Positions 1-64,000 of a stretch of 64,000 nt of DNA are shown in pieces. The position numbers and the translations under genes are program-made. Every line of letters begins with the position of its first letter. Position 1 is the stretch's first letter. This DNA comes from a virus (taxonomy: Duplodnaviria > Caudoviricetes): IMG/VR virus record IMGVR_UViG_3300014208_000023, positions 96,001-160,000 of that record; one strand, 5' to 3'. The notes beneath the pieces are model-generated. The model had not been told where the DNA came from. It did no database searches and worked only from the letters and a program-made list of their open reading frames with translations.

Positions 1-141
1 TGTCTTTGGTGCAAAGGATGTGAAGGCTGTAAATCAGATGATGGTTATTGTAGCCAATATTGCCTACATGCCAACGATTGTAAATTTAGTGAATTTTTCG
101 TAGAAAAACTTGAAAAGAATTTTAAAAATAAGGATAAATAA
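1..141 (+). CDS. Partial (5'-truncated) Cys-rich hypothetical protein
   Basis: Open frame from base 1 (CLWCKGCEGCKSDDGYCSQYCLHANDC...) to TAA at 139-141; next ATG at 143. Confidence 0.6.
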   Translation, partial: CLWCKGCEGCKSDDGYCSQYCLHANDCKFSEFFVEKLEKNFKNKDK

Positions 142-142
142 A

Positions 143-418
143 ATGAATCATAACATAGGCGATGTAGTTAGATTAAAAAGTGGCGGACCAAAGATGACGA
201 TAGATACCGTTAATTATGCGGGTCATAGCGGACTCGTAAGATGCGTATGGTTTTCCGAAAATGAGGTTCGTTATGATAATTTCTCAAAAGAATCATTAGA
301 ACTAGTTGTTCCAGAAAAAATACATGTAATTCCTTATAGGGGAAATTCTTATGGCGGGCATCCTGTTGGGTGCAATATGATCTTTCCAGATTATGATGAT
401 AGAAATGATTTGTTATGA
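143..418 (+). CDS. YodC/DUF2158-family small protein
   Basis: N-terminus MNHNIGDVVRLKSGGPKMTI...VRCVWF matches the family pattern; ATG at 143 preferred over TTG at 110. Confidence 0.8.
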   Translation: MNHNIGDVVRLKSGGPKMTIDTVNYAGHSGLVRCVWFSENEVRYDNFSKESLELVVPEKIHVIPYRGNSYGGHPVGCNMIFPDYDDRNDLL

Positions 419-747
419 CATACAAAATTAAAGAAATATATGATCCAAAAGTATTGGATATGTTTGCGGAGGACAAATTGAATTGGCTAGATAAATACAA
501 TGAAATTATGGCAGATGAATATAGAGATAATTTTGGGCACAATACCGAATTTGATTTCCTTCCGCAATTCAAAAAGATAGAGAAGCTTGGTGGAGAAATT
601 ACTATAGTTGATGGTGACACGATTAAAATTCATTTGCCGAAGAAGGCCGAAGAACTATTACTATTCATAATCAATAATCTTCCTGGAGCAACTAACGCAA
701 AGTTCAATAAGAAAAAGCAGGAATTAACCTTGGAGTGGCATTACTGA
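415..747 (+). CDS. Hypothetical protein
   Basis: 110-aa ORF, ATGA overlap with the upstream gene. Confidence 0.7.
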   Translation: MTYKIKEIYDPKVLDMFAEDKLNWLDKYNEIMADEYRDNFGHNTEFDFLPQFKKIEKLGGEITIVDGDTIKIHLPKKAEELLLFIINNLPGATNAKFNKKKQELTLEWHY

Positions 748-950
748 TGAGACATATAGACGTATTGATAAACACAAAGCCTGAACTATATATTGGTAGC
801 AAAGCTATTCTTTGCGAAAATAACTCATCTGTATTCGTAACTATTTTAGGAGCAACGAGACACTCTGCCACTATACGTCATTCAAATGGTCAGCTTCAGA
901 AAACCTCTTGGGGCAAGTTATTAGTTGATAATGATTTAAAGGATAAATGA
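735..950 (+). CDS. Hypothetical protein
   Basis: 71-aa ORF in a tightly packed + strand operon. Confidence 0.6.
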   Translation: MALLMRHIDVLINTKPELYIGSKAILCENNSSVFVTILGATRHSATIRHSNGQLQKTSWGKLLVDNDLKDK

Positions 951-1120
951 ATAACGAGCATTCAAAAGAAAATAAGGAATCACAAGTACCTTTAATTTAC
1001 TACGTAAGATTGGCAGACCATGTTGCTGAATTAATGCAACAAGGTCTTCTTGATGGCGGAGAGTTTTATGGATTATACAGCGCTATGGAAGAAGTGGATC
1101 CATATTGGAGAACAAGATGA
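947..1120 (+). CDS. Hypothetical protein (57 aa, not in ORF track)
   Basis: Hand-translated MNNEHSKENKESQVPLIYYVRLADHVAELMQQG...; ATGA overlaps at both ends. Confidence 0.7.
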   Translation: MNNEHSKENKESQVPLIYYVRLADHVAELMQQGLLDGGEFYGLYSAMEEVDPYWRTR

Positions 1121-1443
1121 CCGAACGTGACCAGACTTCAGGTATAGACCGAAGCATAAGGTGTGATATATGCGGAGTATCAAGTGGATACGGTGATTCA
1201 AGAGAGCCATGGGAATGCTTTAACAATGTCAATCCGAAACCTTTCCGTTGTGAGACTTGTGTTAAGGCCGTTAAGGACGCTACTGAGCAAAGGGCCAACT
1301 CCTTATATCCAACTATAACGTTTCCTACCAAAGCAGCGGCCGAAGAATATGATAGACATATGAAAAGCATTGGATTTTATAAAATGTATGGCGGCCCAAC
1401 GTTAAGCCATGATGAAGTGAAAAAACGAAGATTTAAAAAATGA
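1117..1443 (+). CDS. Zinc-finger-like hypothetical protein (paralog of 27675..27875)
   Basis: CDIC...RCETCVKAVKDATEQR; ATG at 1117 overlaps the upstream stop. Confidence 0.7.
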   Translation: MTERDQTSGIDRSIRCDICGVSSGYGDSREPWECFNNVNPKPFRCETCVKAVKDATEQRANSLYPTITFPTKAAAEEYDRHMKSIGFYKMYGGPTLSHDEVKKRRFKK

Positions 1444-2327
1444 TCAATATCATATACAACATGGAGACTGCAGATCCAGACGATGCATTTACACTATGTA
1501 TGCTATATAGTCATCCCAAAGTAAATCTTGTTGGGGTTACAATCACTCCAGGATCATTACAGCAAGTCAATCTGGTAGAAGATCTTTTAGCGAGACTTGG
1601 AAAAAATATTCCTATTGGGGTGAAAAATTTTAATCATCCTAAGTCATGTGTTTCAGAGTTTCATTATAAATGGCTTCGTGATTATCTGTCGCTAAAAGAA
1701 TACTATGAAGCTCCTCCTGATGGAGGAGATCTAATCGCCGCCGCCATCAAGCAACATGGAGATACTAAAATTGTGTCTGGAGCAGGCCTAGGCTGTGTTG
1801 CTCAATATCTTACAAAATACAATACAGAACTTGATGAGGTAGTTATTCAGGGTGGCTTTGCTGGCGACAATGTTGTTCCAGAAGAATTGCGTCTAGCCAA
1901 GTTCAATGGCAAGACTACATGTCCCACATTCAACCTTAATGCCGATGTTGAGGCAGCGAAACTAATTGCATCTACCAAGCAAATTAAGAAGAAGCTATTT
2001 GTTTCCAAGAATGTTTGCCACGGTATCATATACGATAATGAAATGCACGAACGCATTAAACCTCATCGTCATAACAATGTTGGGTTAGACTTGTTGGTTG
2101 ATGGTATGGATTTTTATCTCAATAAAAATAAGCACGGAAAAGCTTTTCACGATCCTCTAGCGGCCTGTGTTGCTATTGATCAAAGCATTGTTACGTTTAA
2201 AGAAGTTGAGATATATAGGGAACGAGGCGAGTGGGGAGCTAGGCTGGCTGACGGCACTAATACGTTTATTAGTATTGCCGTTGATAGGCCGGCATTTGAA
2301 AACATTCTAATTGGTAAGGGAAGATAA
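1440..2327 (+). CDS. Nucleoside hydrolase (IU-NH family)
   Basis: N-terminal ETADPDD Asp cluster, TFNL..D, and HDPLA motif. Confidence 0.85.
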   Translation: MINIIYNMETADPDDAFTLCMLYSHPKVNLVGVTITPGSLQQVNLVEDLLARLGKNIPIGVKNFNHPKSCVSEFHYKWLRDYLSLKEYYEAPPDGGDLIAAAIKQHGDTKIVSGAGLGCVAQYLTKYNTELDEVVIQGGFAGDNVVPEELRLAKFNGKTTCPTFNLNADVEAAKLIASTKQIKKKLFVSKNVCHGIIYDNEMHERIKPHRHNNVGLDLLVDGMDFYLNKNKHGKAFHDPLAACVAIDQSIVTFKEVEIYRERGEWGARLADGTNTFISIAVDRPAFENILIGKGR

Positions 2328-2328
2328 A

Positions 2329-2700
2329 ATGATTGAAATATATGACGGGCCAAAACAATATTATCATACAATCAAATCCGGAATAGATTTGAAAGTTGGA
2401 GAAATTGTTCAATTAGCAGTTGAAAATAATAAGATTGTAATAGATAGATCTGACGGCTCCGTGCCATTAGGATACATTTGTAGAATATTTGATGACGGAC
2501 GAGCCTACGTTGAGTTCCAAAGAAGCATGTTAAGAACTGATATGTATGAACCATCAGAACTTTATGCTATAAATGCAAACCTATATGTATCTAACGGACT
2601 ACTTACCACGCGACGGATAGATAACAATAGGCCAGCAATAGCTATAGTTACGAAACCACCAAGCCCAACCGATCCTAACCTTGGCTGTCTTTGGTTCTAA
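2329..2700 (+). CDS. Hypothetical protein, possibly head decoration/cement-like
   Basis: Beta-rich ORF with GEIVQL...PLG...ANLYVSNGLLTT...AIAIVTKPP pattern recalled from cement-like phage proteins; function is inference. Confidence 0.4.
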   Translation: MIEIYDGPKQYYHTIKSGIDLKVGEIVQLAVENNKIVIDRSDGSVPLGYICRIFDDGRAYVEFQRSMLRTDMYEPSELYAINANLYVSNGLLTTRRIDNNRPAIAIVTKPPSPTDPNLGCLWF

Positions 2701-2702
2701 AA

Positions 2703-3164
2703 ATGAAAAAAATTATTATTAAATGTAATAGCAAAACAGTTGGGGCTATTGATTCTGCAAACTTTACGGAAACTAGGCCGGCTGATTTTTTTGGGCCCGC
2801 AACAATTAACGGATCGGTAGGTCAGATAAAATTCGATAGCATAAACCTATCTAATACATTTATTAGAGATATTGCTAATCATAATGCCCCATTGCAATTA
2901 GAGTTCGAATATAATAACGCCATACATCAAGTAAAGAATGCTTGGGTTTCTAGCTATACAGTAAATGAAGAACCTAATGGCATTATGGTTGTAGAAAATT
3001 TACGATTTGATTGCGAATCAATGTTTGTTATGAACAAAGAGCAAGACGTATCTATGAGCCGCAAAAACGTTGTTCAGGATATAAAAACAGTTGCCGATAA
3101 AGAACTAGAAATGATAAATAAATTCTCGGCTGCCGTATCAAATCATTATAAGGAAAGTAAATGA
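2703..3164 (+). CDS. Hypothetical protein, weak tail-tube-like pattern
   Basis: IIIKCNSKTVGAI...VKNAWVSSY...FDCE; function tentative. Confidence 0.35.
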   Translation: MKKIIIKCNSKTVGAIDSANFTETRPADFFGPATINGSVGQIKFDSINLSNTFIRDIANHNAPLQLEFEYNNAIHQVKNAWVSSYTVNEEPNGIMVVENLRFDCESMFVMNKEQDVSMSRKNVVQDIKTVADKELEMINKFSAAVSNHYKESK

Positions 3165-3646
3165 GCTCAAGAGAAGAAATAAGAAAGTTTATGGACACTG
3201 AGCAATCAATAGTTCAAAAGGCTAAGCGGTATAATCAAGATGTAAAATATCTTCTTGATCAACTGTGGCGTGATGAGCATACTCATGCAGAATGTGAGGC
3301 AAGAATGTATTCGTCTGCCAACGTATCAAACACATTGCAAATAGAATTACTCAGCAAAATTATGGATATTGTAAAAAATGAACGATCTGATGTCTTCGAA
3401 TCTATGGGTGATATGGTAAAGTTAGCCGAATCCAGTCACGAATATACTCACGGCCCTTGGGTTCCGGGACCATTTGATCGAACTGCTGACGGATGGCCAA
3501 AAAATGATATGTGCAAGCGATGTGGTTATACTATTGGATCCGAAGAGTATGGGCTTGATGCTCCTCTATGCCTTAAATCTAGTCTGGCTTTTAGTAAAAT
3601 ACTAAAGTTAGTTGTAGAATACTATATGAGACCATCTGCTTGTTAG
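3161..3646 (+). CDS. Hypothetical protein
   Basis: 161-aa ORF, ATGA overlap, CKRC motif. Confidence 0.7.
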   Translation: MSSREEIRKFMDTEQSIVQKAKRYNQDVKYLLDQLWRDEHTHAECEARMYSSANVSNTLQIELLSKIMDIVKNERSDVFESMGDMVKLAESSHEYTHGPWVPGPFDRTADGWPKNDMCKRCGYTIGSEEYGLDAPLCLKSSLAFSKILKLVVEYYMRPSAC

Positions 3647-3653
3647 GAACAAA

Positions 3654-4046
3654 ATGAACGAAAAAAATAAAAGAGTAGAATTTCCCACATTTGAATGCTA
3701 TTGGTGTAGAGGGGATGTTGGCGATGGGTCGGTGACTCATGATTGCAAAGAGACGCCAAAACTAAATCTTAAAGAAACGCTAGAAATTCTAAAAGATATG
3801 GCTGAAGATAATCCACTTACTGAGGTGGGAAAAATAGCTAAAGAATTTACTAAAGTTTCTTGGATTAAGATGGATGGCGAATCTGACACGTGCCCAACAT
3901 GCAAAATGGCCACCCTTGAACGCTCGCATGGAGTGGTTATGGGACCGTGGGGAGGATCGGTCCGATGCACCACATGTGACTATAAAGATAGTTTTATGGC
4001 CTACGTTGGACGCAAATGCATAATAGTGGAGCCGATGGATAAATAA
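3654..4046 (+). CDS. Zinc-ribbon hypothetical protein
   Basis: CYWC, CPTC and CTTC motifs. Confidence 0.7.
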   Translation: MNEKNKRVEFPTFECYWCRGDVGDGSVTHDCKETPKLNLKETLEILKDMAEDNPLTEVGKIAKEFTKVSWIKMDGESDTCPTCKMATLERSHGVVMGPWGGSVRCTTCDYKDSFMAYVGRKCIIVEPMDK

Positions 4047-4171
4047 TGATAACACTTACTGTAATAATAATATCATGTATTCTATTTACGACGGCATATG
4101 GAATATGGGCACAAGAAGAAATTAAGAAATTAAGAAGGGCAATAATAAATGAGCGACAAAACAATAGATGA
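4046..4171 (+). CDS. Small membrane protein (41 aa, not in ORF track)
   Basis: MITLTVIIISCILFTTAYGIWAQEEIKK...; TAATG overlap with the upstream stop. Confidence 0.55.
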   Translation: MITLTVIIISCILFTTAYGIWAQEEIKKLRRAIINERQNNR

Positions 4172-4391
4172 GGTTCTAGATTTTATACAAGAAAAAATAG
4201 ATAATGCTCATGGTCATAAATGGGATGAATATGAAACCCTAATAACCATTAAAGACTATATAGAAAGCCGTAGGCCAGAGCTTACAAAAGAAGAATTAAA
4301 GCAAATGATGCCTAAAGTAACAATTAAGCCAATTGAAAATACTGGCGTATTTTATGATGACTATCCAGAAGAAGAGACCAATAATGAGTGA
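4149..4391 (+). CDS. Hypothetical protein
   Basis: 80-aa acidic ORF. Confidence 0.65.
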   Translation: MSDKTIDEVLDFIQEKIDNAHGHKWDEYETLITIKDYIESRRPELTKEELKQMMPKVTIKPIENTGVFYDDYPEEETNNE

Positions 4392-4755
4392 TGAAGATTT
4401 CGTCGGTAAAATACCGGCAATACAAAAGTTAGAAGTCCTACCAGCTGACAACACAAACCAAGTAAAACTAAATTGGACCGTTAGAGAGTATATAGGCTGT
4501 GAAGTTTATATGGAAGGCGACCAAGATAAAAAACCAATCACAACGAAGAGCGATATAAAAATTGGAGACCGGCTTGTAGCTTGGGGTTATATAATAGTAG
4601 TTACTGAACTAGATCCTCCTAGCGCCGAAACAACTAGCGGTAGCACTCTAGTCATATTAGAGTTTGATAAAGATGATCGACATTGCTGGGTTGCCGGTGG
4701 AATGATAAACAAGAGAGCTCTTAAGCAGCTCTGCAAAACAACTGTAATGGTATAA
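4384..4755 (+). CDS. Hypothetical protein
   Basis: ATG at 4384 (MSDEDFVGK) preferred over the longer track start. Confidence 0.65.
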   Translation: MSDEDFVGKIPAIQKLEVLPADNTNQVKLNWTVREYIGCEVYMEGDQDKKPITTKSDIKIGDRLVAWGYIIVVTELDPPSAETTSGSTLVILEFDKDDRHCWVAGGMINKRALKQLCKTTVMV

Positions 4756-4759
4756 TAAA

Positions 4760-5083
4760 ATGCAAGATGTAATAGACCCTCTTCCACATGGCGCCACTCC
4801 TAGATATGATCTGTCAAAAAATGACATGGTCTTTTACTTAGAAACAATATGTGATTGTCATGGAAAATCATTAGGACAATACGATGGTTGTGAGGCGCTT
4901 CGGCATATAGAATGTCCGCTTCATAAAATTTCTATTGATGAATTATTTAAAATTAGAGAAAAAGTAAGTAATAGTGTGATGGATGGAAAAATATATGCTT
5001 CATGCATTTGTGATGGCGGAAATGAGCGGGGACGAGGCATATTTTTTGTGGCCACAAAAGGAACCATATTGGGATATAAATGA
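4760..5083 (+). CDS. Hypothetical Cys-rich protein
   Basis: CDCH, CPLH and CICD motifs. Confidence 0.65.
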   Translation: MQDVIDPLPHGATPRYDLSKNDMVFYLETICDCHGKSLGQYDGCEALRHIECPLHKISIDELFKIREKVSNSVMDGKIYASCICDGGNERGRGIFFVATKGTILGYK

Positions 5084-5571
5084 TAATTAAGATGATAGCT
5101 GCCGTCTCCCAAAATGGAGTAATTGGGTGTGACAATGACATTCCGTGGAAAACAAAATATCCGGAAGACTTCAAATTTTTCCGCCAAATGACTGCCGGAG
5201 GCGAAGTAATTTTTGGACGCAAGACGTTTGAAAGCATAGGAAAGCCTCTGCCGAAAAGAAATAACATAGTTATAACCAGACAAGAAAAGATTGATGGCGT
5301 AACTTGCTTTCCATCACTAGGGGCCTGGCATAGATCGCGGTCTGTAATTCTAGAAGATGTTGCAGTTATCAAATGGATGTGCGGAGGCTCGGAAGTATAT
5401 CGTGAAGGCATGAAATATGCTTCAGAGATTTATCTTACACTAATACCAGAGACTGTTACTGGCAGCAGTCTAGCCCTCTTCCCCTGGATTAACCCTTCGC
5501 TCTTCTCTGTTGCCGAGACCATTGCTATTGAAAATTCCGATCTTAAAGTGGTGAAATATGTTAGGGCCTAG
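5080..5571 (+). CDS. folA: Dihydrofolate reductase
   Basis: IAAVSQNGVIG..NDIPW, DFKFFR, FGRKTFESIG.PLP.RNNIVIT, CGG.EVY. Confidence 0.95.
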   Translation: MIIKMIAAVSQNGVIGCDNDIPWKTKYPEDFKFFRQMTAGGEVIFGRKTFESIGKPLPKRNNIVITRQEKIDGVTCFPSLGAWHRSRSVILEDVAVIKWMCGGSEVYREGMKYASEIYLTLIPETVTGSSLALFPWINPSLFSVAETIAIENSDLKVVKYVRA

Positions 5572-5593
5572 ATAGCATAATCAACACACAAAC

Positions 5594-5634
5594 GAAAAAC
5601 CGTCCCAAAATAAATTGTGACGGTTTTCTTTTAT
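5594..5634. terminator. Probable bidirectional intrinsic terminator between convergent operons
   Basis: AAAACCGTC (5596-5604) pairs with GACGGTTTT (5619-5627); A-tract on the left and T-tract on the right. Confidence 0.75.
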
Positions 5635-5649
5635 CTAAAGAGCTGATCG

Positions 5650-6120
5650 CTATAGGGTAGTAACGTTTGCAGTTCCCCTAATATTTGCTGGGCGCACTGT
5701 TCCAGCGGCCAAACGTTCTTGAAGCTGAACTGACGGAGATTTACCATACATTGCAGTATAATCGGCAACCAAGGCTGCCTCAATGGCTGCTTTTACCTGA
5801 GGTTTAACCGCAGCCTTAACTATGAAAATAGCTCTTTTAGCTGGAGCATCTACCATTATGTCTATAACAATTTGTCCAGATACATCTTGTGTTGCTTTGG
5901 TAAAATTACTTTCCGGAGTTCCAAGCTTTTTAACAAACTCTGGATGTCCTAACCCAGGGCTTGGAGGACCAAAAAAAGCATCTTGAACTGCCGGTCCAAG
6001 ATTAGATTCCTGTGTTTGTGGGACCTGAGCAAGCTTAACATTTACCTCTTTTTCATTATAGGTATTTTCTAAAAATTGATTAGCCAAGCTTTCAAGTAAT
6101 TTTGTTTTTGATCTCATCAT
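5650..6120 (-). CDS. Hypothetical protein
   Basis: 156 aa; N-terminal LESLANQFL shared with the neighbouring ORF. Confidence 0.7.
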   Translation of the reverse strand: MMRSKTKLLESLANQFLENTYNEKEVNVKLAQVPQTQESNLGPAVQDAFFGPPSPGLGHPEFVKKLGTPESNFTKATQDVSGQIVIDIMVDAPAKRAIFIVKAAVKPQVKAAIEAALVADYTAMYGKSPSVQLQERLAAGTVRPANIRGTANVTTL

Positions 6121-6140
6121 TTAATTCCCTATTCTTAAGA

Positions 6141-6554
6141 CTATGTGACTGGCGCAGCAAACTCATATACGGCCACATATGGCCCAGGACTTATATTATT
6201 AATAGTTTCTCCAAATTTAGAGAAATAATTTGGAATGCCGGACTTAAGACCGCTCACAATGGCGGCTATGTCACTGGTGGATGCGGTGGAATCTTTTGCC
6301 GGAGTAACATCTACTGACTTTACCTCAACTTCACTTGAGGATTTGACATTAAGCGTTATGGTTAATGCCTTTATTTCTTTTGCCGCGCCTTTTGCGTTAT
6401 TCTCAGCAATCAGTTTTCTAAAATTTGGAATATTATATATCGGCCATGTCGAGGCGTGCTCAATTGTTCCCGTCAAATCAGCATTAACGTTTTGGGCGGT
6501 AATGCGTAGAAATTGACCGGCTAAATTTTCTAGTATGTTTATTTTTGGCATCAT
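6141..6554 (-). CDS. Hypothetical protein
   Basis: 137 aa; N-terminal LENLAGQFL. Confidence 0.7.
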   Translation of the reverse strand: MMPKINILENLAGQFLRITAQNVNADLTGTIEHASTWPIYNIPNFRKLIAENNAKGAAKEIKALTITLNVKSSSEVEVKSVDVTPAKDSTASTSDIAAIVSGLKSGIPNYFSKFGETINNISPGPYVAVYEFAAPVT

Positions 6555-6935
6555 CTAAAAGGATAGACCCTACATAAAAAGCATTTGAATGACCCATCTT
6601 CAGCTTTGACCGCATAAGGAAAAAATTCTTTACAACGGTCACAGCATTCTCCATCTTTTCTGGATTTTATTCCGGAAATATGTGAGTCAGTTATAAGATG
6701 CGCATTTACACCCATAAAATTTTTAGGAATAGAATATTCTTTACTTTTTTTCTAGGGTAGCTTCAAATGAATTCGCCAAATAAAGTCGAACAGGAACTTT
6801 TATAAGATATCCGCCTTCTAATATAGAAATAACTTCAAAAACCTCAATGATTTCATACTTATCTATATAAGCATAAACGATATGGCCATCATTAACCTTG
6901 CAGCAAACGTTGTCACCTGGAAGTGGTTTTGTCAC
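6551..6935 (-). pseudogene. Zinc-finger protein gene split by a 1-nt shift in an A7 tract (or sequencing indel)
   Basis: ORF 6741..6935 stops at GAA AAA AAG TAA; removing one A joins it in frame to 6551..6715 (...CCDRCKEFF...FKCFLCR). Confidence 0.6.
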
Positions 6936-6956
6936 ATAAGCATGCAGGATTATACA

Positions 6957-7091
6957 TTATTGATAGCCATCATCTTCATCGTCCCAGTCCCAATCATCTT
7001 CGCCAAGATTACGGAATACAGAGTATCCAATCATAGTTAATGCAGTAACTACTACCAACAAAAATATTACAAATATAATTACAGTAATCAT
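6957..7091 (-). CDS. Small membrane protein with acidic tail (44 aa)
   Basis: MITVIIFVIFLLVVVTALTMIGYSVFRNLGEDDWDWDDEDDGYQ; ATGA-coupled. Confidence 0.65.
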   Translation of the reverse strand: MITVIIFVIFLLVVVTALTMIGYSVFRNLGEDDWDWDDEDDGYQ

Positions 7092-7216
7092 TTATTGCCC
7101 TTTTCTTCATAAGTAAAACCTGAAATCCATCCCACCATAAAAACAATAACTAGTATAGATAACATTACCGTTACTACGCCAATACCTGTAAGTAAGAAGG
7201 CGAATTCTTCTAGCAT
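7088..7216 (-). CDS. Small membrane protein (42 aa)
   Basis: MLEEFAFLLTGIGVVTVMLSILVIVFMVGWISGFTYEEKGNK; starts directly after the upstream stop. Confidence 0.6.
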   Translation of the reverse strand: MLEEFAFLLTGIGVVTVMLSILVIVFMVGWISGFTYEEKGNK

Positions 7217-7717
7217 TTATTTCTTATCAGGAGGCGCGTCGTAGAAATAGCAATGAATTCCAGTTTCAGCTATATGCTTTTTAATAAGCTCTTTGAGAGC
7301 TGGAACTTCTTCTACTAGAAGTTCTGATACGTGAATTGAGCCCTTCTCATATTTAGCAAAAGCGGCAAGTTTTTGTAGAGCCTTTTCAAGGGCGGCGGCA
7401 TCAACGATTCCTTCTTTGTTTCTAACGAGCAATGAAAGAATCATAATATCAGAATTAACTAACGTGTCCTTTATATTGCCGAGCTTGAAATTCATAATCT
7501 CACCGCTCCATGAGAAGTAATCCTGACGAACCTTGTTCCAAATGCGCTCAAGCATTTTATCTAGCTTCTGGTCAAACTTGGAAGGCCCTAAGGATACGAA
7601 GTTCATGACCATTCTGGTTCCAGCATTGACTGGAGCAAGAATACTAGCCCCAGCTGGGGCCTGCTGCATTTTTCCCATTGGTGTAAATCTATTTGATGAT
7701 GGCGGTAACTGATTCAT
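7217..7717 (-). CDS. Macrodomain-like protein (Poa1p/TARG1-like, degenerate)
   Basis: KLGNI.....DIMILSLLV.....AALEKALQKLAAFAK....SIHV fits the small macrodomain layout, but the usual PRIGCG glycine loop is absent. Confidence 0.45.
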   Translation of the reverse strand: MNQLPPSSNRFTPMGKMQQAPAGASILAPVNAGTRMVMNFVSLGPSKFDQKLDKMLERIWNKVRQDYFSWSGEIMNFKLGNIKDTLVNSDIMILSLLVRNKEGIVDAAALEKALQKLAAFAKYEKGSIHVSELLVEEVPALKELIKKHIAETGIHCYFYDAPPDKK

Positions 7718-7741
7718 GTATTTTCCTTAAAATCTAATATA

Positions 7742-8374
7742 TCACCATTCAAAAGTGCTTGTGTAGATTTCCTTAGAAATCTCTGAAAGCTTAGCAGATA
7801 TCTCATTATCATCTGCCATCTTGGATAAATCAAAAGGTATGCTCTTGAAGCCGAACAAATTTCCAGTAGCTATGTTGTCCATATTATCATCAAGATATAC
7901 ACATCCACTGAATAGTGGATACATGGTCAAAAATGTTTGATAATAAACATATGTTGGTTTTCTAGCTCCAACTTCGCAGCTGAAAAACTTAATTACATTA
8001 TCATATATTGGGGCAAGTAAAGTTTTCATAGTGTCGGCGTGCTCATACCCAATGTTACTTACTAGGGCGACTTCGACCCCATCAAGCAAAAGGTACTCAA
8101 GCCACTTAACTACGATTGGATTAGGCCTAACCGTCTGATGCCAGAGCTTTATTATTTCATTAATTTGCTCCGTGCCAAGATTAAGATTATAGAATTTATT
8201 ATTCAAATCTTTCTCAAGAACGGAGAATCCCAAATCGTGAGATTTTTGCGAATTAAACAAGAAAGCATCAGCCTCCTCTTCAGTTATGTTTGCGTATTCG
8301 GCAAGCTTTTTATTAAATTTGGTAAAATCAATGTGACAGATTACCTGCCCTATATCTATAGCTAATTTTTTCAT
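7742..8374 (-). CDS. HAD-superfamily hydrolase
   Basis: LAIDIGQVI motif I (second Asp replaced), VSN, G.RKP, YLDD. Confidence 0.85.
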   Translation of the reverse strand: MKKLAIDIGQVICHIDFTKFNKKLAEYANITEEEADAFLFNSQKSHDLGFSVLEKDLNNKFYNLNLGTEQINEIIKLWHQTVRPNPIVVKWLEYLLLDGVEVALVSNIGYEHADTMKTLLAPIYDNVIKFFSCEVGARKPTYVYYQTFLTMYPLFSGCVYLDDNMDNIATGNLFGFKSIPFDLSKMADDNEISAKLSEISKEIYTSTFEW

Positions 8375-9147
8375 TTTATGAGTTCCATTAAGAATTTTGT
8401 ATTATTATTTATATTTATGTTTATCGTATTAGATAATTTATTGCTTTGCTCTAGTTGCCCTAATTCAAAATGAATGTTGCAATATATTCCAGTTATAGTC
8501 TCAATATCTAATTGAGATAGTTTCATTGATGCGCATTTTCCATTATAGAATGCATCTGATAGCGATGTCTCTGTCCCATTACTTTCTGCGCCACATAAAT
8601 CACTTAATTCAAATTCAGGGCGACACCACTCATATCCATATGATAATTCTGGCGGATGATTTATATCACACAAATGAGATATTACTAATTTTCTTTGTGA
8701 GTTTAGCAGAATGCTTTTTATGTATTGGTGTCTCGCCCGATCTCCACTAATAAGATTAGAGTTGTATTTATGAATACCGGCCGTTCTTTTTAATGACTCG
8801 GACATTCCATAGTATAGAAGGGCCGGGCTTGCTTGCCAAAGAGGTATTCCCTTATCTATGGCATAGATGGATGTATGAATGTCGAAATCGCTTATAATAA
8901 GATCTGGATTGAACTTACTAATCTCTTTTCCATAGTAGGCAAAATTTCCATTAAATGAAATTGGGCCATTTGGATTTGTAAAGTTCAATAATGCATCTAG
9001 GCAATAGTCTGCGTTTATTTCTTTTAAAGAGTTCTTATAGCCGGCAATTTTAAATTGATGTTGAGATCCTTTAAAGAGACGAAGGTATCTCTTTAGCTGC
9101 TCATAAGAGCCTTCTCTATTACCGGCTACATATAGAAAGCGAGACAT
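8371..9147 (-). CDS. Glycosyltransferase-like protein (GT-B, MJ1255/VC2487-like)
   Basis: N-terminal LYVAG..G, PDLIISDFD and later TSLSDAFYNGK; appears shortened. Confidence 0.5.
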   Translation of the reverse strand: MSRFLYVAGNREGSYEQLKRYLRLFKGSQHQFKIAGYKNSLKEINADYCLDALLNFTNPNGPISFNGNFAYYGKEISKFNPDLIISDFDIHTSIYAIDKGIPLWQASPALLYYGMSESLKRTAGIHKYNSNLISGDRARHQYIKSILLNSQRKLVISHLCDINHPPELSYGYEWCRPEFELSDLCGAESNGTETSLSDAFYNGKCASMKLSQLDIETITGIYCNIHFELGQLEQSNKLSNTINININNNTKFLMELIK

Positions 9148-9248
9148 TAACGCCTATAGTTTGACAGCAGAACTAAATTTGCTGAAAGATAAATAAATAA
9201 TAATGATATTACAAATACGACGGCTATAACAATTGAATCGGCAATCAT
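9147..9248 (-). CDS. Small membrane protein (33 aa)
   Basis: MIADSIVIAVVFVISLLFIYLSANLVLLSNYRR; ATGA and TAATG overlaps fill the gap exactly. Confidence 0.6.
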   Translation of the reverse strand: MIADSIVIAVVFVISLLFIYLSANLVLLSNYRR

Positions 9249-9838
9249 TTTTTACCAGTAAAAACTTCTATTTGTTTAAGAAGAACATCTTTAGTCATTA
9301 TGGTATCAGCATCAGCCCTGTGAGACTTTAGTTTTTTAACTCCATATTTCTCAACTAAACTTCCTAGATTGTAATACTCATTTCTTTTGCCTTGAATTAA
9401 ATTAATGAATATCTCTATCTGACGAGTATCAAGAACGAATGGCCTATTTCCAAATGGAAAAGTTTCCTTTGCACCATTGGACTCCCATAGAACACGAATA
9501 AAGTCTTCGTCAAAACCTATGTTCTGGCCGCACAATACTTTTTCTTCTGGGCTAGCTCCATCTTCTAGCATCCAGTTTTCTATGCTTACTAGAACGTCTT
9601 TTGGTTCCTGATAAGACGCGCGGCCTTCAGCCGTCTTATGAGAGATGTCCTCAAGCTTGTGCCCATTTATACGAAGAGCATCTGGCTGAGCGGATTCTGG
9701 CCTAGGCGACTTAAGCAACCAGGTTTTCTGGCGATCTTGATTAAGGTGATATAAAGAAAGCTCGACTATATCGTGCTTAAGATAATCTAGCCCAGTAGTC
9801 TCGGTGTCTGCTACGTAAATCTGAAACGGGTAATCCAT
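9245..9838 (-). CDS. DEDDh 3'-5' exonuclease (DnaQ-like)
   Basis: ADTETTG, GQNIGFD, HRADAD. Confidence 0.9.
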   Translation of the reverse strand: MDYPFQIYVADTETTGLDYLKHDIVELSLYHLNQDRQKTWLLKSPRPESAQPDALRINGHKLEDISHKTAEGRASYQEPKDVLVSIENWMLEDGASPEEKVLCGQNIGFDEDFIRVLWESNGAKETFPFGNRPFVLDTRQIEIFINLIQGKRNEYYNLGSLVEKYGVKKLKSHRADADTIMTKDVLLKQIEVFTGKK

Positions 9839-9859
9839 GTAAAATCCTTTCTTACATGT

Positions 9860-10315
9860 TTATCTTGTGCTAGATTTGCCTTTTCCCGACAACTGAATTA
9901 ATTTCGCCTTAATTTCTTTCTTCAAACCGTTTATGGTTAAGTCTCCAGCTTTGCTTTGCGCCAATAAGAATTGAGCCCCCTCTACTGAATGTAGAAACTC
10001 CCTTTCCTTTTTAGAGATTTTTGTTCCATCAAGAGTAAATACGTTTTTGCTGTTTTCAAAAACTCGCCATTTTTCAGTCTTGTTGGGAGAGCGAACACAT
10101 CTAACTCTAATGAGTGGAGTAACTACAGCGTCCTCCTCTTTGTATAAATCAAAAGCATACTTTGAGGCTACCGGGTTAGCTTTGAACTCTCTCTCTTCTC
10201 CAAAAGAGAAGTTCTCTCCAGATGTATATCCTATATAGCTCCTATCATTTGGAACCTCTGGCAATATAATTGGCTCATCTTTAATGATTTTTTTGACTAA
10301 TTTTGGCTTCTTCAT
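9860..10315 (-). CDS. Hypothetical basic protein
   Basis: 151-aa ORF. Confidence 0.7.
   Translation of the reverse strand: MKKPKLVKKIIKDEPIILPEVPNDRSYIGYTSGENFSFGEEREFKANPVASKYAFDLYKEEDAVVTPLIRVRCVRSPNKTEKWRVFENSKNVFTLDGTKISKKEREFLHSVEGAQFLLAQSKAGDLTINGLKKEIKAKLIQLSGKGKSSTR
9883..9894 (-). promoter_or_regulatory. One-mismatch copy of the recurring motif (AGTTGTCGGGAA)
   Basis: Sense orientation, 44 nt upstream of the exonuclease ATG; lies inside the 3' end of the upstream CDS. Confidence 0.4.
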
Positions 10316-10325
10316 TTAATCCCTA

Positions 10326-11537
10326 TTATTTGCAAAGATTTTCGCCGGCAATGATTCCGGAAGTAATTGCCCCTAGTATCCCAGGAACTCTAGCGCTTTC
10401 ACCAGCTACATATAACCCATCTAATTCGCTTGAGAAGTTAGTTCCCAATTTAATTTTTGAAGCCATCGGCATCATTGTTGGAAAATGGAAATATCCTTTA
10501 GTAGCTATCTCTGGTATAAAGTTAGAAATTTCTGATACGCTATCCCTTAACCAATCATACTCGTGCATAATGGATAATTTACTTTTTTTAGATAGTAACG
10601 TTGAGATTTTTTCTTTAGCAACTCTATCATTGGTAAGAATAAATGTTAGCTGACCTATTCTGCTGGCCTGCTCAACTCCAAGATTTTTAAACAATCTTTT
10701 GCCAAGAAGATTAAATGAAACTTTATTAGAGTGCCATCTATTTTCGTTTCCTCTAAAAGCGGAGATTACCATATCAAAATGATCTTCTGGTATAACAGTT
10801 CCGTTCCACGATAGAGGACCAATACTTAAATCATCACGTGATATTGAGCAGTTTGAATGATTAAAGTCTCTCATTACGGTATCAGTAGTCTCTACTCTTA
10901 TGCCGATATCAGCATAATCATTATCCTCTACAAGTCCAAGTCCTTGAAATAGTTCTGATACCCATCTCCAACCAGACCTTCCAACCGCCACAAGAACGCG
11001 CTTGCACTTGTATTGCTCCGTCTCTGTAGTTATTACGAAGTGCCCTTTTTCTTTTACTACCTTCTGAACTTCTACATCAAATACTGATGTAATATTTTCT
11101 TTTTCCTCAATCTGATCCGATATGAATTTTGAAAGATTATGTATCTCTTGCGGAAAAAGCTGAATGTGGTTATTCAGCTTTACTTTGAATCCAGCTTTCT
11201 TAATTCTTTTTTCAGTATTAATGGATGGAGATTTGTCCTTAATAACGGAAAAATTCAAAACCTCTTCAGTAGAGCTTTTGAACCAGTTGAATGCATTCGC
11301 AGTTTTTATTTTAGTTGTGACTTCAGCAACGTCCAGCATATCATTTAGATAAAGCTTACCATCGCTATTAGGTAATAATCCTATAAACCCTTGCATCTGG
11401 GTTCGGCGCTTACGCGATGGCCTGCCAGCTTCTATAATTAGTGTTTTAAGTCCTTTGTGACTGTGAGCAATTTTGAGGGCCGCGAACGCACCGGCAACCC
11501 CGGCTCCAACAATGCCGATGTCGTAAATTTGTGTCAT
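10326..11537 (-). CDS. NAD(P)/FAD-dependent oxidoreductase
   Basis: GIVGAGVAG Rossmann motif, VAVGRSG, and C-terminal GLYVAGES...GI..A..SG. Confidence 0.85.
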   Translation of the reverse strand: MTQIYDIGIVGAGVAGAFAALKIAHSHKGLKTLIIEAGRPSRKRRTQMQGFIGLLPNSDGKLYLNDMLDVAEVTTKIKTANAFNWFKSSTEEVLNFSVIKDKSPSINTEKRIKKAGFKVKLNNHIQLFPQEIHNLSKFISDQIEEKENITSVFDVEVQKVVKEKGHFVITTETEQYKCKRVLVAVGRSGWRWVSELFQGLGLVEDNDYADIGIRVETTDTVMRDFNHSNCSISRDDLSIGPLSWNGTVIPEDHFDMVISAFRGNENRWHSNKVSFNLLGKRLFKNLGVEQASRIGQLTFILTNDRVAKEKISTLLSKKSKLSIMHEYDWLRDSVSEISNFIPEIATKGYFHFPTMMPMASKIKLGTNFSSELDGLYVAGESARVPGILGAITSGIIAGENLCK

Positions 11538-11554
11538 TACCGACTAATATATCA

Positions 11555-12229
11555 CTACTCAAGAATATTATCTATTATTTCATATAGGTTGCTGTCTGAA
11601 TCCGGCCTACCACCAGCTTTGATTTCACCAAGCGAATTATTGAAATGATCTTTGATTCCTGGGAACGGCCACATATAGTAGTATGATGAATCTAAAAAGT
11701 TATCAATAAAAACATCTCTATGCTTCTCAAGGTCTATATGGAAATTAGATGTATTATTAAGTCGATTCATAACATATAGAGACATCGTATATGCTCTTCG
11801 CTCTTCTCTCATTCTAAAATAGGCAGGAATTGGAAGTAGAAATAATAAGAAGGCTAGCGCTATATACCAGTGAAATAGAAAAAATGCTGGTATTGCTAGA
11901 AGGGCTAGTACTTGTGGAAATAGATATAGAAGCTTGAAAAGAATTCCGTTTTTACTATTCTCATAAATATGAGCGACTTCATGCATAAAAATTATAGTAA
12001 AACTGACGGGGCTTGTTTTTAGTTTTGCAGCTGATGGCAAATAAACAGTCGATCCAAAAGTTGTGGTAAAATTCATAAAATCACCGTTAAAAAACACAAC
12101 TTTATCTATTACCTTCATTAAAAGGGATTCATCCTTAAATTTGATTGTTATTCCAGGGAAGTGCTGTTGGGCACGCGAGACGACATTGGTAAACATACCC
12201 ATAGGATCTCCTGTAGTAATGGTTTGCAT
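11555..12229 (-). CDS. Membrane protein with HEXXH zinc-metallopeptidase motif
   Basis: FMHEVAH followed by two hydrophobic helices and E.RAY. Confidence 0.6.
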   Translation of the reverse strand: MQTITTGDPMGMFTNVVSRAQQHFPGITIKFKDESLLMKVIDKVVFFNGDFMNFTTTFGSTVYLPSAAKLKTSPVSFTIIFMHEVAHIYENSKNGILFKLLYLFPQVLALLAIPAFFLFHWYIALAFLLFLLPIPAYFRMREERRAYTMSLYVMNRLNNTSNFHIDLEKHRDVFIDNFLDSSYYYMWPFPGIKDHFNNSLGEIKAGGRPDSDSNLYEIIDNILE

Positions 12230-12258
12230 TATACAGATGCGGGATATTTAATAGAACA

Positions 12259-12423
12259 TCATAAATTCAATATAAGTTTATCGAATTCTTCTCTAGATAG
12301 CTCTACCGTATTTACCACCATGGAAAGGGGATCATCTTGACTAGCGGCACCAATACTTATAATTACCTTGTCTTCTTTAGACTCCGCGGCTACATAGCTT
12401 TTGTCTTGAAAATCTACTCTCAT
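12259..12423 (-). CDS. Hypothetical protein (54 aa, not in ORF track)
   Basis: MRVDFQDKSYVAAESKEDKVIISIGAAS...; overlaps the upstream stop. Confidence 0.65.
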   Translation of the reverse strand: MRVDFQDKSYVAAESKEDKVIISIGAASQDDPLSMVVNTVELSREEFDKLILNL

Positions 12424-12743
12424 TTAACAGGTTCCCATTTATTTCCATCTTTCAGGCATAAAAGTTCAAACTTAATTAGTTGAGATCCTTCATATGTAGC
12501 GCATATACGATATTTATCGTTATCTTCAATAAGACCATTTAAAACACCAATAAATCCTGCCACGGACTTGCCGTCTTGTTCTGTATAAACAAAATTTGAA
12601 TCAGCATACTTATCATTTACCGGAAATCTTGTATCAATAATTTTTTGAGTAAATGATGGATCTATTTCGAGAAGATAGTTTAATTTGAAAACCATATCTA
12701 TATTATTCTGATAAGCTAATGCTTCCCAATCTATAAATGCCAT
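12420..12743 (-). CDS. Hypothetical protein
   Basis: AAGGAG SD before ATG at 12743 (MAFIDWE). Confidence 0.7.
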   Translation of the reverse strand: MAFIDWEALAYQNNIDMVFKLNYLLEIDPSFTQKIIDTRFPVNDKYADSNFVYTEQDGKSVAGFIGVLNGLIEDNDKYRICATYEGSQLIKFELLCLKDGNKWEPVK

Positions 12744-12744
12744 A

Positions 12745-13587
12745 TCACTCCTTTTTATTAAAGAAAATTCTATTTGAGATTTTATGCTCATCATCTCTCC
12801 AAGTTAAAATTTCTATGCCATCATTCAAAACTAATATGCTATGTTCGAAATGAGCTGATAATCCGTCACTTAATACCGTCCATTTGTCGTCTGCGGTTCT
12901 AGTATTAGTTGATGAGTTACCAAAAACTAGAAGTGGCTCTATTGCTATTACCATTCCTGCCCTAAACCTTGGGCCAGTGTTTGGCTCTGCTTTGTTTAAA
13001 ACTACTGGGTCTGAATGAACCTGGTCTAAACTTATTCCATGACCGGTATAAGTTTCAATTACCTTATATCCCTTACCTTTGGCGCACCTAAAAATAGCAT
13101 TGCCAACCGCTCCAACCCTACCATTTAGGGATATGGCTTTTATGCCTGAATATAAAGATTCTTGTGTTGCCTCCACAAGCTCTTTGCTTGCCGATGTTTT
13201 AGGTTCTCCAAAAATACAAGTCATAGCCGAATCCGTTATGGATCGCCTGTAATTACATCCAGTGTCAAACGTAACTATATCGCCCTCTTGTAGGATATAA
13301 TCGCTCGGAATACCATGCACAAGCTGGTGATTAACGGAAATGCATACGCTCGCCGGGAATCCGTGATATCCTTTAAATACCGGTATAGTATTTTTAGACA
13401 AAAAGAACTCTTCGGCAGCGGCATCTAATTCCACTAGGCTTTTGGTTGTTTTATCGGCAACCATTTTGCCAAGCATAGATAAGCACTCGGACGTTATCTT
13501 TCCAGAATAACGGTAATTATCAAAATCAGATTCGTCTTGAATTTTTACAAAGCCGAGAGATGTTGAATGATTATTTGGCCATTTCAT
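12745..13587 (-). CDS. map: Methionine aminopeptidase, type I
   Basis: CISVN..VHGIP, DTG, DSAMT, GHGI, IEP, HFEHS: all five metal ligands present. Confidence 0.93.
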   Translation of the reverse strand: MKWPNNHSTSLGFVKIQDESDFDNYRYSGKITSECLSMLGKMVADKTTKSLVELDAAAEEFFLSKNTIPVFKGYHGFPASVCISVNHQLVHGIPSDYILQEGDIVTFDTGCNYRRSITDSAMTCIFGEPKTSASKELVEATQESLYSGIKAISLNGRVGAVGNAIFRCAKGKGYKVIETYTGHGISLDQVHSDPVVLNKAEPNTGPRFRAGMVIAIEPLLVFGNSSTNTRTADDKWTVLSDGLSAHFEHSILVLNDGIEILTWRDDEHKISNRIFFNKKE

Positions 13588-13891
13588 TTGACTTAGCTTT
13601 GCTCTTTGCTTTTGATTTGCTAGACATAGCGGCTAATGCGGATAGCTTATCTAGCTCATCTACTGTCTTGACTTCCATAGTAGAATAAATTGGTGTTCCA
13701 ATATTTTGAGCGTCAGCCACAATTTTTTCAACATCTAACTCTAGAGCCATATTAAGAATCTGTTTATTTAGAACGACTATTTTTTTAGATATGGCGTTTG
13801 ATTTTTCAGAAGTCATCTGAACAGATAAATCATTGATTGATAAGTTTAAAAAATTACGTATATTTATTAGCGAATTAAGTTCTTCTAGCAT
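13571..13891 (-). CDS. Hypothetical protein
   Basis: 106-aa ORF. Confidence 0.65.
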   Translation of the reverse strand: MLEELNSLINIRNFLNLSINDLSVQMTSEKSNAISKKIVVLNKQILNMALELDVEKIVADAQNIGTPIYSTMEVKTVDELDKLSALAAMSSKSKAKSKAKSNEMAK

Positions 13892-13899
13892 TTTCTTCC

Positions 13900-14196
13900 T
13901 TATTGTGTTCTTTTAATGGTTCCATCTTCAGTAATGATGTCGCCTTCTTTTAGCTTATATTTCATAGCCAGTTGAAATATAATATTGTTGTATGATAGCT
14001 CGGCATTCTCGCTTTGAGAAAGAGCATTCTTAACTCTTTCAAGAGCTAACTCTCTCTTGAGTTTAGTGTTATCTATTAGGCCCTTATCTAATTCTGATAA
14101 GAATTCTGGCAAAACTTCTGGCTTCTGCGAATTATCAATAGAAGCTTCTGGCGCCAGCTCTTCTTTTCTAGGAGGCATCTTTCGTTTTTCTTTCAT
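13900..14196 (-). CDS. Hypothetical protein
   Basis: 98-aa ORF with AAGGA SD. Confidence 0.7.
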   Translation of the reverse strand: MKEKRKMPPRKEELAPEASIDNSQKPEVLPEFLSELDKGLIDNTKLKRELALERVKNALSQSENAELSYNNIIFQLAMKYKLKEGDIITEDGTIKRTQ

Positions 14197-14211
14197 CGTT
14201 TCCTTTATTGC

Positions 14212-14249
14212 GGCAGGACATATCCCTGCAAACGGAGATATATCCTGCC
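14212..14249 (-). other. 13-bp stem-loop downstream of phoH
   Basis: On the minus strand GGCAGGATATATC pairs with GATATGTCCTGCC (one G-U); no U-tract follows. Confidence 0.6.
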
Positions 14250-14261
14250 CGACAATATTGA

Positions 14262-15596
14262 TTAAAGAAGTTCTGCGGCTTCAGTTGCTAGCAAGCTTCT
14301 TTCGCCTTTGCTTAGCGTAATGTGACCAGATAGGTGTGATTTTTGAAACTTATCAATTAGATATGATAATCCGTTTGAAGTGGCATCCAGATGAGGATTA
14401 TCTATCTGCGAAGGATCTCCGGTTAAAACAATTTTTGATCCCTGACCAACTCTAGTAATTATTGTTTTAACCTCTTCTTTTGAAAGATTCTGAACCTCAT
14501 CAATAAGTATAAATGAATTGGCAATGCTTCTTCCACGTATATAAGATAGAGCCTCTTTAGTTATAGTTCCATTATCAATATACTGATGAAGCTTCTCTCT
14601 CCACGAGTCTTTGCCTTTACCCTTACCACTTGCGCTTTCAGAGAGCAAGAACTGGAATCCGTCATCTATTGACGCATAGTGTGGCGAAAGTTTATCATCC
14701 ATACTTCCTGGTAGATATCCAATGTCATTTCCCATTGACTCGGTAGGGCGATAGATAGCAAATGTTCCATATTTTCTAGCATTAAGAACTAGTTCTAATC
14801 CGCAAGCCAATGCACAAAGAGATTTTCCTCCTCCTGCTGGTCCAACTATACTTACTAGTGGAAGCTTTGGATCTAGAATCATATCTATTGCTAGTTGCTG
14901 CTCTGGGTTCTTCGCCATTAATCCCCAAGGATCTTTATCGCGAATTATTTTTACAAGGTTTTTTGTTTTTCTTCCAAGAGCAATAACTCTGCCATCATCT
15001 GCGGTTATGATTATGCATTCATTTGGATAAAGCTCGCCAACAATTGGAAATTCAGTTGCCATCAAATCACCGTTAGTGATAAGCGCGGCCCCCATTTCCT
15101 CGTCGTTAATTCTCTGAACGCCTGGGTAAAGATCCAAATCAGGGGCGCGATCATGATTGTAGTCTTCAGCTGAAATGCCGTTGGCTCTTGCTCTAATTCT
15201 GAGGTTTATATCTCGCGATATTAGAGTGACATGACCATCAACTGGCGCTGCCATTTGATGTTTTTTAGCGCAAGCCAAAATTTGATTGTCGCCATATGAT
15301 GGATCGGATCCCATTTTGAATTCAGACCCATCAGTGTCTATTCTAATTAGACAATCATTTTCAATTTCAATACCTAAATGTATCTCTCCAGTATTAGAGA
15401 TCTCATCTAAATATCTAGTAGCAACTCTAGCATTTTTGCCGCTCTCGTTTGGATTCTTCTTAACCTTATCAAGCTCCTCTAGAACTATAATTGGAATAAT
15501 TAATTCGCAATTAGTAAAAGCTCTAAAAGCAGTAGCATCATATACCAACACGCTTGTATCAAGAACGAAAATCTTACGATTTTTTTTATTTTTCAT
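14262..15596 (-). CDS. phoH: PIN-domain + PhoH ATPase (PhoH2/YlaK type)
   Basis: FVLDTSVL PIN motif, SRD.NLR, GPAGGGKS, RGRS...IDEVQN, GDP.QID. Confidence 0.93.
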   Translation of the reverse strand: MKNKKNRKIFVLDTSVLVYDATAFRAFTNCELIIPIIVLEELDKVKKNPNESGKNARVATRYLDEISNTGEIHLGIEIENDCLIRIDTDGSEFKMGSDPSYGDNQILACAKKHQMAAPVDGHVTLISRDINLRIRARANGISAEDYNHDRAPDLDLYPGVQRINDEEMGAALITNGDLMATEFPIVGELYPNECIIITADDGRVIALGRKTKNLVKIIRDKDPWGLMAKNPEQQLAIDMILDPKLPLVSIVGPAGGGKSLCALACGLELVLNARKYGTFAIYRPTESMGNDIGYLPGSMDDKLSPHYASIDDGFQFLLSESASGKGKGKDSWREKLHQYIDNGTITKEALSYIRGRSIANSFILIDEVQNLSKEEVKTIITRVGQGSKIVLTGDPSQIDNPHLDATSNGLSYLIDKFQKSHLSGHITLSKGERSLLATEAAELL

Positions 15597-15648
15597 TATC
15601 AAAGGTCCCTATAGAAAGAGAGTAAAAAATTGAGTGGCAAAACTAAAA

Positions 15649-16035
15649 TTACTGCTGCATTTCGCTCCCGTCTTCTTTTTCAAAATCTTCAAAAACAGTC
15701 CAAAAATTAACTATCATTTCAAGATATAGCCTATCTTGAGGATCCTTTTGTGAAAGGTCTTGTTTTAATTTATAAGTGGATTTATACCATTCAGCTATTA
15801 GGTCATCTCCTACGCTTATTTTTAAGCCGCCATCCATGTCGTTAATTACGTGGATATTAAACTCTTTGAATGATTGTCGAAGTTTTTGGTGCATTTCAAT
15901 AGTAAGAGGCTCATCGGGGTCATACTCAATTGGGACCTCAAGAGCCTCTAAAACTGATTTGATAAAGCGTGACTGTTCCTGCCATTCAATGGCTTTCGTA
16001 TCTTCAGAACGGCTTAACAGGATCGAATATTGCAC
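15649..16035 (-). CDS. Hypothetical protein
   Basis: 128-aa ORF. Confidence 0.7.
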   Translation of the reverse strand: MQYSILLSRSEDTKAIEWQEQSRFIKSVLEALEVPIEYDPDEPLTIEMHQKLRQSFKEFNIHVINDMDGGLKISVGDDLIAEWYKSTYKLKQDLSQKDPQDRLYLEMIVNFWTVFEDFEKEDGSEMQQ

Positions 16036-16106
16036 TTGACTACAAACTAATGCGGAAAAATTAGTCAGGTCAATCTAGAGCAATATTCTATATAATTATA
16101 CCGATA

Positions 16107-18584
16107 TTAACACTTGGAATATCCACACACGCAACTAACACAGCCACTCTGATACACGAGTCCGTCAGACTTCTTGCAATCTGGACAAACTTTCTCGCTA
16201 GTCGGAATGGTTCCATCTGAAATATAGTGCTTCAATACCCTAGCCATTACTTTTGAAAAAGATGTAATATCAGAATATTTATCTTTTTGTAATTGCTCGA
16301 CGATAAACTGGATTGGAACACCATGTCTTAATGATAAGGATATTGTTCTACTGAAAGCGCCGTAGATTGGATTTTCAAATATATTGGCAATATCTTTTAT
16401 TATCATCTTATCATCGCCATCACCTACTTCTAAATTATAGATGCTAGAACTATTTTGTTTTTCTTTCTTAATGATCTTTCCAATTTTATATTTATTTGGA
16501 ATATCAATATATCTTGATAGGCCTCCGAATATCTCGTAAGGCATTCCTTTATGAATGCCAACAAATATTGTCCATTGTTCTCCGCTAATTTTTACCTTAT
16601 TTATTTCGCAAGAAAGTTCTTCTGGTCGCTTTGGTGATTGAGAGCTAGTTATGATTGCTGGTCTTCCAGAATAATCCGTCTTATCATCACCACTAATTAG
16701 AACTCCAGATCTGCAGCCGTCCCTATAGACGGTGAATCCTTTGCATCCGTTTTCCCAGGCGCTCATATAGACCTTATCCACTAACTCCTTGGATGCGGTA
16801 GATGGAAGATTGCACGTTTTGCTTATTGCGTGACAAGTCCATTTTTGAGCTACTGCTTGTAGATTGACTGACGCTTCCCAATTGATCTCGTTTGAGGTGG
16901 CGCCGTCATATGGTGATTTAGAGATATCAGTCTCTCCAGTTGCATCCATCCATCTTTTTACTCCATGGTGATAAACCTGAAACTCTTGCCACTTATCTCC
17001 TAATGCATCAGTAAAATCTACTTTTGCATTCTTGTCTGATGGGTTTATTTTTTTTCTTCTTTTGTATGAAAGAAGATAGGCCGGCTCAATACCAGAAGTG
17101 GTTTGAGTTTGGGTAGATACGGAACCAGCGGGAGCCGTTGTTGTTAGGGCAATATTTCTGCGGCCATTTTTTTTGTATAGCTCATATATTTCCTTGTCTT
17201 CTTTCCAAATCTGCTCAAGGAATGGGTGGCCTTTTTCTTTCTTAAAATCGAAGACTGGGAATGTTCCGCGTTCGCCAGCTAATACGCAAGTAGAGCGATA
17301 GCATGCAAGCGAAAGTGTTTTATACATCTCTTCGGTAATTTCTATTGATCTCTTTGATCCATATACAACACCTAGCGAAGCAATGGCGTCACCTAGACCA
17401 GTTACTCCAGTTCCGGTCCTTCTTCCATTTAAGCAGGCTTGACGTATATTCTTCCAAAGAGAAAGCTGAACTACCTTAATGTTTTCTGGGTCGGGGTCTT
17501 TAGTTACTTTATCAATTATTCTATCAATTGATTCAATTTCAAGATCAATCATATCATCCATAAGGCGCTGTGCTTTTTGGGCATGATCAAAAAATAGATC
17601 TCTATCGAATGCCGCGTTCTTTGTAAATGGCTCTTTAATATAAGAGTTTAGATTTAGAAGAAGTAGTCGGCAACTATCATAAGCAGATAGTATTAGCTCT
17701 GCACAAGGATTTACGCATATAGAATTGAAGCCAACGTCAGAATAGATATCGGCTGGGCTTCTGTTTAAAGTAGTGTCCCAAAATAGAATTCCAGGCTCGG
17801 CAGTTGAGTGAGCGGCATCTATAATCTGCTTCCAAATGCTTCTTGCGCTAACCTGTTTTGTTATGGTTGGGTTCTTGGCATCTACTGGCCAACGAAGCTG
17901 ATAGTCTTTGTTTTCTTTAACCGCCTTCATAAACTCATCAGATAGCTGTAGTGATATATTTGCTCCAGTTACTTTAGTTAAGTTTTTCTTTATGTTAATG
18001 AATGCTTCAACTTCGGGATGATGAACGCTACAAGTAATCATAAGCGCGCCACGGCGGCCATTCTGGCCGACCTCCCTAATCGTGTTAGAATAGCGCTCCA
18101 TAAAAACGCCTATTCCATCAGTAGTTTTGGCAGCATTAGCTGTACGAACGCCTTTTGGCCGTAACGTAGAAATATTAATTCCTACTCCGCCTCTGCGTTT
18201 CGAGATTTGAGCTAGCTCTTCATCGGCCTTAAATATTCCGGAATAAGAATCATATGGGCTTTCTACGACGAAACAATTTGAAAGTGATTGTATCTGATAC
18301 GGATTACCTATTGCGCTCATAGGGCTGCCTTGGGGTACTATGTATTTATAGTTATCAAACAAACCAAATATCTCATCTTCACTTAATGGGTTTGGATAAT
18401 TACTTTCTATCCTAGCAAATTCTTTTGCTAATCTCTTATGCATATTTTTAGGAGTTAATTCCAGATACTCTCCGTGCTGATTTTGCAACGCATATTTATC
18501 TACGAATACCTTTGCAGCCAAGTCATCGCCGTTAAAATAATTTGTGGATGCAGATAATACTTCTTCATAGGCAAACTTTTTCAT
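16107..18584 (-). CDS. nrdJ: Class II (adenosylcobalamin-dependent) ribonucleotide reductase
   Basis: SNCFV, RRGGVG, RRGA, NPCAE, RRTGTGVTG, APAGS, SGIEP, ISKTCN, KGFTVYRDG, C-terminal CxxC..C.C..SKC; no beta subunit nearby. Confidence 0.92.
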   Translation of the reverse strand: MKKFAYEEVLSASTNYFNGDDLAAKVFVDKYALQNQHGEYLELTPKNMHKRLAKEFARIESNYPNPLSEDEIFGLFDNYKYIVPQGSPMSAIGNPYQIQSLSNCFVVESPYDSYSGIFKADEELAQISKRRGGVGINISTLRPKGVRTANAAKTTDGIGVFMERYSNTIREVGQNGRRGALMITCSVHHPEVEAFINIKKNLTKVTGANISLQLSDEFMKAVKENKDYQLRWPVDAKNPTITKQVSARSIWKQIIDAAHSTAEPGILFWDTTLNRSPADIYSDVGFNSICVNPCAELILSAYDSCRLLLLNLNSYIKEPFTKNAAFDRDLFFDHAQKAQRLMDDMIDLEIESIDRIIDKVTKDPDPENIKVVQLSLWKNIRQACLNGRRTGTGVTGLGDAIASLGVVYGSKRSIEITEEMYKTLSLACYRSTCVLAGERGTFPVFDFKKEKGHPFLEQIWKEDKEIYELYKKNGRRNIALTTTAPAGSVSTQTQTTSGIEPAYLLSYKRRKKINPSDKNAKVDFTDALGDKWQEFQVYHHGVKRWMDATGETDISKSPYDGATSNEINWEASVNLQAVAQKWTCHAISKTCNLPSTASKELVDKVYMSAWENGCKGFTVYRDGCRSGVLISGDDKTDYSGRPAIITSSQSPKRPEELSCEINKVKISGEQWTIFVGIHKGMPYEIFGGLSRYIDIPNKYKIGKIIKKEKQNSSSIYNLEVGDGDDKMIIKDIANIFENPIYGAFSRTISLSLRHGVPIQFIVEQLQKDKYSDITSFSKVMARVLKHYISDGTIPTSEKVCPDCKKSDGLVYQSGCVSCVCGYSKC

Positions 18585-18626
18585 ACACAATCTCCGTTCA
18601 TAATTAAAATAAATTCTAGTGTATTA

Positions 18627-19274
18627 TCACACTTCAATTTTGCTACGAAGAATATCAAGAGCCCCATTAAGAGTCTTGATGCAATTCGCGCGACTAATCT
18701 TTTTCTTTTCACACACTTTGGTAATAGATAGCGGCTTGTCACCATCGAACCCATATACTAAATTAACTAACTCTCTCTGATCATTAGAGAGAGTACCCAA
18801 TGCCTCTTGCACTGCAATATTTAATTCAGACTGTTCACAGGCTTTTTCAGGCGAATGTTTTGAATCCAAAAGAACCGGGAATACGCTTTCTTTGTGCGGC
18901 TTTGTTTTCTTCGCTATGTGCATAGGGTAGCGAATAACGGTATGATTGTTTGCGCTACGAACAAGTCTTGTATTTACGAATAGTCCGGCCCAAAAGAAAA
19001 AGCTTCCTTTGTTATTCTTGAATGTTTTCATTGCCTTAAGAAGAGCTTCAAGGCCCTCCTGATTAAGGTCTTCATAATTGGCAAATTTTCTATATTTGCC
19101 AGTCTTCATCTGAACGAAATACTTGAGCGTATCTAGGCACTCGGATTCGTATTGATGGTATGCTATTTTGTCACTTTCGGATTTCGATTTAGCGTAAGCC
19201 TTACGTAGCTCCGATAGCTGTTTCATCATCTTTCTGGCGGTCTCTTCCGTAATCATTGTTTTCCTAAAATTCAT
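18627..19274 (-). CDS. RNA polymerase sigma-70 family factor
   Basis: EDLNQEGLEALLKAMKTF (region 2) and L..LS..QRELV...YG...K.LSIT.V (region 4 HTH). Confidence 0.88.
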   Translation of the reverse strand: MNFRKTMITEETARKMMKQLSELRKAYAKSKSESDKIAYHQYESECLDTLKYFVQMKTGKYRKFANYEDLNQEGLEALLKAMKTFKNNKGSFFFWAGLFVNTRLVRSANNHTVIRYPMHIAKKTKPHKESVFPVLLDSKHSPEKACEQSELNIAVQEALGTLSNDQRELVNLVYGFDGDKPLSITKVCEKKKISRANCIKTLNGALDILRSKIEV

Positions 19275-19342
19275 GGTAGCGCGTCCTCGATCTTTCTTAT
19301 CGGGTTAAATTAAGTTCTCGACAACTCAATTCACGCGCTACC
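19275..19342 (-). promoter_or_regulatory. RBS-sequestering inverted repeat enclosing the AGTTGTCGAGAACT-N-TAAGAAA motif
   Basis: Perfect 10-bp IR GGTAGCGCGT/ACGCGCTACC (19333-19342 / 19275-19284) abuts the sigma ATG; motif at 19313-19326. Confidence 0.7.
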
Positions 19343-19384
19343 TTTGAATTTTAGAAATGGATTTTGGCAATTTTCAACTATCAT
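19331..19384 (-). CDS. Putative leader peptide MIVENCQNPFLKFKGSA
   Basis: AAGGA SD 4 nt before the ATG; stop codon overlaps the end of the 5' arm of the sigma leader hairpin. Confidence 0.4.
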   Translation of the reverse strand: MIVENCQNPFLKFKGSA

Positions 19385-19440
19385 TATTTCCTTTTAAGTT
19401 TAGAAGTAAAATAATGTTTTGTTATTCCCATTCTGAAAAA

Positions 19441-19713
19441 TTATTTTATATTTTCATCAGGCCTATATGTGCTTAATAGTTCTGCCGCAAATTCATTATC
19501 AATTTCTTGATGCACTAACTGCTGCATTATATGCATTTCATCATCTCTAATCTTAAGCTCCTCATCGGTGAGTCGGATTGTAGAAATTAAATTCTGCTCA
19601 AAAGACGGAACTTTTAATTGATTGCATTGCGGCAATTGTTCTCTCAATTCTTCTGCTCGTTTTATGCCCTGTTTGAGATATTCTTTTAATTCTAAATATT
19701 CTTCTTCAGTCAT
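19441..19713 (-). CDS. Hypothetical protein
   Basis: 90-aa ORF. Confidence 0.65.
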   Translation of the reverse strand: MTEEEYLELKEYLKQGIKRAEELREQLPQCNQLKVPSFEQNLISTIRLTDEELKIRDDEMHIMQQLVHQEIDNEFAAELLSTYRPDENIK

Positions 19714-19862
19714 TTTATTATCCTTGGAACTGAACGTAATTGAGAAACATTAATTCCTGCCCGTTTCCAGTCTGGCCAAGATCTAACAATAGCAGCGGCC
19801 TCTTTTGCTTTTTTCCAGAAAATTCTATTTTCTTCGGTGGCCATATTACGAATTATTTTCAT
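19710..19862 (-). CDS. Hypothetical protein (50 aa)
   Basis: MKIIRNMATEENRIFWKKAKEAAAIVRSWPDWKRAG...; ATGA-coupled on both sides. Confidence 0.6.
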   Translation of the reverse strand: MKIIRNMATEENRIFWKKAKEAAAIVRSWPDWKRAGINVSQLRSVPRIIK

Positions 19863-19942
19863 TTTACTGTTACCAACATTATTCCCCATATAATAAAAAT
19901 TATAGCCATAACTGCTAAGGCAAAATTACTTGTTCGATCCAT
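19859..19942 (-). CDS. Small membrane peptide (27 aa)
   Basis: MDRTSNFALAVMAIIFIIWGIMLVTVK. Confidence 0.45.
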   Translation of the reverse strand: MDRTSNFALAVMAIIFIIWGIMLVTVK

Positions 19943-20090
19943 TGTTTTTTCTTCTTCTTTCACATTCTTCTATAAAAATAAAATCATTTATAATTTGATC
20001 ATCAATAAGTTTGGCGCAACTTTCTGCGGCTAATCTCACCAATTCTTCTCTTTCTTCATCAGAAAGATCGTCTAGAGTTTTTTCATTCAT
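19926..20090 (-). CDS. Hypothetical protein (54 aa)
   Basis: MNEKTLDDLSDEEREELVRLAAESCAK... Confidence 0.6.
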   Translation of the reverse strand: MNEKTLDDLSDEEREELVRLAAESCAKLIDDQIINDFIFIEECERRRKNNGSNK

Positions 20091-20349
20091 TTATTAATGC
20101 TCGTTTTTTGCTTTTTTCAACTTGTGCTTTCCACGCATCACGCCACTCTGAAGGCCATGGTGACGCTGGAACTAATGGCTCATTGCACCAACGAAAACGA
20201 TATAGGCCATTAAGAATGGCATCACTGTATGGTGACTTCTCTAATTTAGCCATAATTTCTAATTGCTCAGCAATCCAATTACGATCTTCTTTAGAAATGC
20301 GAACTAAATTTTCTGGCGACCAATCTTGACCAAAAATTATATTTTTCAT
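20083..20349 (-). CDS. Hypothetical protein
   Basis: 88-aa ORF. Confidence 0.65.
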   Translation of the reverse strand: MKNIIFGQDWSPENLVRISKEDRNWIAEQLEIMAKLEKSPYSDAILNGLYRFRWCNEPLVPASPWPSEWRDAWKAQVEKSKKRALINE

Positions 20350-20543
20350 TTGTTACCATATCCACTAGATGCCCAACCGCCGCCCTTTAAACTAAAAGCG
20401 GAAAGACTTATTAGTCTCTTGGGCTTGGGACTATCTTTGCCTTCCTCGCGACATAGAGGACATTCTTCTAGAGGATCATCAGTTATTTTTTGAGTTGCTT
20501 CAAATTGTTTTTCACATTGTTCGCAAGCGTATTCGTAAATCAT
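20346..20543 (-). CDS. FmdB-family zinc-ribbon protein
   Basis: MIYEYACEQC...FE..Q.I.D.PL.ECP.C...RLIS...F.LKGGGW. Confidence 0.88.
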   Translation of the reverse strand: MIYEYACEQCEKQFEATQKITDDPLEECPLCREEGKDSPKPKRLISLSAFSLKGGGWASSGYGNK

Positions 20544-20776
20544 ATTCCTCCTTTTAATTTCTCCACTTCTTCGGCCATTTTTTTCTGCAGCTCCTCATCG
20601 GTAATTTCATTGTTTGATCTCTTCTTTTCCGCTTCTGAAAGAGCATTATAAACTTGCTTTAGCTTATCAAATGAAGACGTTGGGGCTCGTCCCTGCTTTG
20701 CCTCACTAATAGCTTTTGAAAATTCAGCAAAAGCTAAATGGATAAGTTCTTTTTGATTTTTTTCTTGATCTGACAT
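20540..20776 (-). CDS. Hypothetical protein
   Basis: 78-aa ORF. Confidence 0.65.
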   Translation of the reverse strand: MSDQEKNQKELIHLAFAEFSKAISEAKQGRAPTSSFDKLKQVYNALSEAEKKRSNNEITDEELQKKMAEEVEKLKGGI

Positions 20777-20883
20777 TTATTTTCCTTAATTATTTTATAA
20801 GATCGCCATTCATCATCAATTCCTACGACAATTATTAATACCATAAAAATAAATGATAACAACAAGTCCAATCTTGGATCCAT
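20734..20883 (-). CDS. Small membrane protein (49 aa)
   Basis: MDPRLDLLLSFIFMVLIIVVGIDDEWRSYK... Confidence 0.45.
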   Translation of the reverse strand: MDPRLDLLLSFIFMVLIIVVGIDDEWRSYKIIKENKCQIKKKIKKNLSI

Positions 20884-21218
20884 CATCTTCTATTTTTATC
20901 CATCTGTTGTTGTAATGATTGGTATTTAGATTCGCCTAACACATTTGCATATAGGCTTTCTTTTTGATGAACCTCTCTTTTAAAGACGGCCGCATCCGCC
21001 TTGGTCTTATCGATTAGATCTCTACCAGTCAGCTCTACTATTCCACGACCAGACCCTCCAGAAATTAATCTGGTTACCTTGGTTGAGATGTCCTTGTCTT
21101 TTCTACAATGTGGGCATTCAGTTAGCTTGGCATCTTCTGATATTGAATGAAACTCCTCAAACTCTCCATGGCCTTGCTCTTCTGGTACCAATTCGCACTT
21201 ATAAACATATGTTGGCAT
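20883..21218 (-). CDS. FmdB-family zinc-ribbon protein (second copy)
   Basis: MPTYVYKC...HGEFEEFHSI...LTECPHC...RLISGG. Confidence 0.8.
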   Translation of the reverse strand: MPTYVYKCELVPEEQGHGEFEEFHSISEDAKLTECPHCRKDKDISTKVTRLISGGSGRGIVELTGRDLIDKTKADAAVFKREVHQKESLYANVLGESKYQSLQQQMDKNRR

Positions 21219-21219
21219 T

Positions 21220-22614
21220 TTATTCCTCGTTATCGGTTTCGAACTTCTCTAATTGTAGAGATATATCTTGATCATTTTGAGTTTCCTCAGAAAACCCAAC
21301 GTCGTTTAAAAACGCACAAGTTTCAAAGCTCTTGCGTAGTGAAAACTGCCCCTTGGGGCCACGACGATTCTTAATGATATGGCAGTTCATTGTTGGATAG
21401 TTTTGCTCTTCTGGCTTCGTCTCAAGCATAAGGCAAAGTGTAGATGGATTGATAATTGCCTTGGCTCTGGCTAGTCGAAAAACTCCCATCTGACTATCCT
21501 GCTTGCCTTGTTGAGTTTCGTTAAGCTGGACTCCGGTTAATAGGATTAAGTCATGGACCCTACAAAACTTGTATAGGTCTTCAGATATAGCCGTTTGTTT
21601 TAAATGGTCCTGATCTATCTCTTTATCGTCACAATCCATAATTCCGAGATAATCTACAACTACTACCTTGCTTTTGTGTTTGCGCTCAACGAAGTCACCA
21701 TATATAGCTTCCATTTGTGAAGCGGTGGCTCCCTTTGGAATATCTACAATAAGGAATTCGTGCTCGTAGTTCTTGATAAACTTTAGAGTTTTATCTAGCC
21801 TTACTTTTTGCTCATCAGTTAGGTTGGTGCTCTCAATTGCGCGAAGTGGTATCTGTGATATGTATGATATTAGTTTATCGAAACATTCCTCATATGGAAT
21901 TTCGAGTGAGTAATAAATGACCGAATGTCCTTCGCCGTGAAACTTATCATTATCAATAGAGTTATTTTGCATAAACATATTGACGGCCATGCTTAAAAGC
22001 AGGGTAGATTTTCCAGAACCAGACGATCCGCAGCATAGAACATATGAAGGAGATTTTAGGCCATTAGTGATAAAATCTAATGACGTGAATCCTGTGAACA
22101 TGCCCTTGGCTAGATCAGGATTCTCATGTCTTGCCTTAAAACGATCAACGAAGTTTTCTATTCCTTCACGTAATGTATGTTGGGCATAAACTTTTTGAGT
22201 ATCAACTTCTTTAATCGACATAAGGGCCGACTGTATGTTCGCATAGTTTTTGGCGAAGTCGGAATCCTTATCGAGGAGGCCCTTCAATCTGGCCACTGCA
22301 TTTTCCTGATAACGCTTCTTTAGTTTTTCGAGATCAAGATTAAACTCTTTCTCGTCATACTTAATTGCATTAATCTTCTCATAAGTCTTTTCTATATAAG
22401 CAAGAAATGTTTCATTCTTTCCAGCCTTATCTAGAAGGGCTCGCTTGGTTGGAATTTCTTTATAGATTTTAAGATAGTCAATAACTAATTTTGCAAATCT
22501 CCAAAGATCTGGATGCAACAATTTTTCGGAAGAATCCTGACTGAATTCCATCCCGTATTTTCGATTAGAAATAATCGTCTTGAGTATATCTAGGTCTAAC
22601 TTTTCAACGTCCAT
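21220..22614 (-). CDS. dnaB: DnaB-like replicative helicase
   Basis: TGF..LD....G, GSSGSGKS Walker A, SLE, VVVDYL, KNRRGP. Confidence 0.88.
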   Translation of the reverse strand: MDVEKLDLDILKTIISNRKYGMEFSQDSSEKLLHPDLWRFAKLVIDYLKIYKEIPTKRALLDKAGKNETFLAYIEKTYEKINAIKYDEKEFNLDLEKLKKRYQENAVARLKGLLDKDSDFAKNYANIQSALMSIKEVDTQKVYAQHTLREGIENFVDRFKARHENPDLAKGMFTGFTSLDFITNGLKSPSYVLCCGSSGSGKSTLLLSMAVNMFMQNNSIDNDKFHGEGHSVIYYSLEIPYEECFDKLISYISQIPLRAIESTNLTDEQKVRLDKTLKFIKNYEHEFLIVDIPKGATASQMEAIYGDFVERKHKSKVVVVDYLGIMDCDDKEIDQDHLKQTAISEDLYKFCRVHDLILLTGVQLNETQQGKQDSQMGVFRLARAKAIINPSTLCLMLETKPEEQNYPTMNCHIIKNRRGPKGQFSLRKSFETCAFLNDVGFSEETQNDQDISLQLEKFETDNEE

Positions 22615-23362
22615 TGTCTTCCTTTACATTCTTTCTAAAATCAGGGCCTCTTGCCGCAAACTCTTTTACATTAGCCATTAAGCTTCCCAGGCTTTCTTTG
22701 AAGGCCCCATTAAATCCCTCTAACATATTTGGACTGTTAGATATAAAGATATTTGGTAGTTTATTTGCAAATCTGGTTCGTATGATATTTTCTAAAGCCT
22801 TAGCGAATAGATCTGCCGTGTTCTCTGAGGCAGTAAAGAACCTGCTATCCAACTCATCTATAACGAGCATATCTACCTGCACCAATTCTTTCTTGGCTGC
22901 ATACTTCTCTTCAAAGGGCGCCTCGATAATTACATTAACCATATCGGTCAGCGTAGTATATAGGCAGTTATAATTCTTCTCTGCCATCTTACGAAGTATG
23001 GACGTTGCAACCATAGTTTTACCTAGGCCATGCGTTCCTAATAAGGCGCAGTTAAGTCCCTTACTATAAACATTCTGCAGGTTGCTTATAGACCCAGAAT
23101 AAACAGTTTTAAATACTTCTGGGCCCTTAAAATCTTTCATAGAAAGATTCCAATATTCTATTGGAATATTGGATTCGTAATAACGATGAAGAGCGATTGT
23201 CCTTACAGAACATCGCTCACATATACCATCCATAGTCTCTGCCGACTTAATGTTTTTTAGAGAACATTCCTTGCAGTCCTGCACTAAAGCTAGTATCTGC
23301 TCGAACAGTTTTCTTTTGGGTATGTTCGATAGTGCGCGGGAACGATTGATTGAGTGGGACAT
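22604..23362 (-). CDS. DnaC/IstB-like AAA+ ATPase (helicase loader)
   Basis: CxxC..CxxC zinc site, GTHGLGKT Walker A, LVIDEL Walker B; adjacent to DnaB. Confidence 0.82.
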   Translation of the reverse strand: MSHSINRSRALSNIPKRKLFEQILALVQDCKECSLKNIKSAETMDGICERCSVRTIALHRYYESNIPIEYWNLSMKDFKGPEVFKTVYSGSISNLQNVYSKGLNCALLGTHGLGKTMVATSILRKMAEKNYNCLYTTLTDMVNVIIEAPFEEKYAAKKELVQVDMLVIDELDSRFFTASENTADLFAKALENIIRTRFANKLPNIFISNSPNMLEGFNGAFKESLGSLMANVKEFAARGPDFRKNVKEDNGR

Positions 23363-23678
23363 AAGGGTCTTTCTTTGTTGCGGTAACTGGTAGCTGCATC
23401 TTATCTTTTAATGAGGATCTTTCTATGGCATTCATATCGCCACGCGCTTGAACTAGTTTTTCAAGATCTTCTTTTGTTTTATTTGGTTTCTCGGCAAGAT
23501 AAGAAAATACTTCTTGTGCCGTATTTACTTTGTAAAAGAGAACGCTTTCTTTAATATCTGGAATAACCGTAGATGAGAATCCATCCAAAGACTGTAGAAC
23601 CATCTCGTTGTTATCTAGTGAGATAAGGCTTCCTTCGACTTGAATTGCATTTTTGAATACTACTGTAATATGCTTCAT
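23247..23678 (-). CDS. Hypothetical protein
   Basis: 143-aa ORF; 3' end overlaps the loader gene. Confidence 0.6.
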   Translation of the reverse strand: MKHITVVFKNAIQVEGSLISLDNNEMVLQSLDGFSSTVIPDIKESVLFYKVNTAQEVFSYLAEKPNKTKEDLEKLVQARGDMNAIERSSLKDKMQLPVTATKKDPYVPLNQSFPRTIEHTQKKTVRADTSFSAGLQGMFSKKH

Positions 23679-23688
23679 TGTTTAGCCA

Positions 23689-24228
23689 TTATAAATTGAT
23701 GTTAATGTATGCCACTGGATAAGCCACATTTATGGTGGTGGTGGTGGTTGCCGTTGAAGTTGTGTATCCTGCAATCGCTCCAGCATAACCAACGGTAGCG
23801 GTAGAAAATGTGTCGTAATAATTATTAGAAACTGGAGATATTGCGATTGGCGTAATTATCTTGTCCATAATTTTCTTATATTTTTCATAAAATTGAGTGG
23901 CTCTTACTACGCTATTTGGATAGATAAATCCATAGCTATCATATAGCTGTTCGATATTTCTAAATGGGCATTCTGAAGTAAAACGATATGTATCATATAT
24001 GAATTTCAATACGCCATTCATTATAATGACACGCTGTTCCTCGTTAATAGAGGATGAGGGCGCTACAATCTCAAATTTTCTAAAAAAATTCCTATCCCAT
24101 AATTTATATTTGAAAGTAAAAAAATCGGCGCCTACTAGAGTAGTTATATATTCAATATTTAATAACATTTTTTTACTTTCATTACCATCTAAATGATGGT
24201 TTATGTCTTGGCTTCTCAATAACGCCAT
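23689..24228 (-). CDS. Hypothetical protein
   Basis: 179 aa, Thr-rich C-terminus. Confidence 0.6.
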   Translation of the reverse strand: MALLRSQDINHHLDGNESKKMLLNIEYITTLVGADFFTFKYKLWDRNFFRKFEIVAPSSSINEEQRVIIMNGVLKFIYDTYRFTSECPFRNIEQLYDSYGFIYPNSVVRATQFYEKYKKIMDKIITPIAISPVSNNYYDTFSTATVGYAGAIAGYTTSTATTTTTINVAYPVAYININL

Positions 24229-24538
24229 CTATTAATTGCCTATGCTCCTTGTAGAATGGCGTAGTTCTAATTTGTGCTATTGATGACGAGAACGTTTTAC
24301 TCATTACTAGCTTAAAGTTTTTACACAATGATTGGTTTGAAAATTTATAAGCATAATATATGCTGTATAGCAATTCATTTATATGATCTTCATTATTAAG
24401 ATCGCCACTTTCTTTTCTCTTATACCTTGCGGCAAAATCGTGTTTAAATGCAGTGTCATTTAATCTATAATACTGTATTACGTCTTTAGGATTTTCCCGG
24501 TCAAACGTAGTAAATTTTGTAGCCAATCCTACATACAT
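24182..24538 (-). CDS. Hypothetical protein
   Basis: 118-aa ORF. Confidence 0.6.
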   Translation of the reverse strand: MYVGLATKFTTFDRENPKDVIQYYRLNDTAFKHDFAARYKRKESGDLNNEDHINELLYSIYYAYKFSNQSLCKNFKLVMSKTFSSSIAQIRTTPFYKEHRQLIDGVIEKPRHKPSFRW

Positions 24539-24551
24539 AATGTTCTCCGAA

Positions 24552-25151
24552 TCATTTTACCTTTTCTAGCATTGAAAGATCAAATCCTGACTGTTGTATC
24601 CAAATCAGTAAGGTCTTATCATTATTATCGGCAGATCCAGTATCCACCATTCTTTTGATGAATGCTAGATCTCCATACGTTTTACAATCAACCTTAAGTC
24701 TTAAGGCCATGTCTAGGAAGTTTGCTGGCAATTCCGTCGTGCGATCAACATTTTGTGTCTTATCCATAGCTAGCTTCTTAAACTTATATTCATTAGTAAT
24801 ATTCAAATCAGTAACGAAAGCTAGACTAGTAATTCTCTTCTTCTTTAGAATTATTTTGTGCTCAAAAAACCAATCAATATAGTCTTTTAATATTTCTGGG
24901 TCCGAACTAATCATCTGCCCAAGTTTTCTTATTTGAAAGACTTCATATGATTTAGATGGACTGTTTGCATTAAATCTAAAAGAGAATTTAGTTCCGTAGT
25001 GATCCAGATATCGTTTTGAAAAATACGATAATAGATGAACAACTTGCCAATCTTTAATTGGCAATGCTTCGATCTCTGAAAATCTTTTGAAGAACTTTTC
25101 CCAGTATATAGAGGGATATTCTTCTATCCTTAGATTATTGCTTGGAGTCAT
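24552..25151 (-). CDS. Hypothetical protein (replication-module associated)
   Basis: 199-aa helical ORF between the SF2 helicase and DnaB/DnaC. Confidence 0.65.
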   Translation of the reverse strand: MTPSNNLRIEEYPSIYWEKFFKRFSEIEALPIKDWQVVHLLSYFSKRYLDHYGTKFSFRFNANSPSKSYEVFQIRKLGQMISSDPEILKDYIDWFFEHKIILKKKRITSLAFVTDLNITNEYKFKKLAMDKTQNVDRTTELPANFLDMALRLKVDCKTYGDLAFIKRMVDTGSADNNDKTLLIWIQQSGFDLSMLEKVK

Positions 25152-25455
25152 TTTTATCCATATTGGTTTTTATATATTCATCTACGGCATTCTTTAATAT
25201 TGCTGGTGGCCATGTAGCCATAGTTCCGTGCTCTCTACACAAATATAATCCCATTGGATCGTTTAATGCTACATCACATTCTTCACATATTTTAATAGCT
25301 CTCATATCTATATTGCCATCATATCTAAAAGATATTTTGTTTTTAGGCATCCACCCGCCAACATAAAAACTTTCTTCATCCTTGCTTATCTCAAGGATTC
25401 TTCCTTGGGCACCGTCGCCACAATTAACTATGTGTCCAACCTCTAACTTTTTCAT
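25135..25455 (-). CDS. Hypothetical protein
   Basis: 106-aa ORF. Confidence 0.65.
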   Translation of the reverse strand: MKKLEVGHIVNCGDGAQGRILEISKDEESFYVGGWMPKNKISFRYDGNIDMRAIKICEECDVALNDPMGLYLCREHGTMATWPPAILKNAVDEYIKTNMDKNDSKQ

Positions 25456-26927
25456 ACCTTAATTCCTTTAGGGACATGAACTTCAAATCCCTTTTCCTGA
25501 CAATATATATGATATCTTCTCTTGCTGTGGTTTTTCAAGAACAATGCGTTGTCCCAAAAATCTACAACACGAACTTCCGTTTTGCCTGGGTGAATACGAA
25601 TCACGCGACCTATTCTCTGCAATGCTCTTACTAAACTTTTGTTTGGACTAGCTAACACCAAAGCATTTAAGCTGCTGATATCGACTCCGGTGTCGTAGAT
25701 GCTGCTTGATATAACACAACGTAGCTCGCCTGAAAGCAGTCTTGCTTTTATTTCTTCACGACGTTCTAATTTGTCTTTGCCGCTCAGCATCTCGACCTTT
25801 ATGCCCTCTTTACGAAGCATCTCAAGAAGTTTTTTGCCATGAGTAATTTGCCTAAACAAAACAAGAGTTTGAAATCCGTTCTCTACAAGTTTTTTTGTAG
25901 AGGTAACGATCATTCTATTTCTAGTGGTGTTCTCCACAATATATTCTTTATATATTCCTAGATAAGTTCTACTTTCTAAATACTCTTTTGGAACCTCAAA
26001 AAATTTGATTACTGGTTTTATTAGGAACCCTTTGTCTATTAATTCTGATGCTGGGATATCTACAATAATATCTCCAAGCAGCGCTTTAATTAGCAAATCG
26101 GTTTCTTCTAGCTTATGAGGGGTTCCAGACATTCCGTATATGTATTCTGGATTGATGCTTGAGTAGATTTTCTTGAAGCTATCTGTGGATGCTCCGTGAC
26201 ACTCATCAAAAACAATAACCTTAGCGGATTTAATCATTGCCTGGATTTTACCAGCATCACTTTCATTGAACTTTTCTTTTTCGTCGTCGTCATCGGATAC
26301 CTTTATCTTTTTCTTTGGTGATAAAGATTTAGCGGCGGTCCAAAGACTTACTATATTGATTCTTCGTATTTCACAAACCCCATTGCCTACGTAACCAATT
26401 TCTTCTTGAAAGATTTCAGAGAATAGATCGTGAAACTGCTGCAACAAATCTAGCCCTACAACAAAAATATTGGTAGGCTTATTAAGTGCGGCAACTATAA
26501 TGGCCGAAATTAATGTCTTACCAGAACCGGTGCAAGACTTTATAATGCCCTGCCTATGGTTGAGGGCTGCCTTGACTGCATTGATTTGATAATACCGAGG
26601 CACTTTTTTTAGTTCTACCAGCCTCTTACTTATATCTATAGGCTCAGCGTTCTCGACAACCGGCCTGCGATCTATAACTTCAAAAGTAATTTGATTTTCT
26701 GTCAAAAACTTCCGCGTCATATCTAGCAGTCCAATAGGAAATTGCCCCTTCTTGTTCAGAAGGTGATTGATGCCGTTCCATCCGAACCTCTGGTATTGAG
26801 GGGAAAACTCAATACCAGGCTCTTTATAAGAAAGAAGCTTGTCCAATTTTTTAAGGATATCTTCATCTTCAAGGGTGACTTGAGCGTATTTGTTGTTGGG
26901 GAGTATTACGATTTCGGTTTGAGCCAT
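25452..26927 (-). CDS. SF2 DEAD/DEAH-box helicase (UvsW-like)
   Basis: PRYYQ, TGSGKT, DECH, SGTP, QRIGRVIR. Confidence 0.92.
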   Translation of the reverse strand: MAQTEIVILPNNKYAQVTLEDEDILKKLDKLLSYKEPGIEFSPQYQRFGWNGINHLLNKKGQFPIGLLDMTRKFLTENQITFEVIDRRPVVENAEPIDISKRLVELKKVPRYYQINAVKAALNHRQGIIKSCTGSGKTLISAIIVAALNKPTNIFVVGLDLLQQFHDLFSEIFQEEIGYVGNGVCEIRRINIVSLWTAAKSLSPKKKIKVSDDDDEKEKFNESDAGKIQAMIKSAKVIVFDECHGASTDSFKKIYSSINPEYIYGMSGTPHKLEETDLLIKALLGDIIVDIPASELIDKGFLIKPVIKFFEVPKEYLESRTYLGIYKEYIVENTTRNRMIVTSTKKLVENGFQTLVLFRQITHGKKLLEMLRKEGIKVEMLSGKDKLERREEIKARLLSGELRCVISSSIYDTGVDISSLNALVLASPNKSLVRALQRIGRVIRIHPGKTEVRVVDFWDNALFLKNHSKRRYHIYCQEKGFEVHVPKGIKV

Positions 26928-27691
26928 TCAGATACCATTCCAAAAAAACTAACCAGCATAGACGCTATCCCTACGCCTGCCTTTTCAACTTCAGCCTGGA
27001 GGACTTGCTGTGCTTCTCCTATACCCTGCTTCGTTGTAGTTTGATTGGAATTATCTAAATGTAACGGTTCTGGTAAAACTGTAAGCTCCCCCATTGGGGC
27101 TGGCTCTGGATCTATAGTTACCCATGGTTGTAATGGTGGGGCCTCATCTAAATTAAGTGAGGCGAGGGCATGTTCATAGTCAGTGCTTTTCATATATGGA
27201 TTATAGAATCTCGTCATTCCGGCAATATAATCTTTAAGTGGTGCCGTATAGTATCCGTGAGCACGAATGATAGTTGCGAATCCAACTAAATTGCCAGATT
27301 CTATTGCTGGCCAAGCTGAAGCATATCTTTTATTTTTTAAAAGACCAAGATGGAATACTGCTCCGGCATGAAGATCGTGAAAAGATCTAAACCACGAACC
27401 AGGATTAGATGCTGGCAAATTAACCCTAACGCCATTGATTATTTCCCACACCCCGTTAAGCGCCATATACTCTATGGTTTGACCAGGAATATCTACCGCT
27501 TTAACATTTCCTAAATTATTGTTCCATGCAAAATTACCTCCACCAGTCTCAATACCGTGCTGGGCAACTATAACTCCTATTGAGGCCTTACTTGGAATAT
27601 CTCCAAGCAATTCGTGCCAAGCGCCTATAAGAGCTGCGCATAACTCTATTTGAGAATATTTCGTCTTAACAGTATCAACTCTTACTAGCAT
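26906..27691 (-). CDS. GH73/FlgJ-like peptidoglycan hydrolase (endolysin candidate)
   Basis: AQHGIETG, NNLGNVK, FRSF, GYYTAP..Y; GGGG SD before ATG at 27691. Confidence 0.8.
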   Translation of the reverse strand: MLVRVDTVKTKYSQIELCAALIGAWHELLGDIPSKASIGVIVAQHGIETGGGNFAWNNNLGNVKAVDIPGQTIEYMALNGVWEIINGVRVNLPASNPGSWFRSFHDLHAGAVFHLGLLKNKRYASAWPAIESGNLVGFATIIRAHGYYTAPLKDYIAGMTRFYNPYMKSTDYEHALASLNLDEAPPLQPWVTIDPEPAPMGELTVLPEPLHLDNSNQTTTKQGIGEAQQVLQAEVEKAGVGIASMLVSFFGMVSEWLKPKS

Positions 27692-27875
27692 TAGTTCCCC
27701 TTCTTTGTTCGGTGGCGTCATGAACTGCTTTGATGCAGTGATTGCATCTCCACTCAACATCTCGTGGCGGATCGCTACATAACGATAATGTTACCACTAA
27801 ATCTTTAGTTGTAGCACAAATATCACAATGGGCCCCATACCAACCTCTAGTTGATGGCGGAAGTGGTAATGTCAT
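27675..27875 (-). CDS. Zinc-finger-like protein (paralog of 1117..1443)
   Basis: CDIC...RCNHCIKAVHDATEQR. Confidence 0.7.
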   Translation of the reverse strand: MTLPLPPSTRGWYGAHCDICATTKDLVVTLSLCSDPPRDVEWRCNHCIKAVHDATEQRRGTNASKS

Positions 27876-28174
27876 TCTTTTACTTTACTTTTTGTAAGAG
27901 AATCTTTTACAGATACCGCGACGCCTAATCCTTTGATATCGTATTCGGTCATCTCATCTTCGGGAACCTCAATCAGATGAACATATCCAGCTATATCAAA
28001 AAACTTATTGCAAGACATACACTTATAGTGATAAGCAAAGTCCTGATCGATATGGCCGCTTGCTCCACAAGAACAAACTATATCCATACAAACATCAGTA
28101 CCTTTCCATTGAATCCATCCATGTGGTCCATCTGGTCGCTTGGTTTCTTGACGCTCATATCGTTTGTTAATCAT
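27872..28174 (-). CDS. Cys-rich hypothetical protein
   Basis: WIQWKGTDVCMDIVCSCG...C..C. Confidence 0.7.
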   Translation of the reverse strand: MINKRYERQETKRPDGPHGWIQWKGTDVCMDIVCSCGASGHIDQDFAYHYKCMSCNKFFDIAGYVHLIEVPEDEMTEYDIKGLGVAVSVKDSLTKSKVKE

Positions 28175-28183
28175 TTTTACCTA

Positions 28184-28354
28184 TCATTCTAAATTAGAAT
28201 TGCCATATGCAACAGTGTCAGGATCTATTTTTTTATTTTTGGACATATGTATATTGCAATCATCACATAAATATTCTGGATTTTCGCCTTCTAATTTAAT
28301 GGCCGCAAAACTTCCACACAAATCACAATTTGGTATCCAATCGCTTGTGCTCAT
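28184..28354 (-). CDS. Small zinc-finger protein (56 aa, not in ORF track)
   Basis: MSTSDWIPNCDLCG...YLCDDCN; overlaps the tubulin stop. Confidence 0.65.
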   Translation of the reverse strand: MSTSDWIPNCDLCGSFAAIKLEGENPEYLCDDCNIHMSKNKKIDPDTVAYGNSNLE

Positions 28355-29718
28355 TTCTTTCGCCTATCTATGGTGTTATTATTGGCTAGAAACTTACCAA
28401 AACCCGATTGGCTTTTTGCGATCTTTGCTTTTACTTCATCAATTTTACTTATGTGTTTTTCTTTCTGATTTGACGCCTGATCTAAAGCCTTCGTGCGCTC
28501 TGCTTCTTTAACTTTAGTTACTTCCGCCATTTGCGCAGTCTCTACTCTCAAAAAGTCTAGGCGCTGATGTGGCATGCTGAGACCTGAGAAGATTGAGAAA
28601 ATATTAATTACTCCATCCTCAACCGTATTATCAACATAATATCCCTTGAATACAGCAATAGCTCCCTCACACTTCGCGGTGAATTGTGCCGAAGCATAGT
28701 TGATATGAGTAGATGGTATTGTTTCCCAAGTTTTTTCTGAGGCAACAACTACAAGGCTGGCTAGGTGAGCATTCTTAATATCAAGATTTGATAGTAAGTT
28801 AGCCTCTAGTGAGCCTTCGATGGCGGTGGCTATGCTGAGTGGGTTCTCATCTTCTCCGAATGGCATAGTGATCTTTGAATAAGAAACGCAGCCACGGCCC
28901 TCAAGCAGTAGTCTCGTAAATTCTGCTCCGTCGAATGCCTGATTTTTCGATGGCATAGCAGATAGCTTATTGATTTCACATAGAGGCTCAACTATAGCCT
29001 TATTGGCTAGCTCGAAAAACTTCATATATGAAACGTCAGAATACATTTCTTCAATCTTGGCATTATCAACACAAATTACGTTGGCGATAGACCCAGACTT
29101 TAACATGTCTGATAGTGCTTCTAGGCTATTCACTGAATTTGATTTAATGGAAGCATCGTCACTTGTCATTGGAAGTAATGCGAGGACTAGCACGGGCTTC
29201 TGTGTGGCATTAAGGATATCAATTACGACTGGTAGGGATCCTGAACCAGTTCCGCCCCCTAAAGATGAGCAGACAATGAAGGCCTGACAATCACCAAGCT
29301 GACGCTTAACGGCCGTTGCGATTGTATCATAATATACTTCAGCAACTTCTTTGCCTACAGACTGGTCCTTGGCACAACCTGAAACACCAGTATCTAGAAA
29401 AATCTTTTGAGTGTCAGGTATGTCAAGCAAATCAAGATCTTGACGTGCAGTATTAACGACTATAGTTGGGTATGCGTTTGGTAGCTTGAAAAACTCAACT
29501 GCAACCGAGGAGCCGCCTTGACCAAGGCCTATAATGCCCAGCTTAAGCGCGCGGTCGGCCTTTGGCTTTTCTGCGTCCTTGGCTTTTGCAGCAAGTTTGG
29601 CCTTTAGTTCGGCCAATTTGTCTTGATTAACTACTGGAGCAGCGTTACTAATATCATCGTGAATTTCTTCTTTTGTCATTTCTATTTTTTCCGATTTAGC
29701 TGTCATTGTTTTATCCAA
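28351..29718 (-). CDS. Tubulin/FtsZ-family GTPase (PhuZ/TubZ-like)
   Basis: IIGLGQGGS, VNTA..D, G..GCAKD...G, SLGGGTGSG signature, VDN. Confidence 0.9.
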   Translation of the reverse strand: MDKTMTAKSEKIEMTKEEIHDDISNAAPVVNQDKLAELKAKLAAKAKDAEKPKADRALKLGIIGLGQGGSSVAVEFFKLPNAYPTIVVNTARQDLDLLDIPDTQKIFLDTGVSGCAKDQSVGKEVAEVYYDTIATAVKRQLGDCQAFIVCSSLGGGTGSGSLPVVIDILNATQKPVLVLALLPMTSDDASIKSNSVNSLEALSDMLKSGSIANVICVDNAKIEEMYSDVSYMKFFELANKAIVEPLCEINKLSAMPSKNQAFDGAEFTRLLLEGRGCVSYSKITMPFGEDENPLSIATAIEGSLEANLLSNLDIKNAHLASLVVVASEKTWETIPSTHINYASAQFTAKCEGAIAVFKGYYVDNTVEDGVINIFSIFSGLSMPHQRLDFLRVETAQMAEVTKVKEAERTKALDQASNQKEKHISKIDEVKAKIAKSQSGFGKFLANNNTIDRRKK

Positions 29719-30668
29719 TATTTATTTAATAGGAACCATTCTATGGTATTTTGAATACCATCTTTGAACTTAATCTTTGGTTCCCATCCTAGTTTTTTAG
29801 TTTTATCACTTGAGAGACTATATCTGAAATCATGCCCTGGTCTATCTGCAACGAATTCTATCTGTAAATCTTTCTGCATAGTCTTGCAAATTAGTTGAGC
29901 AACTTCAATATTAGAGAATTCTTGTCCAGCGCCTATATTGTAAGCTTCTCCTGGAGCCCCACGTTCCATTATAGCCTTAATAGCGGTATAGCTATCTCTA
30001 ACATGAAGCCAGTCTCTTATCTGCTGCCCTTGACCATATATTTTTATCTTCTGACCATTAATCAGAGATTGAATAACTCTTGGAATAAACTTATTTGCAG
30101 TTTGTCTTGGTCCGTAGTTGTTGGCCATTCTAACAATATTGTAGTTTAGCCCTTCTGAATTACCAAGCGCTACAACCAAATGCTCTCCAGCAGCCTTCGT
30201 TGCTGAATAGGTGTTTCTAGGAGCAAGCGGTGCAGATTCTGACCAGCTAGCGTCATTCTCTGACTCTAGATGGCCATATACTTCATCCGTTGAAATATAA
30301 ATGAATTTTGAAACCTTGAACTTGCTGGCAACTTTAGCTACTATTTGTGTTCCAATAACGTTATTATGAACATAATCAATAGGAGAACTAATTGATTCAT
30401 CTACCGATGTAAGTGCTGCCGCATGAATGATAACATCTGGCTGCTCGTATTCTACGATGCGGCTAAATATATGCTCGTCAGTAATGTCAGCAATATAGTT
30501 AAAGCTATTTTTATTTATGTAAATACTGTTTAAAGCCAACGGACTTAATAGCTTATCAACGGTCACGATAGAATATTGCTTCTTCTCATACATAAGATTT
30601 CGTATGAAGTTAGAGAAAATGAAGCCGCTCGCCCCAGTAATTAGTATCTTTTGTCTTTCATTACTCAT
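29703..30668 (-). CDS. rfbB: dTDP-glucose 4,6-dehydratase (RmlB-like)
   Basis: TGASGFI, HAAA.TSVD.SI, STDEVYG, YSATK, NNYGP.Q, DRPGHD.RY. Confidence 0.93.
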   Translation of the reverse strand: MSNERQKILITGASGFIFSNFIRNLMYEKKQYSIVTVDKLLSPLALNSIYINKNSFNYIADITDEHIFSRIVEYEQPDVIIHAAALTSVDESISSPIDYVHNNVIGTQIVAKVASKFKVSKFIYISTDEVYGHLESENDASWSESAPLAPRNTYSATKAAGEHLVVALGNSEGLNYNIVRMANNYGPRQTANKFIPRVIQSLINGQKIKIYGQGQQIRDWLHVRDSYTAIKAIMERGAPGEAYNIGAGQEFSNIEVAQLICKTMQKDLQIEFVADRPGHDFRYSLSSDKTKKLGWEPKIKFKDGIQNTIEWFLLNKYWIKQ

Positions 30669-31486
30669 CACTGCCTATATAGCATGAAGTTAGGGTCTTT
30701 ATCGTATTTTTGAACTAATTCTTTGTCGATTTTATTCTTCCAACGATCAATGAATATTTGTAGATTTTGTTTAAAATATAGCTTATTAACTGGATTCTTT
30801 TTTAGAGAAGCGCTTTCGGCATGTAGTATATTTGTTTCTCCACAATAAACTACCTTCTTATTTTTATTCTGAACCTCCATACAATAAAAACTATCATCCC
30901 AACACCAATGTAGTTTCTCATTTAAGCCACCAATCTCTTTAAAAAGATTAAATGGAGTTAATATGACTGCTCCAGTAACTATTGGGTAAAGACGATTAAG
31001 TCGATCGCGTGGCTCTTCCTTAGCTCCTGCTCTAAAATGAAATGGCGTTCCTATATTACCGGGGTGAAACAAAACTCCTACGTGCTGAACCTTTGTTGGG
31101 TCATCCTCATAGTTTAGCTTGCAACCAACCACTCCAACGCTATTGTCATTATCTATGATCGATATCATTTTTTTAATCGACTCTGAATCTTTAAAAACAA
31201 TATCGTTATTAAGCATTAATATATAGTCGCCCTCTTCTGGAGCCATTTGTTGGCAAAGCCAATTATTTCCTTGCGAATAATTTTGAAGATTATTCTTATA
31301 TGCAAAGACGGTTACTCTATCATTTTTCCAAGATTCAACTATCTCAACAGTGTTGTCATTGGAACCATTATCCTTGATGCCCCAACGCCAATCAATTCCT
31401 TCTAATGCCGGAAGGATAGAATCGTAAAGGGCCTGAAGTTTTTCTTTGGCATTCCAGGTCAAAGTAAGTATTACTAATTTTTTCAT
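30668..31486 (-). CDS. Glycosyltransferase family 2
   Basis: DNGSND, LMLNND, GVVG, VTGA, GGL.E. Confidence 0.88.
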   Translation of the reverse strand: MKKLVILTLTWNAKEKLQALYDSILPALEGIDWRWGIKDNGSNDNTVEIVESWKNDRVTVFAYKNNLQNYSQGNNWLCQQMAPEEGDYILMLNNDIVFKDSESIKKMISIIDNDNSVGVVGCKLNYEDDPTKVQHVGVLFHPGNIGTPFHFRAGAKEEPRDRLNRLYPIVTGAVILTPFNLFKEIGGLNEKLHWCWDDSFYCMEVQNKNKKVVYCGETNILHAESASLKKNPVNKLYFKQNLQIFIDRWKNKIDKELVQKYDKDPNFMLYRQ

Positions 31487-31659
31487 TGATTACTTTCTGG
31501 CCTCTTTGTCCATTCAGAAACTATATTCATATCTTGATAATCCGCCAAGCTCATCCACTCATACATTACATGTTTTGAGTAGTTCTTTTTGATGCAAAAG
31601 ATTTTCCATCTTGAGGTGCGTTCATTTTCAAATACTATTATTTCTTCTTTAGTCATCAT
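31483..31659 (-). CDS. Hypothetical protein (58 aa)
   Basis: Hand-translated; ATGA overlaps on both sides. Confidence 0.55.
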   Translation of the reverse strand: MMTKEEIIVFENERTSRWKIFCIKKNYSKHVMYEWMSLADYQDMNIVSEWTKRPESNQ

Positions 31660-32678
31660 AATCCTACTTGCATTCCTACTCCGGCCTGAAATGATCCTGC
31701 CGTATTAATTCCTAGAACGGGGCCAATATAAAGATTGTTTAATAGTGTTCCGGAAATTGCCTTGCCAACATTAAATTGAATTGGGCTTAACTCTGCTGCC
31801 GGCCTCTGCTCAATCATATTATATCCGGCGCCTATACTCAACACTCGTATGTCTGGGCTTGTTTTTGTTTTACCGTAACTCATAATGCTCAAGCTTAAGC
31901 TTGGAGTTGCCTCTGCCTTTACTGTAGAACCAGATAAACTTGCTGCTCCTGAAAATCCAAGCGCAATGCGAGGGTTCCACCAAGAAAAGGAACTAGAGGG
32001 AAACTTTTCGACTGTTTGACTACTAGTGATAGGAATGGCAAAACTGTCATTACCTGACTTAATGGAGAGGGCATTATAGATGACCGTTTGTCCATCAGCG
32101 GTATGCGCAATAGTATTATCGATTTTATACTGTCTCGGTAATATATTATATCCCCAAGGCTTGTTGTCTGCGGTTCCTGCATTAAATTGCACATCTCCGA
32201 TTGGAACTTGAATTTTATCAAAGTTTTCGGATAACTTAAGAGTTTGAATTGTTGAAAAAAAGTTGTTTGGATCTTTAATGCAATCCACCTCCTTACCATT
32301 ACATATGATTTTTGGAACTGGAGTAACCGTAGTTAGCGTAACCACTACGGTAGATGGAATGTTAGTTACGATCTGCCCCTTAGAATTGGCAACAACAACA
32401 TTAATTGCTGAAATTTGACCACCCAATGTATTTAGGTTTTTTTGGATCTCATCAAGGCTTACTTGATTTTGTTTAACGAAATCCTCAAATCCTTTTTGAT
32501 TAACGTATTGTGATTGCGAACGAACAATATCGTCCTTGAGGCGTTGCATCTCAATTACGGAATTTTGAATTTGTAGGGCCTGCTTGTTGAACATATATTG
32601 CTGGTAGGCAATAAATCCTCCAGCAGAAACCACAAGAACACCAATAATGATTAATAGTATTTTATTCAGCGTCGTCAT
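31656..32678 (-). CDS. Membrane-anchored protein: N-terminal TM, coiled coil, beta-rich C-terminus
   Basis: ILLIIIGVLVVSAGGFIAY anchor, Gln-rich helix, alternating strands ending FQAGVGMQVGL. Confidence 0.7.
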   Translation of the reverse strand: MTTLNKILLIIIGVLVVSAGGFIAYQQYMFNKQALQIQNSVIEMQRLKDDIVRSQSQYVNQKGFEDFVKQNQVSLDEIQKNLNTLGGQISAINVVVANSKGQIVTNIPSTVVVTLTTVTPVPKIICNGKEVDCIKDPNNFFSTIQTLKLSENFDKIQVPIGDVQFNAGTADNKPWGYNILPRQYKIDNTIAHTADGQTVIYNALSIKSGNDSFAIPITSSQTVEKFPSSSFSWWNPRIALGFSGAASLSGSTVKAEATPSLSLSIMSYGKTKTSPDIRVLSIGAGYNMIEQRPAAELSPIQFNVGKAISGTLLNNLYIGPVLGINTAGSFQAGVGMQVGL

Positions 32679-32865
32679 TTCTTTTATCCTGCTTTAGCAT
32701 TTGTCGCATTACCCCATAAACGCATTCACGGCTACATAATTCATATTTTATGTCATTTTGGACAAATTTAAAATCAGCTTTATAAAGAAACTGTTTAGCC
32801 GGTTTGTCCATCCATTGAGGAGATTCTCCACAATAATCACATAGTAGCGTTATTCTGGTTGCCAT
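32662..32865 (-). CDS. Small zinc-finger protein
   Basis: CDYCG...LCSREC; GGAGG SD before ATG at 32865. Confidence 0.7.
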   Translation of the reverse strand: MATRITLLCDYCGESPQWMDKPAKQFLYKADFKFVQNDIKYELCSRECVYGVMRQMLKQDKRNDDAE

Positions 32866-33575
32866 TATTTCTTCCTCCACACTTCAAGAAATACTTTTTT
32901 GGATTGACCATATAGTTTAGCCGTATTAATTTGCTTGCTAGTAATCTTTCCAAAATGACTAACTGAATTATTAGGAATAAGTGATAATGGTAGTCCCATC
33001 TCGGATGCCTTAAAGCTTAAATGAGTATCTTCAAAATAAGCAAAATATAGTTTGCTATTGAATGGCCCCTCATTACCTTCTTCAATTAACTTATCAAAAG
33101 TTTTCTTTGTGGCCGTAAGCATCCAGCCGCTTAAGTAGTTGAACTTCTTCTCTCCATCAGTTTCATAGCAAAACTGAAACTCCCGTTTTGGATCTACAAA
33201 TCCGCCAGTTGGAGACATTATTTGATTTGGATTTTCCTGTAACGCATTTAGATATACATCAGTCCATATTGAAAGGTTAGCATAAACCTTAATATCATTA
33301 TTCAAAAACATAACGGCATCATGCTTGGCAATTGCGTAGCCACGATTACAAGCCGCGCCAAACCCAGTATTTTCGTTATTCCGAATATACACTAGATTAG
33401 GCATCTTTTTGACAAGCTGTGTCATCCCTTCTACGGTGCCATCGGTACTAGCATTATCTACGACGATGATCTCATGCAGATCAGCATCTAGGAAGGCTAG
33501 GTCCTTTAAGCAGGCATTAGTAAAGTTCCATCTATTATAGACCGGAATGACAATCGAAAGTTTATTTTGCTTCAT
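32865..33575 (-). CDS. Glycosyltransferase family 2
   Basis: SIVIPVYN, VVDNASTDGT, GFGAACN.G, FLNND, YFEDT; start at 33575 or 33596. Confidence 0.9.
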   Translation of the reverse strand: MKQNKLSIVIPVYNRWNFTNACLKDLAFLDADLHEIIVVDNASTDGTVEGMTQLVKKMPNLVYIRNNENTGFGAACNRGYAIAKHDAVMFLNNDIKVYANLSIWTDVYLNALQENPNQIMSPTGGFVDPKREFQFCYETDGEKKFNYLSGWMLTATKKTFDKLIEEGNEGPFNSKLYFAYFEDTHLSFKASEMGLPLSLIPNNSVSHFGKITSKQINTAKLYGQSKKVFLEVWRKK

Positions 33576-33582
33576 CTCGGTA

Positions 33583-33616
33583 TTTCTTACGAGCATAAAA
33601 TTTCTTCTCGACAACT
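33583..33616 (-). promoter_or_regulatory. Bipartite motif AGTTGTCGAGAA-N15-TAAGAAA
   Basis: Same 12-mer, same 15-nt spacer and same TAAGAAA as upstream of the sigma gene. Confidence 0.65.
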
Positions 33617-33829
33617 TTCTGTAACCCAAAAAGATTTAGTAGTAGTAACACATAGTAAGTAATACTAATCAAATAATAGATCAAGAATAGTATGCAGGGA
33701 TAATATAGAGCGGAGCGGCTATGTTGGCTGGGATATGATATTAAGATAGTTTATGTCTTTATAGTGGCCTAGGTTCTATAGTCGTCTTGCTATGATATAT
33801 AGTAGTAGTTGTAGGGCCGCCATCCGTTA

Positions 33830-33894
33830 TCCTATGATCTTTTTAGTTGTCGAGAACTCTTCCGTCGCAGCACATATAGTTTCTGCATAGGAGC
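33830..33894 (+). promoter_or_regulatory. AGTTGTCGAGAACT (33845-33858) inside a 7-bp IR covering the AGGAG SD
   Basis: TCCTATG (33830-36) pairs with CATAGGA (33886-92); 14-mer identical to the sigma-leader copy. Confidence 0.6.
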
Positions 33895-33902
33895 CGAAAT
33901 CG

Positions 33903-34247
33903 ATGGATAACGTGAGTTTATTAAAGTTTAAGTATTTGATGGCAGAATACAAATCAAGCCATGATCCTAAATTTGCAGTAGATATTTGTGAGATGTTTGT
34001 AAATGGAACATTACAAGCAAAAGGAACTACGAAAGATGGTAAGATATTATTTATTGTTTCTTCTAAATACAGAAGTAAATGTTCTAAATGTGGAGATCAT
34101 TATGAATATGGGGATTCTATATTTGTAAGAGATCAAAAGGCTTGGCATTTAAAATGTGCCAGTAATGATGACCTTGAACATACATATTTTAAAGATTGCC
34201 TTGAAAAAGGTTTAGTGGATGATTTTGAAAGGAATATTAAGCAATGA
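33903..34247 (+). CDS. Hypothetical protein with CxxC/HxxC zinc motif
   Basis: KCSKCG...WHLKC; AGGAG SD. Confidence 0.72.
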   Translation: MDNVSLLKFKYLMAEYKSSHDPKFAVDICEMFVNGTLQAKGTTKDGKILFIVSSKYRSKCSKCGDHYEYGDSIFVRDQKAWHLKCASNDDLEHTYFKDCLEKGLVDDFERNIKQ

Positions 34248-34522
34248 AACAAGCTAGAGGAAAATTAGAAGTATTTATGCAACATATGGTTGTAAAATAT
34301 GATGGGATGATAACTGAGGATGGTGATAGAATTTCAATTTTTGATGAAAAAACAGAACAGGCTCATAGTTATCCAAGTCAGTGGTGTCATATTATTTGGG
34401 ATAAGATTATAGTTCCAAAAAAAATAGAAACAAGATCGTGCATACAAATTGGTTGTTACAAAGATTCTAACCTATTAACAGAATACTGTTCAAGTCACTC
34501 GTTATATGGAAGCAGATACTAA
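34244..34522 (+). CDS. Hypothetical protein
   Basis: 92 aa, C-terminal C...C...C..H. Confidence 0.65.
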   Translation: MKQARGKLEVFMQHMVVKYDGMITEDGDRISIFDEKTEQAHSYPSQWCHIIWDKIIVPKKIETRSCIQIGCYKDSNLLTEYCSSHSLYGSRY

Positions 34523-34542
34523 ATTTTAGGAGATAAAAAAGA

Positions 34543-36954
34543 ATGATGAAGAATATTAGGATATTAATTTTATTTTGCATTGCAGTATTTGCGATGCCAT
34601 TAGCAGCACTAACATCATGCGCTACTACAGCTGACATTGCTCATCCGTATCGCGGAACCAACGTAGCAGGAGGGGACCTAGTATGGGGTCAGGCAAACTT
34701 TCAAAGTCCAGTTGCAAATACCGATTATTTATTTGTATCAAATCAGGACATTGATTATTTAGTTTCCAAAAAGGTTGGTTTCATACGCCTATTAATCTCA
34801 TGGGAAGCATTACAGCCAACTCTAAATGGCCCGCTAGCAGTTAATTCTTATTCGCAAGATTTAGACTCTAGAATAGCATACGCCACCAGTAAAGGTCTTA
34901 ATGTTTTAATTGAGCCTCACGGTGGTGATGGAACAAACTTCGCAAGATATAAGGGAGAGCTGATTGGAAGCACGGCCGTACCAAATTCATCTTTCGCTGA
35001 TTTTTGGACGAAGATGGCCAGTAAGTATAAGTCCAACCCAAAAGTTCTTTACGGACTCTCAAATGAACCGCACGACATGAGTACGGTTCAGTGGTTTTCG
35101 GCAGCTCAAGCCGCCATAACTGGAATTAGATCAACTGGCTCTATGCAAATGATCTTCGTTCCTGGAAATGGTTGGAGTGGATCAAGCACTTGGACTAACC
35201 CAAACGTAGATACTGCAACTGTTAAAGTGGCAAACTCAACTGCATTCTTAACTCTAAAAGATCCTGCAAACAATTTAGTTGCAAGCATTCATATGTATCT
35301 CGATTCTAATGGTGGAGGGGGAACTACAGGTATAGTGAGCGCAACTATTGGAGTTGAAAGGCTAACTGCCGCTGTTAATTGGGCAAAGGCGAATAGTGTC
35401 AGACTTCACTTGAGTGAAATTGCCGGTAGTCAAGCCAATCCGCTAGCTTCGACTGCCATAAAGAATCTTTTTGATTATATTCAGGCAAATAATACAACCG
35501 TAATTGGTTGGTCATGGTGGGCTTATGGTCCTCCAAGTTGGTGGGGAGGCTATATGTTTACGTTATGTCCTACCAGTAATTATACGGTTGATAATGCTAA
35601 AATGGCATGGCTCGCTCCATACCTAGTTCAGCTATCAACGGTAGGGCCGCCTACTCCAGTTCCAGCTACAGATTCTGGAACCATTGCTGATTCTAGTGTT
35701 CCACCGTCAGTTGTTGATGCTGCTACTGGATCATCAACCAAGCCAACTGCTCCAATAGCATTTACTAAAAATGCGATATTCACTACTAACAGTGGGCAAA
35801 CAAACTGGGTTTATGTTCCAAACAGTTATGATAATACGCACAATACTCCAACGAAACTTTTCGTTTGGCTACATGGATGCGGAGGCCAAAGCCGGTATGA
35901 CATATCTATGGTTTCTTATATGCCAAACCAGGACTGGATAAGTCTTGCTCCTGGTGGACGAGAGACTACTTGTTGGTCTGGCGGACTATCAGTTGATGGG
36001 CCAAAGATATTGGCCTCAATTGCTGATTTGAAAACACATTTCAATATCGATCCAACTCGTATAGTGCTTGGTGGATACTCTTCAGGAGGAGATGTTGGTT
36101 ATCCACTAATATTCTCTAATTCAAATATGTTTGCCGGAGGATTATTCGAAAATACTTCTCCAAAAAGCTATGGCGGAATGACTCTTGCTGCAACTGCCAC
36201 TAACAAGTTCCACCTAGCTCACCTAGCTCATACAAGCGACAATACTGATAATGGAAACTATTCACCAGCAACAGTAAGGTCTAACTATGTAACGCTAGCT
36301 GGATATGGCTTCAAGACTGAGCCAGTAATTGAAAAGCCAGGAACACATTGGGACTCTGACACGGCAACTTCTGGAACCGCTTATGACCTTCGCACATTCC
36401 TGCTTCCATTCCTAAATGTTGGTTGGACCAATGGAACTGCTATGGTAGATGCTGGAACGGTAGATGCAGCACCTCCACCACCAGCGGCATGTACTTATAC
36501 ATATTCTGCGTGGGGAGCATGTCAATCATCAGGAACGCAGACTAGAACTGTAACCGGGTCATCTCCGGTGCCATGTACTGCTATGGCCCAAACATTAAGT
36601 CAGTCATGCACCTATGTACCGCCAGTAGTTGATGCCGGAACGACTCTTCTAACTTTCTATGCAAGAAGAGTGGTTTATAATCAAGGAACAACATATACTT
36701 GTATGTATTTCTATGTTAAAAATACGTCAGCAACTAGCACTAATTGGACACTAATGTATGTTAATTCTTATGATTCAAAACTTACAAGCTGGTGGTCAAT
36801 GAAAACTGGTCAAGTAGTTGGATCATATGGATCTATAAAGTTTGCGCCAGTAGATGTAATATCCATTCCTGCCAAGACTGAATTGAAAGTTGGAGGAGCT
36901 TGCTTTGATTTTGGCCCCCTAAAACGAGTTCCGATCGTATCGGGAGTCAAGTAA
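34543..36954 (+). CDS. Lipoprotein: GH5 glycoside hydrolase + alpha/beta-hydrolase esterase + TSP1-like repeat + CBM2-like domain
   Basis: Lipobox LTSC; GH5 NEPH and HLSE catalytic Glu, IRLLISWE; esterase LHGCG/GYSSG; CTYTYSAWGACQSSGTQTR; Trp-containing C-terminal beta domain. Confidence 0.85.
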   Translation: MMKNIRILILFCIAVFAMPLAALTSCATTADIAHPYRGTNVAGGDLVWGQANFQSPVANTDYLFVSNQDIDYLVSKKVGFIRLLISWEALQPTLNGPLAVNSYSQDLDSRIAYATSKGLNVLIEPHGGDGTNFARYKGELIGSTAVPNSSFADFWTKMASKYKSNPKVLYGLSNEPHDMSTVQWFSAAQAAITGIRSTGSMQMIFVPGNGWSGSSTWTNPNVDTATVKVANSTAFLTLKDPANNLVASIHMYLDSNGGGGTTGIVSATIGVERLTAAVNWAKANSVRLHLSEIAGSQANPLASTAIKNLFDYIQANNTTVIGWSWWAYGPPSWWGGYMFTLCPTSNYTVDNAKMAWLAPYLVQLSTVGPPTPVPATDSGTIADSSVPPSVVDAATGSSTKPTAPIAFTKNAIFTTNSGQTNWVYVPNSYDNTHNTPTKLFVWLHGCGGQSRYDISMVSYMPNQDWISLAPGGRETTCWSGGLSVDGPKILASIADLKTHFNIDPTRIVLGGYSSGGDVGYPLIFSNSNMFAGGLFENTSPKSYGGMTLAATATNKFHLAHLAHTSDNTDNGNYSPATVRSNYVTLAGYGFKTEPVIEKPGTHWDSDTATSGTAYDLRTFLLPFLNVGWTNGTAMVDAGTVDAAPPPPAACTYTYSAWGACQSSGTQTRTVTGSSPVPCTAMAQTLSQSCTYVPPVVDAGTTLLTFYARRVVYNQGTTYTCMYFYVKNTSATSTNWTLMYVNSYDSKLTSWWSMKTGQVVGSYGSIKFAPVDVISIPAKTELKVGGACFDFGPLKRVPIVSGVK

Positions 36955-37018
36955 ATCAGTGACTGCTTTCCGCTCGTGACGGCGCGGGTTTCATAATAAA
37001 CGTAAAGAATCTGTCCCT

Positions 37019-37058
37019 AGGAGCCCTATCTAATAACTGATAGGGCTCCTTTGTTTAT
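37019..37058. terminator. Intrinsic terminator between convergent genes
   Basis: Perfect 12-bp stem AGGAGCCCTATC/GATAGGGCTCCT with 8-nt loop, followed by TTGTTTATTTT. Confidence 0.85.
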
Positions 37059-38164
37059 TTTACTAGCGCTAATACTTTTTTAGCGACCTCAAGCCAATCA
37101 TAGTTTAGCTTAATTGCCGTAGGGCTAAATGATCTGCTATTAACGCTAGCTACCGCTGCCTTTAATTTATTTATTCCATCAGATGGGTCAGGCATAAATG
37201 CTTTTGTTCCAGGCTTACTTTGATAATATAAATAATTTGGAGGAACATTAAACTCTTTGCCTTCAATTAGAAAAGCGTTTGAATGATCTAGAAAATCAGT
37301 AAAGCCGCCGTAGTTAGACGCTACCGGAATTAATCCACAAGCCATTCCTTCTAGCGGAACCATTCCGAATCCCTCGCAATGGCTAGGTGAAAACGTTATA
37401 TCACAAGCTTTATATAGAGAATATATATTTGGTATAAACTCTTTAACAATTTCTACTTCTGCATGATTAGGAAATTTGCTATTAAAGTTTTGAAATACAT
37501 CTTTAAAAGACAACTCAAATTGTTGAGTAGGCGTCCTATCTTGTATCTTTAATACTAAACAAACATCTGATTCTTTAGTGAAAGCTCTGCCGAACATCTC
37601 CAGCGCACCAGTGAAGTTTTTCCTTCTATGAATCTGGCCAAGGTTAATAAGTATCTTAACCGACTTCTTGGTTTTTAGCTGGTATGGAACGGCCGCATCT
37701 ATTTCCTTGTTATTGATGCCGTGCGGAATGACTACGACCTTATCATCAGGGACTCCACTTTCTAGGAATACCTGGCGAGCAAAATTAGATGGCGCCAGTA
37801 TCTTATCGCAGTATTGGTGCGCCTTGGCAAAACCTACTGGCAATGAGTTTTTACCAGCAAACTCATAGCAGTATATTCCAAATCTATTCTTGGCGCTATG
37901 CTGAAGGTATGGATTGAAATTTTTCATAGCGGTATATGATATTGTCATATCATAATTATTGCCTGGGATATTGCCAAACATAACTTTATTATTATCTCCA
38001 TAACATACTAGATTTTTTTCTAGGTCTTGTGGAAAATACTTGTTACCATTAGTAGAAAAAATATCTACTGAATGATTCAGATCTATTAGGCTACGACATA
38101 TGTTTTGAGCAACAATTGCCCAAGAATGATTTTGGGCAGCAAATCCTTGATAGCAAATACGCAT
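37055..38164 (-). CDS. Glycosyltransferase family 4 (GT-B)
   Basis: IPHG, RKN, ACD...SPSHCEGFGMVPLEGMACG. Confidence 0.9.
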   Translation of the reverse strand: MRICYQGFAAQNHSWAIVAQNICRSLIDLNHSVDIFSTNGNKYFPQDLEKNLVCYGDNNKVMFGNIPGNNYDMTISYTAMKNFNPYLQHSAKNRFGIYCYEFAGKNSLPVGFAKAHQYCDKILAPSNFARQVFLESGVPDDKVVVIPHGINNKEIDAAVPYQLKTKKSVKILINLGQIHRRKNFTGALEMFGRAFTKESDVCLVLKIQDRTPTQQFELSFKDVFQNFNSKFPNHAEVEIVKEFIPNIYSLYKACDITFSPSHCEGFGMVPLEGMACGLIPVASNYGGFTDFLDHSNAFLIEGKEFNVPPNYLYYQSKPGTKAFMPDPSDGINKLKAAVASVNSRSFSPTAIKLNYDWLEVAKKVLALVK

Positions 38165-38184
38165 ACTTGCTATATAGCTAGCCT

Positions 38185-41100
38185 TTATAGGCCTAGAAGA
38201 TTTATTGTCTTATTATCATCAATTACTATTGGTGCATTATTCCATCCAGCTTTTTTAAGATAGACGGTAATTTGCACCTTCGTATTTTGAGTTTGCTCAA
38301 CGGCATCTTGATATAGATTGCTGAACTTAAGCGAAAGAAGGCCAGTGTTATAATTTACGCTAACACCAATTCTATTATCAACTATAACTCCAGTATATCC
38401 GTCAGTAGTTATGCCATTCAATTGTGGGGAGAATGATAGAACTCCAACAGACACTCTAATCTGATTATTTGTAAAGCCAGATAGCGATACTAAACTATTA
38501 TCAGCAAATCTCATGGCTTTATAGCCTATTCTTGTATAGCCAGTTCCAGCATAATCCGCAATAAAGTCAGTTAATAGATTAACTACTTTCTCACTACCGA
38601 AAATCTCAACTGCTGGTATCTCGAAAGATACTGTTCCCATTTCAAAATCAACCTTGAAATATCCACCAGTAGGCGTAGTTATCTGGCCTCCAACATTCAT
38701 TACCAAATTACTTGGTATGAACATATCATTGCGACCAGGATCGAATGCTGGTGTTTCTGGGAAAGTTTGAGTAACGTTTAGATTTGTTGTGCTTGGATTT
38801 ACCAAATATCCAGTAGCAGTATTGAATGCTGCTGGAACCATTTTTGGATTAGAATTAACGACTATGTTATGCTCTTTCCAGCTTAACTGCTTAATGATAC
38901 TGAAGTTAATTGGAGTAACCTTAATATTTTGACCGGACCAGCTGGCATAACCATCAATAAATACATCTGGTTTGGCGTGTAGCGTAGTTGATCGATTAGC
39001 ATCTACTCCAGGATAGTCGTCGGCCCTATCAACATATTTTTCAACCGTTAATTTTACAGCAGTAAATGTCGTACCAATCTTATTAGCAGGACTTGTTGTT
39101 GCTGGGAATGGAGGTAACAAATTAATATAGTTAGTTATGTATGTTACATCGGTGCTAGAGACGGTCATATCTCCATCGATATCTGCCCTTAATACTTTTA
39201 AGAATAAATCAGAAGTATATTCGAGTTTAACTATAGTTACGTTTGTATTACTAAGTAAATTAGTTATTCTAAATGAGCTATTGTTATATAAGCTAGTTGT
39301 TGAATTGAGTATATTGACTTTATGTGTGTCTAGGTTTATAACGCTAGAAAAGTTTGCCGATATACTAGAGAAACTAGCGGATGTTCCATTAGCAACAAGA
39401 ACTCCATCAATTCCGCTTTGAACAACTACACTATTGACATCTAGTAATTGCCATGACAAAGCCGAATCAGTTACGAAATCAGTAGTATGAACTAGATATT
39501 CAGATGTAGTTGGAAGGGTATTTAGTTGTGTTCCAAGTAACTCCTGTGACGCTAGAAGATCATCGGTATCAATTATTCCATCACCGTTTATGTCTCCATA
39601 CATAAGCGTATGAAGCTCAGCCTTTACTATTCTGTAGTATATAGATGGCGTAAGCGTGTTAGGTATTATTTTTGCCTGATTTAATTTGCCCGAATCAAGA
39701 TCTGCTAATAGCGTAATTAGATTTTGGTCGTATCTATAACCATCAGAATAGCCATCTATAATTTTAAATACTATTTCATTTCCAACCATTCCATAATGAT
39801 GGAATGCCGCGTTAGAAATTTGACCAGCAATAGAAGATGATTTAATATTCTGATCAGTAATTGTTCCAAGAAGTAATGGTTCAGACACTGCCTTAATGGA
39901 GTCAAGCGCAATAGTGTTTAGTAAAGATAATTCTGGTGTAAATTGTTTTTGAGAATTAATTGGATTGCCAGTTCTCTCATTTTGAATTGGCGCACTTTCA
40001 GTTATTGCGGCCTTCATTACAGCATAGTATAAATCATTTCTCAAGAAAGAGTTATTGCTAAAGCTATAATCAATTGTAGTTCCGGTATTGCTATCAATAG
40101 TTGTTTTTGGTATTTGTATTCCACTACCATTATCATAGGCTTGGCCATCAGAAACTTTTGCAATATCGGAATATGTTCTAAACCATAGAGCCTCTTCAGG
40201 CACATCTACCCATACACTACCATTAAATAGCGTTTCACGAGTATTTGTTTCAGCATTACTTCCTACCGCAACTTGCATTTCACATGTGTCGGCAGATCCG
40301 GCTCGTTTAACGGTTATTACGTAATAATGTCCAGATGTGATTAGTGATCCAGAACCGACTGGCGTATTACTAAAGATAAAATCAACTGGCTGAGGAACGG
40401 TATTTAATTGAATGCCGTTAGCAAGCATTGAGTTATAGTCAAGACTTATCTGCGCCAGTGGAATATTGGTTGGATCAAAATCAATGGCTAAATTAGGAAC
40501 AATATCAGTTGATGACTGAACTGTTGATTGTAATGCATAGATACTAACTATAAGATCTCCGGTCCAAACTAAATTAGATGGAACTGAATTATTTATCGTA
40601 GATAATAGTAAGCTTACTTTTTGAATATTGTTTGATGTAGATAGAAATTTCTGGCCAATCTGCGAGCTGACATCATTTTCAGCTATTCCTCGTAATTGCT
40701 TGTATCCGGTCTTAATGTTTAGAGCATCTATGTTATAGCTTGGTAGGGCCGTAGATAATAAATTAAATAGAGTTCCACCAGTGGCAACGAAAAAATCTCT
40801 GAACACTAGATTAGGCTCAATATCCTGAGAAATCATAATTGGGTCTCTAGAAAGAGACATGGGCATGGCCTCGCGGATAACTATTCTTCCGCCTAAATTA
40901 AATGATTGTAAGGATCCGCCAACAAAGTCATTGAGAAATATTGCTAAAATATTGCGATAGTGTTTTTTTGATATTTGCTTTTCATTTTTGGCAAAAACGA
41001 ATGTATCGTATTGTAGATTATTTTCAAAATCTAGGCCTATTACGATTATCTTAACTGTTTTATTGCCGGCGGCCAACGATCCCGTAAGTTCAATCTCTAA

Positions 41101-41355
41101 TTGATTTCCATTATTGCTATCCGAAGGCTGCGCTTGGGCGACTATAACTTTACCATCTAAAAGGTCACCAGATAGGCTTGTGTCAAATAAAACACCCTGA
41201 ACTAGATTTTCTGGAAGAACACCAGAACCTAAATGATTGCTTATAAAAGCAGAGTGCTGCTGCTCGTTATGGTTTTGCTCGACTGTGAGATTGGTATCAT
41301 CCACACTCTGTGCATCTGACCAAATATTCTGGGGTGTTGAAATGGGTATTCTCAT
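38185..41355 (-). CDS. Large virion structural protein with dockerin-like EF-hand repeats
   Basis: 1056 aa, Ser/Thr/Asn-rich; GDINGDGIIDTDDL and ADIDGDMTVSSTDV; last structural gene of the baseplate operon. Confidence 0.7.
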   Translation of the reverse strand: MRIPISTPQNIWSDAQSVDDTNLTVEQNHNEQQHSAFISNHLGSGVLPENLVQGVLFDTSLSGDLLDGKVIVAQAQPSDSNNGNQLEIELTGSLAAGNKTVKIIVIGLDFENNLQYDTFVFAKNEKQISKKHYRNILAIFLNDFVGGSLQSFNLGGRIVIREAMPMSLSRDPIMISQDIEPNLVFRDFFVATGGTLFNLLSTALPSYNIDALNIKTGYKQLRGIAENDVSSQIGQKFLSTSNNIQKVSLLLSTINNSVPSNLVWTGDLIVSIYALQSTVQSSTDIVPNLAIDFDPTNIPLAQISLDYNSMLANGIQLNTVPQPVDFIFSNTPVGSGSLITSGHYYVITVKRAGSADTCEMQVAVGSNAETNTRETLFNGSVWVDVPEEALWFRTYSDIAKVSDGQAYDNGSGIQIPKTTIDSNTGTTIDYSFSNNSFLRNDLYYAVMKAAITESAPIQNERTGNPINSQKQFTPELSLLNTIALDSIKAVSEPLLLGTITDQNIKSSSIAGQISNAAFHHYGMVGNEIVFKIIDGYSDGYRYDQNLITLLADLDSGKLNQAKIIPNTLTPSIYYRIVKAELHTLMYGDINGDGIIDTDDLLASQELLGTQLNTLPTTSEYLVHTTDFVTDSALSWQLLDVNSVVVQSGIDGVLVANGTSASFSSISANFSSVINLDTHKVNILNSTTSLYNNSSFRITNLLSNTNVTIVKLEYTSDLFLKVLRADIDGDMTVSSTDVTYITNYINLLPPFPATTSPANKIGTTFTAVKLTVEKYVDRADDYPGVDANRSTTLHAKPDVFIDGYASWSGQNIKVTPINFSIIKQLSWKEHNIVVNSNPKMVPAAFNTATGYLVNPSTTNLNVTQTFPETPAFDPGRNDMFIPSNLVMNVGGQITTPTGGYFKVDFEMGTVSFEIPAVEIFGSEKVVNLLTDFIADYAGTGYTRIGYKAMRFADNSLVSLSGFTNNQIRVSVGVLSFSPQLNGITTDGYTGVIVDNRIGVSVNYNTGLLSLKFSNLYQDAVEQTQNTKVQITVYLKKAGWNNAPIVIDDNKTINLLGL

Positions 41356-41360
41356 ATGTC

Positions 41361-44300
41361 CTAGCGGTAGTTAATAAATACTCTGGAGTTTGCTGGCTTG
41401 AGAGTAGAAATTAAGTCTTCCATTACAGTTTTTGCTTTACTATTCTCTCTTAATATACCAAAACTATCAAAGACATTTATAGTAATATCGAATAAACCAG
41501 TCTTCTTATTTTTAATTACGGCAAAATCTGTTGTTATTTCTGATAACTTATTGAAATCTAACAATAAAGTAGTGTATAAATCTTCAGTTGCTGGAAACAC
41601 TACATCTATATTTGTGCTATACCCTGGGTCAATAGGCTCTCCAAAAGGCTTAAATACTGGCCTAGCAACATTACTTATGCGAAGATTATCAATCAATGCC
41701 ATGGCGCCAAGAGTTTGTGTATAATCAGATCCTATTGTAAATTCATTAATGGTATCAGCAAATGACATGGCTGACTGTATAGAGTTATGGCCTACATACG
41801 AAGAACCGAATACCATATTTTCACCAAATAATAGTCCAGATCCAAAAAGAACGTTACCTTGCTCATATCCATCTATAAAGAACCTGATCTCATCAGTTCC
41901 TAGGCCTTGATTTATGATATATTGAGCCCTAAGCTTATGCCATGTATTTTTAGCCCAAAATATAGGAGCGCGAACTTGATGGCTTATTCCAGCACCATCA
42001 ATAGTGAAATTGATGTATCCATAAGGATCTTTATATATAGACATTCTATCGCCAGATAGACCAGTAGGAATATAGATCACTACTATAGATGTTTTTTGAT
42101 TTGGTAACTTCTTATTAAGAAGAAGCGTTTGTGCGTCAGAACTAATGCTTCCACCTGCAAAATAATCCGTATCTTGAGCTCCATTAGCAAGCTTTATGCC
42201 CAATACACTAGATGCTCTTCCAGCTATAGTTACCGTTGCGTTATTTGTGCTTACAATTCGCTCGGTCACGATTCCTGTAGCGTCAAAATAGAATCTATAA
42301 TTGGGATCATTTCCAGTATCATTTAATGGATTTACCCATAACTCTATGGTTCCCTCTGTTTTTGTATTTAAGATGCCAGTATTATCTATAAGTAATGGGC
42401 GATCAGTAAATGATATGCTTTTATTAAAATTACTATTTACACAAGACGCCGACTGTATAAATCCTTTTGTTGCGGTCAGATACACATCCGTATTGTTTGT
42501 TAGCGTAGTCGTATCAAAATCTAATAACATAAGTGTATTTGAATTTGGTTTAATTGCTTTCAAAGAATTGTAGTGTTTGGTTACGCCATCAGCATTAGAG
42601 GCTAGAGTTTCTCCGATTCTTGTGTCAGACAATTTAGTGTCTAAAACAACGAAATCATCTATTATTGCTTTTGACTGATGACTACCATCAAGATCAGATC
42701 CAATAAATCCTCGAAGATTTCCAGTTTCTATTGGTATAGATAGCCCGGTATGATAATCAAGCTCGTAAAGGCCTTGTTTTAATAAATATGGAATACCAGG
42801 AAATAATGACTGTTCAAAAGTAAATTTTCCATTTTGTAATCCGCTACGCGCTTCGCTTACATTAAGTATTTCATAGTTGCCGTCAGTAAATGTTCCTGCC
42901 AAATCACTAGATATAGTGATTGATGTTAGGTCATCTGATACTGCACTTATTAAGTATTGGCCAGCAACTGGAGCTGGAGAATATATTATTAAATAATTTC
43001 CAATATTCTCTTTAGAGAATTGATTAGTTAAGTCTTGGACTGTATTAGCCCCAGATGTTCCTGCCAAAGTATTTCCAACTAGCATCTGATAGCTGTATCT
43101 AATTACTGGAACCAATAAGCTATTCTCTTGCGTAGTTATAGTTTCTTTTTCAGAAATCTTAACAGTGCAACATCCTCTGGCAGTATTGACTGGCTTACAT
43201 GTTACAACTATATAATCAGTTAAAGATACTTTGCCAGCAGTATATTTGGTTCCGTTCTCCGAGAACGTTAAGGTCTCCGTAGCAGCAGCCACGCCATTAA
43301 TTGTTCCAACGATATCTACTGATACGCTGCTTGAATAATCGATATTGTCACCACTTATTGTTACGGAAAGAGTTCTTCCATTATCACTGAGAGATGGTTG
43401 ATCAGTCAATATATTATTTGAGGTAAATACGCCTAAAGATAGGGTTGAGTTGGTTGGGCCAACAACCGTGGTATCTAAAAGAGTATGGTATATTTTCACA
43501 TCTTCCAAGGTTATTGGAGATGGAAGCCTGGTATTTAATATATTTGAAGTATTACCCCAAAGATAGTATTTATTTTTGACTCTACCATGATTAAGGCCTA
43601 GAGTTCTAATTAAGGCGATATCATTTTTTGTAGCGCCGGCCTTAATGGTAAGAACATTACCATAATAACCGTCTCTAGTTATTTCATAAGACGGAAATAG
43701 AGCACGTTGCCCAGGTAGTTCGGTCTCATCGGTAGAATAGATATAAAAAGATGTTCCAGATGTTGTTAGAGGCATAACATCTGATAGTGTAAGCGTATTG
43801 CCAGATACACCAGCGACAATATAATACGATGCGAATCCAACTTGATTTATTTTAATCAAATCCCCAACGACAACGCCTGCCGTTTGAAAGTTATGGCCAA
43901 CAGAAGAAACCACATTACTTAATGCGGTTGTGACCAAATCAATATCCTCTATTGTAGTATGGATTACTGAAACGGCTATATTTTTAAATAAATTAATTTG
44001 CGTAGTAACGGAGAATGAAGTTTTATTTATAGAAAATTTGCAATTAGTTGCAGACACTGGCATTGCAGATGCCAGCGTTAATGTATTGCCATTAACATTA
44101 GTTATTGAGTATCCAGAAGTATTAAAATCAACCTCATCTATATAGATTGTGTCGCCTATATTAATTCCTAGATCAGTAAAATTTAGAGAAGATGTCACGG
44201 TAAAAATACCGGCACTAGTAACCAAATCTGTTGATCCAACTATGCTTTTTAATATTTGGCCTATAATATCTTCAGTTGAAATTGTTCTAAATTTTTGATG

Positions 44301-44546
44301 AAGCAATTCAGATACTTGCCCACCATATTTAATTACATTAGGAACCTCAACTCCATCTATAAATAGGTGCATCTCATCTTGCTTGGTCAATGAGTTTAAG
44401 ACCCAGCTCGTGGCTACGTGATGCTGTTGCCCAGCCTTCCAAGATGATACGTCTGCGCTTACAACATAAATGTTGCCCTTATTATCGGTTATTTTATAGT
44501 TCAAATAGCCGGAAGCGTCTCTAAATAAAGAAAATCTATTTTTCAT
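41361..44546 (-). CDS. LamG/ConA-like virion protein, probable C-terminal half of a split gene
   Basis: Starts mid-domain (KNRFSLFRDASGYLNY...WKAG..HH...DEMHLFIDG) and contains a complete second LamG-type repeat. Confidence 0.75.
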   Translation of the reverse strand: MKNRFSLFRDASGYLNYKITDNKGNIYVVSADVSSWKAGQQHHVATSWVLNSLTKQDEMHLFIDGVEVPNVIKYGGQVSELLHQKFRTISTEDIIGQILKSIVGSTDLVTSAGIFTVTSSLNFTDLGINIGDTIYIDEVDFNTSGYSITNVNGNTLTLASAMPVSATNCKFSINKTSFSVTTQINLFKNIAVSVIHTTIEDIDLVTTALSNVVSSVGHNFQTAGVVVGDLIKINQVGFASYYIVAGVSGNTLTLSDVMPLTTSGTSFYIYSTDETELPGQRALFPSYEITRDGYYGNVLTIKAGATKNDIALIRTLGLNHGRVKNKYYLWGNTSNILNTRLPSPITLEDVKIYHTLLDTTVVGPTNSTLSLGVFTSNNILTDQPSLSDNGRTLSVTISGDNIDYSSSVSVDIVGTINGVAAATETLTFSENGTKYTAGKVSLTDYIVVTCKPVNTARGCCTVKISEKETITTQENSLLVPVIRYSYQMLVGNTLAGTSGANTVQDLTNQFSKENIGNYLIIYSPAPVAGQYLISAVSDDLTSITISSDLAGTFTDGNYEILNVSEARSGLQNGKFTFEQSLFPGIPYLLKQGLYELDYHTGLSIPIETGNLRGFIGSDLDGSHQSKAIIDDFVVLDTKLSDTRIGETLASNADGVTKHYNSLKAIKPNSNTLMLLDFDTTTLTNNTDVYLTATKGFIQSASCVNSNFNKSISFTDRPLLIDNTGILNTKTEGTIELWVNPLNDTGNDPNYRFYFDATGIVTERIVSTNNATVTIAGRASSVLGIKLANGAQDTDYFAGGSISSDAQTLLLNKKLPNQKTSIVVIYIPTGLSGDRMSIYKDPYGYINFTIDGAGISHQVRAPIFWAKNTWHKLRAQYIINQGLGTDEIRFFIDGYEQGNVLFGSGLLFGENMVFGSSYVGHNSIQSAMSFADTINEFTIGSDYTQTLGAMALIDNLRISNVARPVFKPFGEPIDPGYSTNIDVVFPATEDLYTTLLLDFNKLSEITTDFAVIKNKKTGLFDITINVFDSFGILRENSKAKTVMEDLISTLKPANSRVFINYR

Positions 44547-44586
44547 AATTAATTACAATATAATGCGGGTTTATGTCTAATAGTTA

Positions 44587-46959
44587 TTATTGCTGGAGCG
44601 TGTCGAGCGTCATCTCTCACCTCCACTCATCATGCCGGCGCTATGGTGGTAACCGTGCCGCTCGAACCGCGATACTTGAGCGCTCCAGCCTCAACATATA
44701 GCACCCCGCCCGCCGTCGGGTTCGCCGTCGGGACCGTTCCCGCGTTGTCAATGCCGATGACGCCGCCTCCGCCGCCGAGATCTGCCGCGCCCGCTCCAAT
44801 CTGGAGCCCGTCAGGCGTTACCTGAAATGCGCTCGTCCCGTTGAGCGAGAAAACGTGCTTAGTGAAGGCGTCGTAATTGAGCTGATATGCCTGGATTGCA
44901 CCGAACAGAGAGAGCGAAGTGCCGAACGTCCACGACGATCCGCCACCGTCTGTTGTAAGCAGGGCGCGATCTGTGCCGTCGAAGTTACATACTAGCTGTG
45001 ATCGAGTCACAGCCCCCGTGCCGATGCGGATTGCGCCGGCCGCGGCCACCGTGTCGATACCGAAATCGCCGTGCGCCGTGAGGCCGCCGAGCGGAGAGAA
45101 GCTCTCGAATGCCGCCGCGGCGAAGGATACGGCCCCTGCCGCGACTGTTGCGTCACACACCGAGTCGAGCGTGAACTCCGTGGTGCCGGAGCCGCCCGGT
45201 TGCGCGATGATCTTCTTGGTGCCGGTGACGCCAGCAATAGCGATGTACTGCCCGACGACCATATCCGAATAATCACTTACGGTGATGCTCGCACTACCAC
45301 TCGTCGCCGCGCCCACCGTCGCCCCCCCGTTGAGCGTCCCCATTGTGCCAGACGTGAGGCACCGCTGACCGAGCTCTCCGCCAGAGACGGGTTGAGCTTG
45401 CCACACAACGTCGCCACGTTCGTACGTGAGATCAGCGCCGCTGTACTTCGTCGTTTTCGGTGACGTCTCAGACGTGAAGATGATCGCCGCGTTTGAACTG
45501 TCCGAGCGGCCAAGCATGATACCATTTTCGGCCCAAGGCACCGGCTGCCGCGGGCACGCTTGACTTGTGAGAAACGTCAGTACCCGATCGTAAATGCCGT
45601 TGTTCTGTAGAACGAACGATTTGGTAGTCTCATGATAGTTAAGTGAGTGCCTGTTCTGGACGTTGCTACCTGCGTCGTCGTACGACGCAAACGAGAACGT
45701 CGCCATGTCGGTACCTAGAGCCCCGATAGCGCCCTCAACCTTGCGCGTGCCTCGATCGGCTATGTACCGGAGTGGAGCGTTCGAGGCCGCGCCGTGCGAA
45801 AGTAGGAAAGCTGTCGAGTCTGTCGTGAGCATCCCCGCATTGAAGGTGCCGCCGATGATCGTAGCCTGACCGAGCATATGGTTCAGCGGACCTTCCTCAC
45901 AGTAGCAGCCAATGAAGTTGGATCGGTTGGAGTCCTGCGCCGTGCGGTAGTTGCTGATTGCGTTCCCCTGCGCCGTGCACGCTACATACGTGTTGCCAAA
46001 CGACTCATCATAGAATCCGTAGCCGGTGTTGAACGAAGAGTTGATGCCGATGAGAGCGCTCGCGTTCGAGTCGCCGCCGTACATGCGACAGCCATCGCCC
46101 TTGCATTGCCCGATGTTGATGTTCGAGAACACCGACGAGTCAATGTTTCCGGCGGCCGATGTGTCACCGACTAGGCCGTGCCCGCCAAAGCCTTGAATGT
46201 CTACGCTCTCCACGGTGCACTGCACGTGCACCGAAAGCCCGTTGCCCGAGACTGTGCCTGCTGCCATGCAGAATAGGGTCATATTCCGCAACACGGAGTG
46301 GTCCGCGCGTGGGTCGAACGCCGGATCGTGCCAGAGATGCACGCCGTCAACGTCGGCGGGGAACACGAGCATCGTTCCCGGCGACGTGCGGTACGACACG
46401 AGCTCCGGATTCGACTTGCCCGATCCCTCTAAGACGATAGTTTGCCTGACGTCGAGCGGGCCGGAAAGGTAGAAGTGCCCGTTCGCAACGAGCTTCGTGA
46501 CCCGGTTGCTATCGGCTTTCATCGCCGCGAGCGCAGCATTGAAAGCTGCGAGGTTGTCCGTCCCCGTCGTGCCGTTCCAGTCAGCTACCGCACCGTAGTC
46601 CTCGACGTCGTAGTGGCCCGGCATTACGGCCTTGCCTGCACGCAGCTTGGATCCGCGCTTCTTCCAGACCTCTCCGGTGGCAAGCGAGTCGTTAGTCTCG
46701 ACGCGCACGCCCTTGATGCCAACCACGCGGTCAATGTTGATGCCAGTGCTCGATGCTATGTCATCTGCGACTGTCGCTCCTCCGCCGGCCCCACGAACAC
46801 CATCAAGCACAGTTTGTACCGTTTTTTTTGACATATCTAATATCCCATTCTAAATACATAACGAATCACTATTGTCTAATAATAAATTATTATCATCTGC
46901 TAATAATAGTAATCTTGCTAATTCCAAAACATCCGCTTGAGTTAAGGCATTATTTATAT
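44587..46959 (-). mobile_element. Foreign insert (high-GC tailspike cassette) between the two LamG half-genes
   Basis: Abrupt GC rise (sampled lines about 60% vs about 30-40% in flanks); gene stubs at both ends; no transposase or terminal repeat seen. Confidence 0.6.
44630..46834 (-). CDS. Tailspike/tail-fibre with pectate-lyase-like beta-helix (putative depolymerase)
   Basis: VEDYGAVAD...[12 protein letters not shown], parallel beta-helix-type repeats, C-terminal [21 protein letters not shown]. Confidence 0.8.
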
Positions 46960-49900
46960 TTATTGCCTCTGACTCCCAAAATCAAATAAATAATGCTCAT
47001 AATCTGCCGTTAAAGTAATGCCTTCATGAGTCGAAGCCGCATCTACTATGCTATAAGTTATTTTATTATTTCCACTTCTTAATTTACCATTTGAGGTTAT
47101 TGAGTCAGATGTTTTTTTGATATCATAAAATGAACCATTTGTAGTTATTTTGATGATATGTGACGACGCTACGTATCCATCTCTATAGCCATCAGAATAT
47201 CCATCATAGCCATCAGAATATCCATCCGTATATCCATCAACAACATCAACAATATCAACGCACCATCTATTAAATATTCTGGTGCTATCTGGAACTATAT
47301 AGATATATATTCCATCCTTATTTTTATTTGGCAACCCTAACAAATCGTTATTCAAATTATTTATTGTAAATACACCATTAATAGATTTTGGATGATTCTC
47401 ACCTGGTCCAATAAAAACTTCACGATCATGAATTGATCGACCTGCTTTTGTAATTTCAAAAGATAAATCTGCCTGATTATCTATCCCATTCCACTGTGGA
47501 ACAACCCACATTTCCATTGTTCCCTCTTCAATTTTAAGGTTGGAAATTACTGGAAAACTAACCGTCTGATCTGGATTAGATACTAGAATGCCATTGCCAT
47601 GTTTTGCTGGAAGTATTTCGAGCTCACCAGTTGTCTTTACTTTTTGTCTAGAAAGAAGGCTGCTTCCAAGTGACCAATTTGTGAATGCGGCCTCTATTAT
47701 TTCTGGCGGAACATGAGTAATGCTCTGGACTATGTTTCGCAAAGAGCTTACCGTTGGGCCCTGAGTAAATGACTGCATTGCCGCAACAAGAGCATCGCGA
47801 TACCTCTCACGCGAGAAGTCTATATTTAGATTATTTAAAATAGGGATATCGATAAGTGTTCCGAAATTTTTAAGCAAGGCATCACGCAATGCTCCGGCCT
47901 TATAGGTTACGTAATATTTATTTCCGGGCTCTACCGTTGTAGATTTAGAGAAATCTAATATATTGTCTCCATGCTCATAGCTTAAAATTATCTCATCGGC
48001 AAGATAGCTGTAATCTATTAGATAGTCTCCTCGACTATAATCGACGACTATTCTTGATAAATCAGCTATCGTAAATGAGTATGTAACCAATACTGCATCG
48101 CCCGTAACTGGAGTATTTACGCCAGATAGGGTTAGCGTTAAAGGAGAGCCGGCAACAACAATACCTGAACCATCCCAAAGTTGAGCACTATCAGATAGTC
48201 TAGTAACACTAACAGTTACGCTTATATTTGGAGAAATATATGGAAGATTAGTATTAGTAACAATAATATGATTTAGACCAGAAAGCTGAACTGATTGATA
48301 CTCGCGATATTGTTTGGTAGAGACACTTATTGTTTTTCCATTTACAGTGGCAGATGTAGCAAAATTAATTGGACTAACATTATTTAAAAGGTCTTCCCTT
48401 TCGAATAATCCTCTTACATATTTGACATAGTCAGTTACACCAGGTATGAAGGTTGCCGATTCAAATACTCCAATATTTCCATTATATATTTGATATGGAA
48501 GAGTTGCGACACCACCTAAGAAGTTTTCAGCAGTAGTATCAAATACTGATGGAAGAATAAGAGAATCAGTGAATGAAGTATATTCAAATGATCTTACCTT
48601 ATCAGCCAAAGAGTTTAGCTTATAATACATATCAGATATTGTTATGATATGTGGATGCTGCGTTTTAACGTATCCTCTTTTATAAAATACGGTTCCTATT
48701 GATAGATCCTGGTCTGTAGCAACCACAACCCAAATCACGCCATTTTTATAATCTACTTGATATTCTCCAATTTGAGTTAGTTTGGAATTATTTTGACTTT
48801 CAGTAAGTCCGATATCATAATAAAACTCGGAAGAGAACGTGACAGTATCAGAAAATGTTATGCTTTTATTTTGAGAGTGAGCTATACCATCTTCAGACGC
48901 AGCAATAATGTTATTGTTGAGAAGGAATATTTTAAATAGTTTTTTAGTTACAGAAAGAGTAGTGGTTGTGCTAACGAAAAGAGTTTCATTTGGAACATCA
49001 TCAAATGACACACGCTCTCTAGTTAAATCAGTAATTTTTGGGGGTGTTTGGTATGTAAAAAATACTTTGCTTTGATTCCATCGCGATACATTATAAACTT
49101 CGCCGCTAGTTTCATTAAAAATTCTAAATACATTAGTTATTGGAAAGTTTAATGGCCTAATTACATTTAGCGCCTCTAGTCTATTTTCAATTCTTTCCGA
49201 TAACTCTTCCTTATGGACTTCTGCAAAATAATCTACATCTTTAACTAGAACTTTATCAAAACTATATGTAATAGCGGCTGGCGATCCGGTTAAGTTACCT
49301 AAAGGTAGAGCTACGATATCTGACGCGGAATCATCATATACATAGTCTATTTCTGATTGAAAGGGATATCGATAATAATATATTGCAAGTGGAGGGTAGG
49401 CGCCCGTTCCAGATCTATTATTGTCTTCACCAAACACATATACTGTTCCAGTAGAGTAATCTACCGAATATTCTCCAACTCGTGATGGTAACGATTCTAG
49501 TCTAAAAGGTATTTCATAAACAAACGCTGGGTGAGCAGTATTGCTTCCGGGAAAAGCATTTGGGTCAGAGAAGGATATATTACCAACTTTTCCATTTATA
49601 TTATTGGCGCTTACGATCGGAGCGTGCTTTAGATTAAATACATTTTCTATTGCTGGCAGCACTTCTCTTCCAGAAGGAAGAACGGCATTAGCTATAATAG
49701 TTGCTGGATCGATTACCTTGCCCTGATCTTTATACTGATAATCTATAGTTATAGATGCTATATTCTCTAAAGAGAATGATGTATTTGATAATACCTTATC
49801 GCTTAATCTAAATTGGTTTTCTCCTAGCGAAACATATGTAAATGCATAGCTAGGATCATATTTAGAATTTTGGACTTGGTATCCATAAATAGTTTTATCA

Positions 49901-50706
49901 TATGAAAACGCAGGTAATATTGAATTATAAATTATCGTAACGCTATTAAGTATAGTTACTGGAAACTTTTTTGCATTTATGGTAAGCGTTTTTAAATTGA
50001 AACTTCCTATAGAATCGGAATTACTTAAAGTAAGTGTTTCGACCATATTGGCACTTAACAATGACCGTGGAAAATCTGGAAATTCACTTTCATTAATGGT
50101 TTCCGTTAAGGGAGCATTCGTTGGAGTTAGGGCAACGCGACTTATCTCATATGCTCCCTCTTGATTTAACCTGTCGTGCGCACTTGTTCCTCTGGTTTTT
50201 AATTCATCAGTTACCGTGAATGATAAGTAATTATCGTTTTTTGTTTGGCCTATACTATATAGTGCTTTTGATAATGATAATGATAGTCCGTCAATATATG
50301 TTGATAAAATCGATGGTGACTCTAAATCATATACATTCTTTGATAAAAAACCTAATAAAGCGTCTTTAATGGGGTTGCTTGCTTCAAGTGGCCCTACGAA
50401 ATAATGTTTATTCGTAGCACCATCATTTAAAATTACGGCATCACCATTTAGTGATTTAAAAATAACCGTATCAGTACTTTTAAAGTTTATTACATATGTT
50501 GCTTGAGATACTATTGGTTGTGTAATAATGTTTAAAACATTATCGACAATATCTATTTCAAGAATAGTTGGTGCAAGAACGCCATTAGTTTCAGAAGTAA
50601 TTGAAACATTATCAATCCCTATTAATGGGCTCAACGATGAGCTGAACTTTGCAGATAAATGAGTGCTATCAGTTACTGTAAATGATAATAATCTTAAATT
50701 TGCCAT
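46960..50706 (-). CDS. Large baseplate/virion protein, probable N-terminal half of a split gene
   Basis: 1248 aa, follows baseplate J; ends partway into a LamG-type repeat (EEGTMEMWVVP...YLFDFG). Confidence 0.75.
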   Translation of the reverse strand: MANLRLLSFTVTDSTHLSAKFSSSLSPLIGIDNVSITSETNGVLAPTILEIDIVDNVLNIITQPIVSQATYVINFKSTDTVIFKSLNGDAVILNDGATNKHYFVGPLEASNPIKDALLGFLSKNVYDLESPSILSTYIDGLSLSLSKALYSIGQTKNDNYLSFTVTDELKTRGTSAHDRLNQEGAYEISRVALTPTNAPLTETINESEFPDFPRSLLSANMVETLTLSNSDSIGSFNLKTLTINAKKFPVTILNSVTIIYNSILPAFSYDKTIYGYQVQNSKYDPSYAFTYVSLGENQFRLSDKVLSNTSFSLENIASITIDYQYKDQGKVIDPATIIANAVLPSGREVLPAIENVFNLKHAPIVSANNINGKVGNISFSDPNAFPGSNTAHPAFVYEIPFRLESLPSRVGEYSVDYSTGTVYVFGEDNNRSGTGAYPPLAIYYYRYPFQSEIDYVYDDSASDIVALPLGNLTGSPAAITYSFDKVLVKDVDYFAEVHKEELSERIENRLEALNVIRPLNFPITNVFRIFNETSGEVYNVSRWNQSKVFFTYQTPPKITDLTRERVSFDDVPNETLFVSTTTTLSVTKKLFKIFLLNNNIIAASEDGIAHSQNKSITFSDTVTFSSEFYYDIGLTESQNNSKLTQIGEYQVDYKNGVIWVVVATDQDLSIGTVFYKRGYVKTQHPHIITISDMYYKLNSLADKVRSFEYTSFTDSLILPSVFDTTAENFLGGVATLPYQIYNGNIGVFESATFIPGVTDYVKYVRGLFEREDLLNNVSPINFATSATVNGKTISVSTKQYREYQSVQLSGLNHIIVTNTNLPYISPNISVTVSVTRLSDSAQLWDGSGIVVAGSPLTLTLSGVNTPVTGDAVLVTYSFTIADLSRIVVDYSRGDYLIDYSYLADEIILSYEHGDNILDFSKSTTVEPGNKYYVTYKAGALRDALLKNFGTLIDIPILNNLNIDFSRERYRDALVAAMQSFTQGPTVSSLRNIVQSITHVPPEIIEAAFTNWSLGSSLLSRQKVKTTGELEILPAKHGNGILVSNPDQTVSFPVISNLKIEEGTMEMWVVPQWNGIDNQADLSFEITKAGRSIHDREVFIGPGENHPKSINGVFTINNLNNDLLGLPNKNKDGIYIYIVPDSTRIFNRWCVDIVDVVDGYTDGYSDGYDGYSDGYRDGYVASSHIIKITTNGSFYDIKKTSDSITSNGKLRSGNNKITYSIVDAASTHEGITLTADYEHYLFDFGSQRQ
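47185..47226. repeat. Exact 21-bp tandem duplication within a (DGY[S/T])n tract
   Basis: ATAGCCATCAGAATATCCATC x2; protein reads DGYTDGYSDGYDGYSDGYRDGY. Confidence 0.9.
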
Positions 50707-50707
50707 A

Positions 50708-53700
50708 TTAACGAGATTCCTGATTTACAATAATATCATTTGCAGAAAAGAACTGATCCGCTTCAGCAACAAGAGATAGCTTCTGCCCAACTACTCCATT
50801 TTTATTGAAATAAATAATACGAGCCCGATCAACACCATCAACTCCTTGTGCTGCCACTGCTAGGTCAGAAGCATTTATTACATCTCCCAATGTTCCAGTA
50901 TTGATTGCGCTTGTTATTCTATCTTTTGTATTTTGTTTAACTATTGCAGCAGAGCTATTGAATTCTGTTTTGATAACTATATTTAGCGTAGCATTAACTA
51001 GAACCTCTTTAGCCTCTCTAACCAGTACATCGGCATTTATTGGTCTAGAAGACTCTATTGCAAATGTGGTATCAGCAATGACTTGGTTAAAATTGCTTCT
51101 AATCAAAATTCTCTCATTTTGCTTTGGCGCAAGATAATCATAAAATGCTCTATATCTTGATCCGGTTGTTGGTTGAGTAAAAAATGAAATTGTAAATCTA
51201 GCAGATTGAGAAGAATTAAATCCGCTGGATACATATAGTTTATTCAATAAAGCAAATTTCTTATTAGTATATAGCGTACCATTTCTTGTAAAATATATAT
51301 TTTCAGAATCACCATCAGTAGCATACACAAAACTAACTCTTAACTTATCTCCTATTATTGGGGCCGAAGCAACGTTTGCGACCGTAGATGGTAAAATAAA
51401 ATCCATTTTTGATAACGAAGAGTTTATATTCATAATGTTTGAATATAGTAGGTCATTATAAATTTCAGTTCCAGCTACGTCATATGTAATGGCTGATGAT
51501 AATACTTGATCGTCAGTAGTAGTTAATACTTTTTCTACCTTTAAAACTCTAACTACAGATTTATCAGAACCTATTACTGATGTAGATGCTGCTCCCAAAA
51601 ATGTTTTCATCGCCTCTAGCAGGTTTTGCTTTAATCCATTTTGGGTGGCGGTAAATATAATGTTAGAAACTTTTGTAGTTGTTGTACCGGTGGCAGTAAG
51701 AATGCCGCTATTAGTAAGCTGATCGGTTAGAGTTATAGCTAGTCTAGTTGGAGATTGTCTTAATGTTTTATTTCCAAATACAATAACGAGAACATTATCT
51801 CCGGCTATAGCATTGGTTGAGCTAACCAAATTGAGCGTATTTGATGACATACTAGATGTGCTAGGCATCCATAAGTCTTTATTGTCTAGTAATCTAATTA
51901 CGCTTATTTGATTGTTGGATACATAGCTGGTTAGCGGACTTATAATAATGCTGTTAGAATTAACATATTGAATAATATTAAATGTGCCATTATTGTTTAT
52001 GTTGGCAGCATTAGATATTATTATCTGCTTTGATTTTATCTGTGATATTGTGGAAAAGTTTATACTGATACTATCAAAGGTAATGCTTTCAGAACTAACG
52101 CTAGAGATATAACCATCTGTGGCTGATGAAATAACCAATCCAGTAGTAGGATCTATTATTTCAAACTTTAGCCCAGTTGCGCTTGTAAAATTATTTAGTG
52201 GGCAGTATAGGTTGTTTGTAGAAAAATTATAGCTTAATGGATGTAAGTTATATTTTATAACTTCATTTGAAAATGTAAATGGTTGTCCGCGAGAAATATC
52301 AGTTGCCTTATAAACGACAATAACCTGATCTCCAACGGCTGGACCATTGAGCCCAGAGAAGGTTAAAACGTAGTTACTGCTTCCATCGACACTGACGGTT
52401 CCGTAACCATCACTATTCCAGTATTCTTTACCAGAAACTATATTCATTACGGTAATGACATTAGCGGCGGTTAGAGAATACTGCGTCGATAATAGACTTA
52501 ATGTTACATAAAAATTATTAGATACATCCTTTTGAACAGTTTGGTTCTGCCTGCTTATACAATTTGAGATTACGGTATTTTTACTTCCAGTATTTGTTCC
52601 TAAAACAAATCCATTACCGTCTCTGCTAATTGGTAGGTTAGTTACACTGAATGCCAATAAATCTTGCGATGATGAAACATAAGTCACAAGAAGATTTATT
52701 TGAGATGGAGTTCCAGTAATATTTCCTGATGGAACAGTCATATCACCAGAGATAAAACTTCCATTGGAATTTGTCACATTAAATACATCAATAGAGTTAT
52801 ATATTATAATAACATTATCACCTATGATCGCTTCTGTATCAGTAGGAAGAATAATACTTACATTATATTTTATATCAATACCAACTGCGACTCTATTATT
52901 TAGAAATAGCCCATCAGAAGATGCTGTTGAATATAATTCTTTTTCAGTATTAGTTAATTTAATACCGGATACACTATCTATTTGAGCATCTATTGCCGAT
53001 AGGCTTATAGCAAGACGATCAGAGAAATTTATTACTGTGCTGGCTTCCACCGTGCCAACAATTACATTGTAGGTGTTAGCAGATATTACCGAAGATATTG
53101 GTAGAGATGAGCTTCCAGTATAAAATGTGTTATCAGCATTTAGTCTAAATAGAACTTTTTCTGTTCTAACGGAATTAGATAGCCCCCAGTCAATGCTATC
53201 TACACTGCTTCTGGGATTGTTGGTAAGTAGCTTACCATCATAATCGCTAAACGCATCATAATCAATAATCCAAGTATAATCTACCTGAAGTATATCGCTT
53301 GCTGATGGTAGAGTATTTCCGCTAATCTGTATTCTTCCAGAATTATTGAATGGCGTTCCGTTGTCAAGATTCTGATTGGTTACCGTATAACGCTCTCCAG
53401 TATTTGAATTAAGAACCCTGCTAACGTTACTACAAGGAGTATGTAGTAATTGAACTATTGACCTGTCAGAGTTTAATACTGTGCTATTTTCATTATTGAC
53501 TGGAACATTTTGCTGTATGGTTGGTATTTCAATTACATCGGTGAATGTAGCCGCGTCCTGACCATTAAATTGAGCTTTGATAATATCTTCTTGAAAATCA
53601 GATACCCTATCACTTACCCAGACAAATGTATCTCTAGCCCAATTGCTTCCGGCATAAGCACCAGTATCTTTTACAAGATCATAGTTACCAGTAACACGAC

Positions 53701-54778
53701 CCAATGAATCTACTGATTTTGGAATAAAATTTCCACCGCTTAACGATCCGGTTACTTCTAAAAGATCTTTTATTGGTTGAGAAGGCACAATGCCAGCAGC
53801 AATATTGTCTATTCTCTTACGAGTTATAGTTTTGTTTTCGTCACCAGTAATTTGACCTAAAACAACATCATTAGCAGTATTTGTAGGATCATTACTATTA
53901 CTTTTATCTCTATAAATAAAGGTATCAATATTTTCATTAGTATTGCTTCCAAGGACAACAACATCTACTTTGCCGCCAGTTCCTTCAGACACTATGCTTT
54001 TGGTTTCGTCTTCAGCAGTTTTTACTATTGTTCCGTCACGCGTCATGAGAACATCGCCAGGACTAATAACTAAAGCATCCTGCACTGCCGAATTAGTTAG
54101 CGCTGTATTTTTATATCCAAGAGCTGTTCCTATATTGGATCCGCTAAATATAGCCAACACTCTGTTTCTATATGACGTATCATCTTCTTGATTTGCTCCG
54201 CCTTGAAAAGCGAATACATTAGTTACATTAGATACTCCTGGGATTGAAGTTCTAACTAGACTGTATTTTGATATATTTCCCTGCGCTCCTGGAACACTGG
54301 CCCTAACCGATACCTCTACCGCAAATGGGTCTGTAATATTTAAAAAGTTTAGGTCATTTTGATATTTAGTAGCTATTGAGCGATAGTAATTGCTTTTAGA
54401 TGAATCAACGCTGAATCCATTTGTAACAACAAAGTTAGATCCATTTTGAGCGGAAATAGAATCGCCCGAATTAACTGCTACATTGGCCGGAAGAGAACTA
54501 AATGTCAATAAGGCTATACCAGTAGATGATGATGCAGTTTTTTTGGTGGCTCCAAGATTCTGCCCTAATTTCTCTAAATCAGATCCCGAAACTAATCGTA
54601 ATGATTGAAGATTTGAAATTGCCGCAACTTCATCATGAAGAAGGGCTATTTGACTGCCTGGAGCATCTATGAATAGATCTCGGGCAACAGTACCATCTTT
54701 GGTATCCAAATCAGGCTGAGAAGCCTTATAGTATTCTATAAGCTCTAGTACGATTTCATTAAGAGATTTAATAGCCAT
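50708..54778 (-). CDS. Baseplate J/gp47-like wedge protein (extended)
   Basis: D.KDGTVARDL, V.V.A..PG..GN, GG.NQEDD..YR.R, PG..M.RD, G.VD. Confidence 0.85.
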   Translation of the reverse strand: MAIKSLNEIVLELIEYYKASQPDLDTKDGTVARDLFIDAPGSQIALLHDEVAAISNLQSLRLVSGSDLEKLGQNLGATKKTASSSTGIALLTFSSLPANVAVNSGDSISAQNGSNFVVTNGFSVDSSKSNYYRSIATKYQNDLNFLNITDPFAVEVSVRASVPGAQGNISKYSLVRTSIPGVSNVTNVFAFQGGANQEDDTSYRNRVLAIFSGSNIGTALGYKNTALTNSAVQDALVISPGDVLMTRDGTIVKTAEDETKSIVSEGTGGKVDVVVLGSNTNENIDTFIYRDKSNSNDPTNTANDVVLGQITGDENKTITRKRIDNIAAGIVPSQPIKDLLEVTGSLSGGNFIPKSVDSLGRVTGNYDLVKDTGAYAGSNWARDTFVWVSDRVSDFQEDIIKAQFNGQDAATFTDVIEIPTIQQNVPVNNENSTVLNSDRSIVQLLHTPCSNVSRVLNSNTGERYTVTNQNLDNGTPFNNSGRIQISGNTLPSASDILQVDYTWIIDYDAFSDYDGKLLTNNPRSSVDSIDWGLSNSVRTEKVLFRLNADNTFYTGSSSLPISSVISANTYNVIVGTVEASTVINFSDRLAISLSAIDAQIDSVSGIKLTNTEKELYSTASSDGLFLNNRVAVGIDIKYNVSIILPTDTEAIIGDNVIIIYNSIDVFNVTNSNGSFISGDMTVPSGNITGTPSQINLLVTYVSSSQDLLAFSVTNLPISRDGNGFVLGTNTGSKNTVISNCISRQNQTVQKDVSNNFYVTLSLLSTQYSLTAANVITVMNIVSGKEYWNSDGYGTVSVDGSSNYVLTFSGLNGPAVGDQVIVVYKATDISRGQPFTFSNEVIKYNLHPLSYNFSTNNLYCPLNNFTSATGLKFEIIDPTTGLVISSATDGYISSVSSESITFDSISINFSTISQIKSKQIIISNAANINNNGTFNIIQYVNSNSIIISPLTSYVSNNQISVIRLLDNKDLWMPSTSSMSSNTLNLVSSTNAIAGDNVLVIVFGNKTLRQSPTRLAITLTDQLTNSGILTATGTTTTKVSNIIFTATQNGLKQNLLEAMKTFLGAASTSVIGSDKSVVRVLKVEKVLTTTDDQVLSSAITYDVAGTEIYNDLLYSNIMNINSSLSKMDFILPSTVANVASAPIIGDKLRVSFVYATDGDSENIYFTRNGTLYTNKKFALLNKLYVSSGFNSSQSARFTISFFTQPTTGSRYRAFYDYLAPKQNERILIRSNFNQVIADTTFAIESSRPINADVLVREAKEVLVNATLNIVIKTEFNSSAAIVKQNTKDRITSAINTGTLGDVINASDLAVAAQGVDGVDRARIIYFNKNGVVGQKLSLVAEADQFFSANDIIVNQESR

Positions 54779-54784
54779 TGGTCC

Positions 54785-55210
54785 TTATTGTGGATTAAAA
54801 GAAACATTTACGGTTCCAAAAGCTTTTGTCAAGACTTTTATGAAAACTTTTAATACTCTCATGTCCTGGTCACTTCTTTGTATGGAGATCCCTTGAATAT
54901 ATGAAATTTGTTCATCTGCCGTCATTTTTTGACCCGTAGATGCTTGTAACGTTTGTAGCTCTTTTAATATATCTATTGCATTTTGTAATTGTGATTGGGC
55001 TACATTATCGGTTATTTCTCTTGGTAAAGGGCTTCCTATTAGGCTTGATGATACCATAGACCCATACCAGGAATGCAGTGGGTTAGCGCCAAGCTCTGTG
55101 GTGGCAATCTTAACAAGATCCTGTGCTAACTTGTCTTTTCCACGTAAAGTGGCCAAGTTACCGTTCTCGATCTTAAGATCTCCAGCCACGATTTTTAGGT
55201 CAAATGACAT
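54785..55210 (-). CDS. Baseplate wedge gp25/GPW-like protein
   Basis: GDL...G.....L.G..KL.QD......T.LG.NP.H.WYG; directly before baseplate J. Confidence 0.78.
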   Translation of the reverse strand: MSFDLKIVAGDLKIENGNLATLRGKDKLAQDLVKIATTELGANPLHSWYGSMVSSSLIGSPLPREITDNVAQSQLQNAIDILKELQTLQASTGQKMTADEQISYIQGISIQRSDQDMRVLKVFIKVLTKAFGTVNVSFNPQ

Positions 55211-55919
55211 TTAATTTGCCTCTACGATTTCCGTCTTGCAAATTCTTTTTTGATGAATATGGTCTTAAATTTTTCAGTTCCCAGCATTTTTTGAAATTTT
55301 CGTTAGCCATACTATCATATGGTAAAAGTGACTGCGGTATAATATGATCGATATTCCAAGTCCAAGTAGAAACGTCGTCATCATTCCAATTTTTGCTATA
55401 ATTACCATAATTACTCCAATTCATCCAATATTCAAATTTATTTTCAATATATAGTTTTAATTCATTTATTGAATAATCTAAATATGAAAGAATACTTTTT
55501 TTATTTTTGAAATTACCGGTAAAAAATAAATGAGCCCTTACTGCTCTTGATATATTTGAATGTAACCTATAATTATGGGATTTATATCTATTTTTAGATT
55601 GTTTTTTACGATTTTTAATTATTTTATCTTGATTATTTTTTGCATACTCTATTTGATAATTTTTACGACTAATTTTATATGATTCACTATCTTTAATGGC
55701 CAAATATCGTTCAGTAGATTGAGAAATTATTTTTTCTTTTTTAATTTCATAATATTTTTTATTGTATATATCAAAATATTGCTTTTGGCATAATTTACAC
55801 GTATGCCTATGGTATATTTTTGTATCGCTTACTTTTTTGACGACTGAAAAATCAGCAATACTGCGATTCGTAAGACATTTTCTACATATTCGCATACTTT
55901 TACTCAACCTAAACCTCAC
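55200..55919 (-). CDS. HNH-type (homing) endonuclease
   Basis: CxxC..CxxC N-terminus, K/R-rich middle, IDHIIP...KCW.L.NLRP...N; very AT-rich; start may be ATG at 55895. Confidence 0.75.
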   Translation of the reverse strand: MRFRLSKSMRICRKCLTNRSIADFSVVKKVSDTKIYHRHTCKLCQKQYFDIYNKKYYEIKKEKIISQSTERYLAIKDSESYKISRKNYQIEYAKNNQDKIIKNRKKQSKNRYKSHNYRLHSNISRAVRAHLFFTGNFKNKKSILSYLDYSINELKLYIENKFEYWMNWSNYGNYSKNWNDDDVSTWTWNIDHIIPQSLLPYDSMANENFKKCWELKNLRPYSSKKNLQDGNRRGKLNVI

Positions 55920-55946
55920 GGTAATGCAATAAAATCGATATCCTGC

Positions 55947-57515
55947 CTAGGATGACGTAAATGCCTTACCATTGTATAATTGATTGAAATATAGCTGTAT
56001 TAGAGAATAAACGTCTTTTAGTTTAGACTCAAACTCTTTAAGTGATTCTATAACGTCTTCTGACCTAGAAATACCCGTAACATTTAGATTTGGTCTATGT
56101 TTTAGTAATCTATCGTAGGCCCTCGCGTCTATTAGGCCGGCCAGCTTATCGCGGTCCATTAGCCATAGCGCAGATTGAATGGCCACAATGTCTATTAATC
56201 CGAGACCGCTAAACTCTCCCATTATATATTCTATGTTTTGTAATGATGTTACCGCATCATTGCACGCATTCTTACGAAGAGCATTTAATTCGTCTAATTG
56301 GTCCTTAACGGATGTTTCAGTTACCTTATCTGCAGAAAAAACAATATCATCAATATTGGAAAACACAAAGCTTCCCTCATCTATCTTTTCTGATTTACCA
56401 AAATCAGAAGCAAAAGCAAAGTCATCTAATGATGATTTTGAGAATAAATCCAATATGTTACGCTCTAACTCTTGATTATTGTTATCTCTTTCTACTCCTT
56501 GAATACGAACTGTTCCCTCCATTCCCTGAATAGGATCTGGTATAGGCTGGAAATTTATAGTTTTTCGAGTATCAATTACTTCTTTAATACTTTTAACTAA
56601 AGTATTTATTAGTGCCCTCATAATTTTAAAATAATTATTGAAAACGGCAGCATCCGATGTTTGTAATTCTTTTTCTGGATTATGAGCTATTTTTAATAGG
56701 GTGGCATCAGTAACATTTTTATCTTTTTTAATGTCCTCAATAATCTGATTTATATTAACGCTGCTTTTTACTGTATTCTTATTGTTAAGGCGAACGCTTA
56801 TAACTCTTTCAATATAAGGTCTTTTATATGATGACTGGGCAAAACAAGCTAATTGAGAAAAATCGACTAAAAATGGAGCAGCAATAATATTTGTATCAGG
56901 ATAAACAACTATTCTGGGATCCACCACAAATGGCTTTAATGGATGAGTTGAGGATAATAATCCACTTGTTTTTAGAGCGCCAAATAAAGCTGTTTTATCA
57001 GAACTTACGCTATAAAATTTTGATAGCTCATTTATTCTATCATTTATGGTTTGAACTTGTGATTTATCAAAATCTAACGGATCGGTTTTTCCAAATTGAT
57101 TTTCGAAAGATCTAATATAAAGAGATCCTAATGCTACCGCTTTAGAATTGAATCCTCCTTCAGAAAATAATTTCGAATAAGTTTTAAAAACTGCTTCTCG
57201 TGGATTTAATTGTTGTGAGACAAAGTTCTTATTACCTACAACTCCTTGAGCTATTGTTTTATTATCAGTGGTTCCAACAGTATCCATATTTAGATTTACA
57301 TCGTAACCTGGACTAAAATATTCGAAATTATTTTTAACTACTGGAAAGCCAATCATTCTATAAAAAGCATTTACTCTAGACTCAAGGAAGCCATCGCCTT
57401 TAGTCTGGCTACGTATAGCATCAATCGGATCTAGTAGTGAAGATACTAGCTTCTCCATTTTAAGATCAAAAATGTCTTGGTTATCTTTATGGGACTCTTG
57501 CTGGGACGTAGCCAT
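55947..57515 (-). CDS. Hypothetical virion-operon protein
   Basis: 522 aa within the baseplate operon. Confidence 0.7.
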   Translation of the reverse strand: MATSQQESHKDNQDIFDLKMEKLVSSLLDPIDAIRSQTKGDGFLESRVNAFYRMIGFPVVKNNFEYFSPGYDVNLNMDTVGTTDNKTIAQGVVGNKNFVSQQLNPREAVFKTYSKLFSEGGFNSKAVALGSLYIRSFENQFGKTDPLDFDKSQVQTINDRINELSKFYSVSSDKTALFGALKTSGLLSSTHPLKPFVVDPRIVVYPDTNIIAAPFLVDFSQLACFAQSSYKRPYIERVISVRLNNKNTVKSSVNINQIIEDIKKDKNVTDATLLKIAHNPEKELQTSDAAVFNNYFKIMRALINTLVKSIKEVIDTRKTINFQPIPDPIQGMEGTVRIQGVERDNNNQELERNILDLFSKSSLDDFAFASDFGKSEKIDEGSFVFSNIDDIVFSADKVTETSVKDQLDELNALRKNACNDAVTSLQNIEYIMGEFSGLGLIDIVAIQSALWLMDRDKLAGLIDARAYDRLLKHRPNLNVTGISRSEDVIESLKEFESKLKDVYSLIQLYFNQLYNGKAFTSS

Positions 57516-57518
57516 AAA

Positions 57519-59594
57519 CTATGCTCCTCTGCCAACATCTGTATCGGGGCGTCTTGGCGATCCCTCACCACCCTGAAGGAGTTGTGATTTGACGAATGTA
57601 TAGGCCAAGCTCTTCAATGAAAGAGACGGAGTTAATGCTAGATCGGTTGCATTATTGAGAATTCCAATGACACTATTTTCATAAGAAACTTGAACCTCTC
57701 CATTACCAGACTCATTACTAGTTATTTTGGCAATAAAATATTGTGAACCATCATATACGAACTCACTTATTTCGCCAAATGTAATAGTAGCGGATATTTT
57801 TGAGGCTATGGTGGCAGCAATATCAGGCGGAAGATTTACGGACATTGATGTTCCAGACGAATCGTTAAGAGAAACGGATACATCAACGCTTGAGGTAGTG
57901 AATTGAATCTCTGGTAGTGCTGAAAAATCACTCTTATAGGGATCATATCCGGCTGACACAGTAGCAACCAAGGCATCTGCTGCGCTTGAACGAAGGCTAC
58001 TTAAGCATGTTAATATGTCTTCTTTAAATTTTAGCGTACTTGCCGTAGATATTTTCTTTCTATAAGTAATAATTGCATCAGTTATACATTGTTGTGATGC
58101 CGCCATGTCCGGAAGCAATGCGACTATTCCAGCAAGCTTTGCTCCATTTGCATTAAATCTATCCCCAATAGTCGCAGCCAACCAATCACGTTCAGCGGCA
58201 ACTTCAGGAACACATCCTAAAGTAATTAAGCTGTGCGAAACTAATACTGGATGATTTATTGTAAATGTATATGTTATATTTGTAAAATATAATGCATCAT
58301 CAAAGACTGGAAGGGTTGCAGAATTAAATGTTGGATTATGAAGAAATTTATTTATAGTATATGGAAAACCATCATCAGGATTAATTATTGGAGTATCATC
58401 AAGTTCGGTGATAACTCCACCAATAAGATTTAATGTTCCATTAGTTGGAGCAACATAAGTGTTGCTATAATCAAGTAATCCTGCTGTTGGAGGCGCCTTT
58501 ACTATTACATTTTTTATCTTAACATATCTTGCCACTCCAACTCTACCAAAAGATGCTGGGGTATAAAAAACTTCAAAATTTATATAGTAAGGTGCTCCAG
58601 TATAATTTGTTTGTTCTGTATAATTTGTTCCTGCTGGAAAAAATACTGTTCCTGCGGCCTCTACGGGAAGATCCCATGCGCTAGTTATGTTTATAAATTT
58701 TTGGCTTTGTCCAAGCGTAGAATCATAAAACTGCCAACTTTCCTCTCTAACACTAGAGAAGAATGGAAACGGCAATCCGCCGTCAAGGCCTACGGCGCTT
58801 AAATATTGAAGATATCCACTAGTATTTACAATTGTTGTATTGTCTCTGATAAATTGCGGGCATACTTCTGGCGTACAGCAACCATCAGCACTACCATCAC
58901 CGCTATCGCAAGGAGGTATTCTAAAAGAAAGACTTGCTAATCCTTTAATGATTTGAAGTATAGTATTAAACACCGCAAATAAAATAAATAAGTTTTGTAG
59001 TAAGCAAAGCAAATCGCCAATTTTTTTAACGATAGCTATGATGCTATCATTATTAAGTGCCGTAGCTGCTTTAGATAGCAATACAAGATTTCTTATTATT
59101 GTCTCTATGATTTGAATTAATCTATTTATAATATATTCTATCAGCGCTATAATAAGCAATATCAAAGCAATAATCATTAAGAGTAATGCAAAGAATGGGA
59201 ATAGGGCCAAAAATTCTGGAATACAAACTCTGAAAAGTCTTCGCAGAGTTCTTATTAACTTAAATGGATTTGGAATAGAACAAAGAACTTCTATTATACA
59301 AAGAATTAGATTTAGAACTGGTAAGAAAAATTTATAGAGCATTAAAAATGGAAAGAATTTTTCCAATAAGCTCATTATACCGGCCATAACATCATTTAAA
59401 ACATCAGTATGAAATGCTGGCTTCATTAGGCCTGGAGGAAGCATCATTCCAAGAGAATCAAATAAATCCTGAAGATTATCCAGTGGAAGATCTGGAAAAG
59501 GAATTTCTAATGTTGGAAGATTAACAGATCCAAGACTAAATCCTGGTATAGATCCTGGCTCGAATGCATCTGAATCAAGAGGTATGCAGGGCAT
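57519..59594 (-). CDS. Hypothetical virion-operon protein with hydrophobic N-terminal helices
   Basis: 691 aa; LFPFFALLLMIIALILLIIALIEYII segment. Confidence 0.7.
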   Translation of the reverse strand: MPCIPLDSDAFEPGSIPGFSLGSVNLPTLEIPFPDLPLDNLQDLFDSLGMMLPPGLMKPAFHTDVLNDVMAGIMSLLEKFFPFLMLYKFFLPVLNLILCIIEVLCSIPNPFKLIRTLRRLFRVCIPEFLALFPFFALLLMIIALILLIIALIEYIINRLIQIIETIIRNLVLLSKAATALNNDSIIAIVKKIGDLLCLLQNLFILFAVFNTILQIIKGLASLSFRIPPCDSGDGSADGCCTPEVCPQFIRDNTTIVNTSGYLQYLSAVGLDGGLPFPFFSSVREESWQFYDSTLGQSQKFINITSAWDLPVEAAGTVFFPAGTNYTEQTNYTGAPYYINFEVFYTPASFGRVGVARYVKIKNVIVKAPPTAGLLDYSNTYVAPTNGTLNLIGGVITELDDTPIINPDDGFPYTINKFLHNPTFNSATLPVFDDALYFTNITYTFTINHPVLVSHSLITLGCVPEVAAERDWLAATIGDRFNANGAKLAGIVALLPDMAASQQCITDAIITYRKKISTASTLKFKEDILTCLSSLRSSAADALVATVSAGYDPYKSDFSALPEIQFTTSSVDVSVSLNDSSGTSMSVNLPPDIAATIASKISATITFGEISEFVYDGSQYFIAKITSNESGNGEVQVSYENSVIGILNNATDLALTPSLSLKSLAYTFVKSQLLQGGEGSPRRPDTDVGRGA

Positions 59595-60421
59595 TATCTT
59601 CTATTACCATCTAAATAATTTTGTTTAGCGGAGTACGGCCGTAAATTAGAAAGATCCCAACATTTTTGGAATTCTTCGCATTCCATATCTTCATAGTGGA
59701 AAGTTGAGTGAGGAATTATATGATCTATTTGCCAGGCCCAGGTATTAGGGTCATTATCATTCCAGGTTTTAGAGTTATAAATACCATAATTATTTTTATT
59801 CATCCAAAATTCAAATTGATTTTCTATATGTAATTTAAGATCATTTATTGAATAGTTTAAATTTTTAAGAAAAGAATTTTTCTTATAATTGCCTTTAGAT
59901 TTTAGAGCACGCCTAATGCTTCTTGAAAAATTTTCTCGCAATTTAAAAGATAAGTTTTCTTTTCTATTTAATTTTGCTTTTTCTCTTCTTCGTTTTTTTA
60001 TTTCTTCTTTATTATTACCTCTATATTTTAGAGATCTTATTTTTTCTTTTATATTATTTTCTTTTCTATATTCCAAACCATAATTTAATGCGTCTTCTTT
60101 ATTATTATAATACCAATTTAAACTTATTTTTTTTCTTTTTTCTAAATTATTTAATATCCATTTATTTTTAGATTTTAAATCTTTTTCTTTTCTACAATTA
60201 TTGCAAAATTTAGTATTTCCATTTTTAATAATAATTATAGCGTTACATTTTTGGCACGATTTTTGCAAATTTATATTGTTTTTTTGTAAATACCACTCTC
60301 TTTTATGAGAGGCCACACAGACGTTACATATTGCGCAATGTTTTCCAGTATCAGTCCTCAATTTAAAGGAGCCAATATCTTTTTTTTCATTACATTTAGA
60401 GCAAATTTTATCGCCGAGCAT
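59594..60421 (-). CDS. HNH-type (homing) endonuclease, paralog of 55200..55919
   Basis: Near-identical C-terminal ~90 aa including WQIDHIIP and KCWDLSNLRPYSAK.N. Confidence 0.78.
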   Translation of the reverse strand: MLGDKICSKCNEKKDIGSFKLRTDTGKHCAICNVCVASHKREWYLQKNNINLQKSCQKCNAIIIIKNGNTKFCNNCRKEKDLKSKNKWILNNLEKRKKISLNWYYNNKEDALNYGLEYRKENNIKEKIRSLKYRGNNKEEIKKRRREKAKLNRKENLSFKLRENFSRSIRRALKSKGNYKKNSFLKNLNYSINDLKLHIENQFEFWMNKNNYGIYNSKTWNDNDPNTWAWQIDHIIPHSTFHYEDMECEEFQKCWDLSNLRPYSAKQNYLDGNRR

Positions 60422-60448
60422 TCTACTATTATATATCCTAAAAAAATA

Positions 60449-62446
60449 CTATTTAAACGCACCCTTACTTGAATCCTTAATAACGCTTCTGCCATTAAGT
60501 ATTATATTTTCTGCATCCATCGTAATTCTGGCGGCACTTCTAAACATCATATCTCCAGTGCTATAAACGACATATCTTGCTTGGGTGGTCACAGAAACTC
60601 CGCTCTTATCTACTCTAAATACGGTCATATTTCCTGCGCCGTCAGCAACCTTAAGATCGAATACTTTAGGTCCATGGTTATCGGTATTGATGTCGGAATT
60701 TCCTAGCTCAAGAAACACATTGCCATCCAAACTAGCCGCTACGCTAATTTCATTCTTATCTTGGCCAATACTTGCAACTACTCCGCCTTCAGTATCTAAC
60801 CAAAGAGATTGACTATCTACTTCGTTAGCCCCTATATTAAGCTCAAGAGATCCGTCAAAATTCATACTACCACTTCTTCCGCCAGCATTAGCATCTGGAC
60901 CAGATACTATAATTTCTTTGCTTACAATATCTGCTACCGGATCAATGAATCCGCCATCCAATAGTGTTGTTGTAGAATATTCTCCTGGATTATAGAATTG
61001 AACTCCGCTTGAGTGTCGTATTACTTTGGCTATGTCATGATAGACAGTTCCATGTCCAATATAAACAGGAGATTTAGGATCCGAGAATCTATCTACTGGA
61101 GCAGCTTTTCCCTTATCCTTATCAACTAGCTTAATAGAATCGTTTTCTATATATTTTTCAATTAGAATATCTTTGTATTCGGTATTAAATATGGCCTCAT
61201 CTGCACCTTTTATTTTATCTGCAAATACAGTAGAATAATTTTCGTATCTAGTATGTAGTGGAATATTTCCAGTACTACTTGATGCGGGAACATTTAGCTT
61301 GAACTGGCCCTCCTTATCAATATCAATAAAGAACCTACTCCGATCTCGCGCGAAATTTGAGGTATCTGATACATTTGGAGGACTAGATTTTTGTGACTCT
61401 TTTCTAGCATTTATTTCAAAATGATAAGCTAGGCTTCTACGCTCAAGTCGCTTTATTGCTTCATATATATTTTTATTTGCTGCCGAAGTAGTAGATTTTA
61501 TCTTGACTATTGAAAAGTCTTCTTCACCAATAGGAAGGACATTTCTATTTATATCAAGAATGTTTCCATAGATATCTACTACGGTTCCTTTAATCGTCTC
61601 CATAAGATGATTGGGATATGTTAGGCTTAAGCTTAATGTGTCTGCTCTGCTATTTCTTCTGCTAATGAATACGGCATTATCATTATCTGATGTTTGTCCA
61701 TTATAATCTTTTAATTCTTGATCATTACTTTTTACTTTAGCAAGATCTTCATATTCGAAAATAACTTCTCTTTTTTCTATTCTGGCAGGATTTCTAGCAA
61801 TGGAGCCGTAACTAGAGGTTGTAGTTTGTGCTACTGGGTCCAAACCAATTTCTTTTAGAACGGAATTGAATGATGTGTCGCTAGTTCTGGAAAAAGTGCT
61901 GAAATTTTCTTGTGGTTTCTTATCGCGAAGAATAGTTCCAATTATTTCTCTTCCAGCCTGAGTGATTGTATATGAATTGGAAAATGAATTAATTGTTAAT
62001 TTTTGCGCCGTATTATAAACGACATTATCTTTATATGTTCCAATTTTAATTTGTTCGGAGTTTAAGCTAATAGGCGCATTAGGGTGAGCCTGTATTGTTA
62101 AATCTCCCCTCTTAAGTGATGGAATTTTAATTTCAGTTGGGCTTACTTTACTATTGCTGGCCGGGTCTCTGGCCAAGAAGGCTAAAATATAATAGTGGTG
62201 GCCAGCTTCTGCCTGCACTACCGCAACCGGAGTTCCCTCCGCAACAAGCCCTCCTATGAATCCGCCACCAGACGATAAGTATGATAGAGGCAACTGGGCT
62301 TTAGATAAATGACTTTTTCTAGAGCGTAATGATGTATCGCCCATATTATTAGCGAAAGAAATATCAACCGTCATGGTGTCTGGATACACCTTCTCTATGG
62401 TAGCAAGCCTTACTAGGCCGGTCGGTTTAAAAATTGGTGAGTTCAT
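60449..62446 (-). CDS. Probable baseplate spike (gpV/gp5-like OB-fold N-terminus)
   Basis: ATIEKVY...TVD...LP....G....GT.V.V OB-like start, beta-strand-rich C-terminus, position after the hub-like gene. Confidence 0.6.
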   Translation of the reverse strand: MNSPIFKPTGLVRLATIEKVYPDTMTVDISFANNMGDTSLRSRKSHLSKAQLPLSYLSSGGGFIGGLVAEGTPVAVVQAEAGHHYYILAFLARDPASNSKVSPTEIKIPSLKRGDLTIQAHPNAPISLNSEQIKIGTYKDNVVYNTAQKLTINSFSNSYTITQAGREIIGTILRDKKPQENFSTFSRTSDTSFNSVLKEIGLDPVAQTTTSSYGSIARNPARIEKREVIFEYEDLAKVKSNDQELKDYNGQTSDNDNAVFISRRNSRADTLSLSLTYPNHLMETIKGTVVDIYGNILDINRNVLPIGEEDFSIVKIKSTTSAANKNIYEAIKRLERRSLAYHFEINARKESQKSSPPNVSDTSNFARDRSRFFIDIDKEGQFKLNVPASSSTGNIPLHTRYENYSTVFADKIKGADEAIFNTEYKDILIEKYIENDSIKLVDKDKGKAAPVDRFSDPKSPVYIGHGTVYHDIAKVIRHSSGVQFYNPGEYSTTTLLDGGFIDPVADIVSKEIIVSGPDANAGGRSGSMNFDGSLELNIGANEVDSQSLWLDTEGGVVASIGQDKNEISVAASLDGNVFLELGNSDINTDNHGPKVFDLKVADGAGNMTVFRVDKSGVSVTTQARYVVYSTGDMMFRSAARITMDAENIILNGRSVIKDSSKGAFK

Positions 62447-64000
62447 TTTTTGGTTGGCCCAAACGTAATCCAGAAATCTATAATATGATTGTGCAGAGCG
62501 CCATCTATCTTGGCTTGAGGGTCATCTTTTCCCTGGGGTTTCTTCTCTAATACCGTTTTTGCTAAATAGAATGCTTTTCTTGATGGATATCTGTATTCTC
62601 CGATAATGGCAGGGCTAGAATCTACCGGCTGAACTACAACCTGATTTTTGCCTTTAAAATTCATCAATCTTTTAAGATTTTTTTCCTTGCCAGGAGGAGT
62701 GCTTTCGCCACTTAATTCTGGTCCGCCGAGGATATAATCATTTATTTTATTAGCAAAACTTTCCATAGTAGGATTAACGCTATTAAATTGAGATTGGCTA
62801 TTGTGATATATCCGTAATTCTAATATTGGTTTAAAATCATTTGTTGCTAATGATAATGTTGTTGCCGCTTGAGTTATAACCTGATCTAGAACTGCTCTAT
62901 TTGTTTCCGCTAACTGATTAAGGAATATATCAAGATCGGTAGTTGTCAATAGATTAACCGCTACTGCACCCAAGTTTTCTTGACGAAAAACGTTACCCTG
63001 GCGTTTATGACTTAAATTTGGCAAAATCTTATTGTTTTTATAAAGCACTTTTCCAATAACATCTAGTGGTGTTGGAATATATTCTCCTGGATTGTGCCCA
63101 TATTTTATTTGCATTGATGTTGAAAAACTTTTACCATAATTAAAAGTATGACTTACCGAATCAACATAAAACAATAAGTCTCTATCTTCAATATAAACAA
63201 CTTCACCGGGCTGCTGATACTCATTTCCAACTATAGACACTTCTCCTTGCAATACTTCTTTCCTTGCCTTATTAAGTATTGATACTGCATATGGAGCTAG
63301 CTGTGACGCTGGATCATGAAGGAATGGAGCATCTACTTGCTGTGGGAGTGATATTCCATACATTCTCCATAAATCATAATCAACCGCAGTCGCTGATGCC
63401 ATAGCGTTGCCGTTGGTTCCTATCACCGCTAGTTCGGCAGGCAAATTCATTTTTTGCAAATCAAAAGTTCCAACAACATTTACTGCAGTAAATACTGGTT
63501 TGGTTTCATTTATCTGATATGAAACAATGTCTCTATTTTTTAGAACATATCGTTTAGACGATCCTACACCAATATCATCATAGCTTTCATCCTCTATCAT
63601 ATGCTCAAACATTTGAGGGACATCACTACTTTTAGATAGACTGGGAAATAATAGATTATTTTGTCCAGATTTTTTATCTAGAGAAAGCCCTTCTTTTAAA
63701 TTTTTGAGAGCATTGGCGGCAGACTTAATGGCTTGCTCTCTATCAGAAAGTAGTTGAGCAATTTTGTTAGTAATCTGAAGAACTGCCAAATTTTTTGAAT
63801 TGAGAGCAATAGCATCAGTGCTAGTTGCGCCAAATTCTTGCTCTATATTGAATACCTCTCCGGTTCTTGACGCTAGCCTGTCTTTTATGTTTTGAAATCT
63901 ATCAGTTGATCCGGCCAAGCTTTGTATTTCAGTTAAGCTTTTAAATTGATTTGACGCACCATATGCTGGAGCTCCTGATTGAATAAATTGAGCCCTACCA
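62443..64000 (-). CDS. Partial baseplate hub/tail protein (gpD/gp44-like), start beyond the window
   Basis: Frame open from base 63999; G.VSI.G...QQPGEVVY....LLFYVDSVSH.F..G.SF.T. Confidence 0.65.
   Translation of the reverse strand, partial: GRAQFIQSGAPAYGASNQFKSLTEIQSLAGSTDRFQNIKDRLASRTGEVFNIEQEFGATSTDAIALNSKNLAVLQITNKIAQLLSDREQAIKSAANALKNLKEGLSLDKKSGQNNLLFPSLSKSSDVPQMFEHMIEDESYDDIGVGSSKRYVLKNRDIVSYQINETKPVFTAVNVVGTFDLQKMNLPAELAVIGTNGNAMASATAVDYDLWRMYGISLPQQVDAPFLHDPASQLAPYAVSILNKARKEVLQGEVSIVGNEYQQPGEVVYIEDRDLLFYVDSVSHTFNYGKSFSTSMQIKYGHNPGEYIPTPLDVIGKVLYKNNKILPNLSHKRQGNVFRQENLGAVAVNLLTTTDLDIFLNQLAETNRAVLDQVITQAATTLSLATNDFKPILELRIYHNSQSQFNSVNPTMESFANKINDYILGGPELSGESTPPGKEKNLKRLMNFKGKNQVVVQPVDSSPAIIGEYRYPSRKAFYLAKTVLEKKPQGKDDPQAKIDGALHNHIIDFWITFGPTKK

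Follow-up and report, generated by a model that had tools for sequence, protein, structure and literature searches.

Organization of the locus

The locus lies in a 64,000-nucleotide stretch of DNA (the window) from the metagenome-assembled, 428-kb genome of a groundwater phage. As the initial annotation had described, long ORFs are present at 46960..50706 (the N-half, P0002) and 41361..44546 (the C-half, P0003), and an ATG is placed directly before the KNRF sequence at the C-half start. Both ORFs are on the minus strand, and an ORF of 734 aa at 44630..46834 (P0001) lies between them. The gene directly upstream of the N-half, the stop of which is located 1 base before the N-half ATG, encodes a product that matched Pfam Baseplate_J with 63.8 bits and PHROG 6, a baseplate wedge subunit, with an E value of 1.3e-31. 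The features of the locus are listed here.

50708..54778, minus strand: Baseplate J-like (T4 gp6-type wedge) gene, 1356 aa
46960..50706, minus strand: N-half P0002, 1248 aa, ending ...ADYEHYLFDFG-SQRQ and a stop
46975..47589, minus strand: LamG domain 1, segment 1 (P0002 ~1040-1244; EGTMEMWVVP ... HYLFDFG, with a DGY-rich loop insertion), from the alignment, the model interface, and the Pfam match across the junction in fused relatives
46850..46974, minus strand: frameshifted remnant of the P0002 C-terminal tail, frame ESEAININNALTQADVLELARLLLLADDNNLLLDNSDSLCI and a stop
44630..46834, minus strand: cargo gene P0001, 734 aa, putatively beta-helix tailspike/depolymerase-like, from GC by codon position, Foldseek, and homologues
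44593..46790, minus strand: high-GC acquired DNA, ~2.2 kb, approximate extent from the GC profile, per-codon GC (5' end), and CAATAA (3' end)
44587..44624, minus strand: donor stub, from sequence, with Shine-Dalgarno (SD) GGAGG (44620-44624) and ATG 44613, MTLDTLQQ and a stop
44547..44592, minus strand: native AT-rich spacer before the C-half start, beginning with CAATAA
41361..44546, minus strand: C-half P0003, 1061 aa, starting M-K-NRFSLFRDASGYLNY, with stand-alone orthologues
44322..44546, minus strand: LamG domain 1, segment 2 (P0003 1-75), from Pfam Laminin_G_3 profile positions 44-105 and strand pairing in the model
42612..42749, minus strand: LamG domain 1 closing strands (P0003 ~600-645), a block conserved in all relatives, with model contacts
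41547..42404, minus strand: complete LamG domain 2 (P0003 ~715-1000), from Pfam and the internal repeat match

The early stop of P0002 after SQRQ results from a 1-nt deletion relative to its relatives, adjoining position 46975, and the remnant beyond it is homologous to the translated N-half tail of the related locus L025 (EPDPEETNVALTQDEV...). This tail is conserved in the sister phages and frameshifted in the window, which could signal early decay. On the other side of the cargo, the CAATAA that opens the spacer was also found at the right flank of the cargo in L025 and L027. The spacer contained no SD and no terminator, a terminator scan of 44300-47200 gave none, and promoter-like sites in this region were no commoner than in shuffled sequence. 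Both junctions were reproduced in Logan assemblies of two runs from two studies, in which 135-kb contigs covered 44000-47500 with zero differences; this spoke against misassembly, although the samples of both runs may be those from which the window itself came, so that they provide separate assemblies rather than independent biology. Runs X4 to X8 contain small shares only, and the X4 contigs stop short of the junction. No RNA run was among the sequencing runs listed for the sequence.

Relatives with one gene or two

Together, P0002 and P0003 matched single ORFs of ~2180 to 2500 aa spanning the junction in 18 distinct relatives and were colinear with them over about 2280 residues, P0002 corresponding to the first half. 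Seventeen of these fused relatives, metagenomic or viral and present at 21 loci, had 31 to 51% amino acid identity, and the other, L031, had 65 to 75% identity. The proposal in the initial annotation of an ancestral single protein of ~2300 aa is borne out by these contiguous homologues, and the comparison supports an ancestral form with one gene of about 2200 to 2500 aa directly after the Baseplate_J gene.

The two-gene form was found in six other phage lineages at 61 to 78% amino acid identity and in one near-identical variant. Stand-alone orthologues of the C-half in the six lineages were 1060 to 1063 aa long with an identical start position, which is conserved across seven lineages, and all split forms were cut at the same loop, while their N-half tails were divergent from one another. 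The DNA between the halves spanned 59 nt to 6 kb and differed in content. The gap contained ORFs of 200 and 603 aa in L025, ORFs of 259, 666, and 933 aa in L027 to L029 (24 or more contigs), one ORF of 527 aa in the P0035 contig (the P0034 and P0035 contigs were compared by gene maps only), and a spacer of 91 or ~145 nt with no cargo in L030. The C-terminal blocks of the L025 200-aa protein, the L027 666-aa protein, and P0022 were homologous. The X3 variant comes from a 2024 freshwater run, in which a contig of 481 nt connects 44546 directly with 46909. Cargo is therefore absent from X3, which nevertheless retains two frames, the stop and start of which overlap in ATGA, and a spacer of 59 nt. 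Its divergence from the window was ~1% on the C-half side versus 7 to 9% on the N-half side.

By these sequence comparisons, the split predates the insert of the window and is common to a clade of phages of ~424 to 431 kb. The initial annotation had implied that the insert made the split, and this part of it fell. It had also held that relatives with two genes and no insert would speak against its reading; L030 and X3 are such relatives, but both lie inside the split clade, and they therefore refute the idea that the insert caused the split, not the idea that one ancestral gene became two. A tblastn search with P0001, P0002, and P0003 against 50,697 GenBank phage records gave no match, no locus related to P0002 was confirmed in a search of viral contigs, and an exact search of viral contigs for the 31-nt tail remnant found none.

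Position of the break within a LamG domain

Laminin_G_3, or concanavalin A-like lectin-glucanase, domains (PF13385) occur in phage tail and baseplate proteins. The split protein likewise has such domains, two of them above the Pfam threshold: Laminin_G_3 matched P0003 residues 813-918 with 29.8 bits and residues 3-71 with 34.1 bits, against a gathering score of 27.6 bits. The latter match covers positions 44-105 of the 151 in the profile, and because it begins at position 44, the P0003 ORF starts mid-domain. P0003 residues 3-72 also matched the internal repeat at residues 833-900 (BLASTP E value of 5e-10), and the C-terminal EGTMEMWVVP strand of P0002 matched EGTIELWVNP. One complete repeat in P0003 and a second copy divided over both ORFs were thus recovered. 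In a fused fragment, L002, Laminin_G_3 extended across the junction, which lies at residue ~205 (residues 170-283, profile positions 15-110, 30.1 bits); its matches in fused L006, L011, and L013 were below the cutoff. The break falls within the Laminin_G_3 domain, in the loop between ...HYLFDFG and (K)NRFSLF....

The initial annotation was correct that the domain is split across the ORFs, but the number of pieces is three rather than two. LamG domain 1 consists of P0002 residues ~1040-1244, P0003 residues 1-75, and closing strands at P0003 residues ~600-645 (FIGSD...IIDDFVVLD...DTRIGE), the last of which follow a ~530-aa nested insertion. This arrangement of three segments on two polypeptides is unlike that of the usual PF13385 domain.

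Beyond LamG, P0002 and P0003 had no PHROG, PDB, or Pfam match. No PHROG family was assigned to P0001, P0002, or P0003, and neither Pfam searches of P0002 in pieces and of P0003 residues 60-620, nor PDB sequence searches with P0002 and an alignment profile, gave any match; an ESM Atlas feature search with P0002 residues 1-520 gave no usable one. P0002 and P0003 showed no sequence or profile similarity to a wedge protein of the T4 gp7 or P2 gpI type. Synteny, with the gene directly after that for Baseplate_J, suggests that the split protein belongs to the baseplate module, and it is presumably located in the virion.

Foreign origin of the intervening DNA

The ~2.4 kb between the halves had been described as unrelated to its surroundings, and this was confirmed; its GC content was 58 to 66%, compared to about 35% in the flanks. 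The GC content of P0001 at the three codon positions was 0.58/0.52/0.72 versus ~0.43/0.39/0.24 in neighbouring genes. Codons 1 to ~15 of P0001 are AT-rich, and the initial four or five of them agree with the start of the native cargo (MSKK, compared to MSKKIT in L027 and MSKRIT in L025). The insert ends with a stub of the next gene of the donor, and the strong SD found there, GGAGG, is rare in the genome, with a single occurrence upstream of the 302 native long ORFs. P0001 residues 74-577 were 64% identical to P0007 and residues 16-93 were 65% identical to P0023, which is carried on a contig of 66.6% GC, and the P0001 homologues sit in phage contexts. The insert is foreign, from a high-GC phage lineage, and recent. 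A blastn search of the rest of the genome found no DNA copy of it, with a tblastx match of 31 aa only, and a repeat search around it found no meaningful terminal direct or inverted repeats.

The homologues P0007, P0008, and P0009 carry PF27114 or PF12708, and P0001 itself scored 19.8 bits against PF12708, under the cutoff of 27. An AF2 model of P0001 had a pLDDT of 75 to 93 over residues 71-420, and its top Foldseek matches were the 7chu, phiAB6, Dettilon, and CBA120 tailspikes (E values of 6e-9 to 1e-4), with TM-scores that were low (0.2 to 0.36) because the termini were poorly modelled. The model points to a right-handed beta-helix that is tailspike- or depolymerase-like, which would attach to the virion and act in adsorption. 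The N-terminal domain of P0001 is of the donor type, however, and P0001 may therefore not dock on this virion. No HNH, GIY-YIG, LAGLIDADG, or PD-(D/E)XK domain was found in P0001 or in five cargo proteins of L025 and L027, and searches of all the cargo turned up no integrase, transposase, or homing endonuclease. The matches obtained for the L025, L027, and window cargo proteins were pectate-lyase-like, TIG, and tail protein.

Selection, translation, and predicted reassembly

Between the window and L025 or L027, dN was about 0.16 to 0.22 with dS saturated in both halves, the LamG segments included, which indicates that both halves are kept by selection. Over the last 100 N-half codons, the 17 substitutions listed between the window and X3 led to three amino acid changes, all conservative. 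The SD core was present in only 31% of native long ORFs, so a C-half start that lacks one is normal here, and the C-half is presumably translated separately from ATG 44546, with neither SD nor coupling in this genome.

A two-chain ESMFold2 model of P0002 and P0003 gave an ipSAE of 0.68 (median of three runs) versus 0.00 for the best control. Of 80 solved complexes, 58 came up to this mark, compared to 2 of 110 mismatched pairs (rough counts, with our own alignments used). However, the model pairs halves of one domain of a very common fold, and this pass may reflect likeness to solved LamG structures rather than real binding. The runs shared at least 91% of contacts, with a partner pLDDT of at least 73. 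The contacts were LamG strand pairings, of P0003 residues 7-8 with P0002 residues ~1238-1240 and of P0003 residues 38-48 with P0002 residues ~1062-1073, and P0003 residues 606-639 also contacted P0002. On this model, the two chains most likely co-fold into one beta-sandwich, which would be completed by pairing of the N-half strands (~1040-1244) with the C-half strand sets 1-75 and ~600-645. Of the earlier proposal that two chains rebuild one sandwich, the two ORFs are observed and their co-folding is modelled, and from these we infer the reassembly itself.

Origin of the split

We consider it probable that the locus is an old and conserved gene in pieces, the break in which is an exchange slot for receptor-binding genes, and that the window allele is a recent high-GC replacement. 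An ancestral giant protein of ~2300 aa with two LamG domains would have become two separately translated genes in a megaphage clade, the cut being placed in a beta-hairpin loop of LamG domain 1. The gap between the halves would then serve for the exchange of tail-fibre/tailspike genes, with contents differing in each sister lineage, and the earlier cargo would recently have been swapped for ~2.2 kb from a high-GC phage lineage, with the native flanks kept (the frameshifted N-half tail, the native codons that open the cargo gene, and the spacer upstream of the C-half).

The history was not a simple single split, since L031 is fused and yet lies inside the split clade. In the C-half tree it was nested among split forms (support 100/99 and 92/90); the outgroup rows L007, L008, and L011 in this tree were cut at the second LamG repeat (229 to 232 aa), which left the ingroup unaffected. 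Monophyly of the split forms was rejected (AU p = 0.017) for a group defined after the tree was seen, and L031 and the distant fused L011 have exactly the same loop, KSENQ. These results would fit a mobile cassette that repeatedly and site-specifically entered the LamG loop together with its tail, cargo, and right flank and produced several independent splits, as would the cutting of the same loop in every split form and the unequal divergence on the two sides of X3, which points to recombination at the site. Conversely, the cargo encodes no mobility enzyme of the kinds searched for, the insert has no terminal repeats, the divergent N-half tails are as expected for old vertical descent, and a single split with a single re-fusion or gene conversion requires two changes, compared to at least three for independent splits. 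We regard such a cassette as unlikely. That the 2.4-kb GC-rich insertion itself split an intact gene in this genome is suggested by its position exactly between the halves and by the contiguity of more distant relatives, but the split is already present in the sisters at 61 to 78% identity, the gaps of which contain other cargo or none, and the native tail remnant, the first codons MSKK, and the right-flank CAATAA all surround the foreign DNA, which makes this origin highly improbable.

The lack of SD and coupling at ATG 44546 and the frameshifted N-half tail would also be compatible with a decaying pseudogene pair, or with a C-half that is not made, in which case the locus would be a dispensable remnant. 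This is very unlikely given 1248 and 1061 codons free of stops, colinearity with relatives, a dN far below dS, and the shared C-half start in seven lineages. Rejoining of the halves at the RNA or translation level, by a group I or II intron, trans-splicing, ribosomal bypass, or an intein, had been judged less likely from the outset, and we find it to have next to no chance of being correct. Essential genes interrupted by introns or homing endonuclease genes (HEGs) are frequent in jumbo phages (PMC12880540), but an Rfam search of 40000-52000 and of L025, L027, and L030 gave no match at E <= 1, and the intervening DNA, 59 nt to 6 kb in length, opens with a tail conserved at the protein level and includes whole ORFs, each with its own start. 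For a ribozyme, the L030 spacer is too AT-rich and the X3 and L030 spacers are too short; an intein is excluded by stops in all frames, and Pfam found no intein domain. Finally, an assembly chimera carrying a GC-rich piece from another organism would explain why the GC content of this metagenome-assembled genome shows an extreme jump, from about 35% to 62%, but with identical junctions inside the 135-kb contigs of two assemblies, a 5' junction within the open 734-aa frame, and foreign DNA that fills exactly the slot where sisters hold cargo, it is almost certainly not the explanation.

Comparison with known systems and significance

To our knowledge, the genes in pieces described so far in phages encode enzymes, and selfish endonuclease genes made the cuts. 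In T4-like phages, free-standing homing endonucleases have produced such genes in Aeh1 nrdA/mobE and T4 gp39/gp60/mobA, and gene 43 of phages 25 and 44RR is split, with or without a gene in the gap between related genomes (PMC2988022). As in the Aeh1 nrdA/mobE type, relatives of the window gene are contiguous, an important region is cut into two ORFs with foreign DNA between them, and two polypeptides would need to reassemble. As for gene 43 in 44RR versus 25, the gap of the split gene contains a gene in some relatives of the window and none in others. Unlike in the Aeh1 nrdA/mobE type, the protein is probably structural, of the baseplate module, rather than an enzyme, the cargo of the clade consists of tail-fibre/tailspike genes with no endonuclease, and this cargo varies by lineage, so that the gap behaves as an exchange slot.

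Receptor-binding-protein modules are exchanged between phages by recombination in host-recognition modules (PMC10579305). The locus resembles that system in having mosaic fibre or spike genes between conserved tail genes, modules shared by unrelated proteins, and a window allele from a compositionally foreign lineage, but its slot interrupts a domain of a conserved structural protein rather than separating whole genes. With the intron- and HEG-containing genes of jumbo phages (PMC12880540), it shares a huge genome and a fragmented, essential-looking gene, but it differs from them in that the window has no ribozyme signal and virion-type proteins are encoded in the gap, along with a translated tail.

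The window would thus provide a case in which a virion structural domain has been cut and selection has maintained the cut throughout a clade of phages with genomes of >400 kb, while the opened space carries a different fibre/spike set in each lineage, one of them freshly imported from a lineage of about 66% GC. If the two chains do rebuild one baseplate beta-sandwich, this would be a natural split structural domain, and the break would be a predictable place to seek host-range determinants in uncultivated megaphages, in which adsorption genes could be swapped without disturbing the surrounding baseplate operon. A further suggestion, more speculative and with a small chance of being right, is that the LamG break is a dedicated, selectable socket at which cassettes are gained, swapped, lost, or excised with re-fusion and where the N-half tail or the sandwich docks the cargo fibre. 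In that case, a host-range cassette would travel as a single unit with its attachment point, both by inheritance and by exchange, and the whole would be an integron-like host-range locus nested within a protein domain. For annotation, the locus indicates that two neighbouring giant ORFs labelled hypothetical may form one functional protein.

Layout of the split locus

The IMG/VR record that contains the window is 428,320 bp long with direct terminal repeats, and its source is groundwater metagenomes. On the minus strand, a Baseplate_J gene is followed by the genes for P0002 and P0003, the N-half and C-half of the divided LamG protein, with the cargo gene for P0001 between them, and then by a 1056-aa ORF and a glycosyltransferase gene:

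50708..54778, minus: Baseplate_J gene
46960..50706, minus: P0002, 1248 aa
44630..46834, minus: P0001, 734 aa
41361..44546, minus: P0003, 1061 aa
38185-41355, minus: 1056-aa protein with a dockerin-like repeat, after the split gene
37055-38164, minus: GT4 glycosyltransferase
34543-36954, plus (opposite strand): GH5 cellulase-family gene

The GC content was 58-66% in 44600-46800, compared to approximately 35% in the flanks.

A LamG domain divided between two ORFs

The initial annotation had reported a LamG repeat divided between two ORFs, and this was confirmed. P0003 residues 3-72 matched residues 833-900 of the same protein, its complete repeat copy (E 5e-10), and the opening strand, EGTMEMWVVP, sits at the end of P0002. 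Pfam Laminin_G_3 matched P0003 3-71 over its curated cutoff but only at profile positions 44-105 of 151, indicating a start of this ORF within the domain. The Laminin_G_3 match spans the junction in contiguous relatives, and a conserved block at P0003 approximately 600-645 (FIGSD...IDDF.VLD...DTRIGE) resembles closing strands. Taken together, the split repeat, the junction-crossing match, and this block indicate that domain 1 consists of three segments; a nested insertion of approximately 530 aa separates the second from the third.

We searched IMG/VR and JGI metagenome contigs for relatives and obtained 21 loci, 17 of them distinct. In all 21, the matches to the P0002 end and the P0003 start lay side by side in one frame of an ORF without stops, with a junction of the pattern ...HY(L/I)FDFG-x(4-6)-NR(F/L/M)S(L/I)(F/Y)KD... 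Colinearity of P0002 and P0003 with the fused relatives extended over approximately 2280 residues, with identities as high as 51%. These contiguous ORFs of 2180-2500 aa (two of them cut by contig ends) support the earlier proposal that one ancestral protein is now made as two chains, and the ancestral state is one gene.

P0002 1020-1248 and P0003 1-660 were then modelled as a pair, with alignments of fused relatives for each part (A2, A3). The ipSAE of the complex was 0.68 (median of three runs, 0.66-0.74), whereas the best-scoring of the three controls gave 0.00. In the tool's calibration, 58 of 80 solved complexes attained this mark, as did 2 of 110 mismatched pairs; these numbers apply only roughly here, as our own alignments were used. 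At least 91% of contacts were common to the runs, and partner pLDDT was at least 73. In the model, P0003 7-8 paired with the HYLF strand of P0002, P0003 38-48 with the EGTMEMWVVPQW strand, and P0003 606-639 with P0002 approximately 1032-1055. The modelling supports co-folding of the halves, although the pieces belong to one very common fold and the pass may therefore reflect likeness to solved LamG structures.

Sister loci and the age of the split

A protein search limited to lengths near 1061 aa returned stand-alone C-half orthologues of 1060-1063 aa, with identities of 78, 76, 70, 69, and 61%, several of them on contigs of 424-431 kb.

Split loci in sister phages (locus; N-half; gap between the halves)
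L025 (NCBI assembly); 1288 aa; genes of 200 and 603 aa, the 603-aa protein with TIG domains
L027-L029 (24+ contigs); 1279 aa; genes of 259, 666, and 933 aa
Contig of C-half orthologue P0035; 1302 aa; single 527-aa gene
L030; short tail; 91-nt AT-rich spacer only
Contig of C-half orthologue P0034; split form

In addition, an unrelated freshwater run of 2024 (X3) yielded a 481-nt contig that joined window 44546 to 46909 with one base extra and was without 2362 nt of cargo. The two frames of this contig were still distinct, with ATGA as the overlap of the upstream stop (TGA) and the downstream start (ATG). A causal role of the window's insert in the split was thus not upheld, since sister phages are already split, with other cargo or none (L030, X3); the split predates this insert.

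All N-halves but that of the window had a tail of approximately 20-50 residues after FDFG; it was conserved and in frame in L025, L027, and X3. The window N-half ends at SQRQ and a stop, followed by a 41-codon open remnant (46850-46974, minus) that is homologous to the L025 tail and out of frame through a 1-nt deletion next to 46975. That the remnant is still open suggests a very recent frameshift, and the tail loss may go together with replacement of the native cargo.

Both halves are maintained. When the window was compared with L025 or L027, dN was 0.16-0.22 and dS was saturated, a pattern seen in either half and in each of the three LamG segments on its own, and the 17 listed substitutions between the window and X3 in the last approximately 100 N-half codons included three replacements only, all conservative.

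Origin of the high-GC insert

The GC1/2/3 values of P0001 were 0.58/0.52/0.72, compared to approximately 0.43/0.39/0.24 in neighbor genes. Its best homologue, P0007, on a phage-like contig with rIIB, was 64% identical over residues 74-577, and residues 16-93 were 65% identical to the N-terminus of P0023, from a contig of 66.6% GC. Residues 604-731 were similar to part of a native 914-aa phage protein and to the C-terminus of a solved hyaluronidase (PDB 4ufq). The native ORF (G000:C1:310505-313249; L004:355-3099) has in common with P0001 a 130-aa block at 40% identity, with the motif GGG.GVIGID...VPT.NPT.G.VLY.E.GALK, which also matches 4ufq. The AF2 model of P0001 was confident at residues 71-420, phage tailspikes and depolymerases led its Foldseek matches, and the Pfam PF12708 match was under threshold.

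After the P0001 stop there is a GGAGG site, found upstream of only 1 of 302 native long ORFs, and then ATG-ACG-CTC-GAC-ACG-CTC-CAG-CAA-TAA, which is the start of the donor's next gene. The CAATAA at this 3' edge of the foreign DNA is also in the right flank of the L025 and L027 cargo, and P0001 starts with MSKKTVQT, compared to MSKRITELN and MSKKITDLP in the first cargo proteins of L025 and L027. The native-like start, the CAATAA, and the tail remnant together indicate that an earlier cargo was exchanged for the GC-rich DNA while the native flanks stayed in place.

Two sister cargo genes (L025:7497-8099 and L027:4882-6882) and P0022 differ in length and share a near-identical C-terminal block (...VRQ.F.LS.LYYGAAGP.AT...TGIA.T.L...Y..S(I/V)(I/L)), indicating module shuffling among cargo genes.

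Alternative explanations and history of the locus

Two Logan runs from different studies (2018 and 2022) gave 135,240-nt contigs that show no difference over 44000-47500, which makes an assembly artefact very unlikely; both runs may be the window's source samples and so count as separate assemblies, not independent biology. An intein is excluded by stop codons. Rejoining at the RNA level, already considered less likely in the initial annotation, is very unlikely: neither the window region nor three sister loci had an Rfam match at E <= 1, and the gap between the halves, from 59 nt to 6 kb, begins with the translated tail.

A maximum likelihood tree of the C-half grouped the seven close sequences in one clade (100/100), to which fused L006 was sister. 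P0035 (split) branched first, followed by L030 and P0034 (both split), then by L031, and last by the window together with L025 and L027. L031, an ENA scaffold (L031:5-6470, 65-75% aa identity), has the two halves fused without a stop (FDFGKSENQNRFS) and yet is nested in the split clade; the distant fused L011 has exactly the same loop, KSENQ. The most economical history is a single old split with later re-fusion or gene conversion in L031, the main alternative being recurrent targeted insertion. The minimum number of state changes on the tree was two; constraining the split forms together was 31 log-likelihood units worse (AU p = 0.017), for a group named after the tree was seen. Over window 44000-44546 and 46909-47500, X3 diverged from the window by approximately 1% on the C-half side (5/452 nt), compared to 7-9% on the N-half side (29/393, 8/87), a contrast that points to a probable recombination breakpoint at the split locus.

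Comparison with known systems

The closest precedent is the genes in pieces of T4-like phages (Aeh1 nrdA/mobE, T4 gp39/gp60/mobA, and the split gene 43 of phages 25 and 44RR), in which an endonuclease gene cuts an ORF that is contiguous in relatives and the parts reassemble (PMC2988022). Genes interrupted by introns or HEGs are also frequent in jumbo phages (PMC12880540). In contrast, the split protein here is structural, no endonuclease or ribozyme was found at the locus, and the genes in the gap are fibre or spike genes that differ by lineage. Phages are well known to exchange receptor-binding modules (e.g., PMC10579305), but with the variable slot located between whole genes, whereas here it lies inside one domain. 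We found no paper on a fibre or tailspike slot within a split baseplate domain, an absence in the literature searched and not proof of novelty.

Other features of the locus and genome

L025 and L027 keep the GH5/GT4/1056-aa gene order. The motif GTATTACTATA(C/T), which could be a candidate promoter, lies approximately 55 nt before the ATG of the C-half in both (L025:9944, L027:9951), recurs in another L025 intergenic region (20522), and is degenerate in window 44570-44592. Just upstream of the Baseplate_J gene, a 239-aa ORF (55200-55919, minus) had weak HNH endonuclease matches (PHROG 2340, E 1.9e-5; Pfam HNH_4 under cutoff). Outside the window, 22.5 kb (G000:C1:44751-67250) have 50-58% GC, compared to a genome mean of 39.7%, and several islands of 1-3 kb with 50-55% GC occur elsewhere; the 2.2-kb insert, at up to 64-70%, is the most extreme GC island of the genome.
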